Shown piece by piece: positions 1 to 64,000 of a stretch of 64,000 bases of DNA (positions are counted from its first letter, which is position 1; the number at the start of each line of letters is the position of its first letter). Origin of the DNA: Nitrospirota bacterium (GTDB lineage Bacteria; Nitrospirota; Thermodesulfovibrionia; Thermodesulfovibrionales; UBA1546). The stretch lies in the NCBI GenBank assembly GCA_016212165.1, contig JACRGY010000106.1, positions 851-64,850 of the forward strand. Reading direction: 5' to 3'. The translations under genes were made by a program, and so were the position numbers. The notes under the pieces were generated by a model that made no database searches, was not told the origin of the DNA, and saw only the letters and a program-made list of their open reading frames with translations.

Positions 1-98
1 AATTCTGAAAGCTGGGAAAGCACGTATCCTGTCAATGAATTTTTAAGGGCATCAGGTTTGATCAATACAAGTGTCTGCTCTATTTCTTTTTTATGCAT
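1..98 (-). CDS. ndk: nucleoside-diphosphate kinase, N-terminal fragment (gene runs off the left edge)
   Basis: ATG at 98 is preceded by AAGGAAGGAA. MHKKEIEQTLVLIKPDALKNSLTGYVLSQLSE carries the Ndk N-terminal L.LIKPDA motif. Absent from the ORF track because it is truncated. Confidence 0.55.
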   Translation of the reverse strand, partial: MHKKEIEQTLVLIKPDALKNSLTGYVLSQLSE

Positions 99-122
99 AC
101 AAAGGTTCCTTCCTTACAGTTT

Positions 123-1049
123 TTATATTGAAAGTTTTTTGATAAGTTTTTTTACGGATTTACATGACTCTCTGAGCCGGGCCTTTTCATCTTTTGTGAG
201 TTTTACCTCGACTATTTTTTCAACCCCGTCTTTGCCGAGGACCACCGGCACGCCCAGATAAATGTCTTTGATTCCGTATTCGCCATTGAGATATGCAGCG
301 CATGGCAGCATGCGCTTTTCATCAAGGAGTATTGACTTGATCATCTGAAATGCAGCGGCGGACGGGGCATAATAGGCGCTTCCTGATTTTAGCAGGCTTA
401 CTATTTCAGCGCCGCCGTTTCTTGTGCGGTGTATGAGCGCCTCGATAGTTTTTCTTTTCAGCAGCTCGGTGACCGGTATCCCCTTCGCAGTAGTAAACCT
501 CGGCAGCGGAACCATCTGGTCGCCGTGCCCTCCGAGCACGATTGCCTCTATGTCCTCAGGCGATATATTCAGTTCCCATGCAAGAAATGTCCTTAATCTC
601 GATGAATCAAGTATTCCGCCCATTCCCATGACGCGCCTGCATGAAAACTCTGTGGTCTTCCAGGCAAGCTGCGCCATTACATCCATTGGATTTGTTACGA
701 CGATTATGATGGCATCGGGCGAGGCCTTTGCGATTGCACCGGATGCCGCCCTGATAACATCAGCATTTGCATGAAGCAGGTCGTCCCTCGACATATTAGG
801 CTTTCTTGGAAAGCCCGCAGTGATAAGGACGACATCAGATGCCCCTGTATCAGCATAATTATTGGTTCCTTTTACCGAAGACGGCGAATTCCAGAGCGGG
901 CATGCCTCTGCGATATCGAGCGCTTTGCCCTGCGGCATTCCTTCTGCGATGTCAAAAAGCATAATATCAGCAAAGCCTGCCTGGGCAATCAGCTGCGCTG
1001 TCGAAGCGCCTACGTTTCCTGCGCCAATTATGGATACTTTTTTCCTCAT
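123..1049 (-). CDS. mdh: NAD-dependent malate dehydrogenase (LDH-like family)
   Basis: 308 aa. GAGNVG Rossmann loop, with VVTNPMD and GGHGD motifs typical of LDH-type MDH. Confidence 0.9.
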   Translation of the reverse strand: MRKKVSIIGAGNVGASTAQLIAQAGFADIMLFDIAEGMPQGKALDIAEACPLWNSPSSVKGTNNYADTGASDVVLITAGFPRKPNMSRDDLLHANADVIRAASGAIAKASPDAIIIVVTNPMDVMAQLAWKTTEFSCRRVMGMGGILDSSRLRTFLAWELNISPEDIEAIVLGGHGDQMVPLPRFTTAKGIPVTELLKRKTIEALIHRTRNGGAEIVSLLKSGSAYYAPSAAAFQMIKSILLDEKRMLPCAAYLNGEYGIKDIYLGVPVVLGKDGVEKIVEVKLTKDEKARLRESCKSVKKLIKKLSI

Positions 1050-1298
1050 ATTTTTCTCCGGATAATTAAGCTTTTGCGAATTCTCATTTTACGAGAATAC
1101 AATAGTAGCCTGAAGCCCCGTTAGAAAGCATGGCCTTGAACCGTGCCTTCTTCCGTTTAACAGGGTAAACTTTTATAGCATGTAAATAAATTGTTGTCAA
1201 GAAAAATTGATAAAACAATAGATTTTCCTTTGACATAATATTATGAAATATGGTATTCATACATACATGAAAAAATCCTATTCTGCCGGGAGAATATA

Positions 1299-3194
1299 AT
1301 GAAAAATATTTCTGTTCCCAAAAAATTGCTGTTATCCTTTTTGTCTGTTGCGTGTATATTGGCTGTTTCCGGCGTAGCGTATAGCGGTAATATAATAATT
1401 AAGCCGGGCAAATTTGACCATTTTGCCGTACAGATTCCTGAAAAGAGCAGGGCAGGCGAAGGGGTTATGGTGAGGTTGCAGGCCTATGACGTGCATGACA
1501 ACCTTATTACAGATTTCGGAGAGGCCGGCAAGGATTTTAAGGTTTCAGTTTCCGGCTCTGCCCAGGCCCAGCCTTCAACGTTAAAATCCGCCTCCTTCAC
1601 GGGAGGGACCGCAGGCATAAACATAACAGACAAGAAGGCAGAGTCCGTAACCCTGTCTATTTCCGAATTCGGGAGCACAGTGCCTGTTGTGACCAGGGAG
1701 ATAGTAATCTCTCCGAATAAGCTTGACCATTTTCTTGTCCAGTCACCGCAGTCCGCAGTGGCGGGAAATAATTTTGACGTGAAGGTTATTGCAAGAGACG
1801 CATTTGATAACCCTGTGGCCGATACCGAGATAGATGGCAGAAACATAAAGATAACATCATCAGGCGGAACGAATTTTAAGGTTATAAACACACCGGCTGT
1901 CTTTAAAAACGGTGCAAGCATAGCTACCCTGATGGGAGAAAAAGTAGGCGAGGCCGCTGTTGAGGTTCATGACACAGTAACAGGCAGCAAAGGGGCTAGC
2001 CCAGGCATAAAGGTCATGCCAGCAATACTCAGCCATTTTAAGGTATATGCCCCGAAGGAAACTGTTGCAGGACAACAATTTGAGGTGACCATAGGTGCGT
2101 TTGATGCATTTGATAATACGATAGACAATTATGCCTCGTACGGCAGCGGTGTAAATATTTCCTCCACAGGACAGGCAAAGCTCCTCCCATCTTTCGCAGG
2201 GCCGTCAGAATTCAGAAACGGACAGGCCATTGTAAATCTGAGATATGAGAAGGCAGAGGAAATAAGCATAGTAGCGACTGAGAATAATAAAAGCCAGCAG
2301 GGCAAAAGCCCTTCAATGAAAGTAAACCCATCTGCTCCTGATAATTTTACGGTAGCGACACCTGATACCGCGGTTGCAGGGCAGAGGTTCAAGATTAAAA
2401 TAGAGGCTTATGACAAATTTAATAATATAGTCAGGAATTATAATCTTGCAGGCAATGATGTTTATCTGAATGTTACAGGGACCGGCGTATTATCGCCCAA
2501 AGTAGTCCCTGCGTCAGAATTTGTTGGTGGCATTGCAACCCTTGACGTTGTATATGACAGGGCAGAGTCTTTTGCAATCTCTGCTTCGATGGCAACAAAG
2601 AGAGAAGAAAAAATTACAGTAAAAGAACAGAAGGCAGAACCAGTTGCTCCGGCAGCAAAAGCAGCTGAAAAGCCATCCGTGCCCAAGGCAGTTGAAAGGT
2701 CAACGGCTGAGAAACATGAAGAAAAGCCTGTCCGCAAGGCAGCAGAAAAACCCGTGAAGCCTGAAAAGCAGGCGCCGGCAAAAGAGGAAAAGGCTGTTGC
2801 AAAAAAAGCAGAGATAAAAGAAGCTGTCAAAGAACCTGTAAAGGAAAAGAAGGCTAAAGAGAAATTTTTTGAGATTAAAAAGGTCTCAATAATAGAGGCA
2901 AAGAACAAGGCGATGGTGATAATAAACATGAAGTCACCGAATGGCCCCCTTGATTATAAAGGTGAAATAGATTCTCAAAAAGGCAAAGATTGGATAAAGG
3001 TCAGCCTGAAACCGGCGGTAAACAAGGCAAAGAAGCTGTGGAAGTTCAAGTCGGCGTTTGTTAAAGAGGTTCTCATAGAAGACGACGCAAAAGCAGATGG
3101 GCTGATTATAAGGGTTGAAACATTATCAAAGCAGGTTACGTTTGATGTGAACAAGGTCAAAGACTCGCTTGTCATAAGCATTACGAACCCATAA
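1299..3194 (+). CDS. secreted repeat protein: signal peptide, 4 Ig-like repeats, K/P/E/A-rich linker, C-terminal AMIN-like domain
   Basis: 631 aa. N-terminal signal sequence. Four ~100-aa repeats (K[FL]DHF.VQ.P....AG..F.V.I.A.DAFDN). Low-complexity KPEKQAPAKEEK linker. The last ~100 aa have the alternating beta pattern of AMIN domains. Confidence 0.85.
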   Translation: MKNISVPKKLLLSFLSVACILAVSGVAYSGNIIIKPGKFDHFAVQIPEKSRAGEGVMVRLQAYDVHDNLITDFGEAGKDFKVSVSGSAQAQPSTLKSASFTGGTAGINITDKKAESVTLSISEFGSTVPVVTREIVISPNKLDHFLVQSPQSAVAGNNFDVKVIARDAFDNPVADTEIDGRNIKITSSGGTNFKVINTPAVFKNGASIATLMGEKVGEAAVEVHDTVTGSKGASPGIKVMPAILSHFKVYAPKETVAGQQFEVTIGAFDAFDNTIDNYASYGSGVNISSTGQAKLLPSFAGPSEFRNGQAIVNLRYEKAEEISIVATENNKSQQGKSPSMKVNPSAPDNFTVATPDTAVAGQRFKIKIEAYDKFNNIVRNYNLAGNDVYLNVTGTGVLSPKVVPASEFVGGIATLDVVYDRAESFAISASMATKREEKITVKEQKAEPVAPAAKAAEKPSVPKAVERSTAEKHEEKPVRKAAEKPVKPEKQAPAKEEKAVAKKAEIKEAVKEPVKEKKAKEKFFEIKKVSIIEAKNKAMVIINMKSPNGPLDYKGEIDSQKGKDWIKVSLKPAVNKAKKLWKFKSAFVKEVLIEDDAKADGLIIRVETLSKQVTFDVNKVKDSLVISITNP

Positions 3195-3213
3195 GGCCGC
3201 TAAAGATAAAACC

Positions 3214-3960
3214 TTGCGTATACCATTTATTGCAGCTCACTGGAAGATGAACAAGACCATCCCTGAAACAAGGGGGTTTTTGAAGGCGCTGATCCCTTCT
3301 GTAAAGGATGCAGTTGGAGTGGATATTGTAATAGCCCCGCCATTCACCTCTCTTTTATCTGCTGCGGAGGAAGCGAAAGGCACAAACGTAAAGATTGCAT
3401 CTCAGGATGTTTTCTATGAAGAAAAGGGCGCCTTTACGGGAGAAATATCGCCAGGCATGATTTTGGATTGCGGTTGTTTGCATGTTATTGTAGGGCATTC
3501 GGAGCGAAGGCAGTATTTCAATGAGACCGACGGGATAATAAACAAGAAGATCAAAGCTTCGAAGAAGAACGGGCTTGGCGTGATTTTTTGCATAGGCGAA
3601 TCTTTGGAGCAAAGAGAATCCGGAAAGACCTTTGATATACTGAGCAGGGAGATGGAAAACGGGCTTAAAGATATTGATGGAGATAACATTGTTGTAGCAT
3701 ACGAGCCCATATGGGCAATAGGTACGGGCAGGACAGCTGCTCCTGAACAGGCCCAGGAGGTCCATGCCTATATCAGAAAGAAAATCAGGGTTTTATATGG
3801 AAATAAGGCTGATGAAATCCGTATAATATATGGAGGGAGTGTAACTCCGGAGAATATAGGCTCTCTCATGGCTTGCGGGGATATAGATGGAGCGCTTGTC
3901 GGTGGAGCAAGCCTTAAGGCCGAGAGTTTTGTTGGGATAGTGAAATTTAAGACGGTATAG
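3214..3960 (+). CDS. tpiA: triosephosphate isomerase (TTG start)
   Basis: AAHWKMNK, VIVGHSERR, AYEPIWAIGTG and GGASL motifs. Classical tpiA-secG synteny. Confidence 0.93.
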   Translation: MRIPFIAAHWKMNKTIPETRGFLKALIPSVKDAVGVDIVIAPPFTSLLSAAEEAKGTNVKIASQDVFYEEKGAFTGEISPGMILDCGCLHVIVGHSERRQYFNETDGIINKKIKASKKNGLGVIFCIGESLEQRESGKTFDILSREMENGLKDIDGDNIVVAYEPIWAIGTGRTAAPEQAQEVHAYIRKKIRVLYGNKADEIRIIYGGSVTPENIGSLMACGDIDGALVGGASLKAESFVGIVKFKTV

Positions 3961-3978
3961 AACCCATATGGAGGAAAA

Positions 3979-4332
3979 ATGGCAACGCTGCTTTTAATAG
4001 TTCATGTTTTAGTTTGTCTGTTTTTAATCTTTATTGTGCTTATACAGAGTGGAAAGGGCGCAGATCTTGGCGCTGCATTCGGCGGTTCAAGCCAGACCCT
4101 TTTTGGCAGCCGCGGAGCAGCCACATTTTTCAGCAAACTTACCACAATTGCTGCAATTGTATTTATGCTTACATCCCTGTCTCTCGCAGTTGTTTCAGTA
4201 AGAACAGGTTCGATAATAAAGAAAACAGCGCCGGTTAAGGAAAAGGGCGCTCTCCCGCCGGCTCAGGGCGGCGGCGTTCAGCCTTTACAGCAGCAGGCCC
4301 CTCAAGCTCCGGCGCAGCCGGCGGCAAGATGA
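3979..4332 (+). CDS. secG: preprotein translocase subunit SecG
   Basis: LIQSGKGADLGAAFGGSSQTLFG signature, two TM helices, Q/P/A-rich tail. Confidence 0.9.
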   Translation: MATLLLIVHVLVCLFLIFIVLIQSGKGADLGAAFGGSSQTLFGSRGAATFFSKLTTIAAIVFMLTSLSLAVVSVRTGSIIKKTAPVKEKGALPPAQGGGVQPLQQQAPQAPAQPAAR

Positions 4333-4421
4333 TGAGTGATTGGGTTTTGGCAATAGGCATTCTGGCAGTATGGCTGGTTTTACAGCTCGTAGTATTCCCG
4401 CGCCTGGGGATACACTCCTGA
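4329..4421 (+). CDS. possible 30-aa hydrophobic micro-protein
   Basis: ATG overlaps the secG stop (ATGATGA). Product MMSDWVLAIGILAVWLVLQLVVFPRLGIHS has a single TM. Below the ORF-track size cutoff and has no recognisable family. Confidence 0.25.
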   Translation: MMSDWVLAIGILAVWLVLQLVVFPRLGIHS

Positions 4422-4487
4422 GGCTCAAGTCCCAAGGAGCCGGGCGCTCCCAGGAAAAAGTGCTAGCCTACAAAAAAGTTTAAGCCT

Positions 4488-4516
4488 TTACATTTTTGTC
4501 GCATTCCCCTAGAATA
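4488..4516 (+). promoter_or_regulatory. candidate sigma70 promoter (TTTACA-17-TAGAAT), near-leaderless for the nifA-like gene
   Basis: TTTACA at 4488-4493, 17-nt spacer, TAGAAT at 4511-4516. The ATG at 4522 lies only 5 nt downstream and has no RBS. Confidence 0.35.
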
Positions 4517-4521
4517 TTCTC

Positions 4522-6054
4522 ATGGGCCGCAATTATGACAAGACGCTTGAGATCAGCGCGCTTTATGAGATAAGCAAGCTGCTTGGTTCATCCCTTAATC
4601 TTAAATCGAATCTGCGCGGGGTAATGAGGGTATTGTCAGAATACCTTGATATGAAGAGGGGGACAGTAGCTCTCAGAACAGACAATGAAGTCTCCATTAT
4701 TGCTGCGCATGGAATGTCAGAGGAAGAGATAAAAAGGGGAAGATACAAGCTCGGCGAAGGCATTATCGGCAGGGTTGCAAAGCTCGGCTCTCCTATTGTA
4801 ATCCCGAATATCGGAGAGGAACCGCTGTTCCTGAACAAGACGGGCGCGCGAACAACGATAAAAAAGGAGAATATCGCCTTTCTCTGCGTACCCATAAAAT
4901 TCAAGAATGAGACGCTCGGCGTTTTAAGCGTTGACAGGCTTTTCGGCTCAAAGACCATATCATTTGAAGAAGACCTGAGGATGCTCAAGATTATAGCCTC
5001 ATTAATAGCCCAATCCGCCAAGCTGCATCAGGAAGTCGAGAAAGAGCGGGAGGCGTTTATCGAGGAGAAGGAGAATCTCAAGCGCCAGCTTAAAGGCAGA
5101 TACAGCGTAGAAAACATGATAGGGCAGTCAGACAGCATGCAGGAGGTCTTTGAGGCTGTTCACAGAGTTGCACCGTCAAAGGCAAACGTGCTTTTGCGGG
5201 GCGAAAGCGGCACAGGAAAGGAACTTATTGCAAAGGCAATCCATTATATGAGCCCGGTATCAAAAGGGCCTTTCATCAAGTTCAACTGCGCATCCATTCC
5301 CGAAGGGCTTTTGGAGTCAGAACTGTTCGGGCATGAAAAAGGCTCTTTTACAGGCGCGATGGCTGCCAGAAAAGGAAGGTTTGAGCTTGCAGACAAAGGG
5401 ACTATTTTCCTTGATGAGATAGGAGATCTGCCTTTATCACTGCAACCCAAGATACTGAGGGTCTTGCAGGAAAAAGAGTTCGAAAGGGTAGGCGGTGAAA
5501 AGACCATAAAGGTTGATGTCAGGCTCATTGCTGCAACGAGCAGAAACCTTGAGGACCTTGTTTCAAAAGGGAAGTTCAGGGAAGACCTTTATTATCGCCT
5601 TAATGTCGTCCCTGTATTTCTTCCTTCGTTGAGGGAGAAAAAAGAGGATATTGCGCAGCTTGCGGAATATTTCCTTAAGAAATACAACAAGGAAAATAAT
5701 AAATCCGTTACGATTAAGCCTGATGTGCTTGATGTTTTCATGGACTATGAATGGCAGGGAAATGTGAGAGAGCTTGAAAACACAATCGAAAGGCTTGTTG
5801 TTATGTCAGCGGGCAAAGTCATAACAAAGGCTGATTTGCCTCTGAATATCAAAGACCAGTCAATCAAATCGAAGTATGGCATTCAGGCAAAAGATGCCCT
5901 TACTTCGACTATTGAAGACATTGAAAAGGCAAGGATTCTTGATGCCCTTACGAACACAAACTGGAACCAGGCAAAGGCGGCAAAGGCGCTGGGCATTACC
6001 CCAAGGCAGATAGGGTATAAGATGAAGAAGTATAAGATACAGCAAACGGCGTAA
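4522..6054 (+). CDS. nifA: sigma54-dependent transcriptional activator, GAF-AAA+-HTH (NifA-like)
   Basis: 510 aa. N-terminal GAF. GESGTGKE Walker A, GSFTGA sigma54-contact loop, C-terminal Fis-type HTH (AAKALGITPRQIGYKMKKY). TGT-N10-ACA sites occur upstream of nifH and nifB in this window. Confidence 0.75.
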   Translation: MGRNYDKTLEISALYEISKLLGSSLNLKSNLRGVMRVLSEYLDMKRGTVALRTDNEVSIIAAHGMSEEEIKRGRYKLGEGIIGRVAKLGSPIVIPNIGEEPLFLNKTGARTTIKKENIAFLCVPIKFKNETLGVLSVDRLFGSKTISFEEDLRMLKIIASLIAQSAKLHQEVEKEREAFIEEKENLKRQLKGRYSVENMIGQSDSMQEVFEAVHRVAPSKANVLLRGESGTGKELIAKAIHYMSPVSKGPFIKFNCASIPEGLLESELFGHEKGSFTGAMAARKGRFELADKGTIFLDEIGDLPLSLQPKILRVLQEKEFERVGGEKTIKVDVRLIAATSRNLEDLVSKGKFREDLYYRLNVVPVFLPSLREKKEDIAQLAEYFLKKYNKENNKSVTIKPDVLDVFMDYEWQGNVRELENTIERLVVMSAGKVITKADLPLNIKDQSIKSKYGIQAKDALTSTIEDIEKARILDALTNTNWNQAKAAKALGITPRQIGYKMKKYKIQQTA

Positions 6055-6149
6055 GAAAAATTTCTATTCAAGCAGGAGAATCTTTTAATTATTGAACAAG
6101 CGGACCCTGCTTCCCTCGAAATCTCTCATTGAAATAAATTTCCCAAGTA

Positions 6150-6225
6150 AAATAACGTTAAAATAATGAGTAAAGTCGTAAGGATATAAAACACCACCAT
6201 CCAGACATTTTTCCTGTGGTTAGGT
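6150..6225 (-). other. candidate degenerate attC site (76 nt) ending cassette 2
   Basis: The minus strand starts with R'' ACCTAAC (contains the TAA stop of the 6220-6783 ORF) and ends with GTTATTT. Inner pairing is only weak and A/T-rich. The R'' block GAACCTAAC is the exact reverse complement of the cassette 5' boundary GTTAGGTTC at 6796-6804. Confidence 0.4.
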
Positions 6226-6783
6226 TCTGATTTGCCATAAAATAAAATCCAATTTCTTTATATTAGTTATTGATTGAGCTTCTTCAATGAGATCGTTAAA
6301 CACTCCTATCATCATCGGTCCCTGAGTATTTTCAATGTTTTTATATCGTGTTATAAGTTCCTCATATAATGCCTCTATTTTGGCTACTTTATTTTTTGCC
6401 TTATGATAAGGCGGACGTAAGCAAAGATTTTCTAAAACATGCTTATCCCAAATTGGCATGTTTGGATTATGGGTAGCAACAAGTTTACTTGAGAATGACG
6501 GCTCATCTCTGTTAAGTTTGTCCTTGATATATTTTAACGTAGCAGAAAATGTAACATCTTTGCCCTTTTGACGCTCCATATAATTATAGTATGTCTTATA
6601 CCATTCCTCTGGCTTTTGCCTTACTCTATAAAATCCATTAAACATCGTTTGAAATACTCTATCCTCAGCAACGTTAGTTTGATTAAATAGCTCCATAATT
6701 TCTCTGTACTTTTTGATGCCGTGTTTTGCCTTTTCGGAAGATATAGCTTTTCTCACTTGATCTTCTGTATAGATAGTTGGCAT
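6220..6783 (-). CDS. hypothetical protein (integron-type cassette 2)
   Basis: 187 aa. GGGAGG RBS. No family recognised. Bounded by attC-type boundaries. Confidence 0.75.
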   Translation of the reverse strand: MPTIYTEDQVRKAISSEKAKHGIKKYREIMELFNQTNVAEDRVFQTMFNGFYRVRQKPEEWYKTYYNYMERQKGKDVTFSATLKYIKDKLNRDEPSFSSKLVATHNPNMPIWDKHVLENLCLRPPYHKAKNKVAKIEALYEELITRYKNIENTQGPMMIGVFNDLIEEAQSITNIKKLDFILWQIRT

Positions 6784-6797
6784 CTGGCCTCCCTTGA

Positions 6798-6857
6798 ACC
6801 TAACGTTCGCGTGACGCGCCGCCTTCTGGCGCGTCGCTGTCGACGCGATTGTTAGTC
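6798..6857 (-). other. integron attC recombination site (60 nt)
   Basis: Minus strand: GACTAAC-AATCGCGTCGACAGCGACGCGCC-AGAAGGC-GGCGCGTCACGCGAAC-GTTAGGT. This gives R'' (RYYYAAC-like) and R' (GTTRRRY, perfect), an imperfect palindrome with an unpaired CGACAGC bulge, and a start 1 nt after the upstream stop codon. Confidence 0.8.
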
Positions 6858-6858
6858 T

Positions 6859-7518
6859 TTACTTGGCTTTGCTTGTTTCTTCAATAATTTTCAGAACTTC
6901 TTTCTCTATTGCTGCAGCCAACCGTCTATTGGCCTGCTTCTCATTAAGCAGTTCCCAATACTCTCCAATGATTAAGCGATGATAGTTTTTGGTTGTTAAA
7001 TGCGGATAGAAGTTATTGGCGAGGCCCCACGCGAGACTGCTAATGACGACTTGCTGTTCTTTGGGCTTGTATTTAGATAAGATGGCGAGAAGATACGGCG
7101 CTCTCAACGTGTATAGTTTACCCAGGCCAAATGATCTTAATTCATCTGCAGAACCCTGTGTCTCGATAATGAAATCTATATATCGCTTCGTCAGCGAATC
7201 CAACGACATCAGGCTAATGATTTCTGCTATTTGAACGTAGTCGATATCGAATTGGCCAAGCGTTGATAGTTTATCCGAGTCCCGTGACGTTGCTGGGAGG
7301 AGAGTTGTTATAAGTTTTTGTGAAAAATCGCTATCGATTTGCTGATGACGCCCTAAAAAGAACCAAATAGAATGGATGCATTTCTTTACGGGTTCTGGTG
7401 TAGGTGCTTGAAGTAATGTCGCCTTAGGCTCACAGACATCTTGACTCCAAGCATTAGCCCCATGCCCGAGATATAGAAGAACAGCGAACAGCATGAATAT
7501 CATTCTCTTGATCATCAT
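6859..7518 (-). CDS. secreted hypothetical protein (integron-type cassette 1)
   Basis: The track ORF extends to 7647, but the signal peptide MMIKRMIFMLFAVLLYLGHGANAWSQ starts at 7518/7515, just after AGAGGA and the cassette boundary GTTAGTC (7527-7533, minus strand). Confidence 0.75.
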   Translation of the reverse strand: MMIKRMIFMLFAVLLYLGHGANAWSQDVCEPKATLLQAPTPEPVKKCIHSIWFFLGRHQQIDSDFSQKLITTLLPATSRDSDKLSTLGQFDIDYVQIAEIISLMSLDSLTKRYIDFIIETQGSADELRSFGLGKLYTLRAPYLLAILSKYKPKEQQVVISSLAWGLANNFYPHLTTKNYHRLIIGEYWELLNEKQANRRLAAAIEKEVLKIIEETSKAK

Positions 7519-7733
7519 TATCCTCTGACTAACAATTACTATACCCTGCGGGTATTTTTCGCATTCATAGGAGAATAATATCATATTTGGTAATTCTTGA
7601 ACAGAAAAAAATCCCATAAAAACAAAAAGAATTAAATCATCACTCATGGCATCTCATGATAATAAGGATAAAAAGTAAGGCAGGTAAAATATAGGAAAAT
7701 TGTCCGACAATACAAAAATGATTTTCAGTGACC

Positions 7734-7771
7734 CTATGTTCTGAAGTCCGGAAGCGCCTTGAGCGCATTTC
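7734..7771. repeat. 38-nt direct repeat, copy A (flanks the brnTA module)
   Basis: CTATGTTCTGAAGTCCGGAAGCGCCTTGAGCGCATTTC. It matches copy B (8327-8364) at 28 of 38 positions with an identical TCCGGAAGCGCC core. Confidence 0.7.
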
Positions 7772-7783
7772 TTTCTTTTGGCC

Positions 7784-8026
7784 TCAAGATGCCTTTTCAA
7801 GACGTTCTGCTACCCACACTTTTATGATAGATTGACGAGGCACACCTAAACGTTTTGCTTCTCTGTCCAATAAATGGATCATCCATAAAGGGAAATCTAC
7901 ATTAACCCTTTTTTGTTCCCGTTCCGGTCTTCTCGCCTTTGAGGTATCGAGATATTTGGAAATATCCTCGCCTTCATCAAACTTCTTTTCAATTTCTTTA
8001 GCCTTAAGTGCCTTCATATATTTCAA
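7784..8026 (-). CDS. brnA: type II antitoxin, BrnA family (RHH/CopG-like)
   Basis: 80 aa. C-terminal VNVDFPLWMIHLLDREAKRLGVPRQSIIKVWVAERL ribbon-helix-helix. Overlaps the brnT 3' end. Confidence 0.8.
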   Translation of the reverse strand: MKYMKALKAKEIEKKFDEGEDISKYLDTSKARRPEREQKRVNVDFPLWMIHLLDREAKRLGVPRQSIIKVWVAERLEKAS

Positions 8027-8267
8027 CCTCCTCTTTTCTCGAGCGACGTACCGAAATGATTCTTATTTTATCACTCCTATACGTTATAATCCCCGACCAA
8101 TGCCTCTCTGAAATCTTTCCTATTACCAAGAATCTTGGTTCATCACTTGTTCTTAAGAGAATCTCAATTAAATCAGAGTCATCCCATATTGCCTGAGCTT
8201 CATAGAAGTCAATCCCATGCTTTGCCTTGTTGCTGTCACTTTTCTGAGAATCGAATTCAAACTCCAT
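8004..8267 (-). CDS. brnT: type II toxin, BrnT family (DUF497 ribonuclease)
   Basis: 87 aa. FEFD..K...N..KHGI.F.EA..I motif and RIISVRRSRKEE, typical of BrnT. Confidence 0.8.
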   Translation of the reverse strand: MEFEFDSQKSDSNKAKHGIDFYEAQAIWDDSDLIEILLRTSDEPRFLVIGKISERHWSGIITYRSDKIRIISVRRSRKEEVEIYEGT

Positions 8268-8276
8268 GATATAATA

Positions 8277-8304
8277 ATTATACCTTAATTATACCTATTG
8301 TCAA
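8277..8304 (-). promoter_or_regulatory. candidate sigma70 promoter of brnTA (TTGACA-16-TATAAT)
   Basis: Minus strand: TTGACA (8304-8299), 16-nt spacer, TATAAT (8282-8277). The brnT ATG lies 9 nt downstream. Confidence 0.45.
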
Positions 8305-8326
8305 CCAATTATTCCTTAGCAAGGGG

Positions 8327-8364
8327 CTATGTCCGAAAATCCGGAAGCGCCCTAAGCGAATCCA
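8327..8364. repeat. 38-nt direct repeat, copy B
   Basis: CTATGTCCGAAAATCCGGAAGCGCCCTAAGCGAATCCA. It sits inside a ~60-nt imperfect palindrome, AGGGG...CCCCT. Confidence 0.7.
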
Positions 8365-8465
8365 ATATGACAACCCCTGACCATTTCCTACAAATTTGTG
8401 CTAATCGAACAAAAATGTATCATAAATTTACTTGCAATTATCATATAAATCAAGCAGTTAGCGTC

Positions 8466-8481
8466 TGGCATGGTTCTGGCA
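8466..8481 (+). promoter_or_regulatory. sigma54 (-24/-12) promoter
   Basis: TGGCATGGTTCTGGCA. The GG and GC dinucleotides are spaced exactly as in TGGCAC-N5-TTGCW. Two yTACAAAwwTGT palindromes lie 50-75 nt upstream (8388-8400, 8408-8420). Confidence 0.65.
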
Positions 8482-8508
8482 ATTAAATTACGCGAGGTGA
8501 TGGAAACA

Positions 8509-8712
8509 ATGGGCTCGCTGAAAGAAAAAATAGGTCTAATGGAGAGGGATGAGATAATCGCCGCCCTTAAAGAAAGCAACTGGATTATGGCAAGGGCAGC
8601 GAGAAAGCTCGGAATTACGGAACGTATGATCGGTTACAAGATTAAAAAATACGGGATAAAGGAGGTGCGGTGGATTAAAGGGGCAGCACAAGAGGAACAA
8701 ACGGCAGGTTGA
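8509..8712 (+). CDS. stand-alone Fis-type HTH protein (equivalent to the C-terminal DNA-binding domain of an enhancer-binding protein)
   Basis: The track ORF starts at 8470 inside the -24/-12 promoter. The ATG at 8509 follows GAGGTG by 9 nt. ERDEIIAALKESNWIMARAARKLGITERMIGYKIKKYGI is an HTH_8 pattern. Confidence 0.7.
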   Translation: MGSLKEKIGLMERDEIIAALKESNWIMARAARKLGITERMIGYKIKKYGIKEVRWIKGAAQEEQTAG

Positions 8713-8767
8713 TAGGTTTTTAGCGGTCAATTTTATTGACCGATTTAGAAAAGGGAGGAACATTAAA

Positions 8768-9673
8768 ATGAAAAAGATGAGAATTTTAGTTTTGGCGCTG
8801 TTTGCGGCAGCTTTTTTTGCAAGCGGTGTTTTTGCAGAGGAAAAGAAAGTGGACGGCAAGACGGTCCATGAGGTGGAGACCGAGAAAGGGGCGACCCTGG
8901 CGCATACGGTAACGCCGGAGGCTTCACCGGTATCAGGCAGCGCATCAATCGCTGTCTATAACCGTTACGTATTCAGGGGCTATGAATTAAACTCGCACAG
9001 TTTTGTAATACAGCCCTCCATGAGCATTTCGTATAAAGGTCTTTCGGCATCGTTCTGGAGCAACATGGACAGTAATGTCAACAGTACTCAGAGCCTTACC
9101 AACGCAAACTATCTTGCAAATAATACAGGCAAGAAAGACATTAATGAGACCGATTATACGCTGAGCTATACCTATGTGATAAAGAAGCTTAGCCTGACAG
9201 GCGGTTATATCTATTATGGTACGGATTATACGCCTGAAACAGAGGAGGTATTCGCAACCGTGTCTTACGATACGCTGTTAAAGCCCGCATTCAGCGTCTA
9301 TCGCGATGTAAATGAGTACGGCGGTACCTATTACAATGTATCAATTGCACATTCGCTGCCGCTCTTTAAGGAAATAACACTTGACCTTGGCGCATCAGCC
9401 GGCTATTTCGCAGGAAGCGATCAGTACTGGAGCACATACGAGGCTTCAACAGGCGCATACACAGGCAAGAAATACAAGGCATTCCATGACGGCATGGTAA
9501 AAGCGGGCCTTACTATACCTGTAGCTAAAAATATGTCGCTTCAGCCTTTGGTCCAGTATTGGATTCCTTTGTCAGGCAAGGCAAAAAGGACTATAGACGG
9601 GGTTTCGTACAACCCGAATGGAAAGCTCGATAGCACCTTTGTGGGTGGTGTTAATCTCATATTGAGTTTTTAA
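8768..9673 (+). CDS. outer-membrane beta-barrel protein (Gcw_chp/TIGR02001-like putative porin)
   Basis: Signal peptide. Alternating beta-strand pattern (YVFRGYELN, LSYTY, GGYIYYG), C-terminal ...NLILSF. This family is commonly found upstream of amtB. Confidence 0.7.
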   Translation: MKKMRILVLALFAAAFFASGVFAEEKKVDGKTVHEVETEKGATLAHTVTPEASPVSGSASIAVYNRYVFRGYELNSHSFVIQPSMSISYKGLSASFWSNMDSNVNSTQSLTNANYLANNTGKKDINETDYTLSYTYVIKKLSLTGGYIYYGTDYTPETEEVFATVSYDTLLKPAFSVYRDVNEYGGTYYNVSIAHSLPLFKEITLDLGASAGYFAGSDQYWSTYEASTGAYTGKKYKAFHDGMVKAGLTIPVAKNMSLQPLVQYWIPLSGKAKRTIDGVSYNPNGKLDSTFVGGVNLILSF

Positions 9674-9694
9674 GAAGAATTCTGGAGGGATAAA

Positions 9695-11694
<2,000 letters not shown>

Positions 11695-11715
11695 GTAATG
11701 CGCGGTTTTAAAAAA

Positions 11716-11742
11716 AGGACGGGCAATGCCCGTCCTATTTTT
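11716..11742 (+). terminator. rho-independent terminator after glnK
   Basis: AGGACGGGC-aat-GCCCGTCCT (9-bp stem) followed by ATTTTT. Confidence 0.75.
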
Positions 11743-11775
11743 ATGGGCGCAAGCGGAATAGCTTTTATACAAAAA

Positions 11776-11791
11776 TGTCCTATCTATAACA
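11776..11791 (+). promoter_or_regulatory. NifA-type UAS (TGT-N10-ACA) upstream of nifH
   Basis: TGTcctatctataACA, ~75 nt upstream of the -24 element. It is formed between two ACAAAAATGT repeats spaced 21 nt apart. Confidence 0.6.
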
Positions 11792-11851
11792 AAAATGTTT
11801 ATTAGGCTTTACCCGGAGATTTTTAACTTAAAGCCTTTTCTTGATATTTAA

Positions 11852-12751
<900 letters not shown>

Positions 12752-12813
12752 TTAACGGTTTAAACCGCTTGAACTGTTCGAACCGTTTAACCTGTTAATA
12801 AAAGGAGGAAATA

Positions 12814-14241
12814 ATGAGTACAACAATTAAAGATACACAGAAGATGATAGAGGACGTACTGGAGGCGTATCCCGAGAAATCAAAAAAGGACCGGGCCAAG
12901 CATCTTGCGGCTAACGATCCAACGGGACAATGCAGTACCTGCCAGGTCAAGTCGAATGTTAAATCGAGGCCCGGGGTAATGACAGTGAGAGGTTGCGCTT
13001 ATGCAGGTGCGAAGGGCGTTGTCTGGGGCCCTGTAAAAGACCAGTTGACAATCAGTCACGGCCCTGTCGGCTGCGGCCAGTACAGTTGGTGGGCCAGAAG
13101 GAACTACTACAACGGTCAGACCGGGGTGGACACCTTTGGCACTATGCACATCACTACTGACTTTCAGGAAAAAGACATAGTATATGGCGGAGACAAGGGC
13201 CTGGATGCTGCCCTGCATGAGCTGAAAGAACTGTTTCCCCTTGCGAAAGGCATAGGCATTCTTTCGGAGTGCCCTGTCGGCCTTATAGGTGATGACATAG
13301 AAGCTGTATCAAAAAGGGTCGCAAAGGAATTCAATATTCCCATTGTGCCTGTCAGGTGCGAAGGATTCAGGGGTGTCAGCCAATCACTGGGGCATCATAT
13401 AGCTAATGACACTATCAGGGATTATGTATTGGGCAAGGGGACCCTTGAGAAAAGCACGCCTTATGATGTTGCGCTCATAGGAGATTACAACATCGGCGGA
13501 GATGCCTGGGCTTCGCGCAAGATGCTGGAAGAAATGGGGCTGCGGGTCATAGCACAGTGGACTGGAGATGCATCGGTCAATGAACTTGGGATAGCAACAA
13601 AGGCAAAGTTGAACCTGATACATTGTTATCGCTCCATGAACTATATTTGCAGGCACATGGAAGAGGAATACGGCATACCGTGGGTCGAATTCAACTTCTT
13701 CGGGCCCACGAAGATATACCAGAGCCTGAGGAAGATAGCCTCATACTTTGATGACAATATTAAAGAAAATGCCGAGAAGATGATAGAGAAATACAAGTCT
13801 GTCATGGACAAAGTTGTAGAGCAATTCAAACCAAGGCTTGAAGGCAAGAAAGTCATGCTGTATGTCGGAGGCTTGAGACCCAGGCATACTATCGGCGCCT
13901 ATGAAGACCTCGGCATGGAGGTGGTCGCTTCAGGATATGAGTTCGGGCATAACGACGATTACAAGAGAACATACGCTGAAATGAAAGAAGGCGCAGTAAT
14001 AATGGACGACGCCACCCTTTATGAACTGGAAGAGTTTACAAGGAGAATCAAGCCTGACATGGTCGGCTCCGGTATCAAGGAGAAGTATTCCTACCATAAG
14101 ATGGGAGTGCCTTTCAGGCAGATGCATTCATGGGATTATTCAGGCCCATATCACGGCTTTGACGGATTTCCGGTTTTTGCGCGTGACATGGATATGACGG
14201 TAAACAGCCCTACATGGGGATTGATACGGAGGAAGAAATGA
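12814..14241 (+). CDS. nifD: nitrogenase MoFe protein alpha chain
   Basis: 475 aa. FeMo-co ligand contexts [10 protein letters not shown] (Cys) and [13 protein letters not shown] (His). Confidence 0.95.
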
Positions 14242-15752
14242 AACCTTTGAAGATAAAAGACCACAATGAGCTTTTTCAGGAAAAGGAATATCTTGAACAG
14301 TTCGAGAGGAAAAAGGAATTCGAAAACCCATGGCCGGCTGAAAAAGTCAAAGAGATAGCCGAATGGACAAAAACCGAAGAATACAGGGAGCTGAATTTCA
14401 GCAGGAAGAACATCAAGATCAACCCTGCAAAGGCTTGCCAGCCACTGGGGGCAATATTCTGCTCGTCAGGGTTTGAGGGCACTATGCCCTTTGTCCAAGG
14501 CGCGCAGGGCTGCGTGGCCTATTTCAGAAGCCATCTCAACAGGCACTTCAAGGAGCCCTTTGCCTCTATCTCGACTTCAATGACAGAAGATGCGGCGGTC
14601 TTCGGAGGCCTGAACAACATGCTCGAAGGCCTTGAGAATGCATATGCGCTCTATAACCCCAAAATGTTTGCAGTATGTACTACCTGCATGGCCGAGGTGA
14701 TCGGGGACGACCTGAACGCGTATATAAGAACAGCGCGGGAAAAAGACCTGATACCAAAGGACCTGCCTGTGCCGTTTGCGCATACACCGAGTTTTGTCGG
14801 CTCATACTTAAACGGGTATGACAGCATGATGAAAGGAATTCTATCTTCAATCACATCCGGAAAGAAAGGAGAGCCAAACGGAAAGATCAATATAGTCCCC
14901 GGATTCGACACCTATACCGGAAATTACAGGGAATTAAAGAGGCTGCTCGATATAATGGATGTCAAACACACGATACTTTCCGATGTGAGCGATATTTTCG
15001 ATTCTCCGAATACAGGGGAATACAAGCTGTATCCCGGAGGCACTCCGCTTGTGGATGCGATAGACTCAATAAATGCTGAAGCTACGGTCGCGCTCCAGAG
15101 ATATTCAACCGTAAAGACAATGGACTATATACAGAAGGAGTGGGGACAGAAAACCTTTGTGCTTCCTCCTATCGGCATAAAGAACACAGACAGCTTTTTT
15201 GAAGAGATAAGCAGGGTAACCGGCAAGGCAATTCCCCGTGAGATAGAAGATGAAAGGGGAAGGGCCGTTGATGCAATGATAGACTCCCATCCATATGTAC
15301 ATGGAAAGAGGTTTGCCCTTGTCGGTGATCCGGACCTCCTTTTGGGCCTTATCAGCTTTATTATGGAAATGGGAGGGACTCCGGTGCATATAGTTTGCAC
15401 CAACGGGGATAAGACATTTGAGGAAGAGGCGAACAACTTGCTTGGCGAAAGCCAGTTTGGGAAAGAAGGGAAGGTATATATCGGCAAGGATATGTGGCAT
15501 TTGAGGTCCTTGATGTTTACCGAACCTGTTGATCTGCTTATAGGAAATTCATATGCAAAGTTCCTCTGGAGGGATACGGGGACGCCGCTTATAAGGATAG
15601 GGTTCCCGCTCTTTGACAGGCACCATTTGCACAGGTATCCGATAATCGGCTATCAGGGCGTGCTGAATTTAGTGAACTGGGTGGTCAACACAGTGCTTGA
15701 CGAACTGGACAGAAAGACGATGCACACAACGAGTTTTGATGTAATAAGGTGA
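14238..15752 (+). CDS. nifK: nitrogenase MoFe protein beta chain
   Basis: ATGA overlap with the nifD stop. GGAGGAAG RBS. ACQPLGA...[12 protein letters not shown] pattern. Confidence 0.93.
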
Positions 15753-15758
15753 GGCAAA

Positions 15759-15848
15759 CCACCCCTGCCCCTCCTTAACCAAGGCGGGGAGTGGATACCA
15801 AAAGCTCCCCTCCTATTTCAGGAGGGGTGGCCGAAGGCCGGGGTGGTA
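15759..15848. repeat. GC-rich tandem hairpin (REP-like) block after nifK
   Basis: CCCCTCCTT-aacc-AAGGCGGGG and CCCCTCC-tatttca-GGAGGGG hairpins, plus GGCCgaaGGCC. Confidence 0.6.
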
Positions 15849-15883
15849 ATAAAAAGAAGGATGATTTGCGAAAGAAAAATTAA

Positions 15884-16624
15884 ATGAATGAAATGATACT
15901 TATAGGATTATGCTTTTTCTCTATCGCCGTGCTTTACTCCACGGTGGGGCATGCAGGAGCGTCGGGATATCTGGCAACGATGGCCTTGCTAGCGTTTTCT
16001 CCGGATGTAATGAAGCCGACAGCGCTTGCATTAAATATCGTTGTTGCCCTGGTCACAAGTTATCGGTTTTATACTGCAGGGCTTTTCTCATGGCGATTGT
16101 TCCGGCCTTTTGCAGTTACGTCTGTGCCATTGGCATATCTGGGAGGCGGGCTGACCGTTAACTCCGATATCTACAGACTATTGGTCGGCAGCGCATTACT
16201 GTTTTCGGCAGTGTATCTTATAATTCGCTATCGTGCATTGGGGAGTAACGACACTGAAATACGCTTGCCCGGCATTCCAATATCTCTGATAGTCGGCGGC
16301 GTTATTGGTTTTGTATCCGGCCTTACCGGAGTCGGCGGCGGAATTTTTCTGAGCCCGGTGCTGGTTATTGCGCGATGGGCGGGATTGAGGCAGACGTCAG
16401 CTCTTGCCGCCTTCTTCATACTCGTGAACTCTATTTCAGGGCTGGTCGGGCATTTGCAAAAAGGCGGAACAGTTCCGGAGAATCTTCCTGTTTGGGGTAT
16501 TCTGGTTCTTGCCGGCGGTTTCATCGGCGCGTCGCTCGGAGCAACAAAGATTAATAACCCGGTACTCAGGGTGCTGCTCAGCATAATACTTGCTTTTGCA
16601 GGGATAAAGATGGCGGTAATCTGA
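15884..16624 (+). CDS. TSUP-family (TauE/SafE) anion exporter-like membrane protein
   Basis: 246 aa, ~8 TM, with two internal repeats ending in GVGGG. Confidence 0.8.
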   Translation: MNEMILIGLCFFSIAVLYSTVGHAGASGYLATMALLAFSPDVMKPTALALNIVVALVTSYRFYTAGLFSWRLFRPFAVTSVPLAYLGGGLTVNSDIYRLLVGSALLFSAVYLIIRYRALGSNDTEIRLPGIPISLIVGGVIGFVSGLTGVGGGIFLSPVLVIARWAGLRQTSALAAFFILVNSISGLVGHLQKGGTVPENLPVWGILVLAGGFIGASLGATKINNPVLRVLLSIILAFAGIKMAVI

Positions 16625-16640
16625 AGGAAAGAGGATTGAA

Positions 16641-19235
16641 ATGTTAACAGGCATAGATAAATTAATGGATAAGGGTTGTGGAACGGAGAAGAAGGACAAG
16701 GTCTGCCGCTCGCGCGGCGGGGAATCCTGTGCCTTTGACGGCGCCATGATAGTCCTTCAGCCTATAGCTGATACGGCGCATATTGTGCATGGCCCCATTG
16801 CATGCTGCGGCAACTCATGGGAGGGAAGGGGAACATTATCGTCAAAGGGAAACCTTCATGCGATGGGTTTTACTACGGACATAAATGAGATGGATATAGT
16901 TTATGGTTCGGAAGAAAAACTATACAGGGCGGTTCTTCAGACTTACGAGGCTGTAAAACCAAAGGCAATTTTTGTCTATGCAACATGCGTGAGCGGGCTA
17001 ATCGGAGAGGATATCGAGGCCGTATGTAAAAAAGCCGAGGCGCAGTTCGGCTGCAGGATTATCCCGGTCAATGCGCCCGGATTTGTCGGGCCGAAGAATC
17101 TTGGTAACAGAATAGCGGGCGAAGTTCTGCTCGATCACGTAATAGGGACGGGTGAGCCGCCGGCTGTTTCAGATTTTGATATCAATCTTATCGGCGAATA
17201 TAACATTGCAGGGGATCAATGGCTTGTAGAGCCTGTGCTTAAGAAAGCCGGCATAAGAATTCTTTCGAGGATCACTGGAGACGCTACCTTCGAGGAGATA
17301 ACATACGCGCATAGGGCAAAGCTGAATGTAGTCGTTTGCAGCCGCGCCTTGATAAATGTCGCCAGGGAGATGGAAAGGAAATACAGCATTCCATACGTTG
17401 AGGTCTCCTTTTTCGGGAAGACCGAGATGACAAAAGCATTAAGGGTCATCAGTTGTCAGCTATCAGCTATCAGCTATCAGATCTCGGAAAAAGTCGAAGA
17501 GACAATCGCTGCCGAAGAAGCTAAACTCGAACACAGACTGAAAGATTATAAGCACCTCAAAGGCAAGAAAGCTGTCCTTTATACCGGCGGCGTGAAGAGC
17601 TGGTCCTTCATCTCTGCGCTCCTTGATATTGGAATTGAGATCGTTGCGGTAGGCACGAAAAAGAGCACCCTTGAGGACGAAGAGAAGATGAAAAAGATTC
17701 TGGGAGAAAATGCGCCGTTGGTTGAAGACGTAACACCCAAGAACCTGCTCAGGCTTTTGAAAGATAGAAATGCTGATATCCTTGTCGCGGGAGGAAGAAA
17801 CCAGTATCTTGCCGTAAAAGAGGGCTATCCTTTTGTGGATGTTAATCAGGAAAGGCATACGGCATATGCGGGTTATGACGGGCTTATAAATTTAGCCGAA
17901 CAAATAAGCAACGGCATGAGGTTTTATGCAAAGCATAGGTCCTATATGTCGAATAAGAACTATGAGCAAAAATCGGAAACGAGCGTTGTCATCAACCCCC
18001 TCAAGCATTCCCAGACCATAGGCGCTGCGATGGCTTTTCAGGGCATTGACAATGCGTTGCCCATAATCCACGGGGCCCAGGGGTGTGCCTTTCTCGGCAA
18101 GGTGTTACTGACAAAGCATTTCAGGGAACCCATTGCGCTTGCGAGTACAAAGCTTTTTACCGAAGACGTGGTCATGGGAAGCGAGGAGAACCTTGTTAAA
18201 ACAGTTGAGGGGGTCATCGAAAAAAATAATCCCGATGTGATAGGCATTTTAACGTCAGGGCTTTCAGAAGTAAAAGGAGACGACATAGCCGATACCGTGA
18301 AGCGATTCACGATTCACGATTCGCGATCCACGATTGTTTGCATTCCGACGCCTGACTATGAAAGCGGTCTGGAGGCGGGCTACACAAAGGCGGTGGAGGC
18401 GATTGTAAACAATGTGGCTGGCAGTGAGGCCGGCTGTCGCAGGACATATACCGAAGACAATATTATAAACGTGCTTGTCGGCTGCCATCTTACTCCGGCG
18501 GACTTTACAGAATTAAGGGAAATAATCGAATCATTCGGTTTAAGAGCCATCATGCTTCCTGATATGTCTGCCCTTGACGGAAGCAGACAGGGTTTTTCCG
18601 CATTGGCAAGAGGCGGTACAAAGACAGACGAGATAAAAAGGATGGGCGATTCAAAATTTACTATCGCAATAGGCACAAGTATGGAGTCCCCGGCACGCAA
18701 GCTGAAGGAGCGTTTTAATATCGAATACCGGGTGATAGGCAGCATGGCAGGACTGGGGGGCATGGATATTTTTATGGAAATACTCTCCATGCTGAGCAGC
18801 AATAACATGCCTCCGAAATATAAAAGGCAGCGGAGGATACTGATAGACGGCATGAGGGACGCGCATTTTTATTTCGGCGGCAAAAAAATATGCCTTGCGC
18901 TTGAGACGGATCTTTCTGTGCAGGTATCCCGCTGTCTTGATGAAATGGGTGCGGATGTAATGCTCTCTGTAATACCGGCCCGTTCATTATTGGCGGATGG
19001 AATTAGTGCGAGGAAAGTTATCACAGGGGATTTGTTTTCCATAGAAGGGGACTATGATCTGATTATCTCAAACTCCCATGCCGTGGATACTGCCAGGAAG
19101 CTTGGAGCGCCTTTGTATCAGATGGGATTCCCTGTTTACAAAATTTTAGGCAATACGTCAAAGGTTACCATCGGATACAGGGGAACGCTTTCGATGATAA
19201 ATGAAATAGCTAATTTATTTGCCAAGGAGGTCTAA
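16641..19235 (+). CDS. nifEN: fused NifE-NifN FeMo-cofactor scaffold
   Basis: 864 aa. The N-terminal half is NifE-like (CAFDGA, GPIACCG, YATCVSGLIGEDI). From about aa 450 (nt ~17980) it is NifN-like (NPLKHSQTIGAAMAFQG, IHGAQGC). No stop or frameshift between the halves. Confidence 0.9.
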   Translation: MLTGIDKLMDKGCGTEKKDKVCRSRGGESCAFDGAMIVLQPIADTAHIVHGPIACCGNSWEGRGTLSSKGNLHAMGFTTDINEMDIVYGSEEKLYRAVLQTYEAVKPKAIFVYATCVSGLIGEDIEAVCKKAEAQFGCRIIPVNAPGFVGPKNLGNRIAGEVLLDHVIGTGEPPAVSDFDINLIGEYNIAGDQWLVEPVLKKAGIRILSRITGDATFEEITYAHRAKLNVVVCSRALINVAREMERKYSIPYVEVSFFGKTEMTKALRVISCQLSAISYQISEKVEETIAAEEAKLEHRLKDYKHLKGKKAVLYTGGVKSWSFISALLDIGIEIVAVGTKKSTLEDEEKMKKILGENAPLVEDVTPKNLLRLLKDRNADILVAGGRNQYLAVKEGYPFVDVNQERHTAYAGYDGLINLAEQISNGMRFYAKHRSYMSNKNYEQKSETSVVINPLKHSQTIGAAMAFQGIDNALPIIHGAQGCAFLGKVLLTKHFREPIALASTKLFTEDVVMGSEENLVKTVEGVIEKNNPDVIGILTSGLSEVKGDDIADTVKRFTIHDSRSTIVCIPTPDYESGLEAGYTKAVEAIVNNVAGSEAGCRRTYTEDNIINVLVGCHLTPADFTELREIIESFGLRAIMLPDMSALDGSRQGFSALARGGTKTDEIKRMGDSKFTIAIGTSMESPARKLKERFNIEYRVIGSMAGLGGMDIFMEILSMLSSNNMPPKYKRQRRILIDGMRDAHFYFGGKKICLALETDLSVQVSRCLDEMGADVMLSVIPARSLLADGISARKVITGDLFSIEGDYDLIISNSHAVDTARKLGAPLYQMGFPVYKILGNTSKVTIGYRGTLSMINEIANLFAKEV
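17450..17480 (+). repeat. heptanucleotide tandem repeat inside nifE (CAGTTGT, then CAGCTAT x3, then CAG)
   Basis: Read directly from the sequence. It encodes ..SCQLSAISYQI.. in a variable NifE linker. Confidence 0.9.
18303..18337 (+). repeat. heptanucleotide tandem repeat inside nifN (CGATTCA x2, CGATTCG, CGATCCA, CGATTGT)
   Basis: Read directly from the sequence. It encodes ..RFTIHDSRSTIV... Confidence 0.9.
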
Positions 19236-19239
19236 CCGG

Positions 19240-19635
19240 ATGAAAATAGCGTTTGCAACAACGGACGGCGTTAATGTAGACGAGCATTTTGGCAGGGCTG
19301 GAATGTTTTCCGTTTACGAATTAAATATGGAAGGTTACAGGTTTATTGAGCTTCGGAAATTTGCGGAAGGCAGGGACAGTGAAATAGAAAATACAAAAGG
19401 TCTTCGGGTGGAGCATGATGAGAAAGTGCAGAAGAAGGTCGAGAGACTCGCGGACTGCAAGATAGTATACCTTACGGAAATAGGCGGGCCTTCGGCAGCA
19501 AGGCTTATTAAAAAAGGTATGATGCCGGTTAAGGTTAAGGAGATAGTTTCTATCGAGGAGTCATTGAAGAGTCTTCTGGAAACAATAAAAAAATCTCCTC
19601 CACCGTGGCTTAGAAAGGCAGTGAATAGCGAATAG
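19240..19635 (+). CDS. nifX: NifX-family FeMo-cofactor carrier protein
   Basis: MKIAFATTDGVNVDEHFGRA... (NifX/NafY/NifB C-terminal domain fold). AAGGAGG RBS 9 nt upstream. The track start at 19219 lacks an RBS. Confidence 0.85.
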   Translation: MKIAFATTDGVNVDEHFGRAGMFSVYELNMEGYRFIELRKFAEGRDSEIENTKGLRVEHDEKVQKKVERLADCKIVYLTEIGGPSAARLIKKGMMPVKVKEIVSIEESLKSLLETIKKSPPPWLRKAVNSE

Positions 19636-19719
19636 CAGTCAGCTTTCAGCGATCAGCAAGAACAGACTGAGCAATAGAAATTATTTTAACTGACAGCTAT
19701 CGGCTGAGTGCTGATAGCT
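19633..19719. repeat. inverted arrays of CAGC/GCTG-type heptamers (hairpin-forming)
   Basis: CAGTCAGCTTTCAGCGATCAGC ... CTGACAGCTATCGGCTGAGTGCTGATAGCT. Shares AGCTATCAGC with the nifE-internal repeat. Confidence 0.75.
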
Positions 19720-19739
19720 AATAAAAAGGAGGAAGTGCA

Positions 19740-20057
19740 ATGAAGATGATAAGGGCTTTTATAAGACCTGAAAAGGAGCAGGAGGTGGTACTGGCATTGG
19801 AAGGAGCAGGGTTCCCGTCTTTAACAAAGATGCCTGTATTCGGCAGAGGAAAACAGAAAGGGCTTCAGGTAGGCCCTGTGCATTATGATGAACTTCCCAA
19901 GATGCTTGTAATGATGGTAGTAAATGACAGGGACGTTGAAAAGGTAGTAGATTTGATACATGAAAAGGCAAAAACGGGGTTTGTCGGCGACGGCAAAATC
20001 TTCGTCAGTCCTGTCGAGAACGCCTACACAGTGAGGACGGGGGAGGCCGGGCTATGA
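19740..20057 (+). CDS. nifI1: P-II-like nitrogenase regulator NifI1
   Basis: 105 aa GlnB-like protein with GDGKIFVSPVE. Paired with a longer-T-loop paralogue. Confidence 0.8.
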   Translation: MKMIRAFIRPEKEQEVVLALEGAGFPSLTKMPVFGRGKQKGLQVGPVHYDELPKMLVMMVVNDRDVEKVVDLIHEKAKTGFVGDGKIFVSPVENAYTVRTGEAGL

Positions 20058-20473
20058 AAGAGATTACGGCAATTATCAGGAGGGACAAGCTTCCTGAGAC
20101 TAAAAAGGCGCTTGAGGATTTGGGATACCCTTCTCTTTCAATCCAGAGTGTTGATGGCAGGGGAAAACAGAGGGGCGCTGTCTGCGACTACGACCTTGAC
20201 CCTGAACTGCCTGACAGTTTTTGCACACCTGTCAGGTTGAAGCCGACGCCTTCATCGTATGCCCTGGAGCACACATTGCCTAAAGTCGCACTGTTTGTCC
20301 CCAAGTGGATGCTTACGATGGTTGTGCCTGACGACCTGGTGACTTCGATAGTGAAGGCGATAATCAAGGTCAACAAGACAGGCAAGACAGGAGACGGAAA
20401 AATATTTGTTTCGCCCATCGAAAGCGCGGTGAGAGTCAGGACAGGGGAAAAGGACGGAGAGGCGATAGCGTAA
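20054..20473 (+). CDS. nifI2: P-II-like nitrogenase regulator NifI2
   Basis: 139 aa. GlnB fold with a ~35-aa expanded T-loop. ATGA overlap with nifI1. Confidence 0.8.
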   Translation: MKEITAIIRRDKLPETKKALEDLGYPSLSIQSVDGRGKQRGAVCDYDLDPELPDSFCTPVRLKPTPSSYALEHTLPKVALFVPKWMLTMVVPDDLVTSIVKAIIKVNKTGKTGDGKIFVSPIESAVRVRTGEKDGEAIA

Positions 20474-20479
20474 TATGAG

Positions 20480-20681
20480 AATTCAGAGAAACAGAATTGA
20501 CTTTCGCTTTAGACGAGATTTTTCGACAGTTCTAAAGCTTATTCCGCTACAGCCGCAAAACTCACCCCGAAAGCTTTCGGGGTTCAGACAGTTGCGGCTG
20601 TTGACGCTTCATTTCGCTAAGAGCTATTACCGAAAAATCTCGAATGTCGCTCAAGCCAATTCTGTTTCTTGTTTATGAATT
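20480..20681. repeat. ~202-bp nested imperfect palindrome (MITE-like element or structured RNA)
   Basis: Paired blocks: GAGAAACAGAATTG/CAATTCTGTTTCT, CGAGATTTTTCG/CGAAAAATCTCG (12 bp), CAGCCGCAA/TTGCGGCTG (9 bp). The central ACCCCGAAAGCTTTCGGGGT is a perfect 20-nt palindrome. Confidence 0.8.
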
Positions 20682-20697
20682 TATAAAGGAGATTGTT

Positions 20698-20973
20698 ATG
20701 GCAATTATGGGATACACAAGAGGCGGGAAGGAATGGACGCCAAAATTTATTGAATCAATTGACGTAGAAAAATGCATCGGGTGCGGCAGGTGCTATAAGG
20801 TCTGCAGCAGGGATGTCCTTGAACTTATAGAGAAACCTTTCGAAGGCGAAGACGAATATGGAGACGATATGGGTAACAAGGTGATGTCCGTTGTGCGGCC
20901 TGAAAACTGCATCGGCTGCGAGGCGTGCTCAAAGGCGTGTACAAAGAAGTGTCATGTACATGCAGCAATATAG
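20698..20973 (+). CDS. 2x[4Fe-4S] ferredoxin (nif-associated, ferredoxin III-like)
   Basis: CIGCGRCYKVC and CIGCEACSKAC motifs separated by an acidic insert. AAGGAG RBS. The track start at 20644 lies inside the palindrome. Confidence 0.85.
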   Translation: MAIMGYTRGGKEWTPKFIESIDVEKCIGCGRCYKVCSRDVLELIEKPFEGEDEYGDDMGNKVMSVVRPENCIGCEACSKACTKKCHVHAAI

Positions 20974-21079
20974 GCAGGGGCGGACGTTCGTTCGTCCCTG
21001 TTTGCTGACATTGAGTTCATGTGCATGAGAAAAGTTCTTTAACGCCCCTTTTTTAGCAAACAAAAATATCCTACAAAAA

Positions 21080-21095
21080 TGTACTCATCCTTACA
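21080..21095 (+). promoter_or_regulatory. NifA-type UAS (TGT-N10-ACA) upstream of nifB
   Basis: TGTactcatccttACA. Overlaps the palindrome CTACAAAAATGTAC (21071-21084). Confidence 0.55.
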
Positions 21096-21157
21096 TTAAT
21101 GAAGATATTCTCTTCCCTCTGACGCTTCAATCCATTGATTTTCAAGACAATAATATC

Positions 21158-21173
21158 TGGCACTGGTATTGCA
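21158..21173 (+). promoter_or_regulatory. sigma54 (-24/-12) promoter of nifB
   Basis: TGGCACTGGTATTGCA, a perfect consensus match. Confidence 0.85.
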
Positions 21174-21205
21174 TTGTAATAAAATAAAAGTGAGGTGATG
21201 AGGCA

Positions 21206-22090
21206 ATGTCAGTCATAGGCAAAAATAAAAATATAATCGAAAGCCACCCCTGTTTTTCAAAGGAGGCGCATCACAAGTTTGGAAGGATACATCTTCCCGT
21301 AGCCCCTGCATGCAATATCCAGTGCAGATACTGCATAAGGAAATATGATTGCGCAAATGAATCAAGGCCGGGAATTACAAGCAAGGTTATGTCTCCTTCG
21401 GATGCCCTGGACAGAGTCAGGGTCCTCCTTGAGAGGAACGACAATATCAGCGTCATAGGCATAGCAGGCCCCGGCGACCCGCTTGCAAACGAATCTACGT
21501 TTGAGGTCATGGCCGCCATACATAAAGAGTTTCCTGAGCTTACGCTGTGCGTATCTACAAATGGACTCTGTCTGCCCGAAAGACTGGAGGATCTGATGAG
21601 ATCGGGAGTCAGAAGCCTGACCATTACTATTAATGCCGTGACAGAAGAAATGGCGGAGAAAATTTATTCATGGGCTTTATATAAGGGCAGGCGTTATTCG
21701 GGGAGGGAGGCTGCAAAATATATTGTTTCCAATCAGTGGAGAGGCTTAAGGAATGCAATAGACGCCGGATTTGTAGTGAAAATCAATACCGTGTTCATCC
21801 CTGGCGTAAATAATGCGGAGATACCATTAATCGCATGGCGTGCAGGGGAGATAGGCGCCGACATCATGAACCTGATGCCCCTTATACCGCAGGCTGAATT
21901 TGAGAATTTCGACAGGCCTTCAAAACAGGCGATTGATAAAAAGCGGGATGAGTGCTCCGGATATATTCCCCAGATGACCCATTGCAGGCAATGCAGGGCA
22001 GATGCCTGTGGAGTCCTCGGCGAGGATAAGGATATGGAGCTTGAAATGCTGAATTCTCAAATAGGAGAGGAATACTGTGAGATGTTGTAA
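21206..22090 (+). CDS. nifB: radical-SAM NifB, minimal form without the NifX-like domain
   Basis: 294 aa. HPCF...HLPVAPACNIQCRYC radical-SAM motif and the C-terminal CRQCRADACG cluster. Confidence 0.9.
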   Translation: MSVIGKNKNIIESHPCFSKEAHHKFGRIHLPVAPACNIQCRYCIRKYDCANESRPGITSKVMSPSDALDRVRVLLERNDNISVIGIAGPGDPLANESTFEVMAAIHKEFPELTLCVSTNGLCLPERLEDLMRSGVRSLTITINAVTEEMAEKIYSWALYKGRRYSGREAAKYIVSNQWRGLRNAIDAGFVVKINTVFIPGVNNAEIPLIAWRAGEIGADIMNLMPLIPQAEFENFDRPSKQAIDKKRDECSGYIPQMTHCRQCRADACGVLGEDKDMELEMLNSQIGEEYCEML

Positions 22091-22120
22091 GGAGATAAGA
22101 GAGGAAGGAGGTATCAGGAG

Positions 22121-22288
22121 ATGATTTTAGGTGTGTTAATATTCAGTCTGTTTTCCATATATGCCTCGTTTACGATATTAAGAAAGTACGAGGTATTGGA
22201 AAAAACAGAACTGGTCAGCTATGTAGTGATGATTGCCTGGGGCTCATTGGCCTTTGGAATCTATATATCCCGGTATGCGGTGAACTGA
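22121..22288 (+). CDS. 55-aa two-TM micro-protein (unannotated)
   Basis: ATG follows GGAGGTATCAGGAG. Product MILGVLIFSLFSIYASFTILRKYEVLEKTELVSYVVMIAWGSLAFGIYISRYAVN. Fills the nifB-hesA gap exactly. Confidence 0.5.
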   Translation: MILGVLIFSLFSIYASFTILRKYEVLEKTELVSYVVMIAWGSLAFGIYISRYAVN

Positions 22289-22291
22289 TTA

Positions 22292-23050
22292 ATGCAGGGA
22301 ATTGGTACGAAGATGGAAAAGGATTTAAAAGGCTATGAACGCTACCGCAGGCAATTGATGCACGAAGGCTTTGTCCCTGAGCATCAGCAAAGGCTCAGGA
22401 ATTCCACTGCGCTGATAGCAGGCATCGGCGGCGTTGGGGGGACTGCCGCATTATATCTTGCAACTGCAGGGATAGGAAAGATGATATTTGCACATTACGG
22501 GAAATTGACACTCTCAAACATGAACAGGCAGATATTGATGACTCATGACTGGATAGGAAAGAGCAGGGTTGTAAGAGCAAAAAAGGCCATAGAGGAAATA
22601 AATCCCGAAGTTGCTGTTGAGATATTCGATGAAAGGTTGTCGGAAGATAATATTGAAAGTCTTCTTGACGGTGTTCAGATAGCCCTTTCGGCGCGGCCTA
22701 ATTTTCAGGAGCGACGGATTTTAAATAATGCCTGTGTTAAAAAAAATATTCCTATGATTGAGGCGGCTATGAACGGCATGGAAGGTTATCTCTTTAATAT
22801 TATTCCAAAAGTAACGCCGTGCCTCAACTGCTTATATCCCGATGATAACCCTGAGTGGGAGGAATTGGGTTTCCCTGTTTTAGGCGCTGTGTCAGGAAGC
22901 CTCGGCTGTCTCATGAGCATAGAGGCGATAAAACTTCTGTCAGGCTATGGCAAACCCCTGCTTTCACAGATGCTTGTTATTAATACCATGGGCATGGAGT
23001 TTAAAAAGTTTAGTATTTACAGGGATGCAAATTGCGCTGTATGTTCCTGA
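22292..23050 (+). CDS. hesA: ThiF/MoeB/HesA-family E1-like adenylyltransferase
   Basis: YRRQL, GIGGVGG nucleotide loop, and two CxxC pairs (CLNC, CAVC). The nif-linked position supports a HesA-like role. The start could instead be 22313. Confidence 0.75.
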   Translation: MQGIGTKMEKDLKGYERYRRQLMHEGFVPEHQQRLRNSTALIAGIGGVGGTAALYLATAGIGKMIFAHYGKLTLSNMNRQILMTHDWIGKSRVVRAKKAIEEINPEVAVEIFDERLSEDNIESLLDGVQIALSARPNFQERRILNNACVKKNIPMIEAAMNGMEGYLFNIIPKVTPCLNCLYPDDNPEWEELGFPVLGAVSGSLGCLMSIEAIKLLSGYGKPLLSQMLVINTMGMEFKKFSIYRDANCAVCS

Positions 23051-23149
23051 ACTGAACTTTTAACTGAATACCCCACAAATTTGTAGGTGCATACAAAATT
23101 GTAGCTTCAATTCTTCAGGGATATCTTTATAAATCAGCGCCTTATATTC

Positions 23150-23165
23150 TGGCATGTATTTAGCT
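23150..23165 (+). promoter_or_regulatory. sigma54 (-24/-12) promoter of amtB-glnK
   Basis: TGGCATGTATTTAGCT with correct GG/GC spacing. Palindromes lie at 23073-23087 and 23091-23105. Confidence 0.7.
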
Positions 23166-23213
23166 ATTATGTGATTAACAATTAAAACTTACGGGTAAAA
23201 ATGGAGGTGCAAG

Positions 23214-24566
23214 ATGAAAAAGTTAGTGAGTATAATGGTTTTGCTGTGTTTTATGGCTGCGGCAGGCGCTTTGTTTGCTGAGGAGGCCCAAATAGAGGTT
23301 CCAAAAGCAGAGGCTCCTGCGGTTACTGCGCCTGCGCCGTTAAAAGTGGATACAGGAGATACAGCATGGGTTCTGATTTCTGCTGCCCTGGTTATGCTTA
23401 TGACGCCTGGCTTGGCGCTTTTTTATGGCGGAATGGTAAGAAGAAAAAATGTTCTCGGCACAATCATGCAGAGCTTCATAGCCCTTGGCGTGATGACAAT
23501 ACTCTGGGTGCTTTACGGGTACAGCCTTTCATTCGGGCCTGACAAGTGGCATATGATAGGAGGGCTCGAATGGATCGGCCTTAAGGGAGTAGGGCTTGAG
23601 CCGAATCCTGATTACGCGGCAACAATACCGCATCAGGCATTCATGATATTCCAGATGATGTTTGCCGTGATTACTCCTGCGCTTATCACAGGCGCATTTG
23701 CCGAGAGGTTCAAGTTTAAGACTTATCTGGTATTTCTTGTTCTCTGGGCAACCCTGGTTTATTTCCCTCTGGCACACTGGGTATGGGGTGTCGGAGGATG
23801 GATACGCAATCTTGGAGCTCTTGATTTTGCAGGAGGCCTGGTTGTGCATATAAGCTCGGGTGTATCTGCATTGGCTGCTGCAATTGTTGTAGGCAAAAGA
23901 AAAAGCCACGGGCTTGAGAACATGGCTCCGCATAATCTATCAATGACACTTTTAGGCGCTGCCTTGCTCTGGTTTGGATGGTTCGGGTTTAACGGCGGAA
24001 GCGCTGTTGCATCAGGCGCGCTTGCAACTTCTGCTTTTGTTGTAACTCATATTGCTACAGCAGCTGCGGCATTGTCGTGGATGATAGTGGAATGGATTTA
24101 CAGGGGAAAGGCTACGGTGCTTGGTGCAGCTTCAGGTGCTGTTGCAGGCCTTGTTGCAATAACTCCTGCGTCAGGTTTTGTAGGCCCGATGCCGGCATTA
24201 ATCATAGGGCTTGTGGCAGGAACGTTGTGTTATATGGCAGTTAATTTAAAGACAAAATTGGGGTACGATGATTCACTTGATGCAGTGGGTGTCCACGGAG
24301 TAGGGGGCACCTGGGGCGCAATTGCAACCGGCTTATTTGCATCAAAGGCAATTAACAGCGCTGGGAATAATGGCCTGTTTTTTGGGAATGCATCTCTGCT
24401 ATGGAGCCAGTTAATAAGCATTGGCGCTGCATGGGTTTATTCATTTGTGATCACTCTCGTGTTGCTTAAAGTCCTTGACTGGACCATGGGGTTGAGGGTG
24501 AGCGATGAAGAAGAATATGAAGGGCTGGATTTGAGTCAGCATGGTGAGAGCGGGTATACATTATAG
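23214..24566 (+). CDS. amtB: ammonium transporter
   Basis: 450 aa. DFAGGLVVHISSG and WFGFNGGS. Confidence 0.93.
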   Translation: MKKLVSIMVLLCFMAAAGALFAEEAQIEVPKAEAPAVTAPAPLKVDTGDTAWVLISAALVMLMTPGLALFYGGMVRRKNVLGTIMQSFIALGVMTILWVLYGYSLSFGPDKWHMIGGLEWIGLKGVGLEPNPDYAATIPHQAFMIFQMMFAVITPALITGAFAERFKFKTYLVFLVLWATLVYFPLAHWVWGVGGWIRNLGALDFAGGLVVHISSGVSALAAAIVVGKRKSHGLENMAPHNLSMTLLGAALLWFGWFGFNGGSAVASGALATSAFVVTHIATAAAALSWMIVEWIYRGKATVLGAASGAVAGLVAITPASGFVGPMPALIIGLVAGTLCYMAVNLKTKLGYDDSLDAVGVHGVGGTWGAIATGLFASKAINSAGNNGLFFGNASLLWSQLISIGAAWVYSFVITLVLLKVLDWTMGLRVSDEEEYEGLDLSQHGESGYTL

Positions 24567-24573
24567 AGAAAAT

Positions 24574-24995
<422 letters not shown>

Positions 24996-25215
24996 GTTGG
25001 GTATTAACCGGGATTGGCTCAGGATGCCGGTCCCGGTTAACCCCATAGAAACAAATCTGTATTTCCTACAAAAATGTAGGAGATGTATTAACTCGTTGTT
25101 TTTCAAGAAATAAAAGAATGAAAGTGGAAACAATTGCTACAAAATTGTAGGAATTGTCCTGCATTTCAATGCAAAAAATCCTTAATAAACAATAAGCTGC
25201 CTTCAGGCATGACTC

Positions 25216-25231
25216 TGGCATTCCTTCTGCG
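25216..25231 (+). promoter_or_regulatory. sigma54 (-24/-12) promoter of the third amtB
   Basis: TGGCATTCCTTCTGCG with correct GG/GC spacing. The perfect 16-bp palindrome CCTACAAAAATGTAGG lies at 25065-25080, and CTACAAAATTGTAG at 25137-25150. Confidence 0.65.
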
Positions 25232-25269
25232 GACACAAATAACCCGCGAACCCTAAAAGGAGCTTTAAA

Positions 25270-26577
25270 ATGAGCAAAAGATTGATTTCCCTGATAATCT
25301 CAGCTGGTGCCCTGTCTTTATTGCCTGTCTGCGCATATGCCCAGGAAACTGGCAAGGTTGACAGCGGCGATACCGCCTTTGTGCTTTTGTCTGCCGCCTT
25401 TGTAATGCTGATGACTCCAGGTCTCGCAATGTTTTATGGGGGCATGGTCAGGAAGAAAAACGTCCTTGGCACAATCATGCACAGCTTTGTTGCCATAGCT
25501 GTCGTGAGCATTCAGTGGATACTGATAGGCTATAGTCTTTCCTTCGGCCCGGATATAAACGGAATCATAGGAGGGCTTGATTGGATTGGGCTTAAAGGGG
25601 TAGGGCTTGTCCCAAATCCTGATTATGCTCCGACTGTCCCACATTTGGCATTTATGATATACCAGGCAATGTTTGCTGTTATAACTCCTGCGCTTATAAG
25701 CGGGGCTTTTGCTGAAAGGATGAAATTCTCTTCGTTTCTTTTATTTATACTTTTATGGACAACCCTTGTATATGACCCTGTAGCTCACTGGGTATGGGGA
25801 ACCGGGGGCTGGATGAAAAATTCGGGAGTGCTTGATTTCGCAGGCGGTATAGTTGTCCATATAACATCAGGGATATCTGCGCTTGCCGCTGCCTTATTCA
25901 TAGGCAGGAGAAAGGGCTTTATGCGGGAGCCAATGCCTCCGCATAATCTTCCGCTGACTGTTTTAGGGGCAGGGCTTTTGTGGTTTGGATGGTTCGGATT
26001 TAATGCAGGAAGCGCGCTTTCTGCGGGAGGTTTAAGCACAATGGCATTTGTTACCACGCATACCGCCGCTGTTTCGGCAACGCTTGTGTGGGTTGTAATC
26101 GAATGGCTTCACAGGGGCAAACCAACCATGTTTGGCGCTGCAACAGGTTCGATTGCCGGACTTGCGACTATTACACCTGCTTCAGGATTTGTAGGGCCTA
26201 TGCCTGCGCTTATTATTGGTTTATTAGCAGGCAGTGTGTGTTATTTTGCTTTAAATATGAAAGGTAAGCTTAGGTATGATGATTCCCTCGACGCCTTTGG
26301 CGTACACGGTGTCGGCGGGATTTTAGGAACAATAGGCGCAGGGTTATTTGCAGAAAAGCTCATAAACCCATCAGGCGCCGACGGATTCTTTTTCGGGAAT
26401 CCTCATCAACTTTTTATTCAGTTGATGTCTATCGCCGTTGTTGTAATTTATTCCTTCGCAGTTACATTCATCCTGCTGAAATTAATAGATTGGAGCATGG
26501 GGCTCAGAGTTTCTGAAGAGGATGAGATGATGGGGCTTGACCTTAGCCAGCACGAAGAAAGCGGGTATACACTTTAA
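25270..26577 (+). CDS. amtB: ammonium transporter
   Basis: 435 aa. DFAGGIVVHITSG and WFGFNAGS. Close paralogue of the 23214 copy. Confidence 0.93.
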   Translation: MSKRLISLIISAGALSLLPVCAYAQETGKVDSGDTAFVLLSAAFVMLMTPGLAMFYGGMVRKKNVLGTIMHSFVAIAVVSIQWILIGYSLSFGPDINGIIGGLDWIGLKGVGLVPNPDYAPTVPHLAFMIYQAMFAVITPALISGAFAERMKFSSFLLFILLWTTLVYDPVAHWVWGTGGWMKNSGVLDFAGGIVVHITSGISALAAALFIGRRKGFMREPMPPHNLPLTVLGAGLLWFGWFGFNAGSALSAGGLSTMAFVTTHTAAVSATLVWVVIEWLHRGKPTMFGAATGSIAGLATITPASGFVGPMPALIIGLLAGSVCYFALNMKGKLRYDDSLDAFGVHGVGGILGTIGAGLFAEKLINPSGADGFFFGNPHQLFIQLMSIAVVVIYSFAVTFILLKLIDWSMGLRVSEEDEMMGLDLSQHEESGYTL

Positions 26578-26612
26578 CGCGTTAATGCGTTGAGCGCTAA
26601 GCGTTATTGCGA
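26576..26612. repeat. heptamer-periodic repeat (GCGTTRA family)
   Basis: AACGCGTTAATGCGTTGAGCGCTAAGCGTTATTGCG. Confidence 0.6.
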
Positions 26613-26640
26613 AGACATTAAATACAACGCTATAACTATA

Positions 26641-27981
26641 TTATTCAGATTTACTGCCGGGCTCTTTTTTGCTTTTTGAAAGGGCCTTAAGGTCTGTGAA
26701 TATATCATCTATACCCTGGTATCTGTCTTCCCGTACTTTCTTTATGCACTTTATGACGATTTCATCGAGCCAGTCAGGCACATCCTCAACAATATCAATA
26801 ACCCGAGTTGAGCCGAGATCCTCCAGCTTGCCTGTCAGCATTTCATAGAGAATAACGCCTGACGAGTAAATGTCGGCCCTCACATCAGGAGAAAGCCCCC
26901 TGGTGGATTCAGGAGAGATGTATGCCGAAGACAATGCCCTTTTCAAAAAAGAAACATTGTTCCTGGCATCAATAACTATATTGTCAGGACTTAACAGGCC
27001 AAATGGCTGGCCGCTGTTATAGGATTCCTGAAGACTTTTAAGTATCTGAACCCAGAGCTTAAGGCTGTACCTTGGTTCTATCCTTCCGTTTTTTATAAAA
27101 CTTCTAAGGGTGCTTTTTCCTTCAAGGCTTATATCTATATCTTCCTCCTTGTGGGGTGGGGCAAGCATGTGTATTTTTTCCCTGACATCCTTGAATGCAG
27201 GGTCAGCCTTATCAATCTCTCTGAATATATCAAGGGCTTTCTGTGCTTCGCCAATCTTTTCAAGATTAAAGGCATACAGGTAGAAGTCCTCTATGTTTGA
27301 CGAATCGGGTTTTTGCCCGCGAAGGGAAAACCCGAACATCTCAACAGCCTCTTTCGCCAGGCCTTCTTTCTCAAGCAGGACAGATGCCCTCTTGTACTCC
27401 CCTGCCTCCCTGTAAGCCTTGGCAGCAGCGAGCCTTCTACCGGCCCGTTCCATAATTATTGCAGCTTCAATCTTTTTTCCTGCTTTGTCGTAGAGCTTTG
27501 CAGCTTCCTCATATTCACCCTCCTGCATGGAAACTTCTGCAGAGGCCTCAATGTTCCCTTCTTTTTCATGCAGTTCTTTTGCTTTTTGAGTCATGCCCAG
27601 AAACTCATAGAGCCTGGCAGCCTGTTTGTAGTCCTTGCCTTTTTCATAAAGCACAGCAGCCTTTTTATAATCCTTGAGCTTGTTTTCATATACACTTGCA
27701 GCTGATACGAACTTGCCTTCTTTTTCATAGGCAGCAGCCTCATTCTTATAATCATCGGTTAAGGTAGTCTTCAGTTTTTCCCCTATGGTGTTTTTATATA
27801 TAAACCTGACAAGGAAGAATAGGGCGGCAAGCACAGGAATGAGGATAATAAGGAATATAATTAAAAGCCCGGTGTTTGCCTGTTTCGCCGGGGATGCGGA
27901 ATTCAGGGCTGTTTCCCCGATAAAAGGTGTGTTGAAACGTGATAAGAGATCAAGCAGTATCAATATCCATTCTCTCTGCAT
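26641..27981 (-). CDS. membrane-anchored protein: ~19-aa helical repeats plus a degenerate Ser/Thr-kinase C-lobe
   Basis: 446 aa. One TM (LLIIFLIILIPVLAALFFLV). Repeats of the Y.K.G.Y..AA.LYE type. The C-terminus has ISPE and DIYSSGVILYEMLTG (kinase subdomains VIII-IX), but there is no G-loop or VAIK, HRD is replaced by FGL, and DFG is absent. Confidence 0.8.
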   Translation of the reverse strand: MQREWILILLDLLSRFNTPFIGETALNSASPAKQANTGLLIIFLIILIPVLAALFFLVRFIYKNTIGEKLKTTLTDDYKNEAAAYEKEGKFVSAASVYENKLKDYKKAAVLYEKGKDYKQAARLYEFLGMTQKAKELHEKEGNIEASAEVSMQEGEYEEAAKLYDKAGKKIEAAIIMERAGRRLAAAKAYREAGEYKRASVLLEKEGLAKEAVEMFGFSLRGQKPDSSNIEDFYLYAFNLEKIGEAQKALDIFREIDKADPAFKDVREKIHMLAPPHKEEDIDISLEGKSTLRSFIKNGRIEPRYSLKLWVQILKSLQESYNSGQPFGLLSPDNIVIDARNNVSFLKRALSSAYISPESTRGLSPDVRADIYSSGVILYEMLTGKLEDLGSTRVIDIVEDVPDWLDEIVIKCIKKVREDRYQGIDDIFTDLKALSKSKKEPGSKSE

Positions 27982-28059
27982 CGCTTTATTCTACAACAAA
28001 CCCGGGCTTTTCTTTTTTATTCTTCTAAGAAATTTCATAGATATGATAAAGTATACCAA

Positions 28060-29658
28060 ATGAAAAATACATCTGTGTTTTGCTTGTTGATTTTTGCACT
28101 GTCAGTATCTCTGCTCTCCTGTACCCGGGAGCCGGAGGTAAAAAAACCCAACGCAGTAACAATCGGCTCACTTGCAGATGCAAAGAGACTCCTTCCTTTG
28201 CTTGCCTCTGACAGCGCATCAGGAGATATAAGCGGCTGGATATTCAACGGACTCACCAAATATGACAAAGATATAAAGATTAAGGGCGACCTTGCAGAGT
28301 CATGGGACATATCTCCGGACGGGCTTAAGATAGTTTTTCATCTGAGAAAAGGTGTCCTGTGGCATGACGGTGTTGAGTTCACTGCTGACGATGTTATATT
28401 CACTTACGAGACAATTATTAACCCCAAGGTGCCAACGCCTTACAGCAGCATCTATGGGCCTGTGGATAAGGTTGATGCAGTAGATAAATATACGGTTAAA
28501 GTTATCTATAAAGAGCCCTTTGCGCCGGCACTTGAGTCATGGGGCATGGGAATTATATCTAAACATATACTTGATGGAAAGGATATAAGTGCTGAATATT
28601 ACAATAGAAATCCAATAGGAACCGGACCCTACAAATTAAAAGAATGGGTGACAGGACAGAAGATAGTGCTTGAGGCCTTTGATAATTATTTTGAGGGCAG
28701 GCCAAAGATAGACAGGTACATAACAAGGGTTATACCTGACAATGCCACAATGTTTCTTGAGCTTAAATTCGGGGGTATAGATGTTATGGGGCTCACCCCG
28801 CCGCAGTACAAGCTTCAGGCGAATAAAGGGCTTTTTAATAAGTACTTTCAGAAGTTTAAATATCCTTCTTTTGGATACACATATCTGGGCTATAACCTTC
28901 TTGACCCCAAATTTCAGGACAAAAGGATAAGACAGGCGCTGACACATGCTATAAACAAAAAAGATATCATCGCTGGCGTGCTTCTTGGTTACGGCACGCC
29001 GTGCACCGGGCCATTTCCTCCAGAGTCCTGGGCGTATAACTCTGCAGCAAAAGACCTTGAGTACAATCCTGAAAAATCCAAGAAGCTTTTTGAGGAGGCG
29101 GGCTGGCGAGCGGGGCAAAGCGGGTTATTGGAAAAAAACGGAAAACCTTTTGCATTTACTGTATTGGTAAATCAGGGGAATGATGCAAGGCTTAAGACTG
29201 CTCAGATTATCAAAGAAAACCTTAAGGCAGTTGGGGTTGAGGTAAACATTAAAGTACTTGAGTGGCAGGCATTGCTTCATGAATTCATAGACAAAAAGCG
29301 TTTTGAGGCGATTATCATGGGATGGGCATTATCGCGTGACCCTGATATATATGATATCTGGCATTCATCCAAGACAAAAGAGGGTGAGTTTAATTTTATC
29401 TCCTACAAAAGCGATGAGGTAGACAGGCTGCTGCTTGATGGCAGGCGGACATTTGACCTAGAGAAGAGGAAAAAGATTTATCACAGGATACATGAAATCC
29501 TTTCTGAAGACCAGCCTTATACATTCCTGTATGTTCCTGATGCATTGCCCGTGCTTCACAAGAGGTTTAAGGGAGTAGAAAAAGCGCCCATCGGCATCTG
29601 GCATGATTTTATCCACTGGTATGTGCCGAAGAACAGGGTAGATTGGTACGGGGCTTAG
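28060..29658 (+). CDS. ABC transporter substrate-binding lipoprotein, family 5 (peptide/nickel type)
   Basis: 532 aa. Lipobox LLSC. DppA/OppA-like pattern throughout. No cognate permease nearby. Confidence 0.85.
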   Translation: MKNTSVFCLLIFALSVSLLSCTREPEVKKPNAVTIGSLADAKRLLPLLASDSASGDISGWIFNGLTKYDKDIKIKGDLAESWDISPDGLKIVFHLRKGVLWHDGVEFTADDVIFTYETIINPKVPTPYSSIYGPVDKVDAVDKYTVKVIYKEPFAPALESWGMGIISKHILDGKDISAEYYNRNPIGTGPYKLKEWVTGQKIVLEAFDNYFEGRPKIDRYITRVIPDNATMFLELKFGGIDVMGLTPPQYKLQANKGLFNKYFQKFKYPSFGYTYLGYNLLDPKFQDKRIRQALTHAINKKDIIAGVLLGYGTPCTGPFPPESWAYNSAAKDLEYNPEKSKKLFEEAGWRAGQSGLLEKNGKPFAFTVLVNQGNDARLKTAQIIKENLKAVGVEVNIKVLEWQALLHEFIDKKRFEAIIMGWALSRDPDIYDIWHSSKTKEGEFNFISYKSDEVDRLLLDGRRTFDLEKRKKIYHRIHEILSEDQPYTFLYVPDALPVLHKRFKGVEKAPIGIWHDFIHWYVPKNRVDWYGA

Positions 29659-29667
29659 GCACGAAAC

Positions 29668-29862
29668 TTATCCCTTATGCGATCTTATAAAATTAGCTAT
29701 TGAGCGGTCATAGGTGCGTTCCTCTTCTTTGGTGAAGAAACACGCAGGCAGTTCTCCGTTTCTTCTGTGATAATGCAGGCATTCGCAGCACCTGTTTTTC
29801 CTCTCGCATGATGCATAAGTGCAGTTGCAGTATTTCCTGTTTTTTTCCTGAATGCATTCCAT
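29668..29862 (-). CDS. small Cys-rich protein (DUF6485-like, from memory)
   Basis: 64 aa. CNCTY..C.RK..CCECL.YH...GELPACFF pattern. Confidence 0.6.
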   Translation of the reverse strand: MECIQEKNRKYCNCTYASCERKNRCCECLHYHRRNGELPACFFTKEEERTYDRSIANFIRSHKG

Positions 29863-29954
29863 AAAATCCTCCCTGTATTCTTTTTAGGCATTATTTATTA
29901 TATCCCAAACGTATTACCTCTTTTAATACATATATGTGATGCTATAATATTTTT

Positions 29955-31655
29955 ATGGACCTTACGGATAATGCACTCAAAATCCTTCAGGCAAGGTATC
30001 TCCTGAAAGATGAGAAGGGCAGGGTTATTGAGACGCCTGAGGCCATGTTCAGAAGGGTAGCCCATGCAGTAGCCTCTGCAGAAAGACTCTACGGAGAGGA
30101 CTCTTCCCTGTGGGCAGATGTGTTCTATGAGATAATGTCTGGCCTCAGGTTTTTGCCCAATTCCCCAACTCTGATGAATGCAGGAAAGGATATTGGACAA
30201 CTTGCCGCGTGTTTTGTGCTTCCTGTGGATGACTCAATGAAGTCTATATTCGACACCCTGAAAAATGCCGCCCTAATTCTCCAGAGCGGAGGCGGCACCG
30301 GCTTTTCTTTTTCAAAGTTGCGGCCAAAATCAGATATTGTCCGCTCAACAGGAGGTATTGCAAGCGGCCCGGTTTCTTTTATGAGGATATACAACACTGC
30401 AACAGATGTCATAAAACAGGGTGGGGCCAGGCGCGGGGCCAATATGGGCGTCCTTCGTGTTGACCATCCTGATATCCTTGATTTTATCCGCGTTAAGAGG
30501 ACGGAGGGGGAGTTAACAAATTTTAATATTTCAGTGGCCTTGACTGATGCGTTTATGGATTCTCTAAAAAATAGCGGTGAATATGGGCTTATCAATCCGA
30601 GGAGTAAAGCAGTTACCGGGAAGATAAGGGCGCAGGATGTTTTTGATGAAATAGTAAAAAGTGCGTGGGAGACAGGAGATCCGGGACTTATCTTTATTGA
30701 CAGAATAAACAGGGATAATCCAACCCCTCACATCGGCAATATGGAATCTACAAATCCGTGCGGTGAACAGCCTTTGCTTCCTTATGAGGCATGCATATTG
30801 GGCTCGGTAAACCTCTCTAAATATGTCATAAGCTCTGCGATAGATTATAAATCACTTGCAGAGGATATCAGTAAGTCAGTCAGGTTTCTGGATGATTCCA
30901 TAGATGTAAACAAATACCCGCTGCCCGATATAGAGGCAATGCATAAAGGCAACAGAAAAATCGGGCTCGGTGTTATGGGGTGGGCTGACATGCTGATACT
31001 CCTTGGCATCCCTTATAATCATAAAAAAGCTTTCAGCCTTGCAAGAGAGCTGATGAAGTTTATAAGGGATGCAACAAGAGAAGCGTCTTCTAATCTTGCA
31101 GAAAAAAGAGGAGCATTCCCAAACTTTAAAGGTTCTGTATATGACTCTCCAGGCAGGCCCCGCCTGAGAAATGCGACAACAACAACCATAGCTCCGACAG
31201 GGACACTGTCTATTATTGCTGATTGCTCAAGCGGCATAGAGCCAATCTTTGCACTCGCGTATAAGAGGCTTATACTGAATACCGAGCTTTTTGAGGCCAA
31301 TAGGCATTTTTTTGATATTGCTATGGAACAGGGTTTTTATTCAAGGGCATTAAGAGAATTAGTCATAAATAAGGGATGCCTCCGCGGCATTAACGAGGTT
31401 CCATACAGCATTAAAAAACTGTTCAAAACAGCGCATGAAATACTTCCGGAGGACCATATAGAGATGCAGGCATGTTTTCAGGAATTTACAGACAATGCAG
31501 TATCCAAGACCATAAATATGCCTCATAAGGCAAAAAAAGAGGATGTGGCAAAGGCATTTATACTTGCGTACGAGAAAGGATGTAAGGGCATAACTGTCTT
31601 CAGGTCAGGAACTAAAAAGACAGGGACTCTGGTGAGGTTCAGCGAGACGGATTGA
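29955..31655 (+). CDS. nrdJ: adenosylcobalamin-dependent (class II) ribonucleotide reductase
   Basis: 566 aa. Active-site TNPCGEQPL, FLPNSPTLMNAG, and a C-terminal Cys-poor tail typical of short NrdJ. Confidence 0.88.
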   Translation: MDLTDNALKILQARYLLKDEKGRVIETPEAMFRRVAHAVASAERLYGEDSSLWADVFYEIMSGLRFLPNSPTLMNAGKDIGQLAACFVLPVDDSMKSIFDTLKNAALILQSGGGTGFSFSKLRPKSDIVRSTGGIASGPVSFMRIYNTATDVIKQGGARRGANMGVLRVDHPDILDFIRVKRTEGELTNFNISVALTDAFMDSLKNSGEYGLINPRSKAVTGKIRAQDVFDEIVKSAWETGDPGLIFIDRINRDNPTPHIGNMESTNPCGEQPLLPYEACILGSVNLSKYVISSAIDYKSLAEDISKSVRFLDDSIDVNKYPLPDIEAMHKGNRKIGLGVMGWADMLILLGIPYNHKKAFSLARELMKFIRDATREASSNLAEKRGAFPNFKGSVYDSPGRPRLRNATTTTIAPTGTLSIIADCSSGIEPIFALAYKRLILNTELFEANRHFFDIAMEQGFYSRALRELVINKGCLRGINEVPYSIKKLFKTAHEILPEDHIEMQACFQEFTDNAVSKTINMPHKAKKEDVAKAFILAYEKGCKGITVFRSGTKKTGTLVRFSETD

Positions 31656-31694
31656 TTGGTGTGCGACAAATTTATTGGCATACCCCTTAAGAGT

Positions 31695-31772
31695 GTCATT
31701 CCCGCCTTTTTGTCACTCCTGCTTGTCAGGAGTCCTTCTGAAAAGAATGATTCTGGACAAGCCAGAATGACA
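31695..31772. repeat. REP-type hairpin cluster (GTCATTCCCGC / CCAGAATGAC family)
   Basis: GTCACTCCTGcttgtCAGGAGTCC and TTCTGGacaagCCAGAA hairpins. Same family as 35747-35814. Confidence 0.65.
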
Positions 31773-31823
31773 GGCTAATTGAGTATCGGTTATAATATAA
31801 AAATTATATTCAGGAGGATACAA

Positions 31824-32543
31824 ATGATTCTTGGCGTTAACGTTGACCATGTTGCAACCTTAAGAGAGGCAAGGAGAGGTATTGAACCCGATCCTGTAAT
31901 GGCTGCGACACTTGCAATTCTTGGAGGCGCCGATGGCATAACAATTCACCTCAGGGAAGACAGAAGGCACATACATGACAGGGACCTGAAGATATTAAGG
32001 GAGTTTGTGCCGGTTGAATTGAATCTTGAGATGGCAGCCACAAAAGAGATGATAGGCATTGCGTTAAGAATAAAACCTGATATGGTTACCCTGGTTCCTG
32101 AAAAGCGCGAAGAACTTACAACAGAGGGGGGGCTTGATGTAAAAAGGCAGAAAGTTAATCTTAAAAAGGCCGCCAGCAGGATTCAGGGCGCAGGCATACC
32201 TGTAAGTCTTTTTATTAATCCGTCAAATGATGATATTGCCGTATCCGGAGAGATAGGCGCCAGCATGGTAGAAATACACACAGGACTTTATGCAAATGCA
32301 AATGCTAAAAATCAGGAGAGGGAGCTTATCAAGGTTGTCAAGGCAGTAAGGGAGGCTTCAAGCCTGGGGCTTCAGTCTAATGCCGGCCATGGGCTTAATT
32401 ATCCCAATGTTAAAAAGATAGCAGAGATTGAAGGCCTGAGGGGTTTATACATAGGGCACAGCATTATATCAAGGGCTGTCCTTGTTGGGATAGAAAGGGC
32501 TGTAAGAGAAATGAAGGAGTTGATTAATAGCTGTAAGCTATAA
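31824..32543 (+). CDS. pdxJ: pyridoxine 5'-phosphate synthase
   Basis: [17 protein letters not shown] and [17 protein letters not shown]. The track start at 31779 lacks an RBS. Confidence 0.92.
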
Positions 32544-32563
32544 GCTGTCAGCTAAAAGCTTTT
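32529..32563. repeat. heptanucleotide tandem repeat (AGCTGTA AGCTATA AGCTGTC AGCTAAA AGCTTTT)
   Basis: Read directly from the sequence. Overlaps the last 5 codons and the stop of pdxJ. Confidence 0.85.
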
Positions 32564-32566
32564 TAT

Positions 32567-32938
32567 ATGATATACGGAGTCGGCATAGACCTTGTTAAGA
32601 TAGACCGCATGAAAGATGTTGTTGAGAAATGGGGCAGAAAATTTCTCGAGAGGGTTTTTACAGAGAATGAAATTTCATACTGCTATGAAAAAAAGAACCC
32701 GTATCTGTCTCTTGCAGTGCGCTTTGCAGCCAAGGAAGCCCTGATAAAGGCGATAGGCTCTGAGATTGCTGTCTCTCTGACTGATATTGAAGTCATTAAC
32801 TCCCTTAGCGGAAAGCCTGCTATAAAGGCCAATGGCAAATTAGGCATTTTTTTGAAGAAGAGAAAGATAAAACAGGTTGCTCTCAGCTTGAGCCATGAAA
32901 AAGACTACGGGATTGCCTGTGTAGTGCTGGAAAATTAA
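32567..32938 (+). CDS. acpS: holo-[acyl-carrier-protein] synthase
   Basis: 123 aa. GVGIDLV and FAAKEA motifs. pdxJ-acpS synteny. Confidence 0.9.
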   Translation: MIYGVGIDLVKIDRMKDVVEKWGRKFLERVFTENEISYCYEKKNPYLSLAVRFAAKEALIKAIGSEIAVSLTDIEVINSLSGKPAIKANGKLGIFLKKRKIKQVALSLSHEKDYGIACVVLEN

Positions 32939-32969
32939 GGTCCGACTAATCTACCTGACTTTTATGTAA

Positions 32970-33482
32970 TTAAACTGCCGGTACAACTATTCCGAGCTTA
33001 ATGGCCGTGCATATGGCAGCCGACCTGTTTGATACGTCAAATTTCCTGTAAATATTATCAAGGTGTGCGTTAACAGTGCCTGCCCCTATCTTGAGGCTTA
33101 ATGCTATTTTTTTGTTGGAGAACCCTTTTACAAGGTACTTTAGAACCTTTTTTTCCATTATTGTTAATATTGAGATTTCTTTGCTTTGCTTATCTCTTAA
33201 GATTACGAGCACATCTGCTTCATGCGGGTTGTGAGGCAGTTGAACCATAAGTGTGTTAAGGCCGCAAAACGATGCTTCTATTAGGTGTCTTACTCCAATC
33301 TTCAACCAACCTAACATCTCATCCGTATTTATCCTTTTTTCTGTGAGTTTCTTATTTGCCTTTTCGCTGACCCAAACATCTCCATTGTGTGATATGAGTA
33401 TCAGAGGTTCTTTTTCGATAATGCTCTCGAGGTTTTTGATGCATTTTTTGATTCTGGCAGCTTTATGATTATTATTGGCCAT
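32970..33482 (-). CDS. LuxR/GerE-family transcriptional regulator with an unassigned N-terminal domain
   Basis: C-terminal LT.MEKKVLKYLVKGFSNKKIALSLKIGAGTVNAHLDNIYRKFDV HTH. The ATG at 33482 is preferred over the TTG at 33518. Confidence 0.8.
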   Translation of the reverse strand: MANNNHKAARIKKCIKNLESIIEKEPLILISHNGDVWVSEKANKKLTEKRINTDEMLGWLKIGVRHLIEASFCGLNTLMVQLPHNPHEADVLVILRDKQSKEISILTIMEKKVLKYLVKGFSNKKIALSLKIGAGTVNAHLDNIYRKFDVSNRSAAICTAIKLGIVVPAV

Positions 33483-33565
33483 TTTTCTAAATATAATACC
33501 TAAAATTACAATTATCAAGTAAATGCTATGGTTAAGCCTATTCTTTTCCGGTTACTTTTGTCTTC

Positions 33566-33606
33566 TCCCAAATGGGATACCCCGTTTATATATCCCAAAT
33601 AGGGAT
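33566..33606. promoter_or_regulatory. two palindromic operator candidates (TCCCAAATGGGA; ATCCCAAATAGGGAT)
   Basis: Sites at 33566-33577 and 33592-33606, in the divergent luxR / Cys-rich-gene intergenic region. The second abuts the -35 hexamer. Confidence 0.5.
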
Positions 33607-33634
33607 TGACATAGCCTAAAGATACAATTATCAT
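33606..33634 (+). promoter_or_regulatory. candidate sigma70 promoter (TTGACA-17-TATCAT)
   Basis: TTGACA at 33606-33611, 17-nt spacer, TATCAT at 33629-33634. Lies 34 nt upstream of the ATG at 33668. Confidence 0.5.
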
Positions 33635-33667
33635 ATCATCTAATTTTATAGGTACGGGCAAATCTTA

Positions 33668-33988
33668 ATGAAAAAAAATTGCTGGGAATTCAAGAACTGC
33701 GGGAGGCACGATGGCGGCGAACATGTTCATGACCGTGGAATATGTCCTGCCACAACAGAAAGAAGCCTTAATGGCATTCATGGAGGCACTAATGCGGGAA
33801 GGGCATGCTGGGTTGTAGCAGGAACATTCTGTAAGGGAGAAGTTCAGGGGACTTTTGCGCAGAAATATAAAAATTGCAAACAATGCGATTTTTATCAGGA
33901 GGTAAGGAAAGAGGAGGGCGCAAAATTCACATTGTCGTCTGTCCTTTTGTTTAATCTTTTAACGAAGCTTAAAACTTTTAAATTATGA
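33668..33988 (+). CDS. free-standing 7-Cys module protein ('two-CW'-like), copy A
   Basis: 106 aa. NCWEFKNCG...ICP...GRACWVVAGTFCKGEVQGTFAQKYKNCKQCDFY. ATGA overlap with the downstream receiver gene. Confidence 0.85.
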   Translation: MKKNCWEFKNCGRHDGGEHVHDRGICPATTERSLNGIHGGTNAGRACWVVAGTFCKGEVQGTFAQKYKNCKQCDFYQEVRKEEGAKFTLSSVLLFNLLTKLKTFKL

Positions 33989-34356
33989 AAAAAATACTTA
34001 TTGTTGATGATGACGATACCATAAGAGAAGTGCTTTCTTATGCAGTGACGCAATTCGGCCATAAGGCATATAAGGCCAGTAACGGCGCTGAGGCAATAGA
34101 TATTCTAAAGGCAAACCCGGAAATCGAGATAGTTGTCCTTGACTTAAAAATGCCTGTAATGACCGGCCAGGAAATATGTCCCCTGATTAAGAACATGCGG
34201 CCCGATGTAGAGATAATCATATCAAGCGGCTTTGTAGACGAACCTGTGCTAAGAGAACTCACTGACAATGGCATTAAATATATTCTTCGAAAGCCTTATC
34301 CCTTGCCGGTTCTCGAAGAAATAATAAATAACCATTCCAGCCGTCAAGGGATGTAG
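33985..34356 (+). CDS. single-domain response regulator (CheY-like receiver)
   Basis: 123 aa. DDDD acidic pocket, VVLDLKMP phospho-acceptor Asp, conserved SS/K. Confidence 0.88.
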   Translation: MKKILIVDDDDTIREVLSYAVTQFGHKAYKASNGAEAIDILKANPEIEIVVLDLKMPVMTGQEICPLIKNMRPDVEIIISSGFVDEPVLRELTDNGIKYILRKPYPLPVLEEIINNHSSRQGM

Positions 34357-34378
34357 CGGTGATATGGCTAAGCCCTTC

Positions 34379-35023
34379 TTATATTAAAAAGCTCCCTTCA
34401 CGCATAAGCAATATGTTTCCGCCCAGCCTTTCTGCCTGAGAGACATCATGCGTGGCCATTATGATAGCTGTGCCCTTTTGTTTGTTTATCTTCAGTATTA
34501 TTTCTTCGACAATCCCGGTATTCTTCTCGTCAATAGATGCGGTTGGTTCATCAAGAAAGATAATCTCAGGCTCTATCACCAAGGCCCTTGCAATGCCAAG
34601 TCTCTGTGCCTCGCCGCTCGACAGGGTGAGGGCATTGTGTCTTTTTTTGTCTGTGAGGCCGACAAATTCGAGTATCTTTTCTACCTTTTCTTCGATATCT
34701 TTTTTTCTCATTCCTCTTATTTTCAGGCCATAGGCCGCATTCTTAAAAACAGTTGCATTGAAAACGCCGACCTTTGGCAATACGAGAGTTATCTTCCGGC
34801 GTAGTTCCACGCCTTTTTTCAAGGCATTGTTATCTGAAAAGTAATTGATTCCTCCTGCATCAGGTTCTTCAAGAAGCGCACACAGCCTGAGAAATGTTGA
34901 CTTTCCACAGCCATTTGGTCCCATCAGGGTATAGATTTTGCGAGGCTCAAAGGAATATGAACAATTTTTTACCGCGGTGTTTCCGTTATAGGTTTTCCAG
35001 AGGTTTAATGCGCTTAATTTCAT
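34379..35023 (-). CDS. tupC: ABC transporter ATP-binding protein (TupC-like, no TOBE domain)
   Basis: 214 aa. GPNGCGKST Walker A, LSSGEAQR signature, IFLDEP Walker B. Confidence 0.75.
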   Translation of the reverse strand: MKLSALNLWKTYNGNTAVKNCSYSFEPRKIYTLMGPNGCGKSTFLRLCALLEEPDAGGINYFSDNNALKKGVELRRKITLVLPKVGVFNATVFKNAAYGLKIRGMRKKDIEEKVEKILEFVGLTDKKRHNALTLSSGEAQRLGIARALVIEPEIIFLDEPTASIDEKNTGIVEEIILKINKQKGTAIIMATHDVSQAERLGGNILLMREGSFLI

Positions 35024-35025
35024 CT

Positions 35026-35751
35026 CTATCTGCCTGCTTGAATAACGCCCTTCTTCTGAATTAAATGAAGGACTAAATTTATAGCCAGAGAAATAAACAA
35101 AAGTATTATTCCGAGGGCAAGGGCAAGTTCAAAATTTCCCTTGTCTGTTTCGAGGGCAATCGTTGTTGTCATAACCCGTGTGTAGCCAGCAATATTTCCT
35201 CCCACAATGAGTATTGCACCCACTTCTGCCATTACTCTTCCGAGTGCCGCAATTATTCCTGACATAATTCCGTACCGGGCCTCCCTGATTATTGTCAAAG
35301 AAACCTGAAAAGGTGTTGCTCCAAGCGTCATGGAAGCCTGTTTTACGATAGGGTCAACACTCACAATAGCTGAATTGGAAAGTGAGGCAACAATAGGCAA
35401 TGCAAGGATTGTCTGGGCTATCACCATTGCTGATGGTGTATAAAGCAGACCCATGAATCCGAGGGGGCCGCTGCGTGATAATAAAAGATACACAAACAGC
35501 CCGACAACTACCGGCGGGAGTCCCATGAGTGTATTCAGTATGCTGACAATCGCTCCCTTCAGTGGAAATTTCCTGAACCCCAGAAAAGCTCCGAGTGACA
35601 GTCCGAGAATGGTTGCCGCTGTAAGGGCTAGCCCTGAGACCTTAACGGACAGGAATATAATACCGATCAATTCCCTATCCATGGCAAGTATCAGAGCAAA
35701 TGCCTTTTTAAAACCTTCGATTATCGGATCCATAGTTCCAAGATTCGTCAT
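35026..35751 (-). CDS. tupB: ABC transporter permease (TupB-like)
   Basis: 241 aa, ~6 TM, with an EAA-like loop (REARYGIMSGIIAALGRVMAEVGA). Confidence 0.75.
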   Translation of the reverse strand: MTNLGTMDPIIEGFKKAFALILAMDRELIGIIFLSVKVSGLALTAATILGLSLGAFLGFRKFPLKGAIVSILNTLMGLPPVVVGLFVYLLLSRSGPLGFMGLLYTPSAMVIAQTILALPIVASLSNSAIVSVDPIVKQASMTLGATPFQVSLTIIREARYGIMSGIIAALGRVMAEVGAILIVGGNIAGYTRVMTTTIALETDKGNFELALALGIILLFISLAINLVLHLIQKKGVIQAGR

Positions 35752-35814
35752 TCCGCACCTGATGCGGAATCCAGATTTTTATTTTTTCTGGATTCCCGCC
35801 TTCGCGGGAATGAC
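35747..35814. repeat. REP-type double hairpin (GTCATTCCGC...GCGGGAATGAC)
   Basis: ATTCCGCAcctgaTGCGGAAT and ATTCCCGCcttcGCGGGAAT arranged as a larger palindrome. It translates to the WIPAFAGMT / LDSRFRGND pseudo-peptides common in such genomes. Confidence 0.75.
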
Positions 35815-35831
35815 AAGAAGTGATGGTGTAT

Positions 35832-36674
35832 CTATTTAGCATTTGGAATAAAAAGTTGATTGCCGTTTTTATCTTTAAACGAAGCAATCGCCTGCTGGCC
35901 TTCTTTTGATATAAGCCAGCTGATGAATTCCATCGCCTCTTTGTATTTGATAAACGGTGCTTTTTCCGCCCCGGCGGATTCGCTGAGGCGAACGGGATTA
36001 ACTGCCATCACTCCGTACTGGTTGAACAGGGCCGTATCTCCCTCAAGAACAATCACCATTTCAAGCTTGTCCTTTGTTGCCAGCCATGTTCCCCTGTCTG
36101 TAAGGGTATATGCGCGCTTTTCATTGGCAATCCTCTGTGTCTTTTCCATGCCCTGGCCGACCTCAAGATACCATTTCTGTCCCTTCGGCTCTATGCCGAC
36201 TTTTTTCCAGATGGACAGTTCTTTTGTGTTAGTTCCTGAGTTGTCGCCCCGCGAGACGAACTGCGATGATTCGGCAATTTTCTTAAAAGCCTCGGTTGTT
36301 GATTTTATGCCCTTTATTTTTGCTGGGTCATTGTTAGGACCTATGATGACGAAATCATTATACATAACATCATGGCGATTTATAAAAAAACCTTCTTCTA
36401 CGGCCTTCATCTCCTGCTCCTTCGCATGGACAAAGGCCACGTCAGCGTCGCCCCTTTTACCCATCTCAATGGCGGCTCCTGTACCGCGTGCAACGACCTT
36501 CACCTTTATCCCTGTCTTTTTCTCGAATATGGGCAGAATGTAGCTGAACAGACCTGAGTTTTCCGTGCTTGTTGTAGATGCGCAAATAATCTCTGTCTCT
36601 GCATAACCACCACTTGAAAAAACAATAATCGAAAAAATTGCCAGCAACACGAGATAATTTACTTTAATGACCAT
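35832..36674 (-). CDS. tupA: periplasmic tungstate/molybdate-binding protein (TupA-like)
   Basis: 280 aa. Signal peptide. TTSTENSGL, SRGDNSGT and DRGTW motifs as in TupA. Confidence 0.7.
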   Translation of the reverse strand: MVIKVNYLVLLAIFSIIVFSSGGYAETEIICASTTSTENSGLFSYILPIFEKKTGIKVKVVARGTGAAIEMGKRGDADVAFVHAKEQEMKAVEEGFFINRHDVMYNDFVIIGPNNDPAKIKGIKSTTEAFKKIAESSQFVSRGDNSGTNTKELSIWKKVGIEPKGQKWYLEVGQGMEKTQRIANEKRAYTLTDRGTWLATKDKLEMVIVLEGDTALFNQYGVMAVNPVRLSESAGAEKAPFIKYKEAMEFISWLISKEGQQAIASFKDKNGNQLFIPNAK

Positions 36675-36684
36675 TTTCCCTCCG

Positions 36685-37098
36685 TTATTTAAGTAAAGTT
36701 AATGCCTTTTTCTCATGCTTGAGGAAGTTCTGAAAGTCAGCATAAAATTTCCAAAATAACTTAACAGCCTTCTCGCCATCTTCGCTCAGCCTTGCACCGC
36801 CGCCGCCCTTGCCGCCGGTAGATGATTCAACTAGCGGCCTTCTCGCCTGGCTGTTCATAGAGTCAACGAGTTCCCATGCATGCCTGTAGGACATCCCCAT
36901 TGATTTGGCGGCTTTCGTGATAGAGCCGAACTCGCATATCTTTTCGAGGAGTACTATCCGGCCGTATCCAAGAAAAGTGCCCTCTTTGCCGTCTATCCAT
37001 ATGCGCCCCCTGAGCTCCTGCGGAGATTTTGCTCTCTTTTTTACATGAGTTTTTTTATGCATAAGCGTAGTATACTGAAGGGAATAACGAATAATCAA
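36685..37098 (-). CDS. ModE N-terminal-domain-only winged-helix regulator
   Basis: GSITKAAKSMGMSYRHAWELVDSMN...GGKGGGGARLSEDG is the ModE/LysR-type HTH pattern. No Mop/TOBE domains. The start may be the internal M at 37062. Confidence 0.75.
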   Translation of the reverse strand: MIIRYSLQYTTLMHKKTHVKKRAKSPQELRGRIWIDGKEGTFLGYGRIVLLEKICEFGSITKAAKSMGMSYRHAWELVDSMNSQARRPLVESSTGGKGGGGARLSEDGEKAVKLFWKFYADFQNFLKHEKKALTLLK

Positions 37099-37136
37099 GA
37101 AAAATTATTCCGGAAAGTTAACTTTTTCTGGTCGGA

Positions 37137-38108
37137 TTAAAAATACTGAACGATATACCTTACAGCCAGTGAGGCTATAATTATCCCGAGCATTAATTTG
37201 ATAAACTTCTGAGGGACAAACTTTTGAAACCTTGCACCCAGATACATGCCGACAAATCCGCCAATACCGAATAAAAAACCAAGAAGCCAGTCAGGGGAGG
37301 TTACAAGTCCATTTTTAGCAGGCATAATACTATAAAATGTAACCCCGGCAATAGATGTTAAGAATGTCCCCATCAAAGCAGCGCCTGCAACTGTATATAC
37401 AGGAAGATGAAATACCGCCACACAGAACGGAGCGATGATTGCCCCGCCTCCGATTCCATAAGTCCCGCCTATAATCCCTACAACAAATGCCAGGATAAAC
37501 ATGCCGATTGTGCTAAAAGAGAATCGCTCTCCCCAGAACTCATATTCCACTTTTGAAAGATTGACCGAGATTGTTCTAATAACTGCCTCTTTCGGCAGTC
37601 CTGAAGCAATTCTGGCATTTTGCTGTTTTTTAAGGTCTGCTGCCCTTTGCTTGAATTTTTCTTCAAGCGCCTTCATCTTGACTTTGCCTGCTCCAGCCTT
37701 GCCCGTCATCTCATAAAAAAGACGGCTTCCTATGTAAAGCAGAACACAGCCGACAAAGAGCTTGAATGTCTTCGGGTCCGGCAGATAAATGACCCTCAGG
37801 TAATATCCGATAAATACTCCGGGCAAAGTGCCTACAATTACCACCCAGGTGAGGGGCCATGCCATCCTGCCTTCCTTTATGTAGCGGTAAACACCGCTCG
37901 GGATTGCAACTATATTAAAAACAAAATTTGTGGCGCTTACAGAAGGGCTTGTATATCCGAGAACGCTCATCTGAAAGGGCAATAAAAGAAATGCTCCTGA
38001 AACTCCACCCATAGATGTAAAGAAAGATACCACCAAAGCAACAAGTGGCGGAATGAATATATATGTCTTGACCCCGGAGACAGGGAATATCATATATAAT
38101 AAATCCAT
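37137..38108 (-). CDS. TSUP-family (TauE/SafE) membrane transporter with a central charged insert
   Basis: 323 aa. Two 4-TM halves separated by the [27 protein letters not shown] loop. First gene of the tup operon. Confidence 0.8.
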
Positions 38109-38165
38109 GCGATATTATATGACAAGAGCTTTACAAATGAAAGCCCTTCAACTTATTATTTATTA

Positions 38166-39836
38166 ATGAAGATTCTGAGGCTTGCTCTTGCGCAGATTAA
38201 TCCTACGGTTGGAGATATTGAGGGGAATGTCCTTAAAATCTGTGACTTCATATCAAAAGCAAAGAAACAAAATGCCGGAATAGTTGTATTTCCGGAGCTT
38301 GCCGTGACAGGTTATCCGCCTGAAGACCTTCTGCTGAAGCCGCAGTTTATAAGTGACAATCTTGATGCACTTAAAAAGGTCCAGCGGGAAACAGAAGGTA
38401 TTACCGCAGTTGTTGGTTTTGTTGACCCTGTTAGAAAGCTTAAATCGGATTTTCTTTCTATCGGGGTTGATAAAAAAGACGGCATCTATAATGCTGCGGC
38501 AATATTTCACGACAAGAAACTTGTTGATATTTACCATAAGGTGCATCTTCCAAATTACGGGGTTTTTGATGAATACAGATACTTCAGGGCAGGGACCAAA
38601 TCCCCTGTTTTCACAATTAACGGTATAAGCATGGGAGTCAATATATGCGAGGATATCTGGCATGAGGGGCCGGTTAAATCACAGGCTCAGGCCGGAGTTG
38701 AGATTATTATGAATATTAATGCCTCGCCATATCACATGGGAAAGCTTCATGAGAGAGAGGAGATGCTTTCCAAGAGGGCATCTGACAACAAGGTTTTGGT
38801 CGTGTATCTTAATACTGTCGGCGGCCAGGATGAGCTTGTTTTTGACGGAGGAAGCCTTATTATAGACAGAGCAGGCGAAATTATTGTCAGGGGCAGGCAG
38901 TTTGAAGAAGAGATTATCATTGCAGACGTTCGGATTGACGGCCCATCCCGGCCAGGTAAGAGATATCTTGCGCCAGCGGCCAGTTCATTAGGGGAGGAGG
39001 TTTATAAGGCGCTTGTTTTAGGAACCAGGGACTATGTCAATAAAAATGATTTCAGCAAGGTTGTTATAGGATTAAGCGGAGGGGTTGATTCTTCACTGGT
39101 AGCTGCAATTGCAGTTGATGCAATAGGCAAGAAAAATGTAAAGGGCGTGTTTATGCCGTCTCCATTTACGTCAAAAGAAAGCAGGGAAGATTCCTCTGCG
39201 CTGGCTAAAAATCTTGGGATCAAGATAATTGACGTTCCGATTAATGAAATATTTGAAAGCTATCGTAAGAATTTAAAGAGAGAATTTAAGGGATTCCATG
39301 AAGATATAACTGAAGAGAACCTTCAGGCACGAATCAGGGGCAATATCCTTATGTCATTTTCTAATAAATTCGGATGGCTTGTTTTGACAACAGGGAATAA
39401 ATCCGAGATGAGCGTCGGATATGCTACTCTTTATGGGGACATGGCAGGAGGATTCGCTGTTATAAAGGACGTGCCCAAGACACTTGTATATGAACTCTGC
39501 AAATGGAAGAATTCAAAAGAGGGCAGGGCAGTGATACCGGAAAGGGTATTATGGAAAGAACCTTCGGCAGAGCTTAAACCTGACCAGAAAGACACTGATA
39601 CTCTGCCTCCTTATCCTGTGCTTGACCCGATACTGAAGGCTTACATAGAAGATGACAAGAGCTTTGAAGATATATTGTCTTCAGGCTGTGAAAAAGAATG
39701 CGTGCAGAAGGTTATAAAAATGATTGATAAGAGCGAATATAAGAGAAGACAATCTCCGCCCGGCATAAAGATAACACCAAGGGCCTTTGGTAAAGACAGG
39801 AGATTCCCGATAACAAATAAATACAGGAGTTATTGA
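38166..39836 (+). CDS. nadE: glutamine-dependent NAD+ synthetase
   Basis: 556 aa. N-terminal CN-hydrolase domain plus the PP-loop GLSGGVDSS. Confidence 0.92.
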
Positions 39837-39841
39837 GGTTT

Positions 39842-41170
39842 ATGCAAATACTTATTATTGAAGATGACTCTGCCATACAGCTTGCCCTCAGGGTTTTTTT
39901 TGAGAAAAAAAACTATGAGGTCCTGCTTGCTGATACAGGGGCTAAAGGGTTGGATATCGCCGGGAAGAACCTGCCGGATATAGTCCTCCTCGACCTTCGA
40001 TTGCCTGATATTTATGGCCTGGAACTTCTAAAAAAAATTAAATCTGACCGTCCTGACTCAATGGTTTATATAATGACTGCCTTTGGTGAGGTTAAGGATG
40101 TAATAGACGCTATAAACCTCGGCGCAGAAAATTACTTCCAGAAACCTGTGGACCTCGAAGAATTGGGAGCAATAATTGACAGGAGCTCTGAAAAAATAAA
40201 ATTAAGACAAGAGTTAATGTTATGCAAAAGAGGGCTGTATCCCATTATAGGAAGAAGTAAGGCTGTGCAGGGACTCATTCATCTAATTAATCTTATGGCT
40301 GAAAACCATTCCACTACATTGCTGATACAGGGTGAAACAGGGACAGGCAAAGAACTTGTTGCAAGGAACATCCATTCATTAAGCATGAGGGGAGAAAATC
40401 CGTTTGTAGATATAAACTGTGCCTCTATCCCGGATAATATCCTTGAAAGTGAGATTTTTGGATATGAGGCCGGGGCTTTTACGGATGCAAGGTCGGCAAA
40501 AAAAGGACTTCTTGAGATTGCTGATAAGGGCACCCTGTTTCTTGATGAAATTGCAGAAATGCCCCTTGCCACTCAGGCAAAGTTTTTAAGAGTAATAGAG
40601 ACAAAAACATTCAGGCGGTTGGGTGGCACAAAGGACATAAAAGTTGACATGCGTATTATTGCTGCAACGAATAAAGATCTTGCAAATGCTGTGCATAACA
40701 ATTATTTTCGGGAAGACCTTTATTACAGGCTAAATGTTATGCCTATTACAATCCCTCCCTTAAGGGAACGCATTGAAGATATCCCCTTGCTGGCAGAGTT
40801 CTTCATAACAGAGATTGCAGAAAATATGGCCAAGAAAATAAAGCCGCTTGACAGAGAAGCTGTGGAAGCTCTCTGTTCTTATAGATGGCCGGGCAACATA
40901 AGAGAGTTGCGAAACGTGCTGGAGAGGGCCATGATTCTTTGCCGTGGGGAAGTACTGACAGTCCAGAACCTGGTATTGTCTGCTGGCTCAACCGAAGAAA
41001 ACGCTGCCGCACTTACTCTTAAAGATGTTGAGCGCCTGCATATCAAGGCAATCCTTTCATTGGCTGCCAATAACCGTACAAAGGCTGCAAATATGCTCGG
41101 AATTGCACGTTCAACTCTTAACGAAAAAATTAAAAGTTACAATATTCCCAAGTCCGATCCTGAAATTTGA
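39842..41170 (+). CDS. sigma54-dependent response regulator (REC-AAA+-HTH, NtrC/AtoC family)
   Basis: IIEDD...LLDLRLPD receiver, GETGTGKE, GYEAGAFTDA, C-terminal AANMLGIARSTLNEKIKSY HTH. An alternative TTG start lies at 39833. Confidence 0.9.
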   Translation: MQILIIEDDSAIQLALRVFFEKKNYEVLLADTGAKGLDIAGKNLPDIVLLDLRLPDIYGLELLKKIKSDRPDSMVYIMTAFGEVKDVIDAINLGAENYFQKPVDLEELGAIIDRSSEKIKLRQELMLCKRGLYPIIGRSKAVQGLIHLINLMAENHSTTLLIQGETGTGKELVARNIHSLSMRGENPFVDINCASIPDNILESEIFGYEAGAFTDARSAKKGLLEIADKGTLFLDEIAEMPLATQAKFLRVIETKTFRRLGGTKDIKVDMRIIAATNKDLANAVHNNYFREDLYYRLNVMPITIPPLRERIEDIPLLAEFFITEIAENMAKKIKPLDREAVEALCSYRWPGNIRELRNVLERAMILCRGEVLTVQNLVLSAGSTEENAAALTLKDVERLHIKAILSLAANNRTKAANMLGIARSTLNEKIKSYNIPKSDPEI

Positions 41171-41286
41171 AATTCCCCGGCATTCTTGCGCTATAATTTT
41201 TTATTGATTTTTTCTTTTGGCGTTCTTTATAATTACAATTATAAGATAATTATATAAGCATAGGTTATGGCTCATGGAAAGTAACA

Positions 41287-41691
41287 ATGATTAGCCCGAA
41301 AAAAATTTTGATAGCGGACGATTCAGAATTTGTTCATCACATCTGCAAGGCCAGACTTGCTCGCTGCAAGGATTATGTCTTTCTGAGCGCAAGGAACGGT
41401 CATGATGCATATGAAATTTTATTGAGAGAAGATAAGATTGACCTCATAATTCTGGACCTGAATATGCCTTTAATGAATGGGATAGAGTTTATGGAAAAAA
41501 TGAGAAGAAATCCTTTATACAAACACACCACTGTAATCGTATTAAGCACAGACGGAAATGAAGATAAGCTGAAAATACTGCGTTCTCTCGAAGCATGGGC
41601 CTTTGTTAAAAAATCTCAAGCAGACAATTTTGTTAATATTATCGAAGACGCACTTGCTAAAAAGCCTTCGCCATTATTGAAATTTCATTAA
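41287..41691 (+). CDS. single-domain response regulator (CheY-like)
   Basis: 134 aa. ADDSE and ILDLNMPLMNG. Confidence 0.85.
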   Translation: MISPKKILIADDSEFVHHICKARLARCKDYVFLSARNGHDAYEILLREDKIDLIILDLNMPLMNGIEFMEKMRRNPLYKHTTVIVLSTDGNEDKLKILRSLEAWAFVKKSQADNFVNIIEDALAKKPSPLLKFH

Positions 41692-41784
41692 CCCTGACGC
41701 ATTTTTAAAAATCCATTATTTGAACTAAGAAGTCATCTATTGACCGGATATCGGTCATGCCATCCTATTTTCATACGCTAGAGA

Positions 41785-41873
41785 CTGAGGTTAGAGTTTA
41801 GTTTAAGGTCAATATAATATTGTAAAAACAAAGGATTTATATTCTTAACCTCAGCCTTAACCTTAACCTTGAT
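41785..41873. repeat. inverted arrays of GGTTARR / AACCTTA heptamers
   Basis: CTGAGGTTAGAGTTTAGTTTAAGGTC ... CTTAACCTCAGCCTTAACCTTAACCTTG. Lies immediately upstream of the sigma54 promoter. Confidence 0.75.
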
Positions 41874-41878
41874 ATTAC

Positions 41879-41894
41879 TGGCACTTCTCTTGCA
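41879..41894 (+). promoter_or_regulatory. sigma54 (-24/-12) promoter of the che-type operon
   Basis: TGGCACTTCTCTTGCA, a perfect consensus match, 40 nt upstream of the GTG at 41934. Confidence 0.85.
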
Positions 41895-41933
41895 ATATAT
41901 TGGCGACTGAAATCTTTACCTGGAGGTAATTTT

Positions 41934-42317
41934 GTGAAAAGTATTTTAATAGTTGATGATGAGCCGGCAATATTAATGGCTCTGTCCCATCTTTTAAGCA
42001 ATGAAAACACGCTGGTATTAACAAGCAGCAGAATCGAGGAGGCGGAAGAGGCCCTGGACCGTTACAAATTTGATCTGGTTATTGCAGACATAAGACTAAG
42101 CGGAATAGAAGGGATGGAAGGGCTTGAGCTTCTAAGTTATGTGAAGGGCATAAGCCCTGAAACAAAGGTAATCATTATGACCGCCTATGGTTCTGATGAG
42201 ATAAAAGATTCAGCCTACCAAAGAGGGGCTTACCACTATTACGAAAAACCAATAGACATGGATGACCTGACAAAAAAAGTTGAGGATTGCGGCATCCCTG
42301 TAATGGTTCAAAAATAA
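41934..42317 (+). CDS. single-domain response regulator (GTG start)
   Basis: 127 aa. VDDEP and VIADIRLSG. GGAGG RBS. Confidence 0.85.
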   Translation: MKSILIVDDEPAILMALSHLLSNENTLVLTSSRIEEAEEALDRYKFDLVIADIRLSGIEGMEGLELLSYVKGISPETKVIIMTAYGSDEIKDSAYQRGAYHYYEKPIDMDDLTKKVEDCGIPVMVQK

Positions 42318-42329
42318 AAAGGAGGAGAA

Positions 42330-42752
42330 ATGTCCACCTTAAATTTAAATAAAGTCCTGATTGTAGACGATTCCAAGTTAATACATCAGATGTACAGGCT
42401 GGTTCTGATGAGGTATAAGGGCTGCGCGCTTTTAGATGCAATGAACGGGCTGGAAGCGCTTGATTTTTTATCAAGGGAAAACGGGATTGACCTTATACTT
42501 CTTGACATAAACATGCCTGTAATGAATGGCGTACAATTTATGGAAAAACTCAAAAAGGACAACCTTTACAGGCATATCCCTATAGTTGTTATAAGCACGG
42601 AAGGCAAGGAAGAAGATACCATAAGGGCCATGAAACTAGGAGCCTGGGGCTATATAGTGAAACCCTTTAAATCTGAGGCCCTTTATGAGCTTCTTGAAAA
42701 GGTAATTACTAAAAAATCATCGGCGCTGATGGAAACAGGAACCAGGCGTTAG
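42330..42752 (+). CDS. cheY: chemotaxis-type response regulator CheY
   Basis: 140 aa. VDDSK, LLDINMPVMNG and VKPF. Confidence 0.85.
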   Translation: MSTLNLNKVLIVDDSKLIHQMYRLVLMRYKGCALLDAMNGLEALDFLSRENGIDLILLDINMPVMNGVQFMEKLKKDNLYRHIPIVVISTEGKEEDTIRAMKLGAWGYIVKPFKSEALYELLEKVITKKSSALMETGTRR

Positions 42753-42761
42753 GTTTAAGCC

Positions 42762-44375
42762 ATGGATTACTCTGCTCTTATAAAGGACTATCTTGACGAC
42801 GCGAACGGACATCTGAATGTCTTTGACAGTGCGTTGTTGTCTTTGGAAAAGGGCGGATATAAAAAAGATATACTTATTAATATTCTGGGCGCCCTGCATA
42901 CACTTAAAGGTAATTCCGGCATGATGGGGTTCGAATCTTTAAAGACATACATACATCATGTGGAAGAGATTCTTAAAAAGGTTGACGATAACAGTATAGA
43001 GCTTGGACAGGCGCTAGACACTCTATTAGATAGCGCAAATGTGCTCAGGAATGCGCTGCAGTGGATAGGGAAGAACCCAACCTTTACCCCTGATCTTATG
43101 GAAAACATCCTTGCGCTCCAGAAAAAACTGGAGGGTTCAGGCGATGCTTCTGAAAACCAACGAGTAGACCTTGCATCATACCTGGGCACAAAGACAGATA
43201 CTATTAAGGTCGATTTTAAGCGGCTTGACAGCCTGCTTAATCTTGTTGGAGAACTTGTAATATTCAAAACAAGGCTTAACCAGATAGAGACGCAGGCAAA
43301 AGGCGCAATAAACGACAAGTCTTTCGCTAAAGATTTAAATGAAGGCCTCGAACTTATGGGTAAAACCATATCAGAACTCCAGGAAGGCATAATGAAGGCA
43401 AGGATGCTGCCCGTAAGTTATGTCTTTAATAAATTCCCAAGGATGATAAGAGACCTCGCAAAGTCACAGGGCAAGGAGATTCAACTGATATTTGAGGGTG
43501 AAGACACAGAACTTGACAAGACCGTGATAGACGAACTCGAAGAGCCGCTCCTGCATATAATCAGAAATGCAATAGACCATGGGATAGAGGTTTCTCGCGA
43601 CAGAGTGAATAAGGGAAAGAATCAAAAAGGAACGATTGTCCTGTCTGCCGCCCAGGAATCCAACTATGTAATCATAAAAGTAAAGGATGACGGCAGGGGA
43701 ATTGATTTTGACACGGTAAGAAGGGCAGGCATTGATAAAGGATTAATAAAATCTGAAGACTCCTTTGACAAGGACAACATACTTTCGTTGATTTTTTCTG
43801 CCGGGTTCACGACAAAACAGGAGGCCACGGATGTTTCCGGAAGAGGCATAGGCCTTGATGTTGTAAGCAAAAATATTTCCAAACTAAACGGACATGTTAT
43901 TGTGGAGAGTATTCATGAAAAAGGCACGACTTTCACATTAAAGCTTCCGTTAAATCTTGCGATAATTCCTGCCTTAATGGCAGAGACAGGCGGGGAGGTT
44001 TATGCCATACCAATGAGCGCTATTGACGAGAGTATTAAGGTAAGGGAAGAAGATATTCATATTATAAACAATCACGAAGTAATAAGATTCAGGGAAAGGG
44101 TCATACCAGTCGTCAGGCTTGCTGAATTTTTCGGTCTTAACAGAGAGAAACAGAAGAAATTCTATCTTGTAATAGTTAGCAAGGCGGAAAAACGTATTGC
44201 AATTGCCGTTGACAGGCTCAGGGGACAGCAGGAGATTGTGATTAAACCGCTTGATGATACATTTGGAAAGTCTTATGGCATAGCAGGCGCTTCCATACTC
44301 GGCGATGGAAGGATAGTGCTGATAATTGACGTTATGTCTTTTTATGAGAAAAAGGAGGTGTTGGCAGGTGTCTAA
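42762..44375 (+). CDS. cheA: chemotaxis histidine kinase CheA (Hpt-dimerisation-HATPase-CheW-like; no obvious P2)
   Basis: 537 aa. HTLKGNSG Hpt His, DDGRGID, GRGIGLDVV, and a C-terminal CheW-like domain. Confidence 0.92.
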   Translation: MDYSALIKDYLDDANGHLNVFDSALLSLEKGGYKKDILINILGALHTLKGNSGMMGFESLKTYIHHVEEILKKVDDNSIELGQALDTLLDSANVLRNALQWIGKNPTFTPDLMENILALQKKLEGSGDASENQRVDLASYLGTKTDTIKVDFKRLDSLLNLVGELVIFKTRLNQIETQAKGAINDKSFAKDLNEGLELMGKTISELQEGIMKARMLPVSYVFNKFPRMIRDLAKSQGKEIQLIFEGEDTELDKTVIDELEEPLLHIIRNAIDHGIEVSRDRVNKGKNQKGTIVLSAAQESNYVIIKVKDDGRGIDFDTVRRAGIDKGLIKSEDSFDKDNILSLIFSAGFTTKQEATDVSGRGIGLDVVSKNISKLNGHVIVESIHEKGTTFTLKLPLNLAIIPALMAETGGEVYAIPMSAIDESIKVREEDIHIINNHEVIRFRERVIPVVRLAEFFGLNREKQKKFYLVIVSKAEKRIAIAVDRLRGQQEIVIKPLDDTFGKSYGIAGASILGDGRIVLIIDVMSFYEKKEVLAGV

Positions 44376-44934
44376 GATATCTTTACCGCCTTCAGGCCTT
44401 GCAGAAGATTTTATAGGTGAGATAAGGGATGAACAGGCTGAGGTACAGCTTGTCACCTTTGCCCTTGGGGAACAGTATGGCGTTCCCATAAGCCAGATAC
44501 AGGAAATAATAAGGGTTGGTAATATCACAATGGTTCCAAATTCGCCTTCGTATATGGAAGGAGTTATAAACCTGAGGGGAAGAGTGCTGCCTGTCTTGAA
44601 CCTGAGAAAAAGGTTGCGGCTATCGGCAAAGGACACCGGCAAGATGTCGAGAATTATTGTTACAGAGGTTAACAATAAGACAATAGGATTGCTTGTGGAT
44701 TCAGTCTCGCATGTCATCAAGGTGGCATCGGATTCAGTGGAAGCTGCTCCTGAAGAAGTCCTTGAGATTGACACTGATTACATAACAGGCGTGTGCAAGA
44801 TTCAAGATAGCCTTGTAATATTAATTGACCTGGAAAAACTCTTAAAGAGAGAAAAGATTGAGATTAAAGAGGTTGGGATGGATTTATCTACGGCCCATGA
44901 ACAACGAGGAGGAAGCGATGGAAAAGAAAATTAA
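44368..44934 (+). CDS. cheW: coupling protein CheW (GTG start)
   Basis: GTG lies 8 nt after AAGGAGGTG and overlaps the cheA stop. LVTFALGEQYGVPISQIQEI and INLRGRVLPVLNLR. Confidence 0.88.
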   Translation: MSKISLPPSGLAEDFIGEIRDEQAEVQLVTFALGEQYGVPISQIQEIIRVGNITMVPNSPSYMEGVINLRGRVLPVLNLRKRLRLSAKDTGKMSRIIVTEVNNKTIGLLVDSVSHVIKVASDSVEAAPEEVLEIDTDYITGVCKIQDSLVILIDLEKLLKREKIEIKEVGMDLSTAHEQRGGSDGKEN

Positions 44935-45127
44935 CTGCTGGGAGTTTAAAAAATGCGGAAGGGATAAGACAGGAGACTGTCCGGCATATCCGAAAGGCGG
45001 AAGGGTGTGCTATTTGGTTGCAGGCACTTTGTGCGGGGGAAAGGTGCAGGGAACATATGCCCTTAAGATTGATAACTGCCGGTCATGTGATTTTTATAAG
45101 GGAGTGGTCATCGAAAAAAAATTTTGA
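44918..45127 (+). CDS. free-standing 7-Cys module protein ('two-CW'-like), copy B
   Basis: 69 aa. MEKKINCWEFKKCGRDKTGDCPAYPKGGRVCYLVAGTLCGGKVQGTYALKIDNCRSCDFY. GGAGGAAG RBS. Start overlaps cheW by 17 nt. Confidence 0.85.
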   Translation: MEKKINCWEFKKCGRDKTGDCPAYPKGGRVCYLVAGTLCGGKVQGTYALKIDNCRSCDFYKGVVIEKKF

Positions 45128-45193
45128 AAGAAAAGAGGCTATGATTTTTAAATTTTTTAACCTTAGTCTTAATCTATGTTTAAGGAGGAAAGC

Positions 45194-47680
45194 GTGAAGA
45201 TAAAAATCAGCACAAAACTTTTTATTGGTTTAGGGGTTATACTTGCCATTGTAATTGCAATGGCAGCCGGATTTTATTTGTCCATGAAAAATGTGGAAGA
45301 GGCAAAGTCAGAGGCCCTTCAGCTGTCAGAGCTGAACACATTTTTCTCGGAGCGAGTGGTGGACCATCTTAAATGGATGGACGGACTTTCTTCGGGTCTC
45401 TTTATTGAGGGGAAGGAATTCAAGGGAAAGCTTGATCCCGCTGAATGTAACCTTGGAAAATGGATGACGACATTTAAACCCTATTCAAAGGAGATAGAAG
45501 AGCCTTTTAAAGCATTAGATGCGCCCCACAAAAAACTACATGAATCGGCAAGCCGAATAATTTCAGAAACCAAAGCGGGGCACAAGGACAGGGCTCATGC
45601 AATATTTATAGCGGAGACAATTCCTGCAGTTGCATCTGTCCAGGGAAGCCTGAATAAGATGAAGGAAATCCTGAAAAAGGACATGGAAACAAAAGACATA
45701 CAATTGAAGGCTGCCATTAAAAGAGCTAATGCCATTACGTTCGGGCTTGCTGCGTTTGTATTGCTGTTTGGCATTATCGGAGGCACAATTTTTGTAAAGG
45801 GCATAAGTAACGGGATTACAGGGCCTATCGAAAAGATGATAAATTCAATGAAGAGGATTGCTGACGGGAACCTTACTGAAGAAGTGGCTGTTAAGGGCAG
45901 TGATGAGATAGTTCAGATGTCCGGAGAGTTCAATAAGGTTGTTAAGGGGCTTAAGGATACAATTACACACGCTGTCGCATCTGCCCTTAAGGTTTCCCTG
46001 GCTACAAATAATATAGTTTCAAACGCGCAGAAACTTTCCTTATCCTCACAGGAAGAAGCCTCTGCCACAGAAGAGACTACTTCTTCCATGGAGGAGATGG
46101 CAGCATCTATAGCACAGGTTGCAAAGAATACGGAGTCGCTTGCGACAAATGTTGATGAAACATCAGCTACAATAGGCGAGATGGCTGCCTCGATAGAGCA
46201 GGTAGGAAAAAGCGCTGACAACATGGCAGCTTCGGTTGAAGAAACATCCGCAACAATTGAAGAGATGCTTGCCTCTACCGACCAGACTGCAAAAAATACA
46301 GGTATGATGACCGAGGCAGTAAGCGAAACATCCCTGACTGTTGAAAATCTGCTCTCATCAATCGAGCAGATATCTAAAAATACAGAATCCTTAAAAAATA
46401 TGGTCACGGAGACTTCAAGCACCATTGAAGAGATGACAATGACTGTCAGAGAGGTTGCGGGAAGGATTGAGGGCGCCAATAAATTAACCCAGAAAGCTTT
46501 CGGTGAGGCCGAAGACGGCGGAAAGGCCATATACCAGAGCATAGAAAGCCTCCAGAATATCGGCAAAACAACAGAAAAAACCATGGGCATAATACAAAAC
46601 CTGGGCAAACGCTCGGAAGAAATAGGCTCGATTGTTGAAGTCATAGATGAGATTGCAGACCAGACAAACCTTCTGGCGCTTAACGCCGCAATAGAGGCAG
46701 CGCGGGCAGGGGATGCCGGAAGGGGCTTTGCCGTAGTTGCAGAGGAAATACGAAAGCTTGCAGAGCGTTCCATGGAGGCTACAAAAGAGATTGGGGGCGT
46801 TATAAAACAGGTACAGAGCGAAACTGAAACAGCGATAAAGGCAACAGAAGAAACTTACAGGGAAGGCAAGGGCGGTATTATGCTTGCGGGGCAGAGCAGG
46901 GATGCATTCACAGAAATAATAGCTTCAATAAAAGAAAGTTCGGAAGTAATGCATGGGATAGCCAAGTCTGCAGCTGAACTGAACAAGGCGATTGAGCAGA
47001 GCATGAAATATGTTGTGGATATGAATGCGTCTACTGATGATGTTACAAGCGCTGTAAAAGGGCAGGCGAATGGCGCAGGCAGCATCAGGCTTCTCCTTGA
47101 TAAGATGAACAAAATGGTACAGGAAGTAAATATAGCAGCCAGAGAACAATCCATTGGCGGAAAACAGATACGAGAGGCTGTAGAGCGCATGAAAAATATA
47201 GTCCATGAGGTAGGGGTTGCCGTTAAAGAGCAGGTGAGCGGGACCAAGCAGATAGTTCAATCAGCTGAGATAATGCATGAAATGGCACAGTCGGTAGCTA
47301 ATGCAACATCAGAACAGAAACTCGGAGGAGAGACTGTTGTGAGAGCAATGGAGGGCATAGGGCATATTGCATCAGAAAACCTTGAGCTGTCGAAGAAAAT
47401 GACCGAGACGTCCAATGAAACACTTTTCCAGATGGAAAACCTCCAATATGTAATAAGCAACTTTAAGATACATTCAAATGGAAATAAAAAATGCTGGGAT
47501 GTAATGAACTGTCCAGCAGGGTCAAGGCTTAAATGCCCTGCATATAATGCCCAGGAAGACCGGTGCTGGCTTATATCGGGAACGTGGTGCAAGGGCGCGC
47601 AGCAGGGTGACGCGCGGTCTAAATTGCGTAACTGCATGACCTGTGAGGCATTCAAGGTTATACAGGGAGTGGAAGTGTAA
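45194..47680 (+). CDS. methyl-accepting chemotaxis protein: CZB-like sensor between 2 TM, HAMP, long MA domain, C-terminal 7-Cys module (copy C)
   Basis: GTG follows AAGGAGG. HLKW...CNLGKW...H..LH zinc-binding-type motif at aa 60-125. Signalling hairpin [18 protein letters not shown]. Four EETS(A/S)..EEM..S repeats. Last 60 aa: [35 protein letters not shown]...CMTCEAF. Confidence 0.9.
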
Positions 47681-47770
47681 TTCAAAATTCAAAATGGTAA
47701 ATGGGTGAATAGGTTAAAAGGTGAATGGGTTTTTGCGATTTACCGATTCACCGAATAGCAATTCACCTGT
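47681..47770. repeat. inverted arrays of GGTGAAT / GATTCAC heptamers
   Basis: AATTCAAAATTCAAAATGGTAAATGGGTGAATAGG..GGTGAATGGG ... CGATTTACCGATTCACCGAATAGCAATTCACC. Shares CGATTCAC with the nifN-internal repeat. Confidence 0.75.
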
Positions 47771-47783
47771 AAGGGAAAATGAT

Positions 47784-48917
47784 ATGCAGGAAATCCAGGA
47801 AATATTAAATAAATTAAAGGACAATAACTGGTGGGTAAGAAAAAACACCATTGAAAATCTTCTTGCCTATCCCGAAGATTCGTACCTTTCTGTCCTGGAG
47901 GAATGGCTGAGAAATGGTGACGACGCCCTCTTAAGGAATGCTGCCATGGAGGCATTCAGGTCTCTTGGAGGAAGGGCTGTCGGGTCCCTTATTTCATTGC
48001 TTAAAGACAAGGATCCGGATGTCAGGATTTTTGCCGCAAATGTGCTTGGAGATATAGGAGACGCAGAAGCATTGTCAGCGCTTATACCGGCGCTTGCTGA
48101 CCCTGATGTTAATGTTAAAATAGCATCAGCTGAAGCGCTCGGCAAAATAGGCAGCGAAAAGGCGGTAACGGCATTGGCAAAACTCATAGGCAGCACAACA
48201 TGGGTCACGATGGCAGCTATTGAGGCTATTGGTGAGATAGGCGGCGATAAAGCCTTAACTGTGCTTTATAAGTGCCTTGAAAAAGAAGAATATCACGGCA
48301 TGGCATTTGCTGCAATTGAAAGGGCAGGGAACCAGCATTTCATAAGACATTTAACGCCATTTGTTGATAAGGAAACCGGCCTCAGGGAACTGGCGCTGAA
48401 GGCAATAGTTACTATTGCCGACAGAGAGGGAACAAAGCCAATGCCTTCATATTTCACAAGCCTTATTCCCCTGCTTCTGGACCTGCAGCATTCTGCCCGG
48501 CCCGAATTCAAAAAGGCCGCCTTTATAGCATTGTGCTGGTCGGAAGACATGAGTGGTTTTGAATATTTCATTGATGCCCTGAACGATGAAGAGCTTCAGG
48601 AATATGCCATAAACGGATTGTTTTCGCTCGGGAAAAGGGCAGTTCCCGGCATAATTGACGCTCTTAAAAAACAGGGCGCCAACAGGGTTATTCTGGCAAA
48701 GGTTCTCTCCATGCTTGGAGAAAATACCGCTCTGCTGCGGTTTGCGGATGATGATGATGCAGAGGTCCGCACAGAGGTTGCTCTTGCCATTGGCAACTTG
48801 AAAACTCAGAAAGCCATTGAAACGCTGCTGATGCTTGAACAGGATGCCATAGACGAGGTTAGGGCAGCAGCTCAGCTTTCGTTAAAGAATAAAAAGGACA
48901 CCGGTAATCTAACATGA
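47784..48917 (+). CDS. HEAT-repeat (PBS-lyase-like) protein
   Basis: About 10 repeats of the type D.D..VR..AA.ALG.IG...A...L. The ATG at 47784 is chosen because upstream codons lie in the heptamer repeat. Confidence 0.85.
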   Translation: MQEIQEILNKLKDNNWWVRKNTIENLLAYPEDSYLSVLEEWLRNGDDALLRNAAMEAFRSLGGRAVGSLISLLKDKDPDVRIFAANVLGDIGDAEALSALIPALADPDVNVKIASAEALGKIGSEKAVTALAKLIGSTTWVTMAAIEAIGEIGGDKALTVLYKCLEKEEYHGMAFAAIERAGNQHFIRHLTPFVDKETGLRELALKAIVTIADREGTKPMPSYFTSLIPLLLDLQHSARPEFKKAAFIALCWSEDMSGFEYFIDALNDEELQEYAINGLFSLGKRAVPGIIDALKKQGANRVILAKVLSMLGENTALLRFADDDDAEVRTEVALAIGNLKTQKAIETLLMLEQDAIDEVRAAAQLSLKNKKDTGNLT

Positions 48918-49762
48918 CATTGTCTAAAAAAGATCTGATGTCAGAAGAGGAATTTGCTCTTCTGAGGGATCTGATAAATAGAGAGTTTGGGATACAATTA
49001 AGAGGTGACAAGAGGCTGACTTTTCATACAAAAGTATCTCACAGGCTGAATATCCTTGGCCTCAAATCCTACAGGGATTACTATGAGTTTATTATTTCAG
49101 ATTCTTCAAGAGAAGAATTGTTTAGGCTTGCCTCTCACATAACAAATAACGAAACCTATTTTTTCAGGGAAAAAATGCAGCTCGATGTATTTTCTAATCT
49201 GCTTAAGGAGATTAAAAAAGAGAGACAGAAAAAGAACCAGAATATTTTAAAAATCCTGTCTCTTGCCTGTTCAAGCGGAGAAGAGGCATATACCCTGAAT
49301 ATCCTGGCCCAGGAAAGCGGGCTTTTTATCTGGGACTGGGATATAAGGATAATAGGCATTGATATAGACAAAAATGCGCTTAAAAAGGCAAAAGGGGCTT
49401 CCTATACAAAGAACTCATTCAGGCTGAACGGGAATATAGACATTGTTAATAAATATTTCACAGCCGAAGGAGACCATTACAGCTTAAGAAAAATTTTTAC
49501 AAAAAATGTTGATTTCAGGCATGGGAACCTGCTGGACATCAATTCTTTCACTGACATCAATGATATAGATGTTGTCTTTTGCAGGAACGTGCTGATATAC
49601 ATGAATGACAGCGCTATCAGCAGGATTATAAAAAATCTTTATAACAGCATGACAGATTCAGGGTATCTTTTTATAGGTTCGGCAGAGAGCCTTATTCAAC
49701 GCACAGACCTTTTTTCCCCGGAATATAATAATGGAATAATTGTTTACAGAAAGAATGTCTGA
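48914..49762 (+). CDS. cheR: chemotaxis protein methyltransferase CheR
   Basis: 282 aa. TYFFRE, and the SAM-binding LSLACSSGEEAYTL and VFCRNVLIY. Confidence 0.9.
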   Translation: MTLSKKDLMSEEEFALLRDLINREFGIQLRGDKRLTFHTKVSHRLNILGLKSYRDYYEFIISDSSREELFRLASHITNNETYFFREKMQLDVFSNLLKEIKKERQKKNQNILKILSLACSSGEEAYTLNILAQESGLFIWDWDIRIIGIDIDKNALKKAKGASYTKNSFRLNGNIDIVNKYFTAEGDHYSLRKIFTKNVDFRHGNLLDINSFTDINDIDVVFCRNVLIYMNDSAISRIIKNLYNSMTDSGYLFIGSAESLIQRTDLFSPEYNNGIIVYRKNV

Positions 49763-50768
49763 AATCAGGGTCCTCATAGTAGACGATTCTCCGTTTATCC
49801 GAAAAGCGCTTCTCAGGATTTTTGAATCTGAACCTTCGATTGCAGTTGTGGGTGTTGCCAGGAACGGGAAAGAGGCCATAGGAAAGGTTATAGAGCTGGA
49901 GCCTGATGTTATAACCCTTGATATAATGATGCCGGAGATGGATGGCATCGAGACTCTTAAGATTATAATGGAGACAAAACCTACCCCTGTGCTGATGCTT
50001 TCCCAGTATACCCATGAAGGCACAGAACTCACCTTAAATGCCCTTGAATTTGGGGCCATGGATTTTGTCGATAAATCAACAACCGGATTGATGGATTTTT
50101 TTGGGCTTGCTAAAGAAATAATATCAAAAGTTAAGGCTATAACAGGCCAAAGACCATTAAGGATTGCTTCTTCATCAATGGCGCTTCAGGACTATAAAGG
50201 CAGGGGCATTATAGATGCAGTTGCAATTGGAACTTCAACAGGAGGGCCGCCTGCACTCCAGGTGCTTTTGCCAAAATTTCCCAAGGATATAAGCTTTGGA
50301 GTTCTCATAGTCCAGCATATGCCGCAGGGCTTTACAGGGCCGCTCGCTAAACGGCTCGATACTATGTGTCAAATCCATATTAAAGAGGCAGAGGAGGGGG
50401 ACAAGATTGAACCCGGCGTTGCCCTTATTGCGCCTTCAGGCCTCCATATGAAGGTCAGGAAAAATCAAAAACTTATAAGGCTCGACATGGAACCTATAAA
50501 CACAGCCCACAGGCCATCTGTGGATGTGCTTTTTCAGACAGTGGCAGACAACTATGGTAATCGTTCAATCGGTGTAATTCTCACAGGCATGGGGTCTGAC
50601 GGGGCAAAAGGCATAAGGCTGATGAAAGAGCAGGGCGCTGTTACCCTTGCTCAGGATGAGGAAACATCAACGATATTCGGAATGCCAAAGGTTGCGATAG
50701 AAAGCGGGGTTATTGATAAGGTAGTGCCCATAACCTCAATGGCAGAAGAGATAATGAAGATGGCATAA
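49755..50768 (+). CDS. cheB: protein-glutamate methylesterase CheB
   Basis: REC (VDDSPFIR, TLDIMMPEMDG) plus an esterase domain (GTSTGGPPAL, HMP, GMGSDGA). Confidence 0.9.
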   Translation: MSEIRVLIVDDSPFIRKALLRIFESEPSIAVVGVARNGKEAIGKVIELEPDVITLDIMMPEMDGIETLKIIMETKPTPVLMLSQYTHEGTELTLNALEFGAMDFVDKSTTGLMDFFGLAKEIISKVKAITGQRPLRIASSSMALQDYKGRGIIDAVAIGTSTGGPPALQVLLPKFPKDISFGVLIVQHMPQGFTGPLAKRLDTMCQIHIKEAEEGDKIEPGVALIAPSGLHMKVRKNQKLIRLDMEPINTAHRPSVDVLFQTVADNYGNRSIGVILTGMGSDGAKGIRLMKEQGAVTLAQDEETSTIFGMPKVAIESGVIDKVVPITSMAEEIMKMA

Positions 50769-50769
50769 G

Positions 50770-50826
50770 GAGGTAAAGGTAAAGAGATGCTAAAGAGTTT
50801 TCTCAACCTCAACCTTAACCTCAGCC
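50770..50826. repeat. inverted heptamer repeat between convergent cheB and the kinase gene (bidirectional terminator-like)
   Basis: GGAGGTAAAGGTAAAGAG ... CTCAACCTCAACCTTAACCTCAGCC. AACCTTA family. Confidence 0.6.
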
Positions 50827-53673
50827 TTCTTGAAGACTAATTATTACTGACGTCCCTGAACCTTCGGTACTCTGTATCTCCATGCTGCCGTTATGGTCTT
50901 CGATTATTTTTTTGCATATTGAAAGGCCAAGCCCCGTGCCTTCTTTTCTTGTTGTAAAAAACGGGTCCCATATCTTGTCTATTATATCTTTTCTGATCCC
51001 AATGCCATTGTCCTTTGTCGTTATTACCACCCTGCCTTTTTTCTGCTCAGCAGTTATATCTACGTTCCTGCTCCGTGCATTCAGGGCATTATCTATAAGG
51101 TTCAGGAAAACCTGGGTCAGTTTATCTGTATCTGCCATGATTGTAACTGAAGGGTTAATTATTAAATTCACGGCCACATCCTCTTTCTTTGCCTTAACAT
51201 AATGCTTTATCTTTTCCATAAGGACATTTAAATCCACTTCTCTGATATCCAATTTTGACGGCCTGCTGTACAGGAGAAGTTCCTCAATCAGGTTCTTCAG
51301 TCTGTATATCTCCTTAAGCATTGCCTGCAGAAGGGCACGGTGTTGTTCGGATTTAATTTCCCTCTCTAATATCTGCACTATGGAGGATATGCCAAAAAGC
51401 GGATTCCTTATTTCGTGGGCAACCCCGGCAACAACCTTTCCTATTGCCTCAAGATGCTGCCTCTTCCTTGCTTCTGCCTGAAGTTTCTTTATCTCGGTAA
51501 GATCACGGAATACCACAACAGTTCCTGCCTGTTTATCATCCGTACGGCTCAACGGAGAATTGTTGAAACCTACAGGAATGACATCTGTCCCGTCTGAGAG
51601 CTCTATCTCTCTGTTCAGGTTAGAATTAATTATGAGAAAATCAGATGCCTGCGGCAAGGCGTCTGTAAGTTTTTTACCGATAACATAGTCTTTGATTTTC
51701 AATATCCCGAAACCGATAGGGTTTAACTTTATGATACGGTTTTCCGAATCAAGAACCATTATTCCCGTGGCCATGTTGGTGAGAACCACCCCTGAAAAAT
51801 CCCTTTCAGTTAGGAGCTCATTGTATAGCTGTGCTGTATTAATGGCAGCGGCAGCCTGGCTTGCAAAGAGCCGAATAACAGCCTTTTCAGCATCTGTCAT
51901 AAAGAAATCTTTTTTCTTGAAAAGTGTCAGGCAACCGAATATTGAATTTTTCAGCTTCAACGGGACTGAGGCCATGTACAAAAAACCATAGCTTTGGATT
52001 AAACCGCTGAGACATTCAACATCCTGAATTCTAACTGTTTCCAAGGGGCGTTCCTCCTCAATGGATCTTCCGATAAAAGATTCTTCAACGGGAAGAGAAT
52101 CAGGGATGATAGCTTTTTCAATATTGGAGACGGTTTTGAGGTGCAATCTTCCGTCTTTTTTCCCCATTAGCCACAGTATTGCGGCGTCCATATTTGCAAA
52201 AACCGTAGCAGATGAGACAATGGATTGCGTAAGTTTATTCAGGTCCAGGTCCCGAATCGTTTCAACTGATATATCCTGAAGCCTGATAAGGCTGGCTATG
52301 TCTTCTTTTTTTCCCTCAATCAGCTTTTGGTTTTCAATGGCAGATGCAATTTCAGAGCCAAGAATTTCAATGGAATGAAGCGAAGTCTTTGTTATATCTT
52401 CTGTTTTGCCGGCTATTAAAACTCCTATAACAGGGAAGACATTACAGTGAAGACACCCGTAGATTTTTTCTTTGCCGGCCACTGCCTGAGGGCTTCTGCA
52501 GAGCGTGCCGCTTATCAGCCAGCACCTCTCGTCAGTACTATTAAATGCAGGGCAGTTTTCGTATGTGCAGAGATTGACTTCCCTGCATCTCTTCCTTTGA
52601 TGAGAAAGAATAGGAATTATAACGACGTTGCCAAATGCATCCGGCGCCCCAATATCCTGCGACTTTTTTATCGCGGACCTTGCTTCCCTTATGGTTTTTA
52701 TAAAGGGGTGTTCGCTGGCAAGTGATATTTCAATAGAGCAGACATCATCATCAATGCCTTTTTTGAACTCCTGCAAAAGAAGTCCTGTTTCCTTGTCTAT
52801 AAGGCATAGGGCCGAATATCCATAGCCCATCTCGTCTGTTATGGCATCCAAAAACTGCCCTACAATCTCTTTCAGTGTTAGATCGCCTTTAAATACCTCA
52901 GATGAAAGTTCAGCAATTGCCCTTAGCTCTTTAGTCCTTTGCCTTATGGCGTTCTCAAGGCCTATATGTGATTTCTCTATGCTGTCTGCCATTTCATTAA
53001 AGCGGGAAGCAAGCATGCCAATCTCATCATTCCTCTTTAAGTGTATTCTGTATTTAAGCTTTCGGGGCCTCAGCACGTCTGTTCCTTGATGGAGGGTATC
53101 CAGGGGATTTAGAATCATCTTTCTTATAACAATGATTAAAAATATTTCACTGATTAAACCTATGATAACGGCAAAAAATATCAGGCGCTTGGCTGTTTCG
53201 TTAATCTCTGCATGAGCCTTTCTCAGTGAGGTTTTTATAACAAGCATCCCCCTTGTCTTATCCCCGGAGGAATGACAAGCATGGCACCTGCGCTCATTTT
53301 TAAGAGGCTTATAGAAAAAGAGGGCCTCGTCGGATTTTATATGGGCTTCCTTCCGGGCAGCGAATATTTCTTCAGGCACCGCAATATCAGTGTTAAAAAC
53401 CGGCTGCCCGTCCATGCCTACGACCCCTATTTCCACATCCCCAAGCTGACGGAACTCCTGAATATGCTGAGCAACAATCAGAGGATCTTTTTCCATCATT
53501 GCAGATGTGAGATGTTTTGTAAGCATTTCTGCAGTCTGTAAAGATTTCTCCGAATATATGCCGATTATTATGGTTTTTTCCCGTTCGAGTATCAGGTATG
53601 TGAGAAGTCCAAAAAAGAAGACTACGCCGGCCAGGAGTATCCAGAAAGATTTTTCACTAAGACTTTTTTTGAT
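50821..53673 (-). CDS. sensor histidine kinase: TM, periplasmic CxxCH domain, TM, HAMP, GAF (with inserted 7-Cys module, copy D), GAF, PAS, HisKA, HATPase
   Basis: The track ORF starts at the ATG at 53526. However, 49 in-frame stop-free codons upstream encode IKKSLSEKSFWILLAGVVFFFGLLTYLIL (TM1) after the AAGGGGAAGGG RBS, which implies an ATC (or other non-canonical) start at 53673. CHACH lies at 53272-53286. H-box AHEIRNPL. DNGIGI/GTGLGLSI. Confidence 0.85.
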   Translation of the reverse strand: MKKSLSEKSFWILLAGVVFFFGLLTYLILEREKTIIIGIYSEKSLQTAEMLTKHLTSAMMEKDPLIVAQHIQEFRQLGDVEIGVVGMDGQPVFNTDIAVPEEIFAARKEAHIKSDEALFFYKPLKNERRCHACHSSGDKTRGMLVIKTSLRKAHAEINETAKRLIFFAVIIGLISEIFLIIVIRKMILNPLDTLHQGTDVLRPRKLKYRIHLKRNDEIGMLASRFNEMADSIEKSHIGLENAIRQRTKELRAIAELSSEVFKGDLTLKEIVGQFLDAITDEMGYGYSALCLIDKETGLLLQEFKKGIDDDVCSIEISLASEHPFIKTIREARSAIKKSQDIGAPDAFGNVVIIPILSHQRKRCREVNLCTYENCPAFNSTDERCWLISGTLCRSPQAVAGKEKIYGCLHCNVFPVIGVLIAGKTEDITKTSLHSIEILGSEIASAIENQKLIEGKKEDIASLIRLQDISVETIRDLDLNKLTQSIVSSATVFANMDAAILWLMGKKDGRLHLKTVSNIEKAIIPDSLPVEESFIGRSIEEERPLETVRIQDVECLSGLIQSYGFLYMASVPLKLKNSIFGCLTLFKKKDFFMTDAEKAVIRLFASQAAAAINTAQLYNELLTERDFSGVVLTNMATGIMVLDSENRIIKLNPIGFGILKIKDYVIGKKLTDALPQASDFLIINSNLNREIELSDGTDVIPVGFNNSPLSRTDDKQAGTVVVFRDLTEIKKLQAEARKRQHLEAIGKVVAGVAHEIRNPLFGISSIVQILEREIKSEQHRALLQAMLKEIYRLKNLIEELLLYSRPSKLDIREVDLNVLMEKIKHYVKAKKEDVAVNLIINPSVTIMADTDKLTQVFLNLIDNALNARSRNVDITAEQKKGRVVITTKDNGIGIRKDIIDKIWDPFFTTRKEGTGLGLSICKKIIEDHNGSMEIQSTEGSGTSVIISLQEG

Positions 53674-53835
53674 GTTCCCTTCCCCTTATAAAACGATAAA
53701 ATAACTTTTTATGTTTATAATAAAACTTTATTGCCGGAAAACTCAACAAAGGACTTTTATGTTTCATGATAAAATTATAATAATACACAGGGGATAGGAT
53801 GGATTTATAATAAAATAACAAAATGAGAGGTGACA

Positions 53836-54960
53836 ATGTCCAAGGTCTACTTTGCTCCGGCAAGGATAAAAAAATGGAAATATGCAGACAGCATGCCAGG
53901 CAAGCTCGAGAAGTTGCTGAATGAGATAAATCTCCTGAGCTTTTTTGAAAAAGATGAATGGACAGCTGTAAAGACACATTTTGGCTCTGAGGGCGCTCAC
54001 AGGATTGTGAGGCCTATATTCTTAAGAAAGGTTGTTGATGCCTTAAAAGGTGTAAGCGCCAAGCCTTTTGTTACAGATACGGTCCGCATAAAAGGGCTTG
54101 ATTATCTCGAAGTTGCAAATCAAAACGGGATAAATCATCTTTCCGTTGGAGCGCCCGTTGTTCTGGCTGACGGGCTTTATGGGAATGACAATATAATGGT
54201 AAGGGCCGGCGATATCCTTGGTGAAATTGCAATCGCAAGTGTAATACATGATGTGCCTGCCATGTTTGTGTGTTCACATGTTAAAGGGCATATTCAGGCA
54301 GGTTATGGCGGTGCAATTAAAAATGTCGCGATGGGAGGGATCAGCTCAAGCCACAGAAAATGCGGTTGGAAATGCGGAAGGGGCGCCTTACATACAATAG
54401 GCGAGGGCAAGTTAATATGGGATGAGGCAAAGTGTGAGCTCTGTTATCAATGTGAAGAGATTTGCCCGCTTGAGTGTATAAAATTTGAAAATGAACTTTT
54501 TGCCTACAGCGAAGATAAATGCTGGAGGTGTGGAAGATGCACAAGGGTCTGTCCGGCAGGCGCGCTTGCAATGCCGGGCGATGACGAAAGGTTTATGCAT
54601 GCCCTGGCAGAGGCTGCGAAGGCAGTTATCGGCACATTTCAGCCAGGCAAAATTATATATATAAATTTTCTTACTGAGATACAGCCTGAGTGCGACTGTA
54701 TGCCGTCTGCTGATGTGCCGGTTATACAGGATCAGGGGATACTTGTTTCCGATGATATTGTTTCAATAGAGCAGGCTACAGTAGATATGCTTTCAAATAA
54801 AAAACCCCTTCCTCAATCTGCCATGGACGAATATCAATCTGAACCAGACGATATACTTTTTTGCCTTTCCAGAAAGCCATACAAACTACAGATAGATGCA
54901 GCTGAAAGACTTGGATTAGGCAGCAAACAATATAAACTTGTCGAGATACAGGAATTTTAA
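53836..54960 (+). CDS. DUF362-domain protein with an inserted 2x[4Fe-4S] ferredoxin domain
   Basis: MSKVYFAP...VKTHFGS...FVTDT pattern (DUF362). CELCYQCEEICP and CWRCGRCTRVCP. GAGAGGTG RBS. Confidence 0.8.
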   Translation: MSKVYFAPARIKKWKYADSMPGKLEKLLNEINLLSFFEKDEWTAVKTHFGSEGAHRIVRPIFLRKVVDALKGVSAKPFVTDTVRIKGLDYLEVANQNGINHLSVGAPVVLADGLYGNDNIMVRAGDILGEIAIASVIHDVPAMFVCSHVKGHIQAGYGGAIKNVAMGGISSSHRKCGWKCGRGALHTIGEGKLIWDEAKCELCYQCEEICPLECIKFENELFAYSEDKCWRCGRCTRVCPAGALAMPGDDERFMHALAEAAKAVIGTFQPGKIIYINFLTEIQPECDCMPSADVPVIQDQGILVSDDIVSIEQATVDMLSNKKPLPQSAMDEYQSEPDDILFCLSRKPYKLQIDAAERLGLGSKQYKLVEIQEF

Positions 54961-54966
54961 AAAAAA

Positions 54967-54997
54967 CACTGCTGTCCGTGGGATGTGGACAGCAGTG
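54967..54997. terminator. 11-bp-stem hairpin between the DUF362 gene and the prophage
   Basis: CACTGCTGTCC-gtgggatgt-GGACAGCAGTG, flanked by an A8 run on the left. This gives a U-run for minus-strand transcripts. Confidence 0.5.
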
Positions 54998-55164
54998 TAG
55001 GGGAGGTAACGAGGCGCTTAATTGTTATATTTATAACAGACCTTATGCGCTTTGTCAAGAAAAATATTTAGATTATATATAAATTATAGCTTTAGGGAAT
55101 ATGCTTTTCTGCCTATTATGCTGCCTGTGCCAGGCGTTGTGTTCATGTTGAGCCTAATTATTAT

Positions 55165-55192
55165 ATTTTACATAATATATCAATACGTACAC
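55165..55192 (-). other. dif-like site (left; degenerate XerC arm)
   Basis: Minus strand: GTGTACGTATT-GATATA-TTATGTAAAAT. The XerD arm matches TTATGTTAAAT at 10 of 11 positions. Confidence 0.7.
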
Positions 55193-55266
55193 AGCAAAAA
55201 GAGCTATTGTATTTTTTAATAGGATTATTTCATAAACTTATAATAAAGATATCTTCAAAAGAAAAT

Positions 55267-56064
55267 TTACTTGGGCGTAAAGGTAATAGTGCCGGAAGAC
55301 TCATTTATGGAATAATCAAAATGTTTCAGGAAGGAACCACCGAGAAGGTTATGAACATTCGAAGGAGAGTTACCACACTTAACATCTTTCACTTCAAAAG
55401 AACCAAGCCGAAGAGAGGAAACATAAAAATAGTTAACCTTGACATCTCCATTTGCAGTATGATGAACGCCAGTTCCAACAAATTCTTTAACACCTAACTT
55501 CCGAATAGCATCAGAATTTAAAGCGACGTAAGAAGCTCCGGTATCAAGAATCACTTCAAAAGGCATACCGTTTATTTCAACATCAAGGTGCTTAACATTA
55601 TTGACAGAACGATATTTAAAAGTTTGAGACATAACAGCAGGTTCATATACACTATGACGCTTACCGTTAATTTCTACATATCCACTATAACCACCGCCAA
55701 CAGTAGATACAAGCTGAGATTTTTCTTTTTCTGATTGCTGAGAAATTAACAAAGCCTGTTTTTCCATCTGCGTCCTAATAGGAGAATTTTCAAGACAACT
55801 ACTACTTGATGGATTAGCCGCACACATTTCTTCATAAGTCTTGTAATACACAGATTGAACCGGAACAGATTGAATAGGAACAGATTGAACAAACGGAGAA
55901 GATTGAGCAGGAGCATAGACAACAGGAGGGCGAGAAAAATATAAGTTTACACGATATAAAAAAACACCAATAATAAAGACCCAAGAAACCCAACCAAAAA
56001 GTCTCAGATAATAATTAAACCCTTTTGATTTACAAGGAAGATTATCCCAACGTTCAAGAGCCAT
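55267..56064 (-). CDS. membrane-anchored retropepsin-like (clan AA) aspartic protease
   Basis: 265 aa. N-terminal TM. VQSVPIQSVPVQSV repeat. Catalytic LDTGAS and LLGGSFL (TIGR02281-like). Confidence 0.8.
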   Translation of the reverse strand: MALERWDNLPCKSKGFNYYLRLFGWVSWVFIIGVFLYRVNLYFSRPPVVYAPAQSSPFVQSVPIQSVPVQSVYYKTYEEMCAANPSSSSCLENSPIRTQMEKQALLISQQSEKEKSQLVSTVGGGYSGYVEINGKRHSVYEPAVMSQTFKYRSVNNVKHLDVEINGMPFEVILDTGASYVALNSDAIRKLGVKEFVGTGVHHTANGDVKVNYFYVSSLRLGSFEVKDVKCGNSPSNVHNLLGGSFLKHFDYSINESSGTITFTPK

Positions 56065-56501
56065 AATAGAAGGATAGAAGGATTGATAAAAAATATCAAG
56101 TATAAAATTCCCCGGGGCGCATTTTAATAATTATAAATTTTGTTAATCAATAAATTATCTAAGGAATATTCAATTTATAAATATCAAAACCGAGCTACAC
56201 CGGCGAAGCTCAAGCCTTTTCAAGAAGACAAAAGTCTTGACCAAAGGCGGGTATCTCTTGCGCAAAGACATAGAAAAGCCTGATCCGGATAAAATCGAAC
56301 TCCGCAAATGCCCTACATTCAATTTTACCGGAATAGGCCATAGCTTGATATAGGATATAAACAACATATTAAAGACAATATGGTAAAAACTTTATAGGCA
56401 TGGAAAAGAACATCAAGCCTTCATGCCAGCATAAGAACGCTGTCATTTGTCTTGAAAAGTTCCTATAACCTTCTGATAAAGTTTTTTTCTTTTGAACGTC
56501 A

Positions 56502-56549
56502 AATTCCTTTTTAACTCCCTCAGTCAGTGAAGGAAGTTAAAAAGGAATT
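56502..56549. repeat. 48-bp inverted repeat (candidate phage origin or operator)
   Basis: AATTCCTTTTTAACT(cCCT)-cagtcagtga-(AGGa)AGTTAAAAAGGAATT. 15 perfect plus 3 further base pairs. Confidence 0.7.
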
Positions 56550-56592
56550 TTGTTTTTAGAGAGAAAAATATAAAAAGAAGGGAGGTGAAAAA

Positions 56593-56739
56593 ATGAACAC
56601 AACATCAAAATACATTACAATCACCATTAAGGGCATAGCTATTGAGCTTGATGATGCAGTTGAAAGAAAAGATAATGTAGAAGTACAAAAACTATTACGC
56701 AAACTAAAATACTGGATAAAAAAACTTACAAAAAAATAA
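56593..56739 (+). CDS. 48-aa phage-encoded protein (unannotated)
   Basis: Strong RBS GAAGGGAGGTGA. Product MNTTSKYITITIKGIAIELDDAVERKDNVEVQKLLRKLKYWIKKLTKK. Confidence 0.5.
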   Translation: MNTTSKYITITIKGIAIELDDAVERKDNVEVQKLLRKLKYWIKKLTKK

Positions 56740-56755
56740 GGAGAGAAAAAAAAGT

Positions 56756-56947
56756 ATGGCATACAGAAAAAAGACATTAAGGCAGTTAAATCCGATTTCA
56801 CGAAAGTTAGCAAGGACCGTAGCCCTAGCACAGGCAATACAACGCACAATGAAAAACATTGTTGATGAAGTGAACTTCTTAGAACGTGAGCATGAACAAA
56901 TACGCAGAGAGCTTATTTTCAAGAAGAAAGACAAAGAAGCGATATAG
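56756..56947 (+). CDS. 63-aa basic coiled-coil phage protein (possible regulator)
   Basis: AAGGAGAG RBS. Followed by a terminator. Confidence 0.5.
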   Translation: MAYRKKTLRQLNPISRKLARTVALAQAIQRTMKNIVDEVNFLEREHEQIRRELIFKKKDKEAI

Positions 56948-56953
56948 CTGACA

Positions 56954-56985
56954 AGGCAGGGGACAACAACCCTGCCTATTTTTTT
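56954..56985 (+). terminator. rho-independent terminator
   Basis: AGGCAGGG-gacaacaa-CCCTGCCT followed by T7. Confidence 0.75.
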
Positions 56986-57703
56986 AAAAAGGCTCTAAAG
57001 AAAAATCTGTATCATCAAGCTGAAAGACGCGCTTCCAGAGAGAAGGCGGATGTAAATATACCCAAACTTTTTCTTTTTCGTTGCCATAGCCAAAATCCAC
57101 AAAAGCACCTTTATAAGTCCATTTAAACATAGAGAATAAATCCACAGTCTCATTAAAGCGAAGAAAAAAAGAAAGAGCATTTTGAAATTTATTCCAGGAC
57201 ATACGAAGATAACTAGCTATCATAGAACTGCCTATACGCCTTACCTTAGCCTCGATACTGAGGTCTAAGGACTTTGATATATATTTCATAAGATAACCCA
57301 TACTGGCACGCCTTACAGGCTTACAGTCAAGGTTACCATGCTTCCAGTAAAGCTGTAAGCGTTGAATATCATCCTTACCGAAATCTATATCATATTCAAA
57401 ACCGACTATAACATGCCAATGAAGAACATTATCACCATATTTTTCTAAACGCTTTTCCTGAATTTCAGCAGTCCAGATATACACCACATCACCGTAGTAA
57501 CGCCGAAGTTTCACAAAAAAAGAATTAAGAATATTCGGTTTATAGCCCTCGATTTTTTGAGTGAGAGTTATATGCTTCAAAAAACGAGGTTGAAGCTTAA
57601 GAGAGTTAAGAAAGCCCATGCCAAGACGCTTATACCGAGAGATATAGGTATCTATTATCAGTTTTTCACCAGTTTCAGAATGCTGTATCTCAATATAACG
57701 CAT
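56984..57703 (-). CDS. rolling-circle replication initiator (HUH endonuclease)
   Basis: 239 aa. Motif I FLKHITLT, motif II LHWHVIV (HUH), motif III GYLMKYISK (catalytic Tyr). Confidence 0.8.
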   Translation of the reverse strand: MRYIEIQHSETGEKLIIDTYISRYKRLGMGFLNSLKLQPRFLKHITLTQKIEGYKPNILNSFFVKLRRYYGDVVYIWTAEIQEKRLEKYGDNVLHWHVIVGFEYDIDFGKDDIQRLQLYWKHGNLDCKPVRRASMGYLMKYISKSLDLSIEAKVRRIGSSMIASYLRMSWNKFQNALSFFLRFNETVDLFSMFKWTYKGAFVDFGYGNEKEKVWVYLHPPSLWKRVFQLDDTDFSLEPF

Positions 57704-57712
57704 TATTTTATA

Positions 57713-58801
57713 TCAGTTTTCCTTTAAAGTGTTTGAGTTATTAGTATTACTTACTAAATCCCTAGAAGGGCTCTTCCCGCCTTCCGCCAAGGCGGAACCG
57801 GCGGGAGAGGTTACTGTTTTAACTAATTTTCTATTCCTATAGGTCTCTATAACGTCCCCACAGCGTTCAATCTCCCAAACAGAGCCGTTAGCTTCAATAT
57901 ACCCAATGCGCTTACAGGGCACGTCCTGGAGCTTTACAGAGAGCGTGTTCGTTGGCGATAAAGATTGACCAGATTTAAGATTTTTTGCATCACCACTTTG
58001 ATTAATGGCAGCAGGAGCAATACCAAGAAAATTGACAGGACTGTTAGCATTTGTTGTAACCCCCTTTTTATTTTCTGCTGTTTTAGCAATCGCCTTTACA
58101 GGATTGCCTTGACTGAAAAGGACACCGAGGCAAATAATAGCAAAAATTATAAATGCAGAAACGACCGTAGACGAGAAGCGACCTTTTTGTTTAACAGCAT
58201 TAACATCAACGCCGGAGCGAAAAAGCGTAAATATGACAGAGTCATATCTACGCGTATATTGAGCAATAACATCTTTATCAAAAGGTGTCTGACGACGGTT
58301 GACAGCAAATCTATTTTTAGTGAAGCCATGAAGAAAACCAAGATTTTTTATTTGATACGAATCATTAGCCAGACGGCTAATATTCACATCACAGCGTTTA
58401 ACATTCTGAGTAATGAATACGAGGTCAACGCCGAAATGTCTGTTATACTCAAGAAGATGAAGAAAACCGCTTTTTGTATCCTTAAATTGCCGGGCGTCCC
58501 ATATGAACTGTGCTTCATCAATAACATATAAAGCATTGTCAGAAAGGGCAGGATTCAGAACAGCCCGGCCTTCCACACCATCATCCTCAACATCACAGGT
58601 TAGCGACTCTTGCCACCATTTCAGAGATTGCCGGACCGTAATATCAATATCCTTTCCTATGTAATTGCGAAGCTCGGGAAGATTAAGTTTATCAATATTC
58701 GTAATAACTTTACGGCCGGCGCGCAGAGCAGGAATAATTTCTTGGAACATGACACAGTAAGTTTTTCCACCACCGACCTTGCCGTAATAAACACGGTTCA
58801 T
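57713..58801 (-). CDS. Zot-family assembly ATPase (pI-like)
   Basis: 362 aa. Walker A GKVGGGKT, Walker B LYVIDEAQ, and a central TM (VVSAFIIFAIICLGVLF). Confidence 0.88.
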   Translation of the reverse strand: MNRVYYGKVGGGKTYCVMFQEIIPALRAGRKVITNIDKLNLPELRNYIGKDIDITVRQSLKWWQESLTCDVEDDGVEGRAVLNPALSDNALYVIDEAQFIWDARQFKDTKSGFLHLLEYNRHFGVDLVFITQNVKRCDVNISRLANDSYQIKNLGFLHGFTKNRFAVNRRQTPFDKDVIAQYTRRYDSVIFTLFRSGVDVNAVKQKGRFSSTVVSAFIIFAIICLGVLFSQGNPVKAIAKTAENKKGVTTNANSPVNFLGIAPAAINQSGDAKNLKSGQSLSPTNTLSVKLQDVPCKRIGYIEANGSVWEIERCGDVIETYRNRKLVKTVTSPAGSALAEGGKSPSRDLVSNTNNSNTLKEN

Positions 58802-59115
58802 TTAGCGACCATAACGAGCAATTGCCTGGTTATTTTTACAGTAGCACCAGCAGCAATAAGAAGTAAACCATCCCGAAGCCCCAAGTCATAAATAGCCCAT
58901 GCAAAGGCCTGAGGAATAACGCCATAGGAAAAATTAGCAAGAGCATCCGGATATGGAATTACAGACAACAGTCCGAGAAGCAAAGAAACGAGTTCGAAAT
59001 AAAAACCCCGCAATATGTCTATCAGCTGATTATAGAATTGAGAAAAAAAGCAATAGACAGCTTGCCAGAGCTTTTCAATGTAAGAAAAAATACCGCTTAA
59101 CCAATCCATTATCAA
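58798..59115 (-). CDS. minor coat protein, pVI-like (DUF2523-like)
   Basis: 105 aa and multi-TM. Lies immediately upstream of zot, as in inoviruses. Confidence 0.65.
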   Translation of the reverse strand: MIMDWLSGIFSYIEKLWQAVYCFFSQFYNQLIDILRGFYFELVSLLLGLLSVIPYPDALANFSYGVIPQAFAWAIYDLGLRDGLLLIAAGATVKITRQLLVMVAK

Positions 59116-60455
59116 TCACCCCCTACAGCTATTTTCCAAGCCAGAATAAAACTACCAGTAAGGACACACCATCGAATTATTGCAAGCATATCGTTAAAAT
59201 GAAAGGCGTCTAAATTCAGCACAGGTTGACCATATCCTAAGGAAGTTAAATCTAAAGAATACTGATGAGGAAAACCGCCTTGCCCCGATAAATCAGCCAA
59301 TTTGTTTACAAGACCATACAGAGGAAGAGCAGCTAAGGCAGTTGATATTTGTGTTTTAATTATTGTCCAATCATTCTTATAATTATATTCTCCGCAGTAG
59401 CCATCCGAAATAGGAGGAACACCTTCTGTAGGAATAACATCAGCATCAGAAGGAAGAACAGGCCCAGTTGTTATATCATAAATATTAGAACCATCGACTG
59501 CAGGCACACCTGATATCGTATAATCAGCGGACGTTAAAGGAACAGGCCCTAAGGCCGCTATCCCATTATTTATCGTAGTTGAAATCTGCTTATAACTTGT
59601 AACATCACCGGCCCCCGCACCGATAGCAGCTTCAGCCGAAGCAACCCCAGCATCAGAAATAGCTTTAGCTTCTTTTAGATAATCATTAACGCCTTCATAA
59701 GCAGACCAAGGTAAGCTGGATTCACCCTCATTCAAATCCACCCACGGAATGTCAGAAGGCAAAGAAGGGCTAAAACTTCCTTGATCATAATAATAATACG
59801 CCGAAGGAAAAGTTACATCCCGATAAGTATTAACCTTAGTAGTACCCGAACAAGTTTGAAAAAGCAGATTTTTAGTTTCAGAAGAAGAACGATAACCTTT
59901 CAATTTATATTCGGTATCATTTGCAAAAGGATTAGCGGGTTGATGCCCCTTGCTATAGTTATACCAGTCCGAGGTACCCATTACATAATCTTTGACACAC
60001 TCCCCACAGACTTCAACAGTTTCTATTTTAACAAGATTAAAAGTCATATAGACCTCAGCACCGCCGGTTAAACCCCAATTTTCAACAGGAGACAAGGGCA
60101 CACCCGTAGGAGCAAGAGGCGGAGGAGGCTCGGGAACAGATGCAGGAGGAACCGGAACATTAGCGACAGTCAAATCCTGATTGCCGACATAAGAAGAATA
60201 TGCAGAATATGCAAGCATACCAATAGCAAGAGCAGTCCCAACATAGGGAATAGGTTTTAAATATTTAGCAGCCGCAAGAGCCCTAGATATCAAAACGGAA
60301 CGTGCCGCAACCTTTGCAGCACCCGAAGTAGTAAGTTTCATATATTTATTATAGTTACGCTGAACAGGAGTAGCAGAATAAGAATATACCGGCAGAGAAA
60401 AAATATAAAAAATTATAAATGCAGATACAAAAATTTTTTTAAAAATTCTAGACAT
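59112..60455 (-). CDS. adsorption/minor coat protein, pIII-like
   Basis: 447 aa. Signal peptide, Pro-rich linker VPVPPASVPEPPPPLAPTGVP, and a C-terminal TM anchor. Confidence 0.65.
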   Translation of the reverse strand: MSRIFKKIFVSAFIIFYIFSLPVYSYSATPVQRNYNKYMKLTTSGAAKVAARSVLISRALAAAKYLKPIPYVGTALAIGMLAYSAYSSYVGNQDLTVANVPVPPASVPEPPPPLAPTGVPLSPVENWGLTGGAEVYMTFNLVKIETVEVCGECVKDYVMGTSDWYNYSKGHQPANPFANDTEYKLKGYRSSSETKNLLFQTCSGTTKVNTYRDVTFPSAYYYYDQGSFSPSLPSDIPWVDLNEGESSLPWSAYEGVNDYLKEAKAISDAGVASAEAAIGAGAGDVTSYKQISTTINNGIAALGPVPLTSADYTISGVPAVDGSNIYDITTGPVLPSDADVIPTEGVPPISDGYCGEYNYKNDWTIIKTQISTALAALPLYGLVNKLADLSGQGGFPHQYSLDLTSLGYGQPVLNLDAFHFNDMLAIIRWCVLTGSFILAWKIAVGGD

Positions 60456-60876
60456 GAGATTTTACCCCCTGTAAAAAAGATAACGCAAGGACAACGCCGA
60501 AAGCAAAAGCAGAGACATCTAGAATTAATGCAATTGTTGGATAATCTTCAGAGACCCACACAGCAGTATAAGTAATAATGCCATTATCGGTAGTAGAAAA
60601 AGACAGGTGAGAAGTAAAAGGCTGAAAAAGAGAATCACATTTAGCGGGCAACAACAGCTCTTGATTATACGTAAGAAGAAAACCTTCACGGGAAGCAAGA
60701 TTAGTGTTGGCTGTAATTAATACTCCCTTATCGTTATTGATACCAAGCGAATTATAGATAAATTTAATTCTTCCAATATCTGCACCAGGGCAGAGAACAT
60801 CAGCACCAACTATTTGTGACGCAAAAGACGGAGAAGAAAATAAAAAAATAAAGACAAGAAAGAATATTTTTTTCAT
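60448..60876 (-). CDS. secreted/anchored phage protein
   Basis: 142 aa. Signal peptide MKKIFFLVFIFLFSSPSFA and a C-terminal TM. Confidence 0.6.
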   Translation of the reverse strand: MKKIFFLVFIFLFSSPSFASQIVGADVLCPGADIGRIKFIYNSLGINNDKGVLITANTNLASREGFLLTYNQELLLPAKCDSLFQPFTSHLSFSTTDNGIITYTAVWVSEDYPTIALILDVSAFAFGVVLALSFLQGVKSHV

Positions 60877-60886
60877 ACAACCTCAT

Positions 60887-60922
60887 TTTTAAAAAAGGTG
60901 AGGGGGCATATTAAGCCCCCTC
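60887..60922 (-). terminator. rho-independent terminator after the major coat gene
   Basis: Minus strand: GAGGGGGC-ttaatat-GCCCCCTC followed by CACC-T6. Confidence 0.8.
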
Positions 60923-60929
60923 AGAAAGA

Positions 60930-61076
60930 CTACCTAATGAAACTAACTACTGTTCTGTACGCCTTCCGAGCTATTGGAAGAAGTATCATTACACCTGCAA
61001 CTGTAGCAGCTGCTACAAGCAGAATAGGAACAGTAGTTGATACGGAAGAACTAAGTCCGTCTACAAATGCCTGCAT
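60930..61076 (-). CDS. major coat protein (pVIII-like), 48 aa, unannotated
   Basis: GGGGGTGA RBS. Product MQAFVDGLSSSVSTTVPILLVAAATVAGVMILLPIARKAYRTVVSFIR has an acidic/polar N-terminus, a hydrophobic core and a basic C-terminus. The track shows only an antisense ORF here. Confidence 0.75.
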   Translation of the reverse strand: MQAFVDGLSSSVSTTVPILLVAAATVAGVMILLPIARKAYRTVVSFIR

Positions 61077-61082
61077 TATTTT

Positions 61083-61202
61083 TCACCCCCTTTCATCACC
61101 ATTAATTAGGCTGACTATTAAGGAATAGCCAGCCCCAATGAGGTAAAACAGAATGACAGAGAAGAAACCGGCAGAGATGTAAAGAGAAAGTTCAGAAGCC
61201 AT
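61083..61202 (-). CDS. 39-aa hydrophobic protein (pVII/pIX-like position), unannotated
   Basis: Product MASELSLYISAGFFSVILFYLIGAGYSLIVSLINGDERG. The stop lies 6 nt before the coat-gene ATG. Confidence 0.5.
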   Translation of the reverse strand: MASELSLYISAGFFSVILFYLIGAGYSLIVSLINGDERG

Positions 61203-61204
61203 TT

Positions 61205-61402
61205 TTAGACTACCTCAGAACACATCTGAATATAAGCATTAATTTTACCCTTAAAAACAGTACCGGTTTTATGCTCTTTATCACTAAAGACAGTAATAGA
61301 ATCGGATTGACCATCAGGACGCTTTACGAGAACGTTTGAATAGTTTTTCCCGTTCTTTGTTTTGCCAGTTTTATAAATCTGGCCTTCCAAATCCACAATC
61401 AT
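61205..61402 (-). CDS. 65-aa putative ssDNA-binding protein (pV-like position)
   Basis: GGAGGTG RBS before MIVDLEGQIYKTGKTKNGKNYSNVLVKRPDGQ... Beta-rich and basic. The track start at 61477 lacks an RBS. Confidence 0.5.
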   Translation of the reverse strand: MIVDLEGQIYKTGKTKNGKNYSNVLVKRPDGQSDSITVFSDKEHKTGTVFKGKINAYIQMCSEVV

Positions 61403-61448
61403 AGACACCTCCAAAAAAAAAGATATATTAGGGATAACACCAAAGGCG

Positions 61449-61625
61449 TTATTTTTCCCATTCATCTTTAAAACCACTTATGACAAAATCCAAATCTTTC
61501 CGAGCGCGTATAAGAATTTCAGAGACAAGAGGGTCAGGAAGGAGATTTAAGTCAACACGGAGACCGACAAGGTTAATTATCAAATCATCAAGACGCTGAA
61601 CGCTATCCAAAGCCAAAGACTTCAT
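61449..61625 (-). CDS. 58-aa phage protein, unannotated
   Basis: ATGA coupling to the upstream ORF. Product MKSLALDSVQRLDDLIINLVGLRVDLNLLPDPLVSEILIRARKDLDFVISGFKDEWEK. Confidence 0.45.
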   Translation of the reverse strand: MKSLALDSVQRLDDLIINLVGLRVDLNLLPDPLVSEILIRARKDLDFVISGFKDEWEK

Positions 61626-61843
61626 ACCGGTTTAACCTCGGACAACTTAGGCTGAACAATTACAAATTCAATAATATCTCTTGCAAGTATGCCCCAAAGA
61701 GTTAAACCCTGGACGCAAAGAACATTAGAATAAACAGCAACCAACTCACCCTGAATAGGATGACGCTGAGAATAGATAGTTCTTATAAGAACATCCATAC
61801 CAATATATTCTTTATAATTAATACAACTAGAAGTTACCATCAA
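61622..61843 (-). CDS. 73-aa phage protein
   Basis: Overlaps its neighbours by 4 nt on both sides (operon-style coupling). Confidence 0.5.
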   Translation of the reverse strand: MMVTSSCINYKEYIGMDVLIRTIYSQRHPIQGELVAVYSNVLCVQGLTLWGILARDIIEFVIVQPKLSEVKPV

Positions 61844-62223
61844 TTTAGAGTTACAAATAAAGCAGGGGAATAATGGTTATTGCCCTGGACAACGTAGCCC
61901 TGTTTTTCAAGGTGTGAAATTATTACGGTATCATCCAAGCCACTCCGAAGTGGAGTAGTAATTTTATAACCTTTGCATTTCAGGTATTCAATCAGTTCAT
62001 CATTACGAAAGCGTTCTACTGCAGGGCAGGGCCTAGGAGGAGAGGAAGGAAACTTTTTAAGAAAGAGCCGGAGGATGCAGCCGACCCACTGAGAAGATAA
62101 ATTATTAGTCTGTGCATAGAGCTCTAAGTCATCACGAAACGATTCACGGAAGAATTTAAGAAGAACCTGTTCATTCTGATAGAGGATGAAGCCTTGAACG
62201 TCTCTTTCGATTCTGTAACCCAT
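61840..62223 (-). CDS. 127-aa phage protein (first gene of the module)
   Basis: No family recognised. Followed by coupled ORFs. Confidence 0.55.
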   Translation of the reverse strand: MGYRIERDVQGFILYQNEQVLLKFFRESFRDDLELYAQTNNLSSQWVGCILRLFLKKFPSSPPRPCPAVERFRNDELIEYLKCKGYKITTPLRSGLDDTVIISHLEKQGYVVQGNNHYSPALFVTLN

Positions 62224-62275
62224 TTTATAACCTCACTTTTTAGGTTTATTATATGAATTACTGAAAGAGTATCAG

Positions 62276-62303
62276 ATTTAACATAATATATCTTATCGGA
62301 CAT
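62276..62303 (-). other. dif-type XerCD recombination site (right; best match)
   Basis: Minus strand: ATGTCCGATAA-GATATA-TTATGTTAAAT. The XerD arm is identical (11 of 11) to the remembered E. coli dif GGTGCGCATAA-TGTATA-TTATGTTAAAT, and the inner XerC arm GATAA compares with CATAA. Confidence 0.75.
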
Positions 62304-62431
62304 ACAGTATAAACAAAGATTGTCAGTAAGTTGTTATCAACCTCGCTTCTGCCTTATGCGGACTTATGGCAGGACTTGCCTTTAGCGGTTCTGAACGACT
62401 TTTAGGCAGATTAAAAAATATTTAAAATCAC

Positions 62432-63679
62432 TCAGTTATGTGACATGAATGGGATGCCGACAAGCTGCCCTTCTTGTAACCCCTCTATCTGCACACAAAC
62501 AAGGGATCCGCGAGAGTAAGCTTTTGATGGTATCAGAATTTTAAGGTAATTACCGGATGTCCCATAACATGTGCCATCACTGCGGCTTTCTTCAATAAGG
62601 ACCTCAAGGGTTTTGCCTGTCTGCTTAGTCATATACTCGATTTTTTTTCTCTTATTAAGAGCCTCCAGGGCGCGAGCCCGTTTCTTCTTTACTGGAAGTG
62701 GCGTATTATCATGCATTTTTAAGGCTTTGGTATCTGTCCTGGGCGAAAAAGGGAAGATATGCATAAATGTTATTGGAAGGGATTCAAGCAGATTATATGT
62801 ATTCTGAAACTCTGCCTCGCCTTCTCCCGGAAAGCCAACAATTATGTCTGTACCTACTGCAATATTCGGAACTCTTTTGCAAATGTCCTCGATTTTAAAG
62901 GAAAATTGCTGAGAACTATATAGCCTGTTCATTGATTTCAATATATTATCATCTCCGCTCTGAAGAGGAATATGCAAGTGATTACACAGCCGTTTGTCAC
63001 TAAATATCTCAATAAGTTCATCATCAACCTCCCGCACTTCTAAAGAACTAAGACGAATCCTGCTTATTTTTGTTTTTTTAAGAAGAGTTACAATTAAGTT
63101 TGAAAGCGTTACTTTAGGTTTTAAGTCGTGGCCGTAAGTTCCCAAATGAATGCCTGCTAGCACTATTTCCCTATATCCTGATTCTACTGCTTTGTTGACA
63201 CGCTCCACAACAACCTCAGCATCTTCACTTCTTGAAGTGCCTCTGGCCTTTTGTATAGCACAGTAGCTGCAGGAATAATTGCAGCCATCCTGTATCTTGA
63301 CGAAGAGCCTGCTTCTCGTCTGCGCCGGAAAATATGAAGAACTGTCTATACGGCAGCCTGTGAGCTTATATACAATATCCAGCTTGTTGTTGTTTACAAT
63401 AATATCTTCTACCCCTTCCATAGCGCTAACGCTTTCCCTGTTAAGTTCAGAATAACACCCAGTTACAAGGATGCGCGCCCCTGCCCTGTGAGCCCTTCTT
63501 ATTAACTGTCTTGACTGGTAGTCGCTTTTTGATGTTACTGTGCAGGTGTTTATAATGCACAGTTCGGGCTTTTCCGTGAGCTCGACAATTTTATGGCCGA
63601 AACTCTTCAGCGCCCCTTCAATTGAAGAGCTTTCAGCCTGGTTTACTTTACATCCCAGCGTTAAAACAGAAATTCTCAT
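62432..63679 (-). CDS. mtaB: tRNA (t6A37) methylthiotransferase
   Basis: 415 aa. LGCKVNQAES (UPF0004), CNYSCSYC radical-SAM motif, and a C-terminal TRAM. Confidence 0.85.
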   Translation of the reverse strand: MRISVLTLGCKVNQAESSSIEGALKSFGHKIVELTEKPELCIINTCTVTSKSDYQSRQLIRRAHRAGARILVTGCYSELNRESVSAMEGVEDIIVNNNKLDIVYKLTGCRIDSSSYFPAQTRSRLFVKIQDGCNYSCSYCAIQKARGTSRSEDAEVVVERVNKAVESGYREIVLAGIHLGTYGHDLKPKVTLSNLIVTLLKKTKISRIRLSSLEVREVDDELIEIFSDKRLCNHLHIPLQSGDDNILKSMNRLYSSQQFSFKIEDICKRVPNIAVGTDIIVGFPGEGEAEFQNTYNLLESLPITFMHIFPFSPRTDTKALKMHDNTPLPVKKKRARALEALNKRKKIEYMTKQTGKTLEVLIEESRSDGTCYGTSGNYLKILIPSKAYSRGSLVCVQIEGLQEGQLVGIPFMSHN

Positions 63680-64000
63680 TAGCGAAAGTCCTTGTCCTTA
63701 AACATGAGCTCTTCTTCTCGTTGCGAATCAATTCCGACAAGCGAGTGCCGCATTGCCTTTACGATACTGACATCCGCTATCTGGCCCGGAGACACCTTGT
63801 TCCCGCTGAAGTTAACTATCTTGTTTGTTCTTGTTCTTCCTGTAATTTTTCCTTTATCTGTCTTGCTTGCCCCTTCAATAAGCACTTCCTGCATTGTTCC
63901 TTCAAGCGCCTTGTTCTTTTTTAGGGTAATCTCATCCTGAAGTTCAAGTATTTCGGCCAGCCTTTGCGATTTGACGGAATCAGGAACCTTTTCATCCATT
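63679..64000 (-). CDS. miaB: MiaB-type methylthiotransferase, C-terminal (TRAM) fragment; gene runs off the right edge
   Basis: ..RLAEILELQDEI...GRTRTNKIVNFSG...GQIADVSIVKAMRHSLVG. TAATG overlap with the mtaB start. Confidence 0.7.
   Translation of the reverse strand, partial: MDEKVPDSVKSQRLAEILELQDEITLKKNKALEGTMQEVLIEGASKTDKGKITGRTRTNKIVNFSGNKVSPGQIADVSIVKAMRHSLVGIDSQREEELMFKDKDFR

Follow-up and report, generated by a model that had tools for sequence, protein, structure and literature searches.

Integron gene cassettes probably stranded without an integrase beside nifA in a Nitrospirota genome

Introduction

A complete integron comprises intI, an attI site and the promoter Pc, and several smaller relatives of this arrangement are recognized. 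IntegronFinder 2 reports a CALIN from two or more clustered attC sites (PMC9024848), and elements with a single attC have been named SALIN (bioRxiv 10.1101/2022.09.11.507474). Both classes have been described together with the insertion of cassettes at genomic attG sites (bioRxiv 10.1101/2022.09.11.507474; PMC9024848). Loot et al. reported that insertion at 5'-GWT-3' genomic sites is efficient and that single-attC elements are common (bioRxiv 10.1101/2022.09.11.507474).

The locus considered here was found in a stretch of 64,000 nucleotides, referred to below as the window, from a metagenome-assembled genome (MAG) of a Nitrospirota bacterium; the product of one of its open reading frames, ORF2, matches the NCBI protein HZA11_07545, encoded on a 67.9-kb contig, with 100% identity. 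A segment at approximately 6055–8385 very probably consists of integron gene cassettes that have been stranded there with no integrase; nifA lies on one side of them and, on the other, the next operon with its sigma-54-type promoter. As in a SALIN, there is one detectable attC on a coding sequence, no integrase nearby, and a non-att left junction with a G↓TT crossover (the arrow marks the crossover point). Unlike a SALIN, the locus has a second cassette-family ORF after the attC, with its own start and R'' box, and a cassette-family toxin–antitoxin module ahead of it, and it is therefore more than an isolated cassette. With a CALIN it shares co-oriented, apparently promoter-less small ORFs, a toxin–antitoxin module with its own promoter and the lack of intI. 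The definition of a CALIN, however, demands at least two attC sites and the window holds one, the others having been lost or reduced to an R'' box, so that the locus has too few for a CALIN and would be listed as a SALIN. The element is thus of a type that is already known, and it leaves the general understanding of integrons unchanged.

Gene order and borders of the segment

Between nifA and the nitrogenase operon the minus strand carries, in this order, brnT, brnA, a 250-nt spacer, ORF1, a hairpin of 60 nt and ORF2, and all three modules (brnTA, ORF1 and ORF2) are co-oriented (Table 1). Beyond brnTA the plus strand continues with a small HTH_8 gene, a porin-like gene, amtB, glnB, nifH and nifD. 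The segment, of about 2.3 kb, forms an island of low GC content (38.5%, against 43–45% in the flanks).

Table 1. Features of the segment and of the adjoining nifA gene, in window coordinates.
Feature	Position	Strand	Description
nifA	4522–6054	+	TIGR01817 match, 585.7 bits (cutoff 528.85)
Stretch between cassette 2 R'' remnant and nifA stop	6055–6218		164 nt; origin unplaced by homology
Cassette 2, truncated	6219–6803	−	TTAGGTTC...ORF2...R'' remnant GAACCTAAC; from boundary sequence and homology
ORF2	6220–6783	−	187 aa
attC of cassette 1	6798–6857	−	60 nt; R'' GACTAAC 6857–6851; R' GTTAGGT 6804–6798
Cassette 1	6804–7532	−	TTAGTC...ORF1...attC...G; 729 nt, G↓TT-bounded
ORF1	6859–7518	−	219 aa
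Spacer between brnA and cassette 1	7534–7783	−	AT-rich; 250 nt, 34% GC
D1a direct repeat	7734–7768		35 nt; begins 15 nt after brnA stop, at the expected attC position
brnA	7784–8017	−	NCBIfam BrnA NF047399, 1.5e-36, 124 bits (cutoff 60)
brnT	8004–8267	−	Pfam BrnT_toxin PF04365, 4.3e-24, 85 bits (cutoff 34.5)
brnTA promoter	8277–8304	−	Consensus sigma-70, TTGACA-16-TATAAT, 12/12 matches
D1b direct repeat	8327–8361		35 nt; just upstream of the brnTA promoter, where a preceding attC would end

Relatives with an empty site were sought by using NifA as a query against GTDB genomes, which gave eight Nitrospirota relatives with NifA identities of 62–82%. Downstream synteny is kept in only one of the eight, the nearest relative, a Dissulfurispiraceae MAG, in which a parA-like gene occupies the interval between nifA and the small HTH gene; this interval is therefore variable. 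Similarity to the same MAG resumes at about position 8390, which marks the right edge of the island. No relative with an empty site was found among the eight, and the outer borders of the island are consequently approximate. The stretch between cassette 2 and the nifA stop codon has no homologue in the fetched loci, no structure and no attC match. The possibility that the HTH ORF, of 80 aa, is the displaced 3' end of nifA was ruled out, as it is a separate conserved gene in the Dissulfurispiraceae MAG.

The spacer that separates brnA from cassette 1 likewise has no homologue among the fetched loci and no attC-model match. Its junction with cassette 1 reads ...GTAATT G↓TTAGTC.

The attC site of cassette 1

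The stop codon of ORF1 (TAA, 6861–6859) is followed by a single A and then by the R'' box of the hairpin. The R'' sequence agrees with RYYYAAC at six of seven positions and the R' sequence with GTTRRRY at all seven; the crossover point is G6804↓T6803. The R boxes form six pairs, five Watson–Crick and a G1·T60 wobble, with A2 and G59 mismatched. The paired arms are TCGCGT/ACGCGA and GACGCGCC/GGCGCGTC, and it is the R''/L'' arm that carries additional bases; the alignment to the model described below shows C16 as bulged. When folded, the 60-mer gives −19.9 and −19.7 kcal/mol on its two strands (z −4.8 and −5.6), with none of 200 shuffled sequences as good, and no second hairpin of this kind occurs within the window. 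The minimum-energy fold of the bottom strand has a 7-nt bulge on the double-prime arm. A second fold, close to it in energy, has single-base bulges instead, one of which is C16, the canonical extrahelical position.

Since no Rfam family matches anywhere in the window, attC covariance models were built from real sites; they are models made in this analysis and not the curated model of IntegronFinder. Class 1 integrons in plasmids were located by tblastn with IntI1, 13 loci were fetched, and attC sites were taken from aadA1, aadA2, aadA16, aadB, aacA4, VIM-2, cmlA1, dfrA27, aac(6')-29a and others. Model R1, with 11 sites and 16 base pairs spanning the R and L boxes, was run with filters off, and its top match in the window is the minus strand of 6798–6857 (12.7 bits, E=1.1). 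This match extends over the whole site in the canonical register: the R box has 7 positions, the spacer 5 nt, and C16 is bulged in the L box, where it corresponds to the extrahelical G of the bottom strand; a single deletion in the 3' spacer resembles the arr-3/estX/dfrA14 class. R1 is a narrow model, with which held-out real attC sites score 19.5–22.7 bits and two are missed entirely. A second R1 match, at 40693–40742, lies within a sigma-54 activator gene, aligns only at its ends and was attributed to chance.

Model R2 contains 22 sites, the R1 set and environmental attC sites found independently, and excludes both the window site and its near-identical copy (see below). With this model 6798–6857 scores 19.2 bits (E=0.014 for 64 kb and both strands), over its full length and on the ORF strand only, and a search confined to the island gives E=0.00055. 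In the rest of the window nothing falls below E=0.9, the best match (12.7 bits) being inside a coding region, and the next-best match within the island reaches only 5.4 bits. In the controls, all of them searched with filters off, 87.5 kb of unrelated genomes gave at most 12.1 bits, and 48 kb of non-array loci gave no match at the listing threshold (E up to 2, roughly 12 bits); the maximum over the pooled controls, about 200 kb of DNA, is around 13 bits. A scan of JGI metagenomes for the window attC with exact ends gave 0 matches.

The minus-strand site at 6798–6857 is a genuine integron attC, and its folded bottom strand is the predicted substrate of an integron integrase. The initial annotation had described the R'' and R' boxes, the paired arms and the 1-nt gap after the ORF1 stop codon, all of which are present at the positions given here, together with an unpaired CGACAGC bulge; the minimum-energy fold has a 7-nt bulge, with the single-bulge alternative nearly equal in energy. 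Of the checks that it had named, two bear the site out: folding of the bottom strand gives a z score far below the shuffled sequences, and the covariance-model search gives a significant match with R2 and E=1.1 with the narrower R1.

The site resembles the class 1 integron attC sites of the aadA1/aadB type. These share its length of 60 nt, an R'' box of the form xxCTAAC followed by AAT, an R' box of the form GTTAGxx, a GC-rich apical stem and an extrahelical C at top-strand position 16. The window site differs from them in that the spacer beside the R box is largely paired (TCG/CGA), in that the second extrahelical base is off the canonical spacing, and in its most stable folding, which shows the 7-nt bulge or, alternatively, four single bulges.

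Cassette 1 in an environmental array

Cassette 1 begins with GTTAGTC (7533–7527), the reverse complement of its own R'' box. A homologue of ORF1 that is 89% identical (P0122) is encoded on a contig of 3,967 nt from NCBI assembly GCA_036704645.1 (L097), which carries five co-oriented small ORFs with attC matches between them. R2 matches this contig at 1219–1279 (26.2 bits), 2295–2351 (51.3 bits), 3019–3078 (20.9 bits) and 3790–3848 (46.5 bits); the scores of the second and fourth sites are not independent, because both trained R2, and R1 gives them 27.1 and 18.6 bits. The site at 3019–3078 is identical to the window attC at 58–59 of 60 nt (about 98%) and is better conserved than ORF1 (89.8%).

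Pairwise alignment of the two sequences gives 90.7% identity from GTTAGTC (7533) to GTTAG (6800), and 45–52%, the level of alignment noise, outside cassette 1. The similar region runs from G↓TTAGTC (7533) as far as the crossover point in R', G↓TT (6804). Upstream of the shared region there is another attC in L097 and AT-rich DNA in the window, and downstream of R' there is a different gene in L097 and ORF2 in the window. Because the homology breaks exactly at both G↓TT points, the unit is identified as an integron cassette. These boundaries show that cassette 1 is mobile as a discrete unit, with a G↓TT crossover point at either end.

Nine ORF1 homologues were collected, and a Pfam domain is found in none of them. 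One that is 53% identical lies on a 76.6-kb contig (L098) with attC sites of 45.3 and 26.2 bits on either side; the 16 kb fetched around it contains no integrase, and the cassette sits among housekeeping genes. In three further loci (L108, L109 and L111) the cassette starts with GTTAGAC and has the R'' box GTCTAAC, obeying the same rule of complementarity, and is preceded by AT-rich DNA that is not attC. The neighbours of the family members in L098, L108 and L109 are other than those in the window.

Cassette 2 and the loss of its attC

Cassette 2 starts with GTTAGGTTC at 6804–6796, and ORF2 ends in the R'' box GAACCTAAC at 6227–6219, with the TAA stop codon inside the box; the two form an exact inverted repeat of 9 nt. 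The region 3' of the ORF2 stop codon has no fold (z +0.5 and +0.25) and no attC-model match. The attC of ORF2 stops exactly after R'' in the window, where GAACCTAAC is followed directly by CACAGG.

For ORF2, 144 homologues were collected; the family is widespread, all-alpha and about 182 aa in length, and has no Pfam match. Three chromosomal contexts of ORF2 homologues (L001–L003) show no attC. The homologue P0009, 49% identical to ORF2, is present as an identical protein on six contigs with different neighbours, among them toxin–antitoxin modules, methyltransferases, a restriction enzyme and GmrSD. The cassette that encodes it opens with GTTATGC, which obeys the rule of complementarity with its R'' box, GCATAAC; this box closes the unit and overlaps the stop codon. 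In L102–L105 this cassette has an attC on one or both flanks and an R'' over the stop codon: the attC sites ahead of it differ (22.9 bits in L104, 26.8 bits in L102 and 21.5 bits in L105), and a strong attC follows it in L104 (41.5 bits) and L103 (40.8 bits). Cassette 2 is therefore regarded as real because of its homology and boundary sequence, its own attC having been lost after R''.

On other contigs identical copies of ORF2-family cassettes carry different hairpin bodies from right after GCATAAC. Such breakpoints might conceivably reflect integrase-mediated exchange at the R'' box, the complement of which reads as a GTTRRRY core, swapping or deleting attC bodies and so stranding cassettes; the D1 repeats around brnTA could then have been generated by such exchange as well, or represent a second kind of site not described so far. 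This explanation is regarded as improbable.

The brnTA module and its flanking repeats

The brnT and brnA genes overlap, and both family matches exceed their cutoffs, which identifies a BrnT/BrnA type II toxin–antitoxin module. The sigma-70 promoter ahead of it is kept in the brnTA cassettes of other loci. A scan of metagenomes gave 80 brnTA loci, with 72–84% amino-acid identity in BrnT and 82–85% identity in DNA. R2 places an attC immediately behind brnA in 14 metagenomic loci and immediately ahead of the promoter in at least seven, and the metagenomic cassettes start with G↓TTAGxx about 20 nt before the −35 box. The homology of the window module to these units spans only the interval from the promoter to the brnA stop codon, and R2 finds no attC on either side of it.

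The module resembles the toxin–antitoxin cassettes of sedentary chromosomal integrons in its internal consensus promoter and in its close relatives, which are G↓TTAGxx-bounded and followed by an attC. It differs from them in lacking an attC on either side and in having 35-nt direct repeats there instead. The two repeats, D1a and D1b, are 80% identical and are absent from the rest of the window and from all 191 fetched loci. They have no attC-model match and no significant fold, and were on these grounds ruled out as attC sites. The differences between D1a and D1b appear to be of a synonymous type in one plus-strand frame, at too few sites to interpret.

With a single detectable attC in the window, cassette 2 and brnTA are recognized as cassettes by homology and boundary sequence only. 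As the settings of their relatives indicate, the families of ORF1, ORF2 and brnTA all travel as cassettes in other genomes.

Integrase and origin of the cluster

A tblastn search of the window with IntI1 found no integrase (best E=3.9), and there is no recombinase or transposase among the ORFs in or adjoining the island. To our knowledge, attI can be recognized only together with its integrase. The initial annotation had proposed a CALIN-like array, with no intI within 64 kb, in which the cassette rule holds twice and which follows a brnTA module with its own promoter. The absence of intI from the window, the authentic attC and the cassette-family modules agree with this reading, and the module and its promoter are confirmed by the Pfam and NCBIfam matches and by the perfect −35 and −10 elements. 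The complementarity was also found at both cassettes, but only one attC is present, which makes the locus formally a SALIN.

The cluster is best read as a decayed or stranded fragment of a cassette array with three modules. It would have arisen through IntI activity, either as a piece of a cassette array that was transferred and then eroded, or by the successive insertion of cassettes at a genomic G↓TT site. Today only the attC of cassette 1 could still recombine, given an IntI from elsewhere in the genome, and excision of cassette 1 would be possible if IntI were present.

A less probable but still tenable origin is insertion at a genomic attG site, in which free cassette circles would have been inserted by an IntI acting in trans at an intergenic G↓WT site, possibly repeatedly at the same hybrid junction, and the cluster would then not be what is left of a complete integron or array. 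The left junction of cassette 1, where non-attC DNA ending in G is followed by TTAGTC, is consistent with such an event, and the ORF1-family cassettes in L108, L109 and L111 likewise follow non-attC, AT-rich DNA. Neither intI nor an intI pseudogene lies nearby, and the efficient insertion at 5'-GWT-3' sites and the frequency of single-attC elements reported by Loot et al. point in the same direction. On the other hand, three co-oriented cassette-family modules in a row resemble a fragment of an array more closely, and insertion of cassette 2 by this route should have left an intact attC at its right junction, which is missing. The start of cassette 2, G↓TTAGGTTC, moreover matches its own R'' box over 9 nt, as expected from a history of attC × attC or attC × attI recombination and not from a random target.

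It is unlikely that the island belongs to a mobile element of another sort, for instance a transposon or small integrative island, with the cassettes as chance cargo and the D1 copies as its attachment or duplication sites. The copies do flank brnTA as direct repeats and are located exactly where the conserved brnTA unit ends, but they enclose brnTA only and not the cassettes, they have no significant structure and occur nowhere else in the window or in the 191 loci, and no recombinase or transposase lies in or beside the island. That the 60-nt hairpin is instead an ordinary intergenic structure, a transcription terminator or REP-like palindrome with chance matches to R'' and R', is highly improbable: its location between two co-oriented ORFs, the sub-stems flagged as terminator-like on the plus strand by a pattern scan and the R1 value of E=1.1 taken alone would suit such a structure, but it is contradicted by the full-length R2 match in one orientation only and by the near-identical copy in the L097 array, where homology breaks at G↓TT on both sides, and the hairpin has no T-run after it on the ORF strand, is unique in the window and is more conserved (98%) than ORF1 (90%).

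Taken as a stranded array fragment, the cluster shows integron cassettes reaching a nitrogen fixer that is Nitrospirota/Thermodesulfovibrionia-like, at a position adjoining a nif regulator. It offers a clear case of a cassette common to the window and an unrelated environmental array at 90% identity. It also illustrates that single-attC elements, which default pipelines drop, can be validated through comparison of their boundaries.

Expression and products of the modules

By inspection ORF1 and ORF2 appear to lack convincing promoters of their own, and they would probably be expressed by read-through from the brnTA promoter, in the role of an integron Pc. A weak terminator-like hairpin, ATACCCGCAGGGTAT, is located at 7541–7555 in the AT-rich spacer, and counts against read-through into ORF1 and ORF2. 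Toxin–antitoxin cassettes in chromosomal integrons stabilize the segment in which they reside by post-segregational killing, and by analogy brnTA probably stabilizes the segment described here.

The initial annotation had assigned no function to the cassette ORFs, one of which it took to be secreted, and the sequence and structure searches all came back empty: neither ORF gave a match in Pfam, NCBIfam, PADLOC, PHROGs or a sequence search of the PDB. On inspection, the N-terminus of ORF1 resembles a signal peptide, with a hydrophobic segment ending in ANA ahead of WSQ; the protein also has conserved Cys residues. The AF2 model of ORF1 is helical (pLDDT 71) and had no structural match in Foldseek searches of PDB and BFVD. 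The ORF2 model is all-alpha and very confident (pLDDT 96.9), and neither PDB nor BFVD gave it a match at E<1. The locus flags two cassette protein families, of which that of ORF2 combines a confident fold with no significant match in either database. Faint matches of the ORF2 model to HhH-GPD glycosylases were seen, at a probability of 0.13 or below.

Homologues of the cassette genes

A homologue of ORF1, the first cassette ORF of the island, lies between a pair of attC sites, scoring 45.3 and 26.2 bits, on a 76.6-kb metagenomic contig (L098), where an apaG/metallophosphatase block is found on one side and folA-thyA on the other. No integrase was found near this gene in the 16 kb fetched. This locus is a chromosomal CALIN with the same cargo family as ORF1.

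One cassette of the ORF2 family occurs in identical copies that all have GCATAAC as their R'' (the 5' box of attC) and differ in the hairpin bodies directly after it. A canonical attC follows in the copies on contigs L103, L104 and L106. Those on L102 and L105 continue with GGATT...AATCC hairpins carrying GTTCAAGAAGCC at the end, neither of which matched the attC model, a covariance model built from real attC sites. The divergence of the copies begins exactly past R'', which is the stopping point of the attC of ORF2 in the window.

The ORF2 family has at least 144 members from many phyla, and toxin-antitoxin and restriction-modification genes are frequent neighbours. Comparison of its AlphaFold model (pLDDT 96.9) with PDB and BFVD gave nothing significant, and the predicted structure is a candidate new fold.

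Repeats in and around the island

The brnTA toxin-antitoxin module is bracketed by a 35-nt direct repeat, placed exactly at the positions of the flanking attC sites in homologous brnTA cassettes. The repeat gave no match to the attC model and no significant fold, and was not found in 191 other loci. An imperfect inverted repeat just past the nifA stop, with arms 73% complementary and 29 nt apart, could be a terminator common to the convergent nifA and island transcripts. The second-best match to the attC model in the window (12.7 bits) is GCATAAC...GTTATGC, a perfect 7-bp inverted repeat across 50 nt; it is located inside a sigma-54 activator gene and was rejected as a chance match.

Coordinates of the features discussed (in the window unless a contig is named)
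Feature	Position	Remarks
ORF1 homologue	L098 7558-8722	with attC sites
GGATT...AATCC hairpin	L102 4543-4620
GGATT...AATCC hairpin	L105 1439-1520
ORF2	6220-6783
Inverted repeat	6055-6127	arms 6055-6076 / 6106-6127
Direct repeat, 35 nt	7734-7768 and 8327-8361	copies 80% identical
Rejected attC match	40693-40742
Small HTH gene	8466-8712, including motif	probable start 8509, ~67 aa
-24/-12-like motif	8466-8481	TGGCATG-N4-TGGCA

A small HTH gene beside the island

The product of the small gene beside the island is a Fis-type HTH alone, resembling the C-terminal DNA-binding domain of NifA, and could compete with NifA, or work together with it, at the NifA binding sites. The gene is preceded by the -24/-12-like motif, and both gene (70% amino acid identity) and motif are kept in the syntenic Dissulfurispiraceae MAG (L020), ahead of porin-amtB.

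Follow-up and report, generated by a model that had tools for sequence, protein, structure and literature searches.

Related regulators and receivers

Ligand-sensing LuxR proteins act as dimers on inverted repeats that lie at the -35 region or overlap it. In RhlR, LasR, SdiA, TraR, VqmA and EL222, an alpha/beta sensor domain is followed by a LuxR helix-turn-helix (HTH). The Streptomyces PAS-LuxR regulators, such as PimM, PteF and CfaR, are built from a small sensor domain and a C-terminal LuxR HTH. Their binding site is a 16-bp palindrome, located in the -35 region of the target promoters (PMC9774167). Among the phospho-accepting proteins, the Spo0F-type single-domain response regulators, which serve as phosphorelay intermediates, are stand-alone receivers. 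They are about 120 residues long and possess a full acidic pocket, a Ser/Thr and a Lys. The "two-CW domain-containing protein" is represented by a curated NCBIfam domain model, NF045718, without an assigned function. A literature search returned no paper containing the term "two-CW domain" and no paper combining a single-domain response regulator, LuxR and divergent transcription.

Proteins of these kinds are encoded side by side in an uncultured Nitrospirota bacterium with a genome of 2.79 Mb. The window, that is, the whole stretch of DNA analysed, is 64,000 nucleotides long. In the cassette described here, a LuxR-type gene on the minus strand is divergent from a two-CW gene on the plus strand, which is followed by a stand-alone receiver gene on the same strand. 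The cassette is genuine and conserved but does not represent a general sensor/receiver pair, and nothing was found that links it to the nearby chemotaxis cluster. Taken together with the mechanism proposed below, it is fairly probably a lineage-specific regulatory unit of Thermodesulfovibrionales-type Nitrospirota.

Layout of the cassette

The start of the LuxR-type gene (32970..33482, minus strand) is most likely the ATG at 33482 (MANNNHK...), as in the homologues of the subfamily, a set of 26 clusters obtained by a word-indexed search and aligned. With this start, the divergent spacer measures 185 bp, as the first-pass annotation had it. The same holds for the other elements of the layout described there. 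The 106-aa Cys-rich ORF (33668..33988, plus strand) and the 123-aa receiver ORF (33985..34356, plus strand) overlap by ATGA, both palindromes and the TTGACA-17-TATCAT promoter were found in place when the sequence was read directly, and no kinase gene adjoins the cassette. The receiver gene has no Shine-Dalgarno sequence of its own and, as the junction reads, is translationally coupled to the two-CW gene through the ATGA. The genes around it are the LuxR-type gene of the cassette and tupC.

The LuxR-type regulator

The divergent gene encodes a one-component regulator of 170 aa with an N-terminal helix, a PAS-like alpha/beta domain (aa about 25-97) and a GerE/LuxR HTH (aa 117-172). The latter segment matches PF00196 with 59.9 bits against a cut-off of 23.5, which makes the protein a member of the LuxR/GerE HTH superfamily. 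Profile matches in the PDB (LiaR, VraR, NarL, GerE) cover the HTH alone, and the N-domain gave zero Pfam matches at E <= 1, the PAS and autoinducer-binding models included. In the AF2 model (pLDDT 77), the N-domain has the topology beta-beta-alpha-alpha-beta-beta-beta, and it is from this predicted topology that the domain is called PAS-like. Foldseek aligned the model over its full length with RhlR, SdiA, LasR, TraR, VqmA and EL222 (E 3e-6 to 6e-4) and with 3clo. A different packing of the domains keeps the TM-scores of these matches low (0.31-0.39).

Two identities of the protein were considered and rejected. A NarL/FixJ response regulator would carry a receiver, and no PF00072 match was found in the 170 aa, the N-domain being predicted as a helix and a five-stranded PAS-like fold. 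The name "response regulator transcription factor" borne by some homologues is therefore misleading. A quorum-sensing LuxR protein would have an autoinducer-binding domain of about 160 residues, compared with about 100 for the N-domain here, for which Pfam has no match. The regulator resembles the ligand-sensing LuxR proteins in overall architecture and shares sequence similarity with them in the HTH alone.

In the recognition helix, T136, V137, N138, H140, L141, D142, N143, I144, Y145 and K147 are invariant or nearly so among the 26 homologues, in step with the conserved site described below. The LuxR proteins found here form a small undescribed sensor-LuxR subfamily in Nitrospirota, which is now defined together with its DNA site.

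Operators and promoters

Two operators lie in the spacer. The distal one, TCTCCCAAATGGGATA (33564..33579), contains the core TCCCAAATGGGA (33566-33577) and is centred at about -69.5 from the predicted transcript start of the two-CW/receiver operon. The proximal one, ATCCCAAATAGGGAT (33592..33606), is centred at about -42 and extends onto the first base of the -35 hexamer. The operon promoter is of the sigma-70 type (33606..33634, plus strand), with TTGACA at 33606-33611 and TATCAT at 33629-33634, 17 nt apart. It matches the consensus at 11 of 12 positions and was the best promoter that a scan returned between 32900 and 34500. A promoter with an 11/12 match is more typical of a repressed than of an activated promoter, an observation that counts against an activation model. 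On the opposite strand, TTGATA-17-TATATT (33490..33518, minus strand) is the probable promoter of the LuxR-type gene, with a scan match at 10 of 12 positions and a segment conserved in orthologous spacers. It ends 7 nt before the ATG, and the LuxR-type mRNA is probably leaderless or nearly so.

The operators are unique in the genome. The pattern TCCCAAAT(N0-1)GGGA occurs twice in the entire 2.79 Mb, both times in this spacer and 27 bp apart. The looser CCCA-NN-TGGG has 14 occurrences genome-wide, and the two other copies most like the operator, when inspected, were both found within ORFs. A "two-CW regulon" was considered and rejected, since the genome scan with TCCCA-N-TGGGA and CCCA-NN-TGGG put both operator-like copies in coding regions. 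None of the other two-CW loci of this genome carries the site.

Across the orthologous spacers, including those of other genera and families, the conserved site is the 16-bp inverted repeat TCTCCCA-WW-TGGGAGA, placed directly against the -35 box of the promoter of the receiver. Among the 19 loci of the LuxR subfamily examined, CCCA-NN-TGGG is exact in 14 and has one mismatch in a further 2. In every case it faces the two-CW or receiver gene, and it lies 2-3 nt upstream of the -35-like hexamer in those loci in which one is readable. The distal operator aligns with the single site of loci G003, G005 and L068, and the proximal one is part of a duplicated segment of about 27 bp that this genome shares with G001 and L069. 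Duplication of the operator is present in four lineages. LuxR-type control of the downstream operon, which had been suggested from the window itself, is thus strongly backed by a phylogenetic footprint, that is, by an inverted repeat beside the -35 box across the loci of the subfamily. The co-occurrence of regulator and repeat points to the LuxR-type protein as the most likely binder of the repeat.

The sites of Streptomyces PAS-LuxR regulators are likewise 16 bp long, with a W-W centre, G3/C3 blocks and a location in the -35 region (PMC9774167). The polarity of the half-sites is opposite, TCTCCCA-WW-TGGGAGA in the present loci and CTVGGGA-WW-TCCCBAG in Streptomyces. The regulators also differ in that the N-domain here is PAS-like by its AF2 topology and has no Pfam PAS match. 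Moreover, the phylum is another, and the apparent target of the present regulator is a signalling operon, in contrast to the biosynthetic clusters of Streptomyces.

Activation or repression of the operon

Most LuxR/GerE-family proteins that bind at sites centred around -42 to -44 act as activators. Because the proximal operator lies at about -42, this analogy leads us to lean towards activation by the LuxR-type protein, and repression would also be possible. In the repressor reading, the protein would occlude an intrinsically strong promoter until the PAS-like domain releases it on a signal, and the two operators of this genome would allow cooperative, tighter repression. The near-consensus promoter fits such an arrangement. 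Orthologous promoters, as read by eye in the spacers, have the form TTGAC(A/C/T), 17-18 nt, TA(T/G/A)(T/C/A)AT, and TTGAC(A/C/T) is retained in the close relatives G001, G003, G005, L068, L069 and L070. The overlap of the proximal site with the first -35 base, where the footprint of a LuxR dimer would reach into the hexamer, and the duplication of the site in four lineages point the same way. More distant loci, however, have a degenerate -35 hexamer (TTGCCC, TGGCAT, CTGGCG) and yet keep the repeat, which fits dependence on an activator. In addition to the activator sites near -42 to -44, the Streptomyces PAS-LuxR proteins, with their -35-region palindrome, are described mainly as pathway-specific regulators of biosynthetic genes (PMC9774167). 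Repression is retained as a possible but less favoured sign of control.

The receiver and the conserved core of the cassette

The 123-aa receiver matches PF00072 with 73.9 bits against a cut-off of 30.2. Its sequence and the alignment of orthologues give the pocket residues as the acidic pair D8/D9, the phospho-acceptor D52, S80 and K102. Among solved structures, Spo0F proteins come closest (E 9e-16 over residues 1-116), a resemblance that is generic to receivers, and a phosphorelay role is only proposed here. Unlike in Spo0F systems, no Spo0B/Hpt partner or kinase is encoded nearby, and the host is not a sporulating Firmicute. Two further assignments were rejected. CheY identity is at odds with a score of 47 bits against the cut-off of 200 for NF041367 (CheY_Halo), with the Spo0F relatives in the PDB and with the lack of placement in a che operon. 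For the DVU0259 family response regulators (NF045717), the score was 41.7 bits against a cut-off of 160.

The regulator divergent from a stand-alone Spo0F-like receiver is the conserved core, present in 14 of the 19 related loci across the order (G000, G001, two loci in G003, G005, G054, G023, G024, G057, G035, G046, L068, L069 and L070). G023 and G057 have a stand-alone receiver of another type as the partner, and one of the two loci of the congener G003 is a paralogous copy of the divergent pair. The remaining five loci of the subfamily (L021, L071, L072, L074 and L075) have no receiver. At the distant locus L072, a two-CW gene stands without a receiver behind the operator of the subfamily.

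The maintenance of this divergent arrangement across several families, together with the paralogous G003 copy, would also be expected of a response regulator split into two proteins. In such a system, the phosphorylated receiver would bind the PAS-like domain and switch DNA binding, which would create an autoregulatory loop. The replacement of the receiver by another type in G023 and G057 suggests selection for a receiver beside the regulator. On the other hand, the receiver is not closest to NarL/FixJ-type receivers, the five loci mentioned above do without it, and a regulator adjoining its own target gene is the simpler reading. The split arrangement is therefore considered unlikely, and the receiver is taken as the target of a one-component regulator.

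The first-pass annotation proposed that the cassette may be a partner switch feeding the Che-type cluster 6 kb downstream, with CheA (42762) or the kinase at 50821 as candidates for phosphorylating the receiver. The cassette does lie close to the cluster in this genome, two-CW modules are also used by the cluster, and all five cassette-bearing relatives tested have a CheA orthologue. However, CheA is on a different contig from the cassette in all five, and the cassette keeps a different address, beside acpS and pdxJ and, in two loci, also nrd. The cluster encodes three stand-alone receivers of its own, and the cassette receiver is closest to Spo0F and far below the CheY cut-off. As for the partner switch, STAS, anti-sigma kinase and PP2C domains are absent from all three proteins. 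Neither part of the proposal finds support, and we regard it as highly improbable.

The two-CW protein

The first gene of the operon encodes a free-standing, long-form two-CW protein of 106 aa with a C-terminal helix. It matches all 80 positions of NF045718 (positions 1-80) with 114.6 bits against a cut-off of 35, and the genome search agrees. The seven Cys residues are C5, C11, C26, C47, C55, C70 and C73, and the two CW motifs are C5-W6 and C47-W48. An alignment of 50 homologues shows C5, W6, E7, C11, G12, R13, C26, H38, C47, W48, C55, C70 and C73 as invariant columns. With seven invariant Cys and His38, the protein probably holds a metal or Fe-S cofactor. The insert of 22 aa between Cys3 and Cys4 that had been noted in this protein is actually 18 extra residues in two blocks relative to the short paralogues, seven between Cys2 and Cys3 and eleven between Cys3 and Cys4. 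It is the long form that is canonical, and it fills the whole of the NF045718 model. AF2 gave a best model with pLDDT 82 and pTM 0.70, and one of the five models was confident. Foldseek found no fold relatives in the PDB at E <= 10, and the profile search against PDB sequences returned noise only.

The domain is widespread and under very strong constraint. The 106-aa protein is one of 12 copies in this genome, where the domain also occurs in fusions or operons with kinases, an MCP and response regulators. It was found in 107 of 151 sampled genomes of the order. More than 520 clusters at 90% identity were collected as homologues, the best 120 of which share 62-95% identity with the query. Oscillospiraceae, Myxococcota, Desulfobulbales and one Asgard archaeon have copies with about 60% identity. 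In contrast to the family at large, the present copy is free-standing, has a LuxR-type operator dedicated to it and is coupled to a receiver gene, and this arrangement is confined to a few Nitrospirota.

The cassette can do without its first gene, the two-CW gene, which is found in five receiver-bearing loci and is missing from at least nine that keep the receiver. The junction with the receiver gene is an ATGA overlap here and in G001 and a gap of 13-38 nt in L068, G005 and G054. In the congener G003, the gene has been deleted, leaving a stump of 9 codons that ends 1 nt before the start codon of the receiver. The conserved unit is thus the LuxR-type gene with its receiver, and the initial description of a self-contained sensor/receiver cassette is not supported. 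A single origin of the two-CW genes of the cassettes was considered and not upheld. In a tree of 54 two-CW copies, which has too few columns for its result to be more than suggestive, the cassette copies of family f1 group with two paralogues of this genome (93/72), and the G054 copy is placed elsewhere.

Whether two-CW genes are generally paired with receivers was surveyed at 40 free-standing loci in 40 genomes of the order and at 80 loci over GTDB species. An adjacent REC-containing gene was found at 5 of the 40 and at about 6 of the 80 loci, compared with a rough background of about 6%. These neighbours are mostly large NtrC-like or HD-type proteins, some of them convergent. One alone of the 120 other free-standing two-CW genes precedes a stand-alone receiver, and it belongs to a congener's copy of this cassette. 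A general pair of a two-CW gene and a following receiver gene was rejected on these surveys.

These data bear on what the two-CW protein does in the operon. It may simply have landed behind a convenient regulated promoter, being co-regulated with the receiver but acting on different targets and not interacting with it; for example, it may dock onto kinases or chemoreceptors in trans. The optional presence of the gene, the mostly solitary occurrence of free-standing two-CW genes elsewhere (with a stand-alone receiver after the gene in just one of the 120 surveyed loci, a congener's cassette) and the association of the domain with kinases and an MCP rather than receivers would all suit such a passenger. 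Against it stand the tight operonic linkage that five loci keep, two of them by an ATGA overlap, and a second two-CW gene of this genome that precedes a REC-containing gene, in the order PAS-HK, two-CW, REC-HD. Mere co-regulation is on these grounds judged somewhat unlikely, and a contribution of the two-CW protein to the same signalling route as the receiver is preferred. A more specific version, in which the two-CW protein is a metal or Fe-S redox sensor that binds the co-translated receiver, or its kinase or Hpt donor, and gates phosphotransfer in a new three-part input circuit of LuxR regulator, two-CW protein and receiver, is doubtful, and a direct partnership of the two-CW protein with the receiver is unsupported.

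Proposed mechanism and significance

In the mechanism proposed here, the one-component PAS-like/LuxR regulator would bind TCTCCCA-WW-TGGGAGA as a dimer next to the -35 hexamer of the sigma-70 promoter, at a repeat that in this genome appears in duplicate, with predicted centres near -42 and -69.5. Binding would gate transcription of the divergent operon. Its ancestral, conserved target would be the stand-alone, Spo0F-like receiver with a complete phospho-acceptor pocket, which most likely works for a kinase or Hpt protein encoded elsewhere, either as a phosphorelay shuttle or as a phosphate sink. In this sub-lineage, the two-CW gene is the first of the operon, its product, with seven invariant Cys and an invariant His, probably carrying a metal or Fe-S cofactor. 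Translation of the receiver by termination-reinitiation at the ATGA would lead to both proteins being made together, and the two-CW protein would probably feed a metal or redox signal into the route of the receiver. Most likely, then, the LuxR-type protein binds the repeat and gates the expression of two proteins together, the receiver and a metal- or redox-binding two-CW protein.

The individual parts otherwise belong to ordinary classes of bacterial signalling proteins, and the two-CW domain is already modelled. What is new is the cassette, with its divergent LuxR-receiver core, its conserved operator and its optional two-CW gene. It is useful for the study of two-CW proteins, as it offers a dedicated regulator, a unique 16-bp operator and a simple output of two genes. 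Among the natural variants, some have the two-CW gene and some lack it; in one it is freshly deleted, and in another it stands alone behind the same operator. Together, the cassette and its variants make a compact system for studying the binding of the two-CW protein and its possible action on a receiver. If the reading as a redox sensor were true, it would give the first functional handle on the entire two-CW family, which extends over many phyla including the Asgard archaea.

Layout of the cassette and its divergent spacer

The cassette consists of a LuxR-type regulator gene (32970-33482, minus strand) facing away from a two-CW gene, named after its Cys-rich domain (33668-33988, plus strand), and a receiver gene (33985-34356, plus strand). 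The sequence and ORF list of 32700-34700 bear out the ATGA overlap between the 106-aa and 123-aa ORFs, and the divergent ORF carries a GerE/LuxR HTH. The spacer is 185 bp long, as the first-pass annotation had it, since the start codon shared by all regulator homologues corresponds to ATG 33482 (MANNNHK). Both palindromes noted there were found exactly in place, TCCCAAATGGGA as the distal operator (33566-33577) and ATCCCAAATAGGGAT as the proximal one (33592-33606). The same holds for the two-CW/receiver promoter TTGACA-17-TATCAT (33606-33634, plus strand), ranked first in the region by a promoter scan with 11/12 positions. The scan also gave a regulator promoter, TTGATA-17-TATATT (33518-33490, minus strand), ending 7 nt ahead of the regulator ATG in a segment kept in orthologous spacers. 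A Shine-Dalgarno sequence for this gene was absent from 33483-33518 (minus strand); the regulator transcript probably has little or no leader. No intrinsic terminator was predicted in the cassette region.

The regulator and its operator

Only the HTH of the regulator is detectable by sequence. Its AF2 model (pLDDT 77) comprises an N-terminal helix and a PAS-like domain of beta-beta-alpha-alpha-beta-beta-beta order, and Foldseek aligned the whole model to the ligand-sensing LuxR proteins RhlR, SdiA, LasR, VqmA, EL222 and 3clo. As modelled, the protein is thus a one-component sensor regulator, not a response regulator; the latter name, given to homologues in some databases, is contradicted by the sensor-type fold. 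The subfamily is small (26 clusters), and such source names as it carries are all Nitrospirota.

Scanning of the whole 2.79-Mb assembly for TCCCAAAT, a gap of 0-1 nt and GGGA returned two copies, both in this spacer and 27 bp apart; the palindromic repeats are not a product of chance. Relaxing the motif to CCCA-NN-TGGG gave 14 matches genome-wide. Because the strict motif was found only here and the two other loose copies most like the operator lie within ORFs, the operator appears private to this spacer.

Orthologous spacers contain TCTCCCAAATGGGAGA, directly followed by TTGAC(A/C/T) and, 17-18 nt on, a -10 box; the element is a perfect 16-bp palindrome in the congener G003 and in locus L068. 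In families further removed the site persists as variants (CCCATTTGGG, CCCATCTGGG and two single-mismatch forms), including at loci whose -35 hexamer has decayed. The core is exact in 14 of 19 subfamily loci, has one mismatch in two and is missing from three, these loci (from a regulator search of 60 relatives, four metagenomic homologues and three paralogous copies) coming from related genomes that are not independent samples. On comparative grounds, the operator is a phylogenetic footprint. It is doubled via a homologous segment of ~27-28 bp in this genome, in its relative G001 and in L069, and with a different spacing in L070. With the -35 hexamer set at -35 to -30, a single operator is centred at ~-43.5, and the two sites of this genome at ~-42 and ~-69.5. 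Little or no variation is seen in the HTH recognition helix within the subfamily, which parallels the constancy of the site.

Promoters controlled by Streptomyces PAS-LuxR regulators carry the binding site of these proteins, a 16-bp palindrome centred on WW, in their -35 region (PMC9774167). The Nitrospirota operator shares this length, centre and location, whereas its half-site polarity is opposite (PMC9774167). The sensor-LuxR protein would bind the repeat and gate the promoter. Activation is the favoured sign, given where the site lies, precedent within the family and a -35 hexamer that decays in distant loci. Repression of the promoter by the same protein, with which the near-consensus promoter of this genome is consistent, is the less probable sign, still to be taken seriously.

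A conserved core with an optional two-CW gene

A stand-alone receiver diverges from the regulator in 14 of the 19 loci. Only five of these (this genome, G001, G005, L068 and G054) have a two-CW gene interposed between promoter and receiver; it is absent from G003, L069, L070, G023, G024, G035, G046, G057 and the second cassette copy in G003. What had been described as a self-contained sensor/receiver cassette therefore reduces to a conserved pair of LuxR-type regulator and receiver. The address of the cassette is also conserved, next to acpS and pdxJ, and to nrd in L068 and L069. In the distant locus L072, the regulator, the repeat and a two-CW gene follow one another on the same strand, with no receiver.

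The G003 spacer (L016, G003:C164, 1085-1145) aligns through the two-CW start and leaves a 9-codon stump (MKKSRYSKN*), so the absence there is a deletion. The TGA of the stump lies one base before the receiver ATG. The receiver gene has no Shine-Dalgarno sequence in G003 or in this genome; together with the retained stump, its lack in G003 suggests that receiver translation depends on an upstream ORF. In G054 (L018/L076, G054:C49), an extra 80-aa ORF of unassigned family (2092-2334 of L018) separates the operator from the two-CW gene and overlaps with its end the start of the latter, a shortened and divergent copy.

The receiver and the two-CW protein

The receiver is a complete single-domain protein (PF00072, 73.9 bits) with D8/D9, D52, S80 and K102 present. 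Its nearest solved relatives are Spo0F proteins; scores for the CheY and DVU0259 families fell far under the cut-offs.

The 106-aa protein is a canonical two-CW protein (NF045718, 114.6 bits against a cut-off of 35, 80/80 model positions), and no Pfam model matched it. The reported 22-aa insert between Cys3 and Cys4 is real as extra residues, but these belong to the canonical long form and are split into two blocks, the long form exceeding the short paralogues by 7 residues from Cys2 to Cys3 and by 11 from Cys3 to Cys4. The long form comprises >520 clusters, of which the best 120 share 62-95% identity with the query, with C5, W6, E7, C11, G12, R13, C26, H38, C47, W48, C55, C70 and C73 invariant, which implies extraordinary constraint. 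Since seven Cys and one His are invariant within ~70 residues, a metal or Fe-S site may be inferred. One of five AF2 models was confident (pLDDT 82, pTM 0.70; the other four poor), with short helices, loops and a C-terminal helix. Neither Foldseek nor profile search found a solved relative, and no mention of the domain was found in papers.

Long-form copies with 52-65% identity to this Nitrospirota protein are also present in one isolate, of Oscillospiraceae, and in three MAGs, of Myxococcota, Desulfobulbales and Promethearchaeia (Asgard) (L091, L142, L151, L156), which indicates extreme conservation or horizontal spread. A 519-aa REC-containing ORF follows the Asgard gene.

Two-CW genes and signalling partners

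This genome has 12 two-CW matches, nine free-standing and three inside an MCP and two kinases. A chemoreceptor with a C-terminal two-CW domain (45176-47680) carries a Pfam CZB (chemoreceptor zinc-binding) domain (aa 64-129, 39.9 bits) N-terminal to HAMP (aa 211-260).

Receiver and two-CW HMMs built from this genome were run on our own six-frame ORF calls. With 79 REC-containing ORFs in this genome, ~6% of genes are expected to have a REC neighbour. Such a neighbour was found at five of the 40 best-scoring free-standing two-CW loci taken from 40 further genomes of the order. Three of the five belong to a single orthologous group that converges on an NtrC-like gene, and at none of the 40 does a stand-alone receiver lie downstream. 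Over GTDB species, the best 80 loci gave a stand-alone receiver downstream only in the congener's copy of the cassette, and about five others adjoined a larger REC protein. The two-CW/receiver pair is accordingly not general. For the orthologues L052, L059 and L064, from three families of the order, the convergent neighbour encodes an NtrC-like REC protein of ~450 aa in every case.

Two operons of this genome combine two-CW and two-component genes. One (G000:C22:35842-39081, L003) encodes a 371-aa PAS-HK, a free-standing two-CW protein and a 344-aa REC-HD_5 response regulator; the other (G000:C65:22729-26232, L007/L009) encodes an HK, a NarL-type REC-LuxR response regulator and two-CW proteins of 73 aa (short) and 99 aa (long). 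The short and long genes stand in tandem behind the two-component pair, and a weak tree places the long copy with that of the cassette. A 1116-aa hybrid kinase (G000:C140:26203-29553, L078) has the order PAS, two-CW (aa ~358-415), HisKA, HATPase, REC, REC, Hpt, and could plausibly donate phosphoryl groups to orphan receivers like the one in the cassette.

The cassette had also been proposed as a partner switch feeding the large Che cluster 6 kb downstream. Its proteins lack partner-switch domains. Three stand-alone receivers and separate two-CW modules are already encoded in the Che cluster, CheA orthologues of five cassette-bearing relatives always lie on another contig than the cassette, and the conserved address is elsewhere, all of which argue against such feeding. 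A functional link has no support beyond proximity in this one assembly.

Proposed role

The output of the cassette would be a Spo0F-like receiver, phosphorylated in trans and made together with a two-CW protein that is probably metal- or redox-binding. That the two proteins are merely co-regulated is somewhat doubtful; direct gating of the receiver by the two-CW protein is improbable. From the surveys and the operons and hybrid kinase of this genome, the two-CW family is linked to signalling at large, with no specific tie to single-domain receivers. New in this analysis, as read from sequence, are the core of LuxR-type regulator and divergent receiver, its putative operator and the two-CW gene as an optional insert.

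Follow-up and report, generated by a model that had tools for sequence, protein, structure and literature searches.

The window analyzed here is a stretch of 64,000 nucleotides from a Nitrospirota bacterium, in which a chemosensory operon is flanked by an AtoC-like sigma54 activator and an AtoS-like sensor kinase. Pfam searches agreed with the gene order given in the preliminary description, from an NtrC-type activator to a kinase convergent with the operon. The activator (39833..41170, forward strand, as are all features below unless stated otherwise; alternative start possible at ATG 39842) is of the NtrC/AtoC type, with REC, AAA+ and HTH_8 parts (Pfam Response_reg, Sigma54_activat, AAA_lid_14 and HTH_8). 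It is AtoC-like at 399 bits, a score under the equivalog cut-off, and its sigma54-contact loop reads GAFTDA rather than the canonical GAFTGA, a variant that is kept in orthologues. A lone CheY-like receiver follows (41287..41691; PF00072, 71.9 bits), which is specific to this window and, according to synteny maps, missing from orthologous clusters.

The operon itself has the order REC, CheY, CheA, CheW, free two-CW protein, MCP with a C-terminal two-CW module, HEAT, CheR and CheB, two-CW being the cysteine-rich module discussed below. Its first gene encodes a single-domain receiver with a GTG start (41934..42317; PF00072, 86.1 bits), whose closest matches are NtrC-type (the top NCBIfam match is the ntrC receiver), and its second a CheY-like receiver (42330..42752; PF00072, 97 bits) that scores 70 bits against CheY PRK10610, under the cut-off. 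These are followed by CheA (42762..44375), with Hpt, dimerisation, HATPase and CheW domains according to Pfam, which detected no P2 (CheY-docking) domain in it, and by CheW (44326..44934; PF01584, 134 bits), whose start codon is uncertain: the listed ORF overlaps the 3' end of cheA, and the CheW domain begins only at residue 41. The free two-CW protein of 69 aa (44918..45127) overlaps the 3' end of cheW, as had been noticed earlier, the overlap being 17 nt, and has its own ribosome-binding site, GGAGGA. The MCP (45176..47680; Pfam MCPsignal, HAMP and CZB) consists of TM1, a periplasmic CZB-like segment lying between the two TM helices, TM2, HAMP, a very long repetitive signalling domain and, as its last ~60 aa as described before, a two-CW module (residues 773-834; 47492..47677; motif with 7 Cys, NF045718). 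A HEAT-repeat protein (47721..48917; PF13646, 142.5 bits), which is conserved in the orthologous clusters, the methyltransferase CheR (48914..49762; PF01739, PF03705) and CheB (REC and methylesterase; 49740..50768; PF01339, PF00072) complete the operon.

An exact sigma54 (-24/-12) promoter match, TGGCACTTCTCTTGCA (TGGCAC-N5-TTGCA; 41879..41894), precedes the first REC gene, with which the operon begins, by 40 nt. Two exact matches to this motif were observed in the window versus 0.048 expected, and the window also has canonical sigma54 sites at its nifH and nifB-like genes, which serve as an internal control. The earlier report of a perfect promoter was not only reproduced but extended by comparison: TGGCA[CT]-N5-TTGC is kept in the window and seven orthologous loci while the flanks diverge, and across these eight loci its position relative to the first REC domain match ranges from -53 to -64 (-64 in the window). 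At the level of sequence, it is shown that this conserved, predicted sigma54 promoter drives the che operon.

The convergent sensor kinase (50821..53673, reverse strand; Pfam) is composed of TM1, a periplasmic c-haem (CxxCH) PAS-like sensor, TM2, HAMP, a GAF-like domain with a two-CW insert, GAF, PAS, HisKA and HATPase. It is AtoS-like at 284 bits, under the equivalog cut-off, and its periplasmic region is homologous to PDB 3B47/3B42, with the CxxCH motifs aligned. The most probable start of translation is an in-frame ATC at 53673: this codon is preceded by a ribosome-binding site, orthologous kinases are 947-955 aa long, and the frame is open upstream of the first canonical ATG at 53526 and encodes a TM segment. 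The insert (52429..52587, reverse strand; residues 314-366 when numbered from the ATG at 53526) contains all 7 Cys and scores 27.2 bits as a partial match to the family profile NF045718. The proposal that the module is spliced into the first GAF domain appears likely, as GAF_2 aligns over its full length when the insert is removed in silico (E = 7e-5), but the score of 23.4 bits is under the gathering cut-off of 28.6. Five orthologous kinases carry the insert at the same site, and in one orthologous kinase (L010) Cys5 is lost and CP is replaced by CA.

A six-frame translation of the window yielded four matches to the core motif C[WYF]x[ILV][AS]G[TS]xC, versus none in 200 shuffles, at the positions of the four Cys-rich modules reported before: two free, one on the MCP and one inside the sensor kinase. 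In each of the four copies, ~60 residues long, the number of Cys is exactly 7 and their spacings are 5 / 4-14 / 9-20 / 7 / 14 / 2, so that the full retention of cysteines claimed for them held; the motif aligned by hand was also right overall, apart from small miscounts (x4..14 instead of x4..13, and x14 in all four copies instead of x12..14). It belongs to NCBIfam NF045718 (two_CW_domain; cut-off 35 bits), the two-CW domain, which is the label that the preliminary description gave to it, with scores of 114.6 bits for the free protein at 33668-33988, 69.9 for that at 44918-45127 and 38.7 for the MCP (residues 771-830). No Pfam family, no relative in the PDB by sequence and no known structure by Foldseek comparison of the fold was found, the predicted structure model being of moderate confidence only (pLDDT 79). 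The domain is catalogued by NCBI, and the literature library searched contained no paper on it. The free copy at 33668..33988 is a long-loop subtype of 106 aa that matches the full profile and belongs to a conserved group of proteins about 100 aa long (517 matches at E<=1e-10). Its stop overlaps the start of a single-domain response-regulator receiver (33985..34356; PF00072, 73.9 bits) as ATGA in the junction sequence, as expected from the translational coupling suggested earlier.

The two-CW family is large (2,130 clusters at 90% identity; 2,474 representatives at 50% identity), spans bacteria and archaea and is very strongly conserved across phyla. Among 288 domain instances, the seven Cys are 97-99% conserved, the outcome of a check proposed at the outset, and so are W8, E/D9 (95%; a Glu/Asp two residues after Cys1), T37, G36, G45 and K50; no His is conserved, CxxC is present only once, and there is a CP after Cys3 as well as a Gly following both Cys2 and Cys5. 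The fusion partners are almost exclusively signal-transduction modules: in 54 multidomain members, MCPsignal was found 22 times, HATPase_c 11, GGDEF 6 and REC 5, and EAL, HD-GYP, Ser/Thr kinase, PP2C, cNMP-binding and hemerythrin once each, a result that gives family-wide support to the Rosetta-stone argument made from this one window. The module is C-terminal in 20 of the 22 MCPs and N-terminal, middle or C-terminal in kinases, occurs in tandem in 19 of 148 proteins, and is the sole non-transmitter domain of some minimal MCPs and kinases. It is predicted to be cytoplasmic because free proteins, in which the motif stands at the very start, have no signal peptide and fused copies are located after HAMP or signalling domains. 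Its hosts are overwhelmingly anoxic lineages, including Thermodesulfovibrionales, syntrophs, Methanoperedens and Methanospirillum.

Comparison with related genomes revealed the cluster with a free two-CW copy, and with the 69-aa gene at the same operon position, at loci L003-L011, four of which (L005, L008, L009 and L010) have the free, MCP-fused and kinase-embedded forms together. Linkage of activator, che operon and kinase is tight and conserved in at least six genomes, and the locus, judged by such comparisons, is a predicted self-contained signalling island conserved in Thermodesulfovibrionales (Nitrospirota). An enrichment next to signalling genes, another check suggested beforehand, was found for directly adjoining genes, which are 5-10x enriched at free copies compared with genes farther off: when the close clade is left aside, signalling ORFs separated from a free copy by a gap under 500 bp reach 4.65 per 10 kb vs 0.45-0.9 farther off (p = 2.9e-11), in a survey that is biased and incomplete because it covers the 80 loci with the greatest similarity to the query, using HMMs built from this window's own proteins and leaves GGDEF unmodelled. 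An adjoining signalling gene, nearly always on the same strand, is present at 17 of 49 stand-alone loci, the remaining 32 (about two thirds) having none; among these neighbours are upstream sigma54 activators and downstream hybrid kinases. The pairing of a free copy with an adjoining MCP-fused copy recurs in distant archaea (L058 and L078), and unbiased clustering of ORFs near free copies gave no further recurrent partner. At one locus (L083), a free two-CW gene lies between selB and selA.

Because of the family-wide fusions, the enriched adjoining signalling genes and the cluster recurring in relatives, the reading of two-CW as a signalling input module is well supported. From here we infer a sensing role and the nature of the cofactor, within a mechanism that, taken as a whole, has about an even chance of being right: two-CW would be a cytoplasmic cofactor-binding sensory or regulatory module, whose seven invariant Cys, probably with the Glu/Asp two after Cys1, may ligate one or more metal cofactors, of which one or two Fe-S clusters are the likeliest. 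A change in the redox state or occupancy of this cofactor would alter the conformation or pairing of the module and thereby bias the attached transmitter, that is, the MCP/CheA array via the receptor C-terminus or the kinase via its GAF domain, and the free 69-aa protein, co-produced with CheW, would influence the same array in trans, perhaps through pairing with fused copies. No known Fe-S or zinc motif has this spacing of Cys; an Fe-S cofactor is favoured over zinc on account of the missing conserved His, the single CxxC, the CP/Gly pattern, the strong cross-phylum conservation and the anoxic hosts. Points that weigh against the mechanism are this unmatched spacing, the lack of relatives by Pfam, PDB sequence or Foldseek, the majority of stand-alone copies with no adjoining signalling gene (L083, between selB and selA, among the exceptions), the loss of Cys5 in the L010 kinase and the non-canonical GAFTDA loop of the activator.

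It is also conceivable, if unlikely, that two-CW is no sensor but a structural zinc mini-domain with two Zn sites (7 Cys and the Glu/Asp, in the manner of LIM, RING and PHD), serving as a homotypic docking handle that would join the free protein, MCP and kinase in one complex. In RING, PHD and LIM two-zinc domains the ligands are seven Cys and one other, a count that fits, and docking would suit the presence of the module in three proteins of one cluster, the tandem copies, the archaeal pairs of free and MCP-fused genes and the usual C-terminal position on MCPs and kinases, which suits a tether. A location C-terminal to an HATPase or MCP signalling domain is indeed atypical for a classical input and fits a docking or regulatory role too. 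However, the single CxxC knuckle, the missing conserved His and the lack of similarity to zinc-finger families in Pfam or PDB speak against it. The bias to anoxic lineages would be unexpected for a purely structural zinc domain, the minimal MCPs and kinases have no candidate input other than two-CW, and the fusions to GGDEF, EAL, HD-GYP, PP2C and Ser/Thr kinase form a classic input-domain pattern. A metal-free thiol/disulfide switch, in which oxidants or electrophiles would generate intradomain disulfides and a conformation change transmitted to the transmitter, is less probable still: a cytoplasmic domain with seven invariant Cys, an odd number that leaves one reactive thiol, in inhabitants of anoxic environments would be compatible with it, but two to four Cys are usually enough for such switches, and invariance of all seven together with Gly/Pro/Thr over bacteria and archaea is more typical of cofactor ligation. 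The small size of the ORFs (69 and 106 aa), one of which overlaps cheW, might even have suggested a chance or low-complexity pattern or spurious genes, an explanation refuted, with virtually no probability left to it, by the motif counts in shuffled sequence, curated HMM scores up to 114.6 bits, thousands of homologues with invariant Cys, and the conserved operon position and own ribosome-binding site of the 69-aa gene.

With regard to the circuit around the sensory module, the order of phosphotransfer and the pathway output, as we infer them, would be as follows: the kinase, which may also read the periplasm via its c-haem domain, would phosphorylate the sigma54 activator and switch on the che operon, and the Che module would add adaptation through CheR/CheB, signal to CheY-type receivers and possibly signal back to the activator, as in Myxococcus Che3/CrdSA. 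These data do not warrant the preliminary conclusion of an output to sigma54 transcription instead of motility; what they show is sigma54 input to the operon, in that a conserved sigma54 promoter drives it and an NtrC-type activator and AtoS-like kinase flank it. An ordinary flagellar chemotaxis pathway, with merely sigma54-dependent expression and with activator and kinase controlling expression only instead of being CheA targets, is a real possibility, though somewhat improbable. In its favour are the pair of single-domain CheY-type receivers and the complete adaptation set (CheR and CheB) that the operon encodes, and the precedent of motile bacteria in which che operons have been documented or predicted to depend on sigma54 (PMC2577667); moreover, the visible portion of the genome is 64 kb. 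None of the scanned ORFs of the window is flagellar or pilus-related, several others being outside the scan or without a Pfam match, and such absence from one 64-kb window is a weak argument for a non-motility output. Other points against motility are the CheA without a detectable P2 domain and the activator/che/kinase linkage, which resembles Che3/CrdSA, where the output is an NtrC homologue (PMC3147164).

The combination of module and Che pathway had been considered undescribed, which overstated the novelty: che operons under sigma54 control were already known (PMC2577667), and in Che3/CrdSA of Myxococcus, the closest analogue of this locus, a Che system is linked to a regulator of the NtrC type and its partner kinase (PMC3147164). 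What remains is a widespread, real and uncharacterised sensor-type domain within a circuit otherwise of known kind. Its attachment almost only to signalling proteins makes two-CW a good candidate for an input domain of a new type, sensing metals or redox state.

On its profile matches, the seven-cysteine module that recurs in the window is the domain modelled in NCBIfam as NF045718 ("two-CW domain-containing protein"), for which no function has been assigned. A six-frame scan of the window with the module core, C[WYF]x[ILV][AS]G[TS]xC, gave four matches compared with none in 200 shuffled sequences, which rules out chance or artefact as the origin of the module and bears out the preliminary description, where four copies had been reported. 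Two copies are free-standing proteins of 106 aa (copy 1, 33668-33988) and 69 aa (copy 2, 44918-45127), the third makes up the C-terminal 62 residues of the MCP (nt 47492-47677), and the fourth is embedded in the convergent kinase (nt 52429-52587, minus strand; kinase residues 314-366). Each has exactly seven Cys, with spacings of 5, 4-14, 9-20, 7, 14 and 2, and fits C-x5-C-xn-CP-xn-C-x7-C-x14-C-x2-C; the motif previously aligned by hand was right in its pattern and in the seven Cys of all four copies, and contained small miscounts. Against the curated cut-off of 35 bits, NF045718 scored 114.6 bits for copy 1, 69.9 bits for copy 2 and 38.7 bits for the MCP C-terminus. The kinase insert reached 27.2 bits over profile positions 17-75 only, and is therefore considered a divergent relative rather than a formal member of NF045718.

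The first and second Cys dipeptides are CW/CW in copy 1 and the MCP, CW/CY in copy 2 and CR/CW in the kinase. Sequence identity is 60% between the two free copies, 43% between the MCP and kinase copies and 27-37% between free and fused copies; the four are old paralogues. The copy 2 ORF, served by a GGAGGA ribosome-binding site of its own, overlaps the 3' end of cheW by 17 nt, and copy 1 is joined to the next receiver gene by an ATGA overlap; an overlap with cheW and translational coupling to a receiver had been described before. Exact-sequence look-ups found nothing on record for the window's 69-aa protein or for the protein P0325. Next to the copy 1/receiver pair (33668-34356), a molybdate/tungstate-type ABC transporter (ATPase, permease and binding protein) and a ModE-like regulator were recognized by eye from the translations only (34379-37098, minus strand). 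In addition, the N-C-W-E-F at the N-terminus of the domain (33680-33694 and 44933-44947, and family-wide) resembles NWETF, the pentapeptide that serves as CheR/CheB tether at the C-terminus of E. coli receptors; the two-CW domain is itself usually C-terminal in MCPs, and the likeness is probably a coincidence.

The homologues form 2,130 clusters at 90% identity, and at the 50% level there are 2,474 representatives; GTDB species representatives contain at least 570 loci. Bacterial hosts include Nitrospirota, Desulfobacterota, Verrucomicrobiota, Planctomycetota, Ignavibacteriales, Zixibacteria, Acidobacteriota, Actinomycetota and Melainabacteria, and archaeal hosts include Methanoperedens and Methanospirillum. 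Among the matches listed, the sources are MAGs almost throughout, from groundwater, sediment, peat and similar habitats, and some of the GenBank MAG proteins have already been named "two-CW domain-containing protein". Conservation of the cysteines among homologues had been proposed as a test of the module, and the seven Cys were found to be 97-99% conserved over 288 domain instances, along with W8 (98%), Glu/Asp9 (95%), T37 (97%), P22, A23, G28, G36, G41, G45 and K50; only one CxxC is present, and a conserved His is absent. Family-wide, the first CW has W in 98% of cases; at the second CW position W accounts for only 55% (A 28%, Y 14%), so that the second CW is not really defining for the family. 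Proteins of ~100 aa make up the 106-aa subtype, a conserved family whose named members belong to Nitrospirota or Thermodesulfovibrionales with the sole exception of Ammonifex.

Pfam holds no family for the domain at default thresholds, and ten diverse members showed no recurrent weak match to Pfam at E<=10. A profile search of PDB sequences gave no matches at E<=10, and an AlphaFold (AF2) model of the domain, consisting of four short helices (pLDDT 79), found no match in the PDB with Foldseek. A match to a characterised family of unrelated role, which had been listed beforehand as a counter-indication, was thus found neither in Pfam nor in PDB sequences nor by Foldseek, and a literature search found no paper on the two-CW domain.

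The domains that accompany the module were analyzed in the best 148 representatives (75 of <=130 aa and 54 of >=200 aa), 19 of which carry two copies. Among the 54 long proteins, the most frequent partners were MCPsignal (22), HATPase_c (11), HisKA (8), GGDEF (6), HAMP (6) and REC (5); PAS was also found, CZB occurred in five, and EAL, HD-GYP, Ser/Thr kinase, PP2C, cNMP-binding and hemerythrin domains were each seen once. All 25 partner families listed are signal-transduction or sensor domains. The two-CW domain occupies the C-terminus in 20 of the 22 MCPs, and the N-terminus, middle or C-terminus of kinases. It is the sole non-transmitter domain of several MCPs (P0161, P0216) and kinases (P0263, P0130, P0258).

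Gene neighbourhoods were examined at the 80 loci with the greatest similarity to the query, including 49 stand-alone loci outside the close clade. Binning of these 49 by domain midpoint gave only ~2-fold enrichment of signalling genes. Re-analysis by intergenic gap demonstrated that the signal sits in directly abutting genes: signalling ORFs occurred at 4.65 per 10 kb at gaps of <500 bp, compared with 0.9, 0.76 and 0.45 further out. This enrichment, which had been another of the tests proposed beforehand, is significant in the 49 loci (binomial p = 2.9e-11, using HMMs built from the window's own proteins). An abutting signalling neighbour, nearly always on the same strand, was present at 17 of the 49 loci, and about two thirds of the free copies have no adjoining signalling gene. 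Two gene orders recur: in other Nitrospirota, [REC-sigma54 activator], two-CW, [hybrid kinase]; in archaea, [MCP with two-CW] followed by a free two-CW gene. Neighbourhoods of the 106-aa subtype vary: among homologous loci in other genomes, L083 has none of these neighbours, L084 has a tandem second two-CW gene, and L085 has an activator and a haem-sensor kinase upstream and a REC-HD-GYP gene downstream. Unbiased clustering of neighbouring ORFs detected no further recurrent partner; the top "conserved neighbour" cluster, with 25 loci, proved to be an artefact that consisted of the two-CW gene read in its antisense frame. The two-CW domain is a cytoplasmic seven-cysteine domain that is almost always coupled to signalling transmitters by fusion or operon, and the Rosetta-stone inference of a signal-input module is well supported because of the signalling fusions and the abutting-gene enrichment.

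Within the window, Pfam confirmed the gene order previously read from the activator to the kinase: a REC-AAA+-HTH activator, a lone receiver, REC, a CheY-like receiver, CheA, CheW, the 69-aa ORF, the MCP, a HEAT-repeat protein, CheR, CheB and the convergent HAMP/GAF/PAS/HisKA/HATPase kinase. The linkage of activator, che operon and kinase is kept in at least six genomes, and the homologous locus L001/L008 has the window's order from activator to kinase save for a CheR/HEAT swap. The che operon is present in L003-L011, with the free two-CW gene in the identical slot, and all three forms of the module (free, MCP-fused and kinase-embedded) occur together in L005, L008, L009 and L010, with the kinase insert at the identical site. 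The entire island is thus kept in Thermodesulfovibrionales relatives, and since its flanks differ, it is a unit.

The perfect -24/-12 promoter noticed earlier was also found: the element TGGCACTTCTCTTGCA (41879-41894; TGGCAC-N5-TTGCA) stands 40 nt before the GTG with which the first operon gene starts, and 0.048 exact matches are expected per window. TGGCA[CT]-N5-TTGC is kept at -53 to -64 from the first REC domain match of the operon in L003, L004, L005, L006, L008, L009 and L011, with diverged flanks; these seven are every orthologous locus that covers the promoter position. The che operon is conserved, with predicted sigma54-driven expression, and lies between an activator and a kinase. AtoC/NtrC-like in the former case and AtoS-like in the latter (both under the equivalog cut-offs), these plausibly form a cognate pair. 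Inverted repeats occur in two pairs (AGACTGAGGTTA / TAACCTCAGCCT and AGTTTAAGGTCAA / TTAACCTTAACCT) 10-100 nt upstream of the promoter (41782-41869; TGAGGTTA ... TAACCTCA). They are candidate activator-binding sites, for which nothing further is claimed, and were not seen upstream in L003, the one orthologue compared. Scans for sigma70 promoters and terminators gave counts no different from shuffles.

Several other features of this region were observed. The sigma54-contact loop of the activator is GAFTDA rather than the canonical GAFTGA (40440-40460, residues ~205-217); GAFTDA is kept in all orthologous clusters (L004-L011), and in the NifA-like activator of the window this loop is GSFTGA. All orthologous clusters lack the lone CheY-like receiver (41287-41691) that separates the che-linked activator from the sigma54 promoter; judged by eye, this receiver seems to be a duplicate, peculiar to the window, of the CheY gene at 42330-42752.

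Outside the che region, the window contains a nitrogen-fixation island (4522-26577) with a NifA-like GAF-sigma54 activator (4522-6054), three Amt genes (9695-11344, 23214-24566 and 25270-26577), nifH (11864-12751), nifD (12814-14241), nifK (14214-15752), TauE (15884-16624), a nifEN fusion (16641-19235), a nifX-like gene (19219-19635), P-II (20054-20473) and a radical-SAM nifB-like gene (21206-22090). A perfect sigma54 promoter (21158-21173) precedes the nifB-like gene and a relaxed site lies by nifH (11865); these sites serve as an internal control, indicating that the organism uses canonical sigma54 promoters. A Zot-family ATPase (PF05707; 57713-58801, minus strand) was found among small ORFs at 56000-62000, a stretch with 36-40% GC compared with ~44% elsewhere in the window, which may be an integrated filamentous (inovirus-like) prophage.

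The MCP has a Pfam CZB match at residues 64-129 (45365-45562), whose position between the two TM segments predicts a periplasmic location; in general, CZB domains are cytoplasmic. Its signalling region (45980-47480) is ~500 residues long and internally repetitive, with multiple partial MCPsignal matches, and is much longer than those of the standard 36H-44H receptor classes. For Geobacter che clusters, neither "40+24H" MCPs nor HEAT-repeat genes were confirmed in PMC2577667, and no such parallel is drawn.

The convergent kinase combines the module with a second candidate sensor. Upstream of its first ATG the frame stays open (53526-53673, minus strand) and encodes a TM helix, and translation from an ATC at 53673, in front of which lies the ribosome-binding site GGGGAAGGG, would give a product of 950 aa (orthologues, 947-955 aa). 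This ATC is the only plausible in-frame start; unless the sequence has an error here, the start codon is non-canonical. With this start the topology is TM1, periplasmic domain, TM2 and HAMP, and TM1 is included only if translation begins there. The periplasmic domain matched PF21563 (33.7 bits, cut-off 27) and is homologous to PDB 3B47 (E = 1e-6, with RCHACH aligned to RCQSCH) and 3B42, which we take to be the c-haem PAS sensors GSU0582/GSU0935 of Geobacter MCPs (PMC3460858); a CHACH (CxxCH) c-haem motif is present in residues 1-110 (53200-53526, minus strand). When the 55-residue two-CW insert was deleted, GAF_2 matched over profile positions 2-136 (E = 7e-5), with 23.4 bits against a gathering cut-off of 28.6 bits; with the insert left in, only the C-terminal piece (positions 102-136) was recognized. 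Comparison of the spliced GAF1 with the bona fide GAF2 by hhalign gave E = 0.18, and the AF2 model of GAF1 plus insert, for which five homologues were retrieved, was unusable (pLDDT 36.8). The GAF-embedded form appears to be restricted to this clade. In L010 the kinase copy (10096-10260) has lost the fifth Cys (TLRRS for TLCRS) and has CA for CP after Cys3, which hints that the embedded copy can degenerate.

As a circuit, this combination of chemosensory, two-component and sigma54 elements is conventional, a variant of known designs and unremarkable in itself. The closest analogue at the system level, in gene set and linkage, is Che3 with CrdS/CrdA of M. xanthus, in which a che cluster (MCP, CheA, CheW, CheB and CheR) is linked to an NtrC-type sigma54 activator and an NtrB-family kinase, and both CrdS/CrdA and Che3 set the phosphorylation state of the NtrC homologue; the Che3 cluster has no CheY, and the NtrC homologue is the output (PMC3147164). 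In the window, too, a che core comes together with a partner kinase and an NtrC-type activator. Its operon, however, has two single-domain receivers, which are kept in orthologues, besides the lone one, whereas Che3 has none; its che operon itself lies behind a sigma54 promoter, and two-CW domains are absent from the description of Che3. Because Che3 lacks CheY and the operon has two receivers, the window system is not considered a member of the Che3/CrdSA type, and may work like Che3 in part at most. Sigma54 promoters have also been predicted upstream of Geobacter che operons, with R. sphaeroides cited as a documented case (PMC2577667; a search of its text for "cysteine" found nothing), so that the "sigma54-wired" arrangement is not novel in itself. 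Geobacter thus shares with the window a predicted sigma54 promoter before a che operon, and a homologous periplasmic haem-sensor domain; unlike in GSU0582/GSU0935, the window's haem sensor is on a histidine kinase rather than an MCP, and is joined with a cytoplasmic two-CW insert. What distinguishes the window system is that at its centre stands a widespread domain of sensor type, catalogued but never characterised.

Comparisons with known sensor domains are also instructive. CZB (PF13682; found in TlpD-type MCPs and DgcZ) is a small cytoplasmic metal-thiolate sensor, a 3His/1Cys four-helix bundle that is typically C-terminal in MCPs and also fused to GGDEF proteins. The two-CW domain has an equivalent range of architectures and an equivalent position, but it differs in having seven Cys without a conserved His, and no relationship to CZB is detectable in sequence. 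FNR, NreB-PAS, WhiB-like proteins and NsrR are cytoplasmic, Cys-ligated Fe-S sensors that couple O2, NO or redox signals to transcription or kinase activity. Such domains use three or four Cys, in some cases three Cys and an Asp ligand, of which the seven Cys and conserved Glu/Asp of the two-CW domain are reminiscent in concept only; no similarity in sequence, motif or fold to these four sensors was detected.

With regard to the cofactor of the two-CW domain, an Fe-S centre is favoured on grounds that are suggestive rather than decisive: the absence of a conserved His, the single CxxC, the CP after Cys3, the Gly after Cys2 and Cys5, an extreme conservation over 60 residues like that of small ferredoxins, and a host range of mostly anoxic lineages. 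One rival is that the domain is a structural two-zinc docking domain; paired CxxC/CxxH knuckles were not found in the 288 instances, nor was zinc-finger homology in Pfam or PDB, and the same lack of conserved His and of a second CxxC that counts towards Fe-S was seen there. Another is a metal-free thiol switch, which would also draw on the conserved cysteines. No known Fe-S motif or family was found by Pfam at E<=10 (ten members), PDB sequences at E<=10 or Foldseek, which weakens the idea that the domain belongs to a known Fe-S family but leaves unweakened the idea that it binds Fe-S. If an Fe-S centre or another metal cofactor is indeed bound, the Cys and Glu/Asp9 would provide the ligands, and the state of the cofactor may change the conformation or pairing of the domain and, in turn, how active the attached kinase and MCP/CheA array are. 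The free protein would act in trans, perhaps pairing with fused copies, and tandem copies and the archaeal free-plus-fused gene pairs point in the direction of such pairing.

Downstream, the kinase would phosphorylate the activator and thereby switch on the che operon; the Che module would then bring adaptation and signal to its own receivers, and perhaps also to the activator. The preliminary description had gone further and proposed sigma54 transcription rather than motility as the output, which is unsupported, as the data point only to sigma54 acting on the che operon. An ordinary motility pathway, with sigma54 needed merely for expression, is a competing explanation.

The value of these findings lies in the two-CW family, which is now well delimited, rather than in the circuit. 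The domain is compact and extremely conserved, is found in ~2,400 or more sequence clusters from many phyla, including methanogen- and ANME-type archaea, and is coupled to every major class of signalling output; no structure, Pfam entry or paper was found for it. A wider reading, which we hold tentatively and consider rather doubtful, is that it represents a new class of Fe-S sensor (with seven Cys and possibly a Glu/Asp ligand, e.g., a double or other non-canonical cluster) that provides a universal cytoplasmic redox/O2/NO input of anaerobic bacteria and archaea to chemotaxis, two-component, c-di-GMP and Ser/Thr-phosphorylation signalling, with the free proteins as diffusible co-sensors that pair with fused copies. 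The survey offers experimental targets, namely the 69-aa protein and the minimal MCPs and kinases in which the two-CW domain is the only candidate input. To our knowledge, the signals of most bacterial and archaeal receptors are unknown, and only a handful of cytoplasmic sensor domains have been characterised in strict anaerobes. If the two-CW domain binds Fe-S or another redox-active cofactor, it would be a new sensor family, one that would account for the coupling of behaviour and gene expression to the redox or metal status inside sulfate reducers, syntrophs and methane-cycling archaea.

Follow-up and report, generated by a model that had tools for sequence, protein, structure and literature searches.

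The minus strand of the window, a 64,000-nucleotide stretch of DNA, carries a sensor histidine kinase coding sequence at 50821-53673 (stop codon included; 950 aa counted from an ATC codon). We consider it probable that this gene encodes an inner-membrane sensor histidine kinase of the Thermodesulfovibrionales (Nitrospirota) that starts at AUC and has two inputs, a haem-c domain and a nested two-CW domain. The kinase is a new combination of known parts: a known haem-c sensor joined with a catalogued two-CW domain nested in a GAF domain.

Hydropathy places two TM segments in the kinase and no more. TM1 (FWILLAGVVFFFGLLTYLIL; residues 14-33, 53587-53646) is a signal anchor, and TM2 (residues 168-187, 53125-53184) follows after a loop of 134 aa. 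Profile matches locate a HAMP domain at 52975-53127 and GAF domain 2 at 51841-52248, while GAF domain 1 (52291-52938) has no Pfam match and was detected by fold. The bounds of the PAS-like region (residues 626-735, 51481-51810) are approximate. They run from the start of AtoS/WalK/NtrB-type NCBIfam matches (612-636) to the start of HisKA, and the sole Pfam PAS match, PAS_GdpP, is weak (14.1 bits vs a cut-off of 27). The transmitter (50830-51441) consists of HisKA (51441-51259, E 1.7e-13), with the H-box VAHEIRNPL, and HATPase_c (51132-50830, E 2.4e-26).

The start codon of the kinase

From the in-frame stop TAA (53688-53686) to the end of TM1, the kinase frame contains no ATG, GTG or TTG. Counting from the ATC at 53673, 49 codons pass with none of the three, and the first ATG is at 53526. 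The proposed initiation codon is this ATC (AUC; 53671-53673, minus strand). Upstream of it lies a purine-rich Shine-Dalgarno-like block, AAGGGGAAGGG (53677-53687, minus strand), which overlaps the stop codon. Also on the minus strand is a promoter-like site, TTGAGT-18-TATTAT (53717-53746), which is a consensus match only, as well as a second site at 53836-53807. An Rfam scan of the kinase leader found no family, and the start region appears unstructured, with a predicted fold less stable than that of shuffled sequences. These results indicate that there is no riboswitch or structured leader at the kinase start.

The sequence-only reading had proposed initiation at 53673 and had suggested comparing the N-termini of orthologues. 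When we did so, the codon aligned with this ATC was ATC in seven loci, ATT in seven and ATA in two, giving the same startless AUH layout in 16 of the 18 sampled clade loci, each from an independent assembly. L012 has ATG exactly at the position of the ATC. Stops in the orthologues sit one to four codons before the aligned ATH codon, with a G-rich block upstream; in L006 and L008 the gap between stop and ATT is two codons (Gly-Asn). A metagenome scan for further orthologues, one of its two patterns being a generic HAMP motif, brought in 78 unrelated HAMP proteins among 80 loci and contributed one useful locus, L030, whose start codon is ATC. Three database protein models (P0016, P0022 and P0028) begin with MKS at the position of the AUH start. 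About 55 of 94 database homologues are annotated as N-terminally truncated, with TM1 missing or halved.

Codons 2-49 after the ATC show pN/pS of 0.15-0.6, with pS up to 0.88. Judged from these comparisons, the 48 codons following ATC are under purifying selection. The tree has a clade with 100/99 support in which 13 of the 15 rows carry ATH; ATG arose twice there, each time at a tip. We infer that AUH was the ancestral start of the whole orthologue clade. Together these data support the prediction that AUC at 53673 is the translation start of the kinase.

Were translation to begin instead at ATG 53526, the product would be a 901-aa protein and the frame upstream would be an untranslated leader. 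This ATG is the first canonical start in the kinase frame, and gene callers picked its equivalent in the closest database homologues (P0002, P0003 and P0010). TM1 is encoded at 53646-53587, entirely upstream of 53526, so a start there would remove TM1, as had been claimed. However, the upstream 48 codons are kept as protein, with mostly synonymous changes, and they encode a typical signal-anchor helix. The first canonical start also shifts among orthologues, falling within TM1, past TM1 or at residue 54-63. Moreover, without TM1 the CxxCH domain could not meet the periplasmic haem-attachment machinery. We regard a start at 53526 as highly improbable.

We also considered whether the start is missing through misreading of the A7 run (53670-53664) during sequencing or through a programmed frameshift from an upstream ATG frame (MKHKSPLL...HQKKS, then stop). 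The A7 run is immediately 3' of the ATC, and the overlapping ATG frame is present in the window, L001 and L015. Recurrence of the startless layout in 16 independent assemblies argues strongly against this explanation, and a sequencing frameshift, which the sequence-only reading had named as a possible flaw, does not account for the missing start. Nor is the A7 run general, being missing in 9 of the 16 loci (L006-L011, L016, L023 and L030). In L002, L003, L004, L006, L010, L011 and L016 the alternative frame is shut one base before the site, and the remaining frame has no upstream start. Finally, the frameshift required is +1, whereas A-AAA-AAG supports -1. An origin in error or frameshifting is thus exceedingly improbable, and we take AUC at 53673 as the predicted start.

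E. coli infC and pcnB have AUU start codons that are under IF3 discrimination. The kinase resembles them in having a near-cognate AUH codon that follows a good Shine-Dalgarno sequence and is kept across orthologues. Unlike infC and pcnB, the kinase is unconnected to the translation machinery, and its codon alternates between AUC, AUU and AUA. We propose that AUC 53673 would be read by initiator tRNA after the strong purine-rich block, probably giving a low kinase copy number and IF3-sensitive synthesis, as for infC. AUH codons initiate at 1-2% of the AUG level in E. coli (bioRxiv 10.1101/063800), which would translate into low kinase output.

An AUH start may reflect tolerance in this lineage rather than gene-specific regulation. 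On this account the start is real but carries no regulatory meaning for the kinase, and changes among ATC, ATT and ATA are neutral. The same genome shows the signature of a stop, a Shine-Dalgarno sequence and ATH in six other candidate genes, namely thrS, infC, an SDR gene, an HflX-like GTPase gene, a radical-SAM gene and a glycosyltransferase gene. In infC the sole start is ATA, after GGAGGTGAAGGT. The kinase clade itself uses all three ATH codons. Against neutral drift, a single third-position change would produce ATG, but just 1 of 17 loci has it at the start; both reversions are at tips. The corresponding binomial P is ~0.05, assuming four equally likely bases and with loci that are not phylogenetically independent. 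We therefore see neutral tolerance as a serious possibility but not the favored one. A hybrid kinase in the genome (C140) was also evaluated as a further startless kinase and was rejected, as it has TTG at the second codon.

If AUC is the start, truncated annotation inverts the predicted topology of the kinase and masks the periplasmic site of its CxxCH domain. Gene callers that are blind to AUH starts could be tested cleanly on this family. Apart from infC, an AUH start that persists throughout a deep clade is rare, and finding one in a signalling gene gives a testable case in which the start codon itself would set or regulate expression.

The predicted periplasmic haem-c sensor domain

The sequence-only reading had claimed a haem-c type periplasmic sensor with a single CHACH motif between TM1 and TM2, and both parts of the claim are supported. 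Residues 57-154 (53224-53517, minus strand) match PF21563 (Mcp40H-20_sensor), a periplasmic PAS-like haem-c sensor domain, at 33.3 bits, above the curated gathering cut-off of 27. PDB 3b47 is a direct match to the periplasmic domain of the kinase (E 4.8e-7). The pattern C..CH occurs once in the whole kinase, as the haem-attachment motif CHACH (residues 134-138, 53272-53286) within the TM1-TM2 loop. C134, C137 and H138 are invariant in a 15-sequence alignment of the kinase and its relatives. Its position between two TM helices, and with it an extracytoplasmic location, depends on the ATC start.

Based on sequence comparison, the periplasmic domain belongs to the haem-c PAS-like sensor family of Geobacter GSU0582 and GSU0935. 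As in these Geobacter sulfurreducens MCPs (PDB 3b47 and 3b42), the domain is placed between two TM helices and followed by HAMP, and it has one CxxCH near its C-terminal end in the context PL-NE-RC--CH. A Met-Met pair in the N-terminal helix aligns to the region of the distal ligand, which is Met60 in the Geobacter sensors (PMC8396549). In the kinase this pair is Met62-Met63 (53497-53502), a candidate distal haem ligand in which M63 is invariant across the 15-sequence alignment; its match to the Met-Met of GSU0582 is by sequence alignment, and its equivalence to Met60 is putative. Unlike GSU0582 and GSU0935, this protein has a GAF-GAF-PAS histidine kinase as output where they have an MCP signalling domain, its host belongs to the Nitrospirota rather than Geobacter, and its haem is predicted from sequence. 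The genome has five matches to PF01578 (cytochrome-c assembly) in four open frames.

We propose that TM1 would export the PAS-like domain, which would carry one covalent haem c at CHACH. The conserved Met would serve as a switchable distal haem ligand, and the domain would report periplasmic redox potential or NO/CO, as in GSU0582 and GSU0935. In this protein, a sensor domain from a characterised haem-c family is coupled to a kinase.

The seven-Cys insert in GAF domain 1

An AlphaFold2 model of residues 240-470 contains a GAF core (pLDDT 75-88), and the top 50 Foldseek matches to the GAF1 model are GAF domains throughout, with a target TM-score of up to 0.80. The model parts the strands NVVIIPIL (353-360) and VIGVLIAGK (419-427) by a 58-aa insert with seven Cys, which is itself modelled at low confidence (pLDDT ~50). 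This insert, a divergent two-CW domain, covers residues 361-418 (52432-52605, minus strand; Cys span 52587-52444). As modelled, it sits between the last two strands of the predicted GAF fold. A Cys module interrupting a GAF strand pair had been claimed before, with a structure prediction of the GAF domain and its insertion suggested as a check, and the model agrees with the claim.

Both the 15-sequence alignment and a separate alignment of 21 orthologues show the seven Cys unchanged. The His of CLHC is nearly invariant in orthologues, and no part of the GAF1 region is conserved more strongly than the insert. The startless N-terminus, the CxxCH motif and the Cys module thus all recur in relatives and are not chance features. 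It matches NCBIfam NF045718 at 28.2 bits (E 1.8e-6; 25.8 bits in the genome search), below the curated cut-off of 35. Alignment of the insert to the two-CW profile with hhalign gave 97.6% (E 3.7e-12) with all seven Cys in register, and tblastn matched it to the two-CW domain at the C-terminus of an MCP (E 1.8e-11). Going by these matches, the insert is a divergent member of the two-CW domain, which is catalogued but uncharacterised. It shares with NF045718 proteins the seven Cys, the CP motif and the second CW, all in register. It differs from them in its sub-cut-off score, in its location within a GAF domain, where the others stand alone or at a terminus, and in its first CW motif, which is CR in this kinase and CW in L001, L010 and L015; the second CW is invariant.

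Two-CW paralogues in the same genome exceed the NF045718 cut-off. Some small proteins that are translationally coupled to CheY-like receivers consist of this domain and no other; it is also the C-terminal domain of an MCP and, in another kinase of this genome, lies between PAS and HisKA. More than 2,000 small homologues occur in anaerobes. A literature search for 'two-CW domain' found no papers.

The insert could be a purely structural zinc knuckle of the GAF domain, with no sensory input. Seven Cys and the nearly invariant His of CLHC make eight ligands, which fits two Zn sites. A Foldseek search with an AlphaFold2 model of a free-standing two-CW protein (pLDDT 79.6) found no PDB relative (best E 6.9), and the fold points to no cofactor. 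However, a domain that is found alone beside CheY-like receivers, on an MCP and between PAS and HisKA is distributed as an input module would be, and the insert is more conserved than the rest of the GAF1 region. These observations make a purely structural role rather unlikely.

We favor a sensory role, in which the two-CW domain in GAF1 would most likely serve as an input in the cytoplasm, acting through a bound metal, an Fe-S centre or thiols to shift GAF conformation. Signals would pass through TM2 and HAMP to the two GAF domains and the PAS domain. Either module, haem-c or Cys, may sense redox state. DosS and DosT carry haem b in GAF-A. Like them, the kinase would use a GAF domain as a cytoplasmic redox or gas input, putative in this case; unlike in DosS and DosT, a putative cofactor would be bound not by the GAF pocket but by the separate Cys-rich insert. 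The nesting in GAF and the conserved genomic partners make the function of the two-CW domain experimentally approachable.

Genomic neighborhood and output

The che operon (41934-50768) ends convergent to the kinase, an arrangement that had been pointed out from the window alone. It proved to be conserved: CheB/CheR/HEAT genes are convergent to the kinase in 17/17 orthologous loci checked. Ahead of the operon is a perfect sigma54 -24/-12 element, TGGCACTTCTCTTGCA (41879-41894, plus strand), and an NtrC-type sigma54 activator response regulator, a candidate partner of the kinase, is encoded at 39833-41170 on the plus strand. No cognate regulator was found adjoining the kinase. In 4 of 5 other genomes an orthologue of the NtrC-type regulator lies 9-15 kb from the kinase.

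The best matches to the transmitter are AtoS and ZraS (PDB 9jfj). NCBIfam equivalog scores of the kinase are all far below their cut-offs, indicating that it is not an orthologue of any named kinase. As in ZraS/AtoS/NtrB-type systems, an NtrC-type regulator and a perfect sigma54 promoter are present in one conserved cluster; unlike in those systems, the kinase and regulator bracket the che operon instead of being adjacent. Synteny, on which this pairing rests, makes the NtrC-type regulator the most likely partner of the kinase. The ZraS/AtoS-like HisKA-HATPase transmitter would pass phosphate to this regulator. The two-CW kinase has a conserved genomic partner set, the sigma54 activator and the che operon.

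A broader reading would tie these features together. In it, two-CW is a new class of Cys-ligated metal or Fe-S redox sensor for chemotaxis-like and two-component pathways of anaerobes, and its nesting in GAF lets cytoplasmic redox state gate the periplasmic haem-c signal. The AUH start would be maintained, tying kinase abundance to IF3 and growth state, and together these would control the sigma54-dependent che-like operon. As a whole we consider this reading speculative and unlikely. The DUF362/Fer4 gene upstream of the kinase is kept in close relatives only.

Start codon of the kinase gene

The sensor kinase gene lies on the minus strand; as listed, its open reading frame spans 53526 (the first ATG) to 50821. 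The frame stays open for 53 further codons upstream, up to a TAA at 53688-53686; this stretch translates as GEGN-IKKSLSEKSFWILLAGVVFFFGLLTYLILEREK and contains no ATG, GTG or TTG. A purine-rich, Shine-Dalgarno (SD)-like block, AAGGGGAAGGG (53687-53677, minus strand), precedes the proposed ATC start (53673-53671, minus strand). Hydropathy analysis of the stop-bounded translation (P0001) identified only two transmembrane segments, TM1 (residues 14-33) and TM2 (168-187). The start region is less structured than shuffled sequences (z +1.5), which fits a site open to initiation. The leader matched no Rfam family, and promoter-like hexamers upstream of the ATC are consensus matches only. The product of the divergent upstream gene (53830-54960, plus strand) is a DUF362 protein bearing 4Fe-4S ferredoxin motifs; the gene adjoins the kinase in the closest relatives only (L002, L003, L015).

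The source assembly comprises 2.79 Mb in 202 contigs, and the closest relatives of the window are Thermodesulfovibrionales/Nitrospirota metagenome-assembled genomes (MAGs). The protein collection yielded about 95 kinase homologues, every one from a Nitrospirota-type MAG. Their called N-termini are inconsistent: 32 start after TM1, about 23 within it, and 3 carry long spurious N-terminal extensions; in about 18 a Met coincides with the conserved N-terminus or lies immediately ahead of it (MGNIKSLS.., MKSLNKK..). We compared starts at the DNA level in 24 species-representative genomes and one metagenome contig (L030). The start was readable in 18 loci of the window's clade, window counted. At the alignment position of ATC 53673, 7 loci carry ATC, 7 ATT and 2 ATA, giving ATH in 16 of 18 loci (the window, L001-L011, L015, L016, L023 and L030). 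None of these 16 loci has a canonical start before TM1. All have an in-frame stop 1-4 codons upstream of the ATH codon (in L006 and L008, stop and ATT are only two codons, Gly-Asn, apart) and a conserved purine-rich block ahead of it, e.g. aaggggaagggaac, aaggggacggtagc, agggtgaggtaac and tagggagagggaac. The two exceptions are L012, with ATG exactly at the aligned position (NMKSLNKK), and L013, with ATG four codons upstream. The orthologues thus bear out the sequence-only reading, which had deduced an ATC start from the missing ATG, GTG and TTG.

Across codons 2-49, pN/pS is 0.15-0.6 with pS up to 0.6-0.88, indicating that the TM1 region is translated. In a maximum-likelihood tree, one clade (15 rows, 100/99 support) has ATH in 13 rows, and its two ATG states are confined to tips. 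Starts in the five-row sister clade are canonical (ATG or GTG) except for L022, which is ambiguous. These comparisons suggest that an AUH (AUC, AUU or AUA) start has been kept clade-wide in this kinase, which would be new. Recurrence of the startless arrangement in 16 independent assemblies rules out sequencing error, including a sequencing frameshift. We also considered whether the kinase is entered from the upstream frame by a shift at an A7 run, which would have to be +1. This is excluded as a general mechanism: the run is missing in 9 of the 16 ATH loci, the relevant frame closes a single base ahead of the shift site in L002, L003, L004, L006, L010, L011 and L016, and the remaining frame lacks any upstream start.

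Two loci have peculiarities of their own. The orthologue in a Nitrospirae bacterium GWC2_42_7 contig (L023:2980-5780) falls into two frames that overlap (2980-3498 and 3384-5780), a frameshift or assembly error. L004 (QLUP01000144.1), filed as 'Candidatus Lithacetigena glycinireducens', carries a kinase near-identical to that of L003, a Nitrospiraceae MAG (tip branch lengths 0.034 and 0.017), and the contig is probably mis-binned.

AUH codons probably serve as starts elsewhere in this genome too. Its infC (contig C102:4819-4870; locus L029, about 1453-1500) has no ATG, GTG or TTG before the IF3_N domain, and an ATA following GGAGGTGAAGGT is the likely start. A non-canonical infC start is the classical IF3-autoregulated arrangement, so the organism evidently depends on an AUH start in one or more of its essential genes. 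A crude genome-wide screen returned more genes whose leader looks coding but lacks a canonical start and which carry a stop-SD-ATH signature (ATT or ATA): thrS (C102, plus strand, from 2879), an SDR gene (C176), an HflX-like GTPase gene (C112, from 25778), a radical-SAM gene (C66) and a glycosyltransferase gene (C80). The lineage may use AUH starts in a small but recurring set of genes, perhaps unusually often, which tempers any claim that the kinase start is specially regulatory. Initiation in E. coli from AUA, AUC or AUU reaches about 1-2% of the AUG level, and the confirmed AUH-type cases are infC and pcnB only (bioRxiv 10.1101/063800).

Putative periplasmic haem-c domain

Kinase residues 57-154 match PF21563 (Mcp40H-20_sensor) in Pfam at 33.3 bits, against a cut-off of 27. 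A phmmer search matched the solved sensor domains of Geobacter GSU0582 (3b47, E 4.8e-7) and GSU0935 (3b42), aligning KPLKNERRCHACH to VPLANEVRCQSCH and AMMEKD to LMMAGD. CHACH (53286-53272) is the sole C..CH motif of the kinase, and C134, C137, H138 and M63 are invariant in a 15-sequence alignment. Cytochrome-c assembly genes (PF01578) are represented by five matches in four open frames of the genome. Together, these data make membership of the PF21563 haem-c sensor family well supported, in line with the haem-sensor domain proposed from the single CHACH. The two Geobacter sensors hold a c-type haem within a PAS-like swapped dimer; Met60 binds the haem on reduction, CO or NO displaces this Met, and the midpoint potentials lie at -156 and -251 mV (PMC8396549). 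We infer that haem would likewise be attached at CHACH.

A two-CW domain within GAF1

Pfam recognises only the second GAF domain (residues 480-615). We modelled residues 240-470 with AlphaFold2 from an alignment with 21 orthologues from the fetched loci (mean pLDDT 72.9; core 75-88). The model runs from a helix through strands 290-297, 302-309, 338-341 and 353-360, a poorly modelled 58-residue insert and strand 419-427 to a long C-terminal helix. The top 50 Foldseek PDB matches are GAF domains throughout (e.g. 6oap, 3trc, 3oov, 4g3k; target TM-score up to 0.80), confirming that a Cys module interrupts the first GAF. Conservation across the region peaks in the insert (CPA..RCW..T.CRSP..V.G..KI.GC.HC..FP in 21 orthologues). 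It matches the seven-Cys two-CW domain NF045718 by hmmscan at E 1.8e-6 (28.2 bits, under the 35-bit cut-off), the C-terminal two-CW of the neighbouring MCP by tblastn at E 1.8e-11, and a 110-sequence two-CW alignment by hhalign at 97.6% (E 3.7e-12), where each of the seven Cys falls in register. By these sequence comparisons the insert is homologous to two-CW. Its first CW motif is CR in the kinase and CW in L001, L010 and L015. A two-CW domain nested within a GAF fold, as modelled here, would be new.

The genome holds 12 two-CW matches: nine small free-standing proteins and three large signalling proteins, each with the domain in a different position (MCP C-terminus; between PAS and HisKA in a hybrid kinase; inside GAF in our kinase). 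The hybrid kinase (contig C140:26200-29550, plus strand; 1117 aa, TTG start) carries it between a PAS/coiled-coil region and HisKA. More than 2,130 small homologues occur in anaerobe MAGs, and a literature search for the domain name found no paper. From this distribution, a sensory role with a Cys-ligated cofactor is the most economical reading. A free-standing two-CW (44918-45127, plus strand; model m4371d68322e6) gave a confident small helical model (pLDDT 79.6) with no relative in the PDB by Foldseek, and may represent a new fold. At 33668-34356 (plus strand), the gene of another free-standing two-CW protein, 106 aa long, overlaps that of a CheY-like receiver by ATGA at its end, a hint that two-CW/receiver pairs form a minimal signalling unit.

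The che operon and a candidate partner

The che operon (41934-50768, plus strand) encodes two CheY-like proteins, CheA, CheW, a small two-CW protein, an MCP (CZB, HAMP, two-CW), a HEAT-repeat protein, CheR and CheB. It ends downstream of the kinase and convergent to it, as first read; all 17 orthologous loci that were checked, the least similar at 39% identity, share the convergent CheB/CheR/HEAT neighbourhood. Ahead of the operon are an NtrC-type regulator gene (39833-41170) and one of the window's two perfect sigma54 -24/-12 elements (41879-41894). In 4 of 5 other genomes the regulator orthologue is encoded on the strand opposite the kinase, 9-15 kb away; clear orthologues share 57-67% identity and paralogues at most 46%. 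The kinase transmitter resembles those of ZraS and AtoS, kinases of sigma54 activators, and the conserved synteny places an NtrC-type regulator nearby. We propose that the kinase would phosphorylate this regulator, which would in turn activate the che operon. The conserved bracket around a sigma54 che operon appears to be new. Every part of the kinase has a known counterpart (haem-c PAS-like sensor, GAF, two-CW, HisKA kinase, AUH initiation), and the initial observations are real and their interpretation supported. The other perfect sigma54 element, TGGCACTGGTATTGCA (21158-21173, plus strand), lies about 30 nt upstream of an ORF at 21206-22090.
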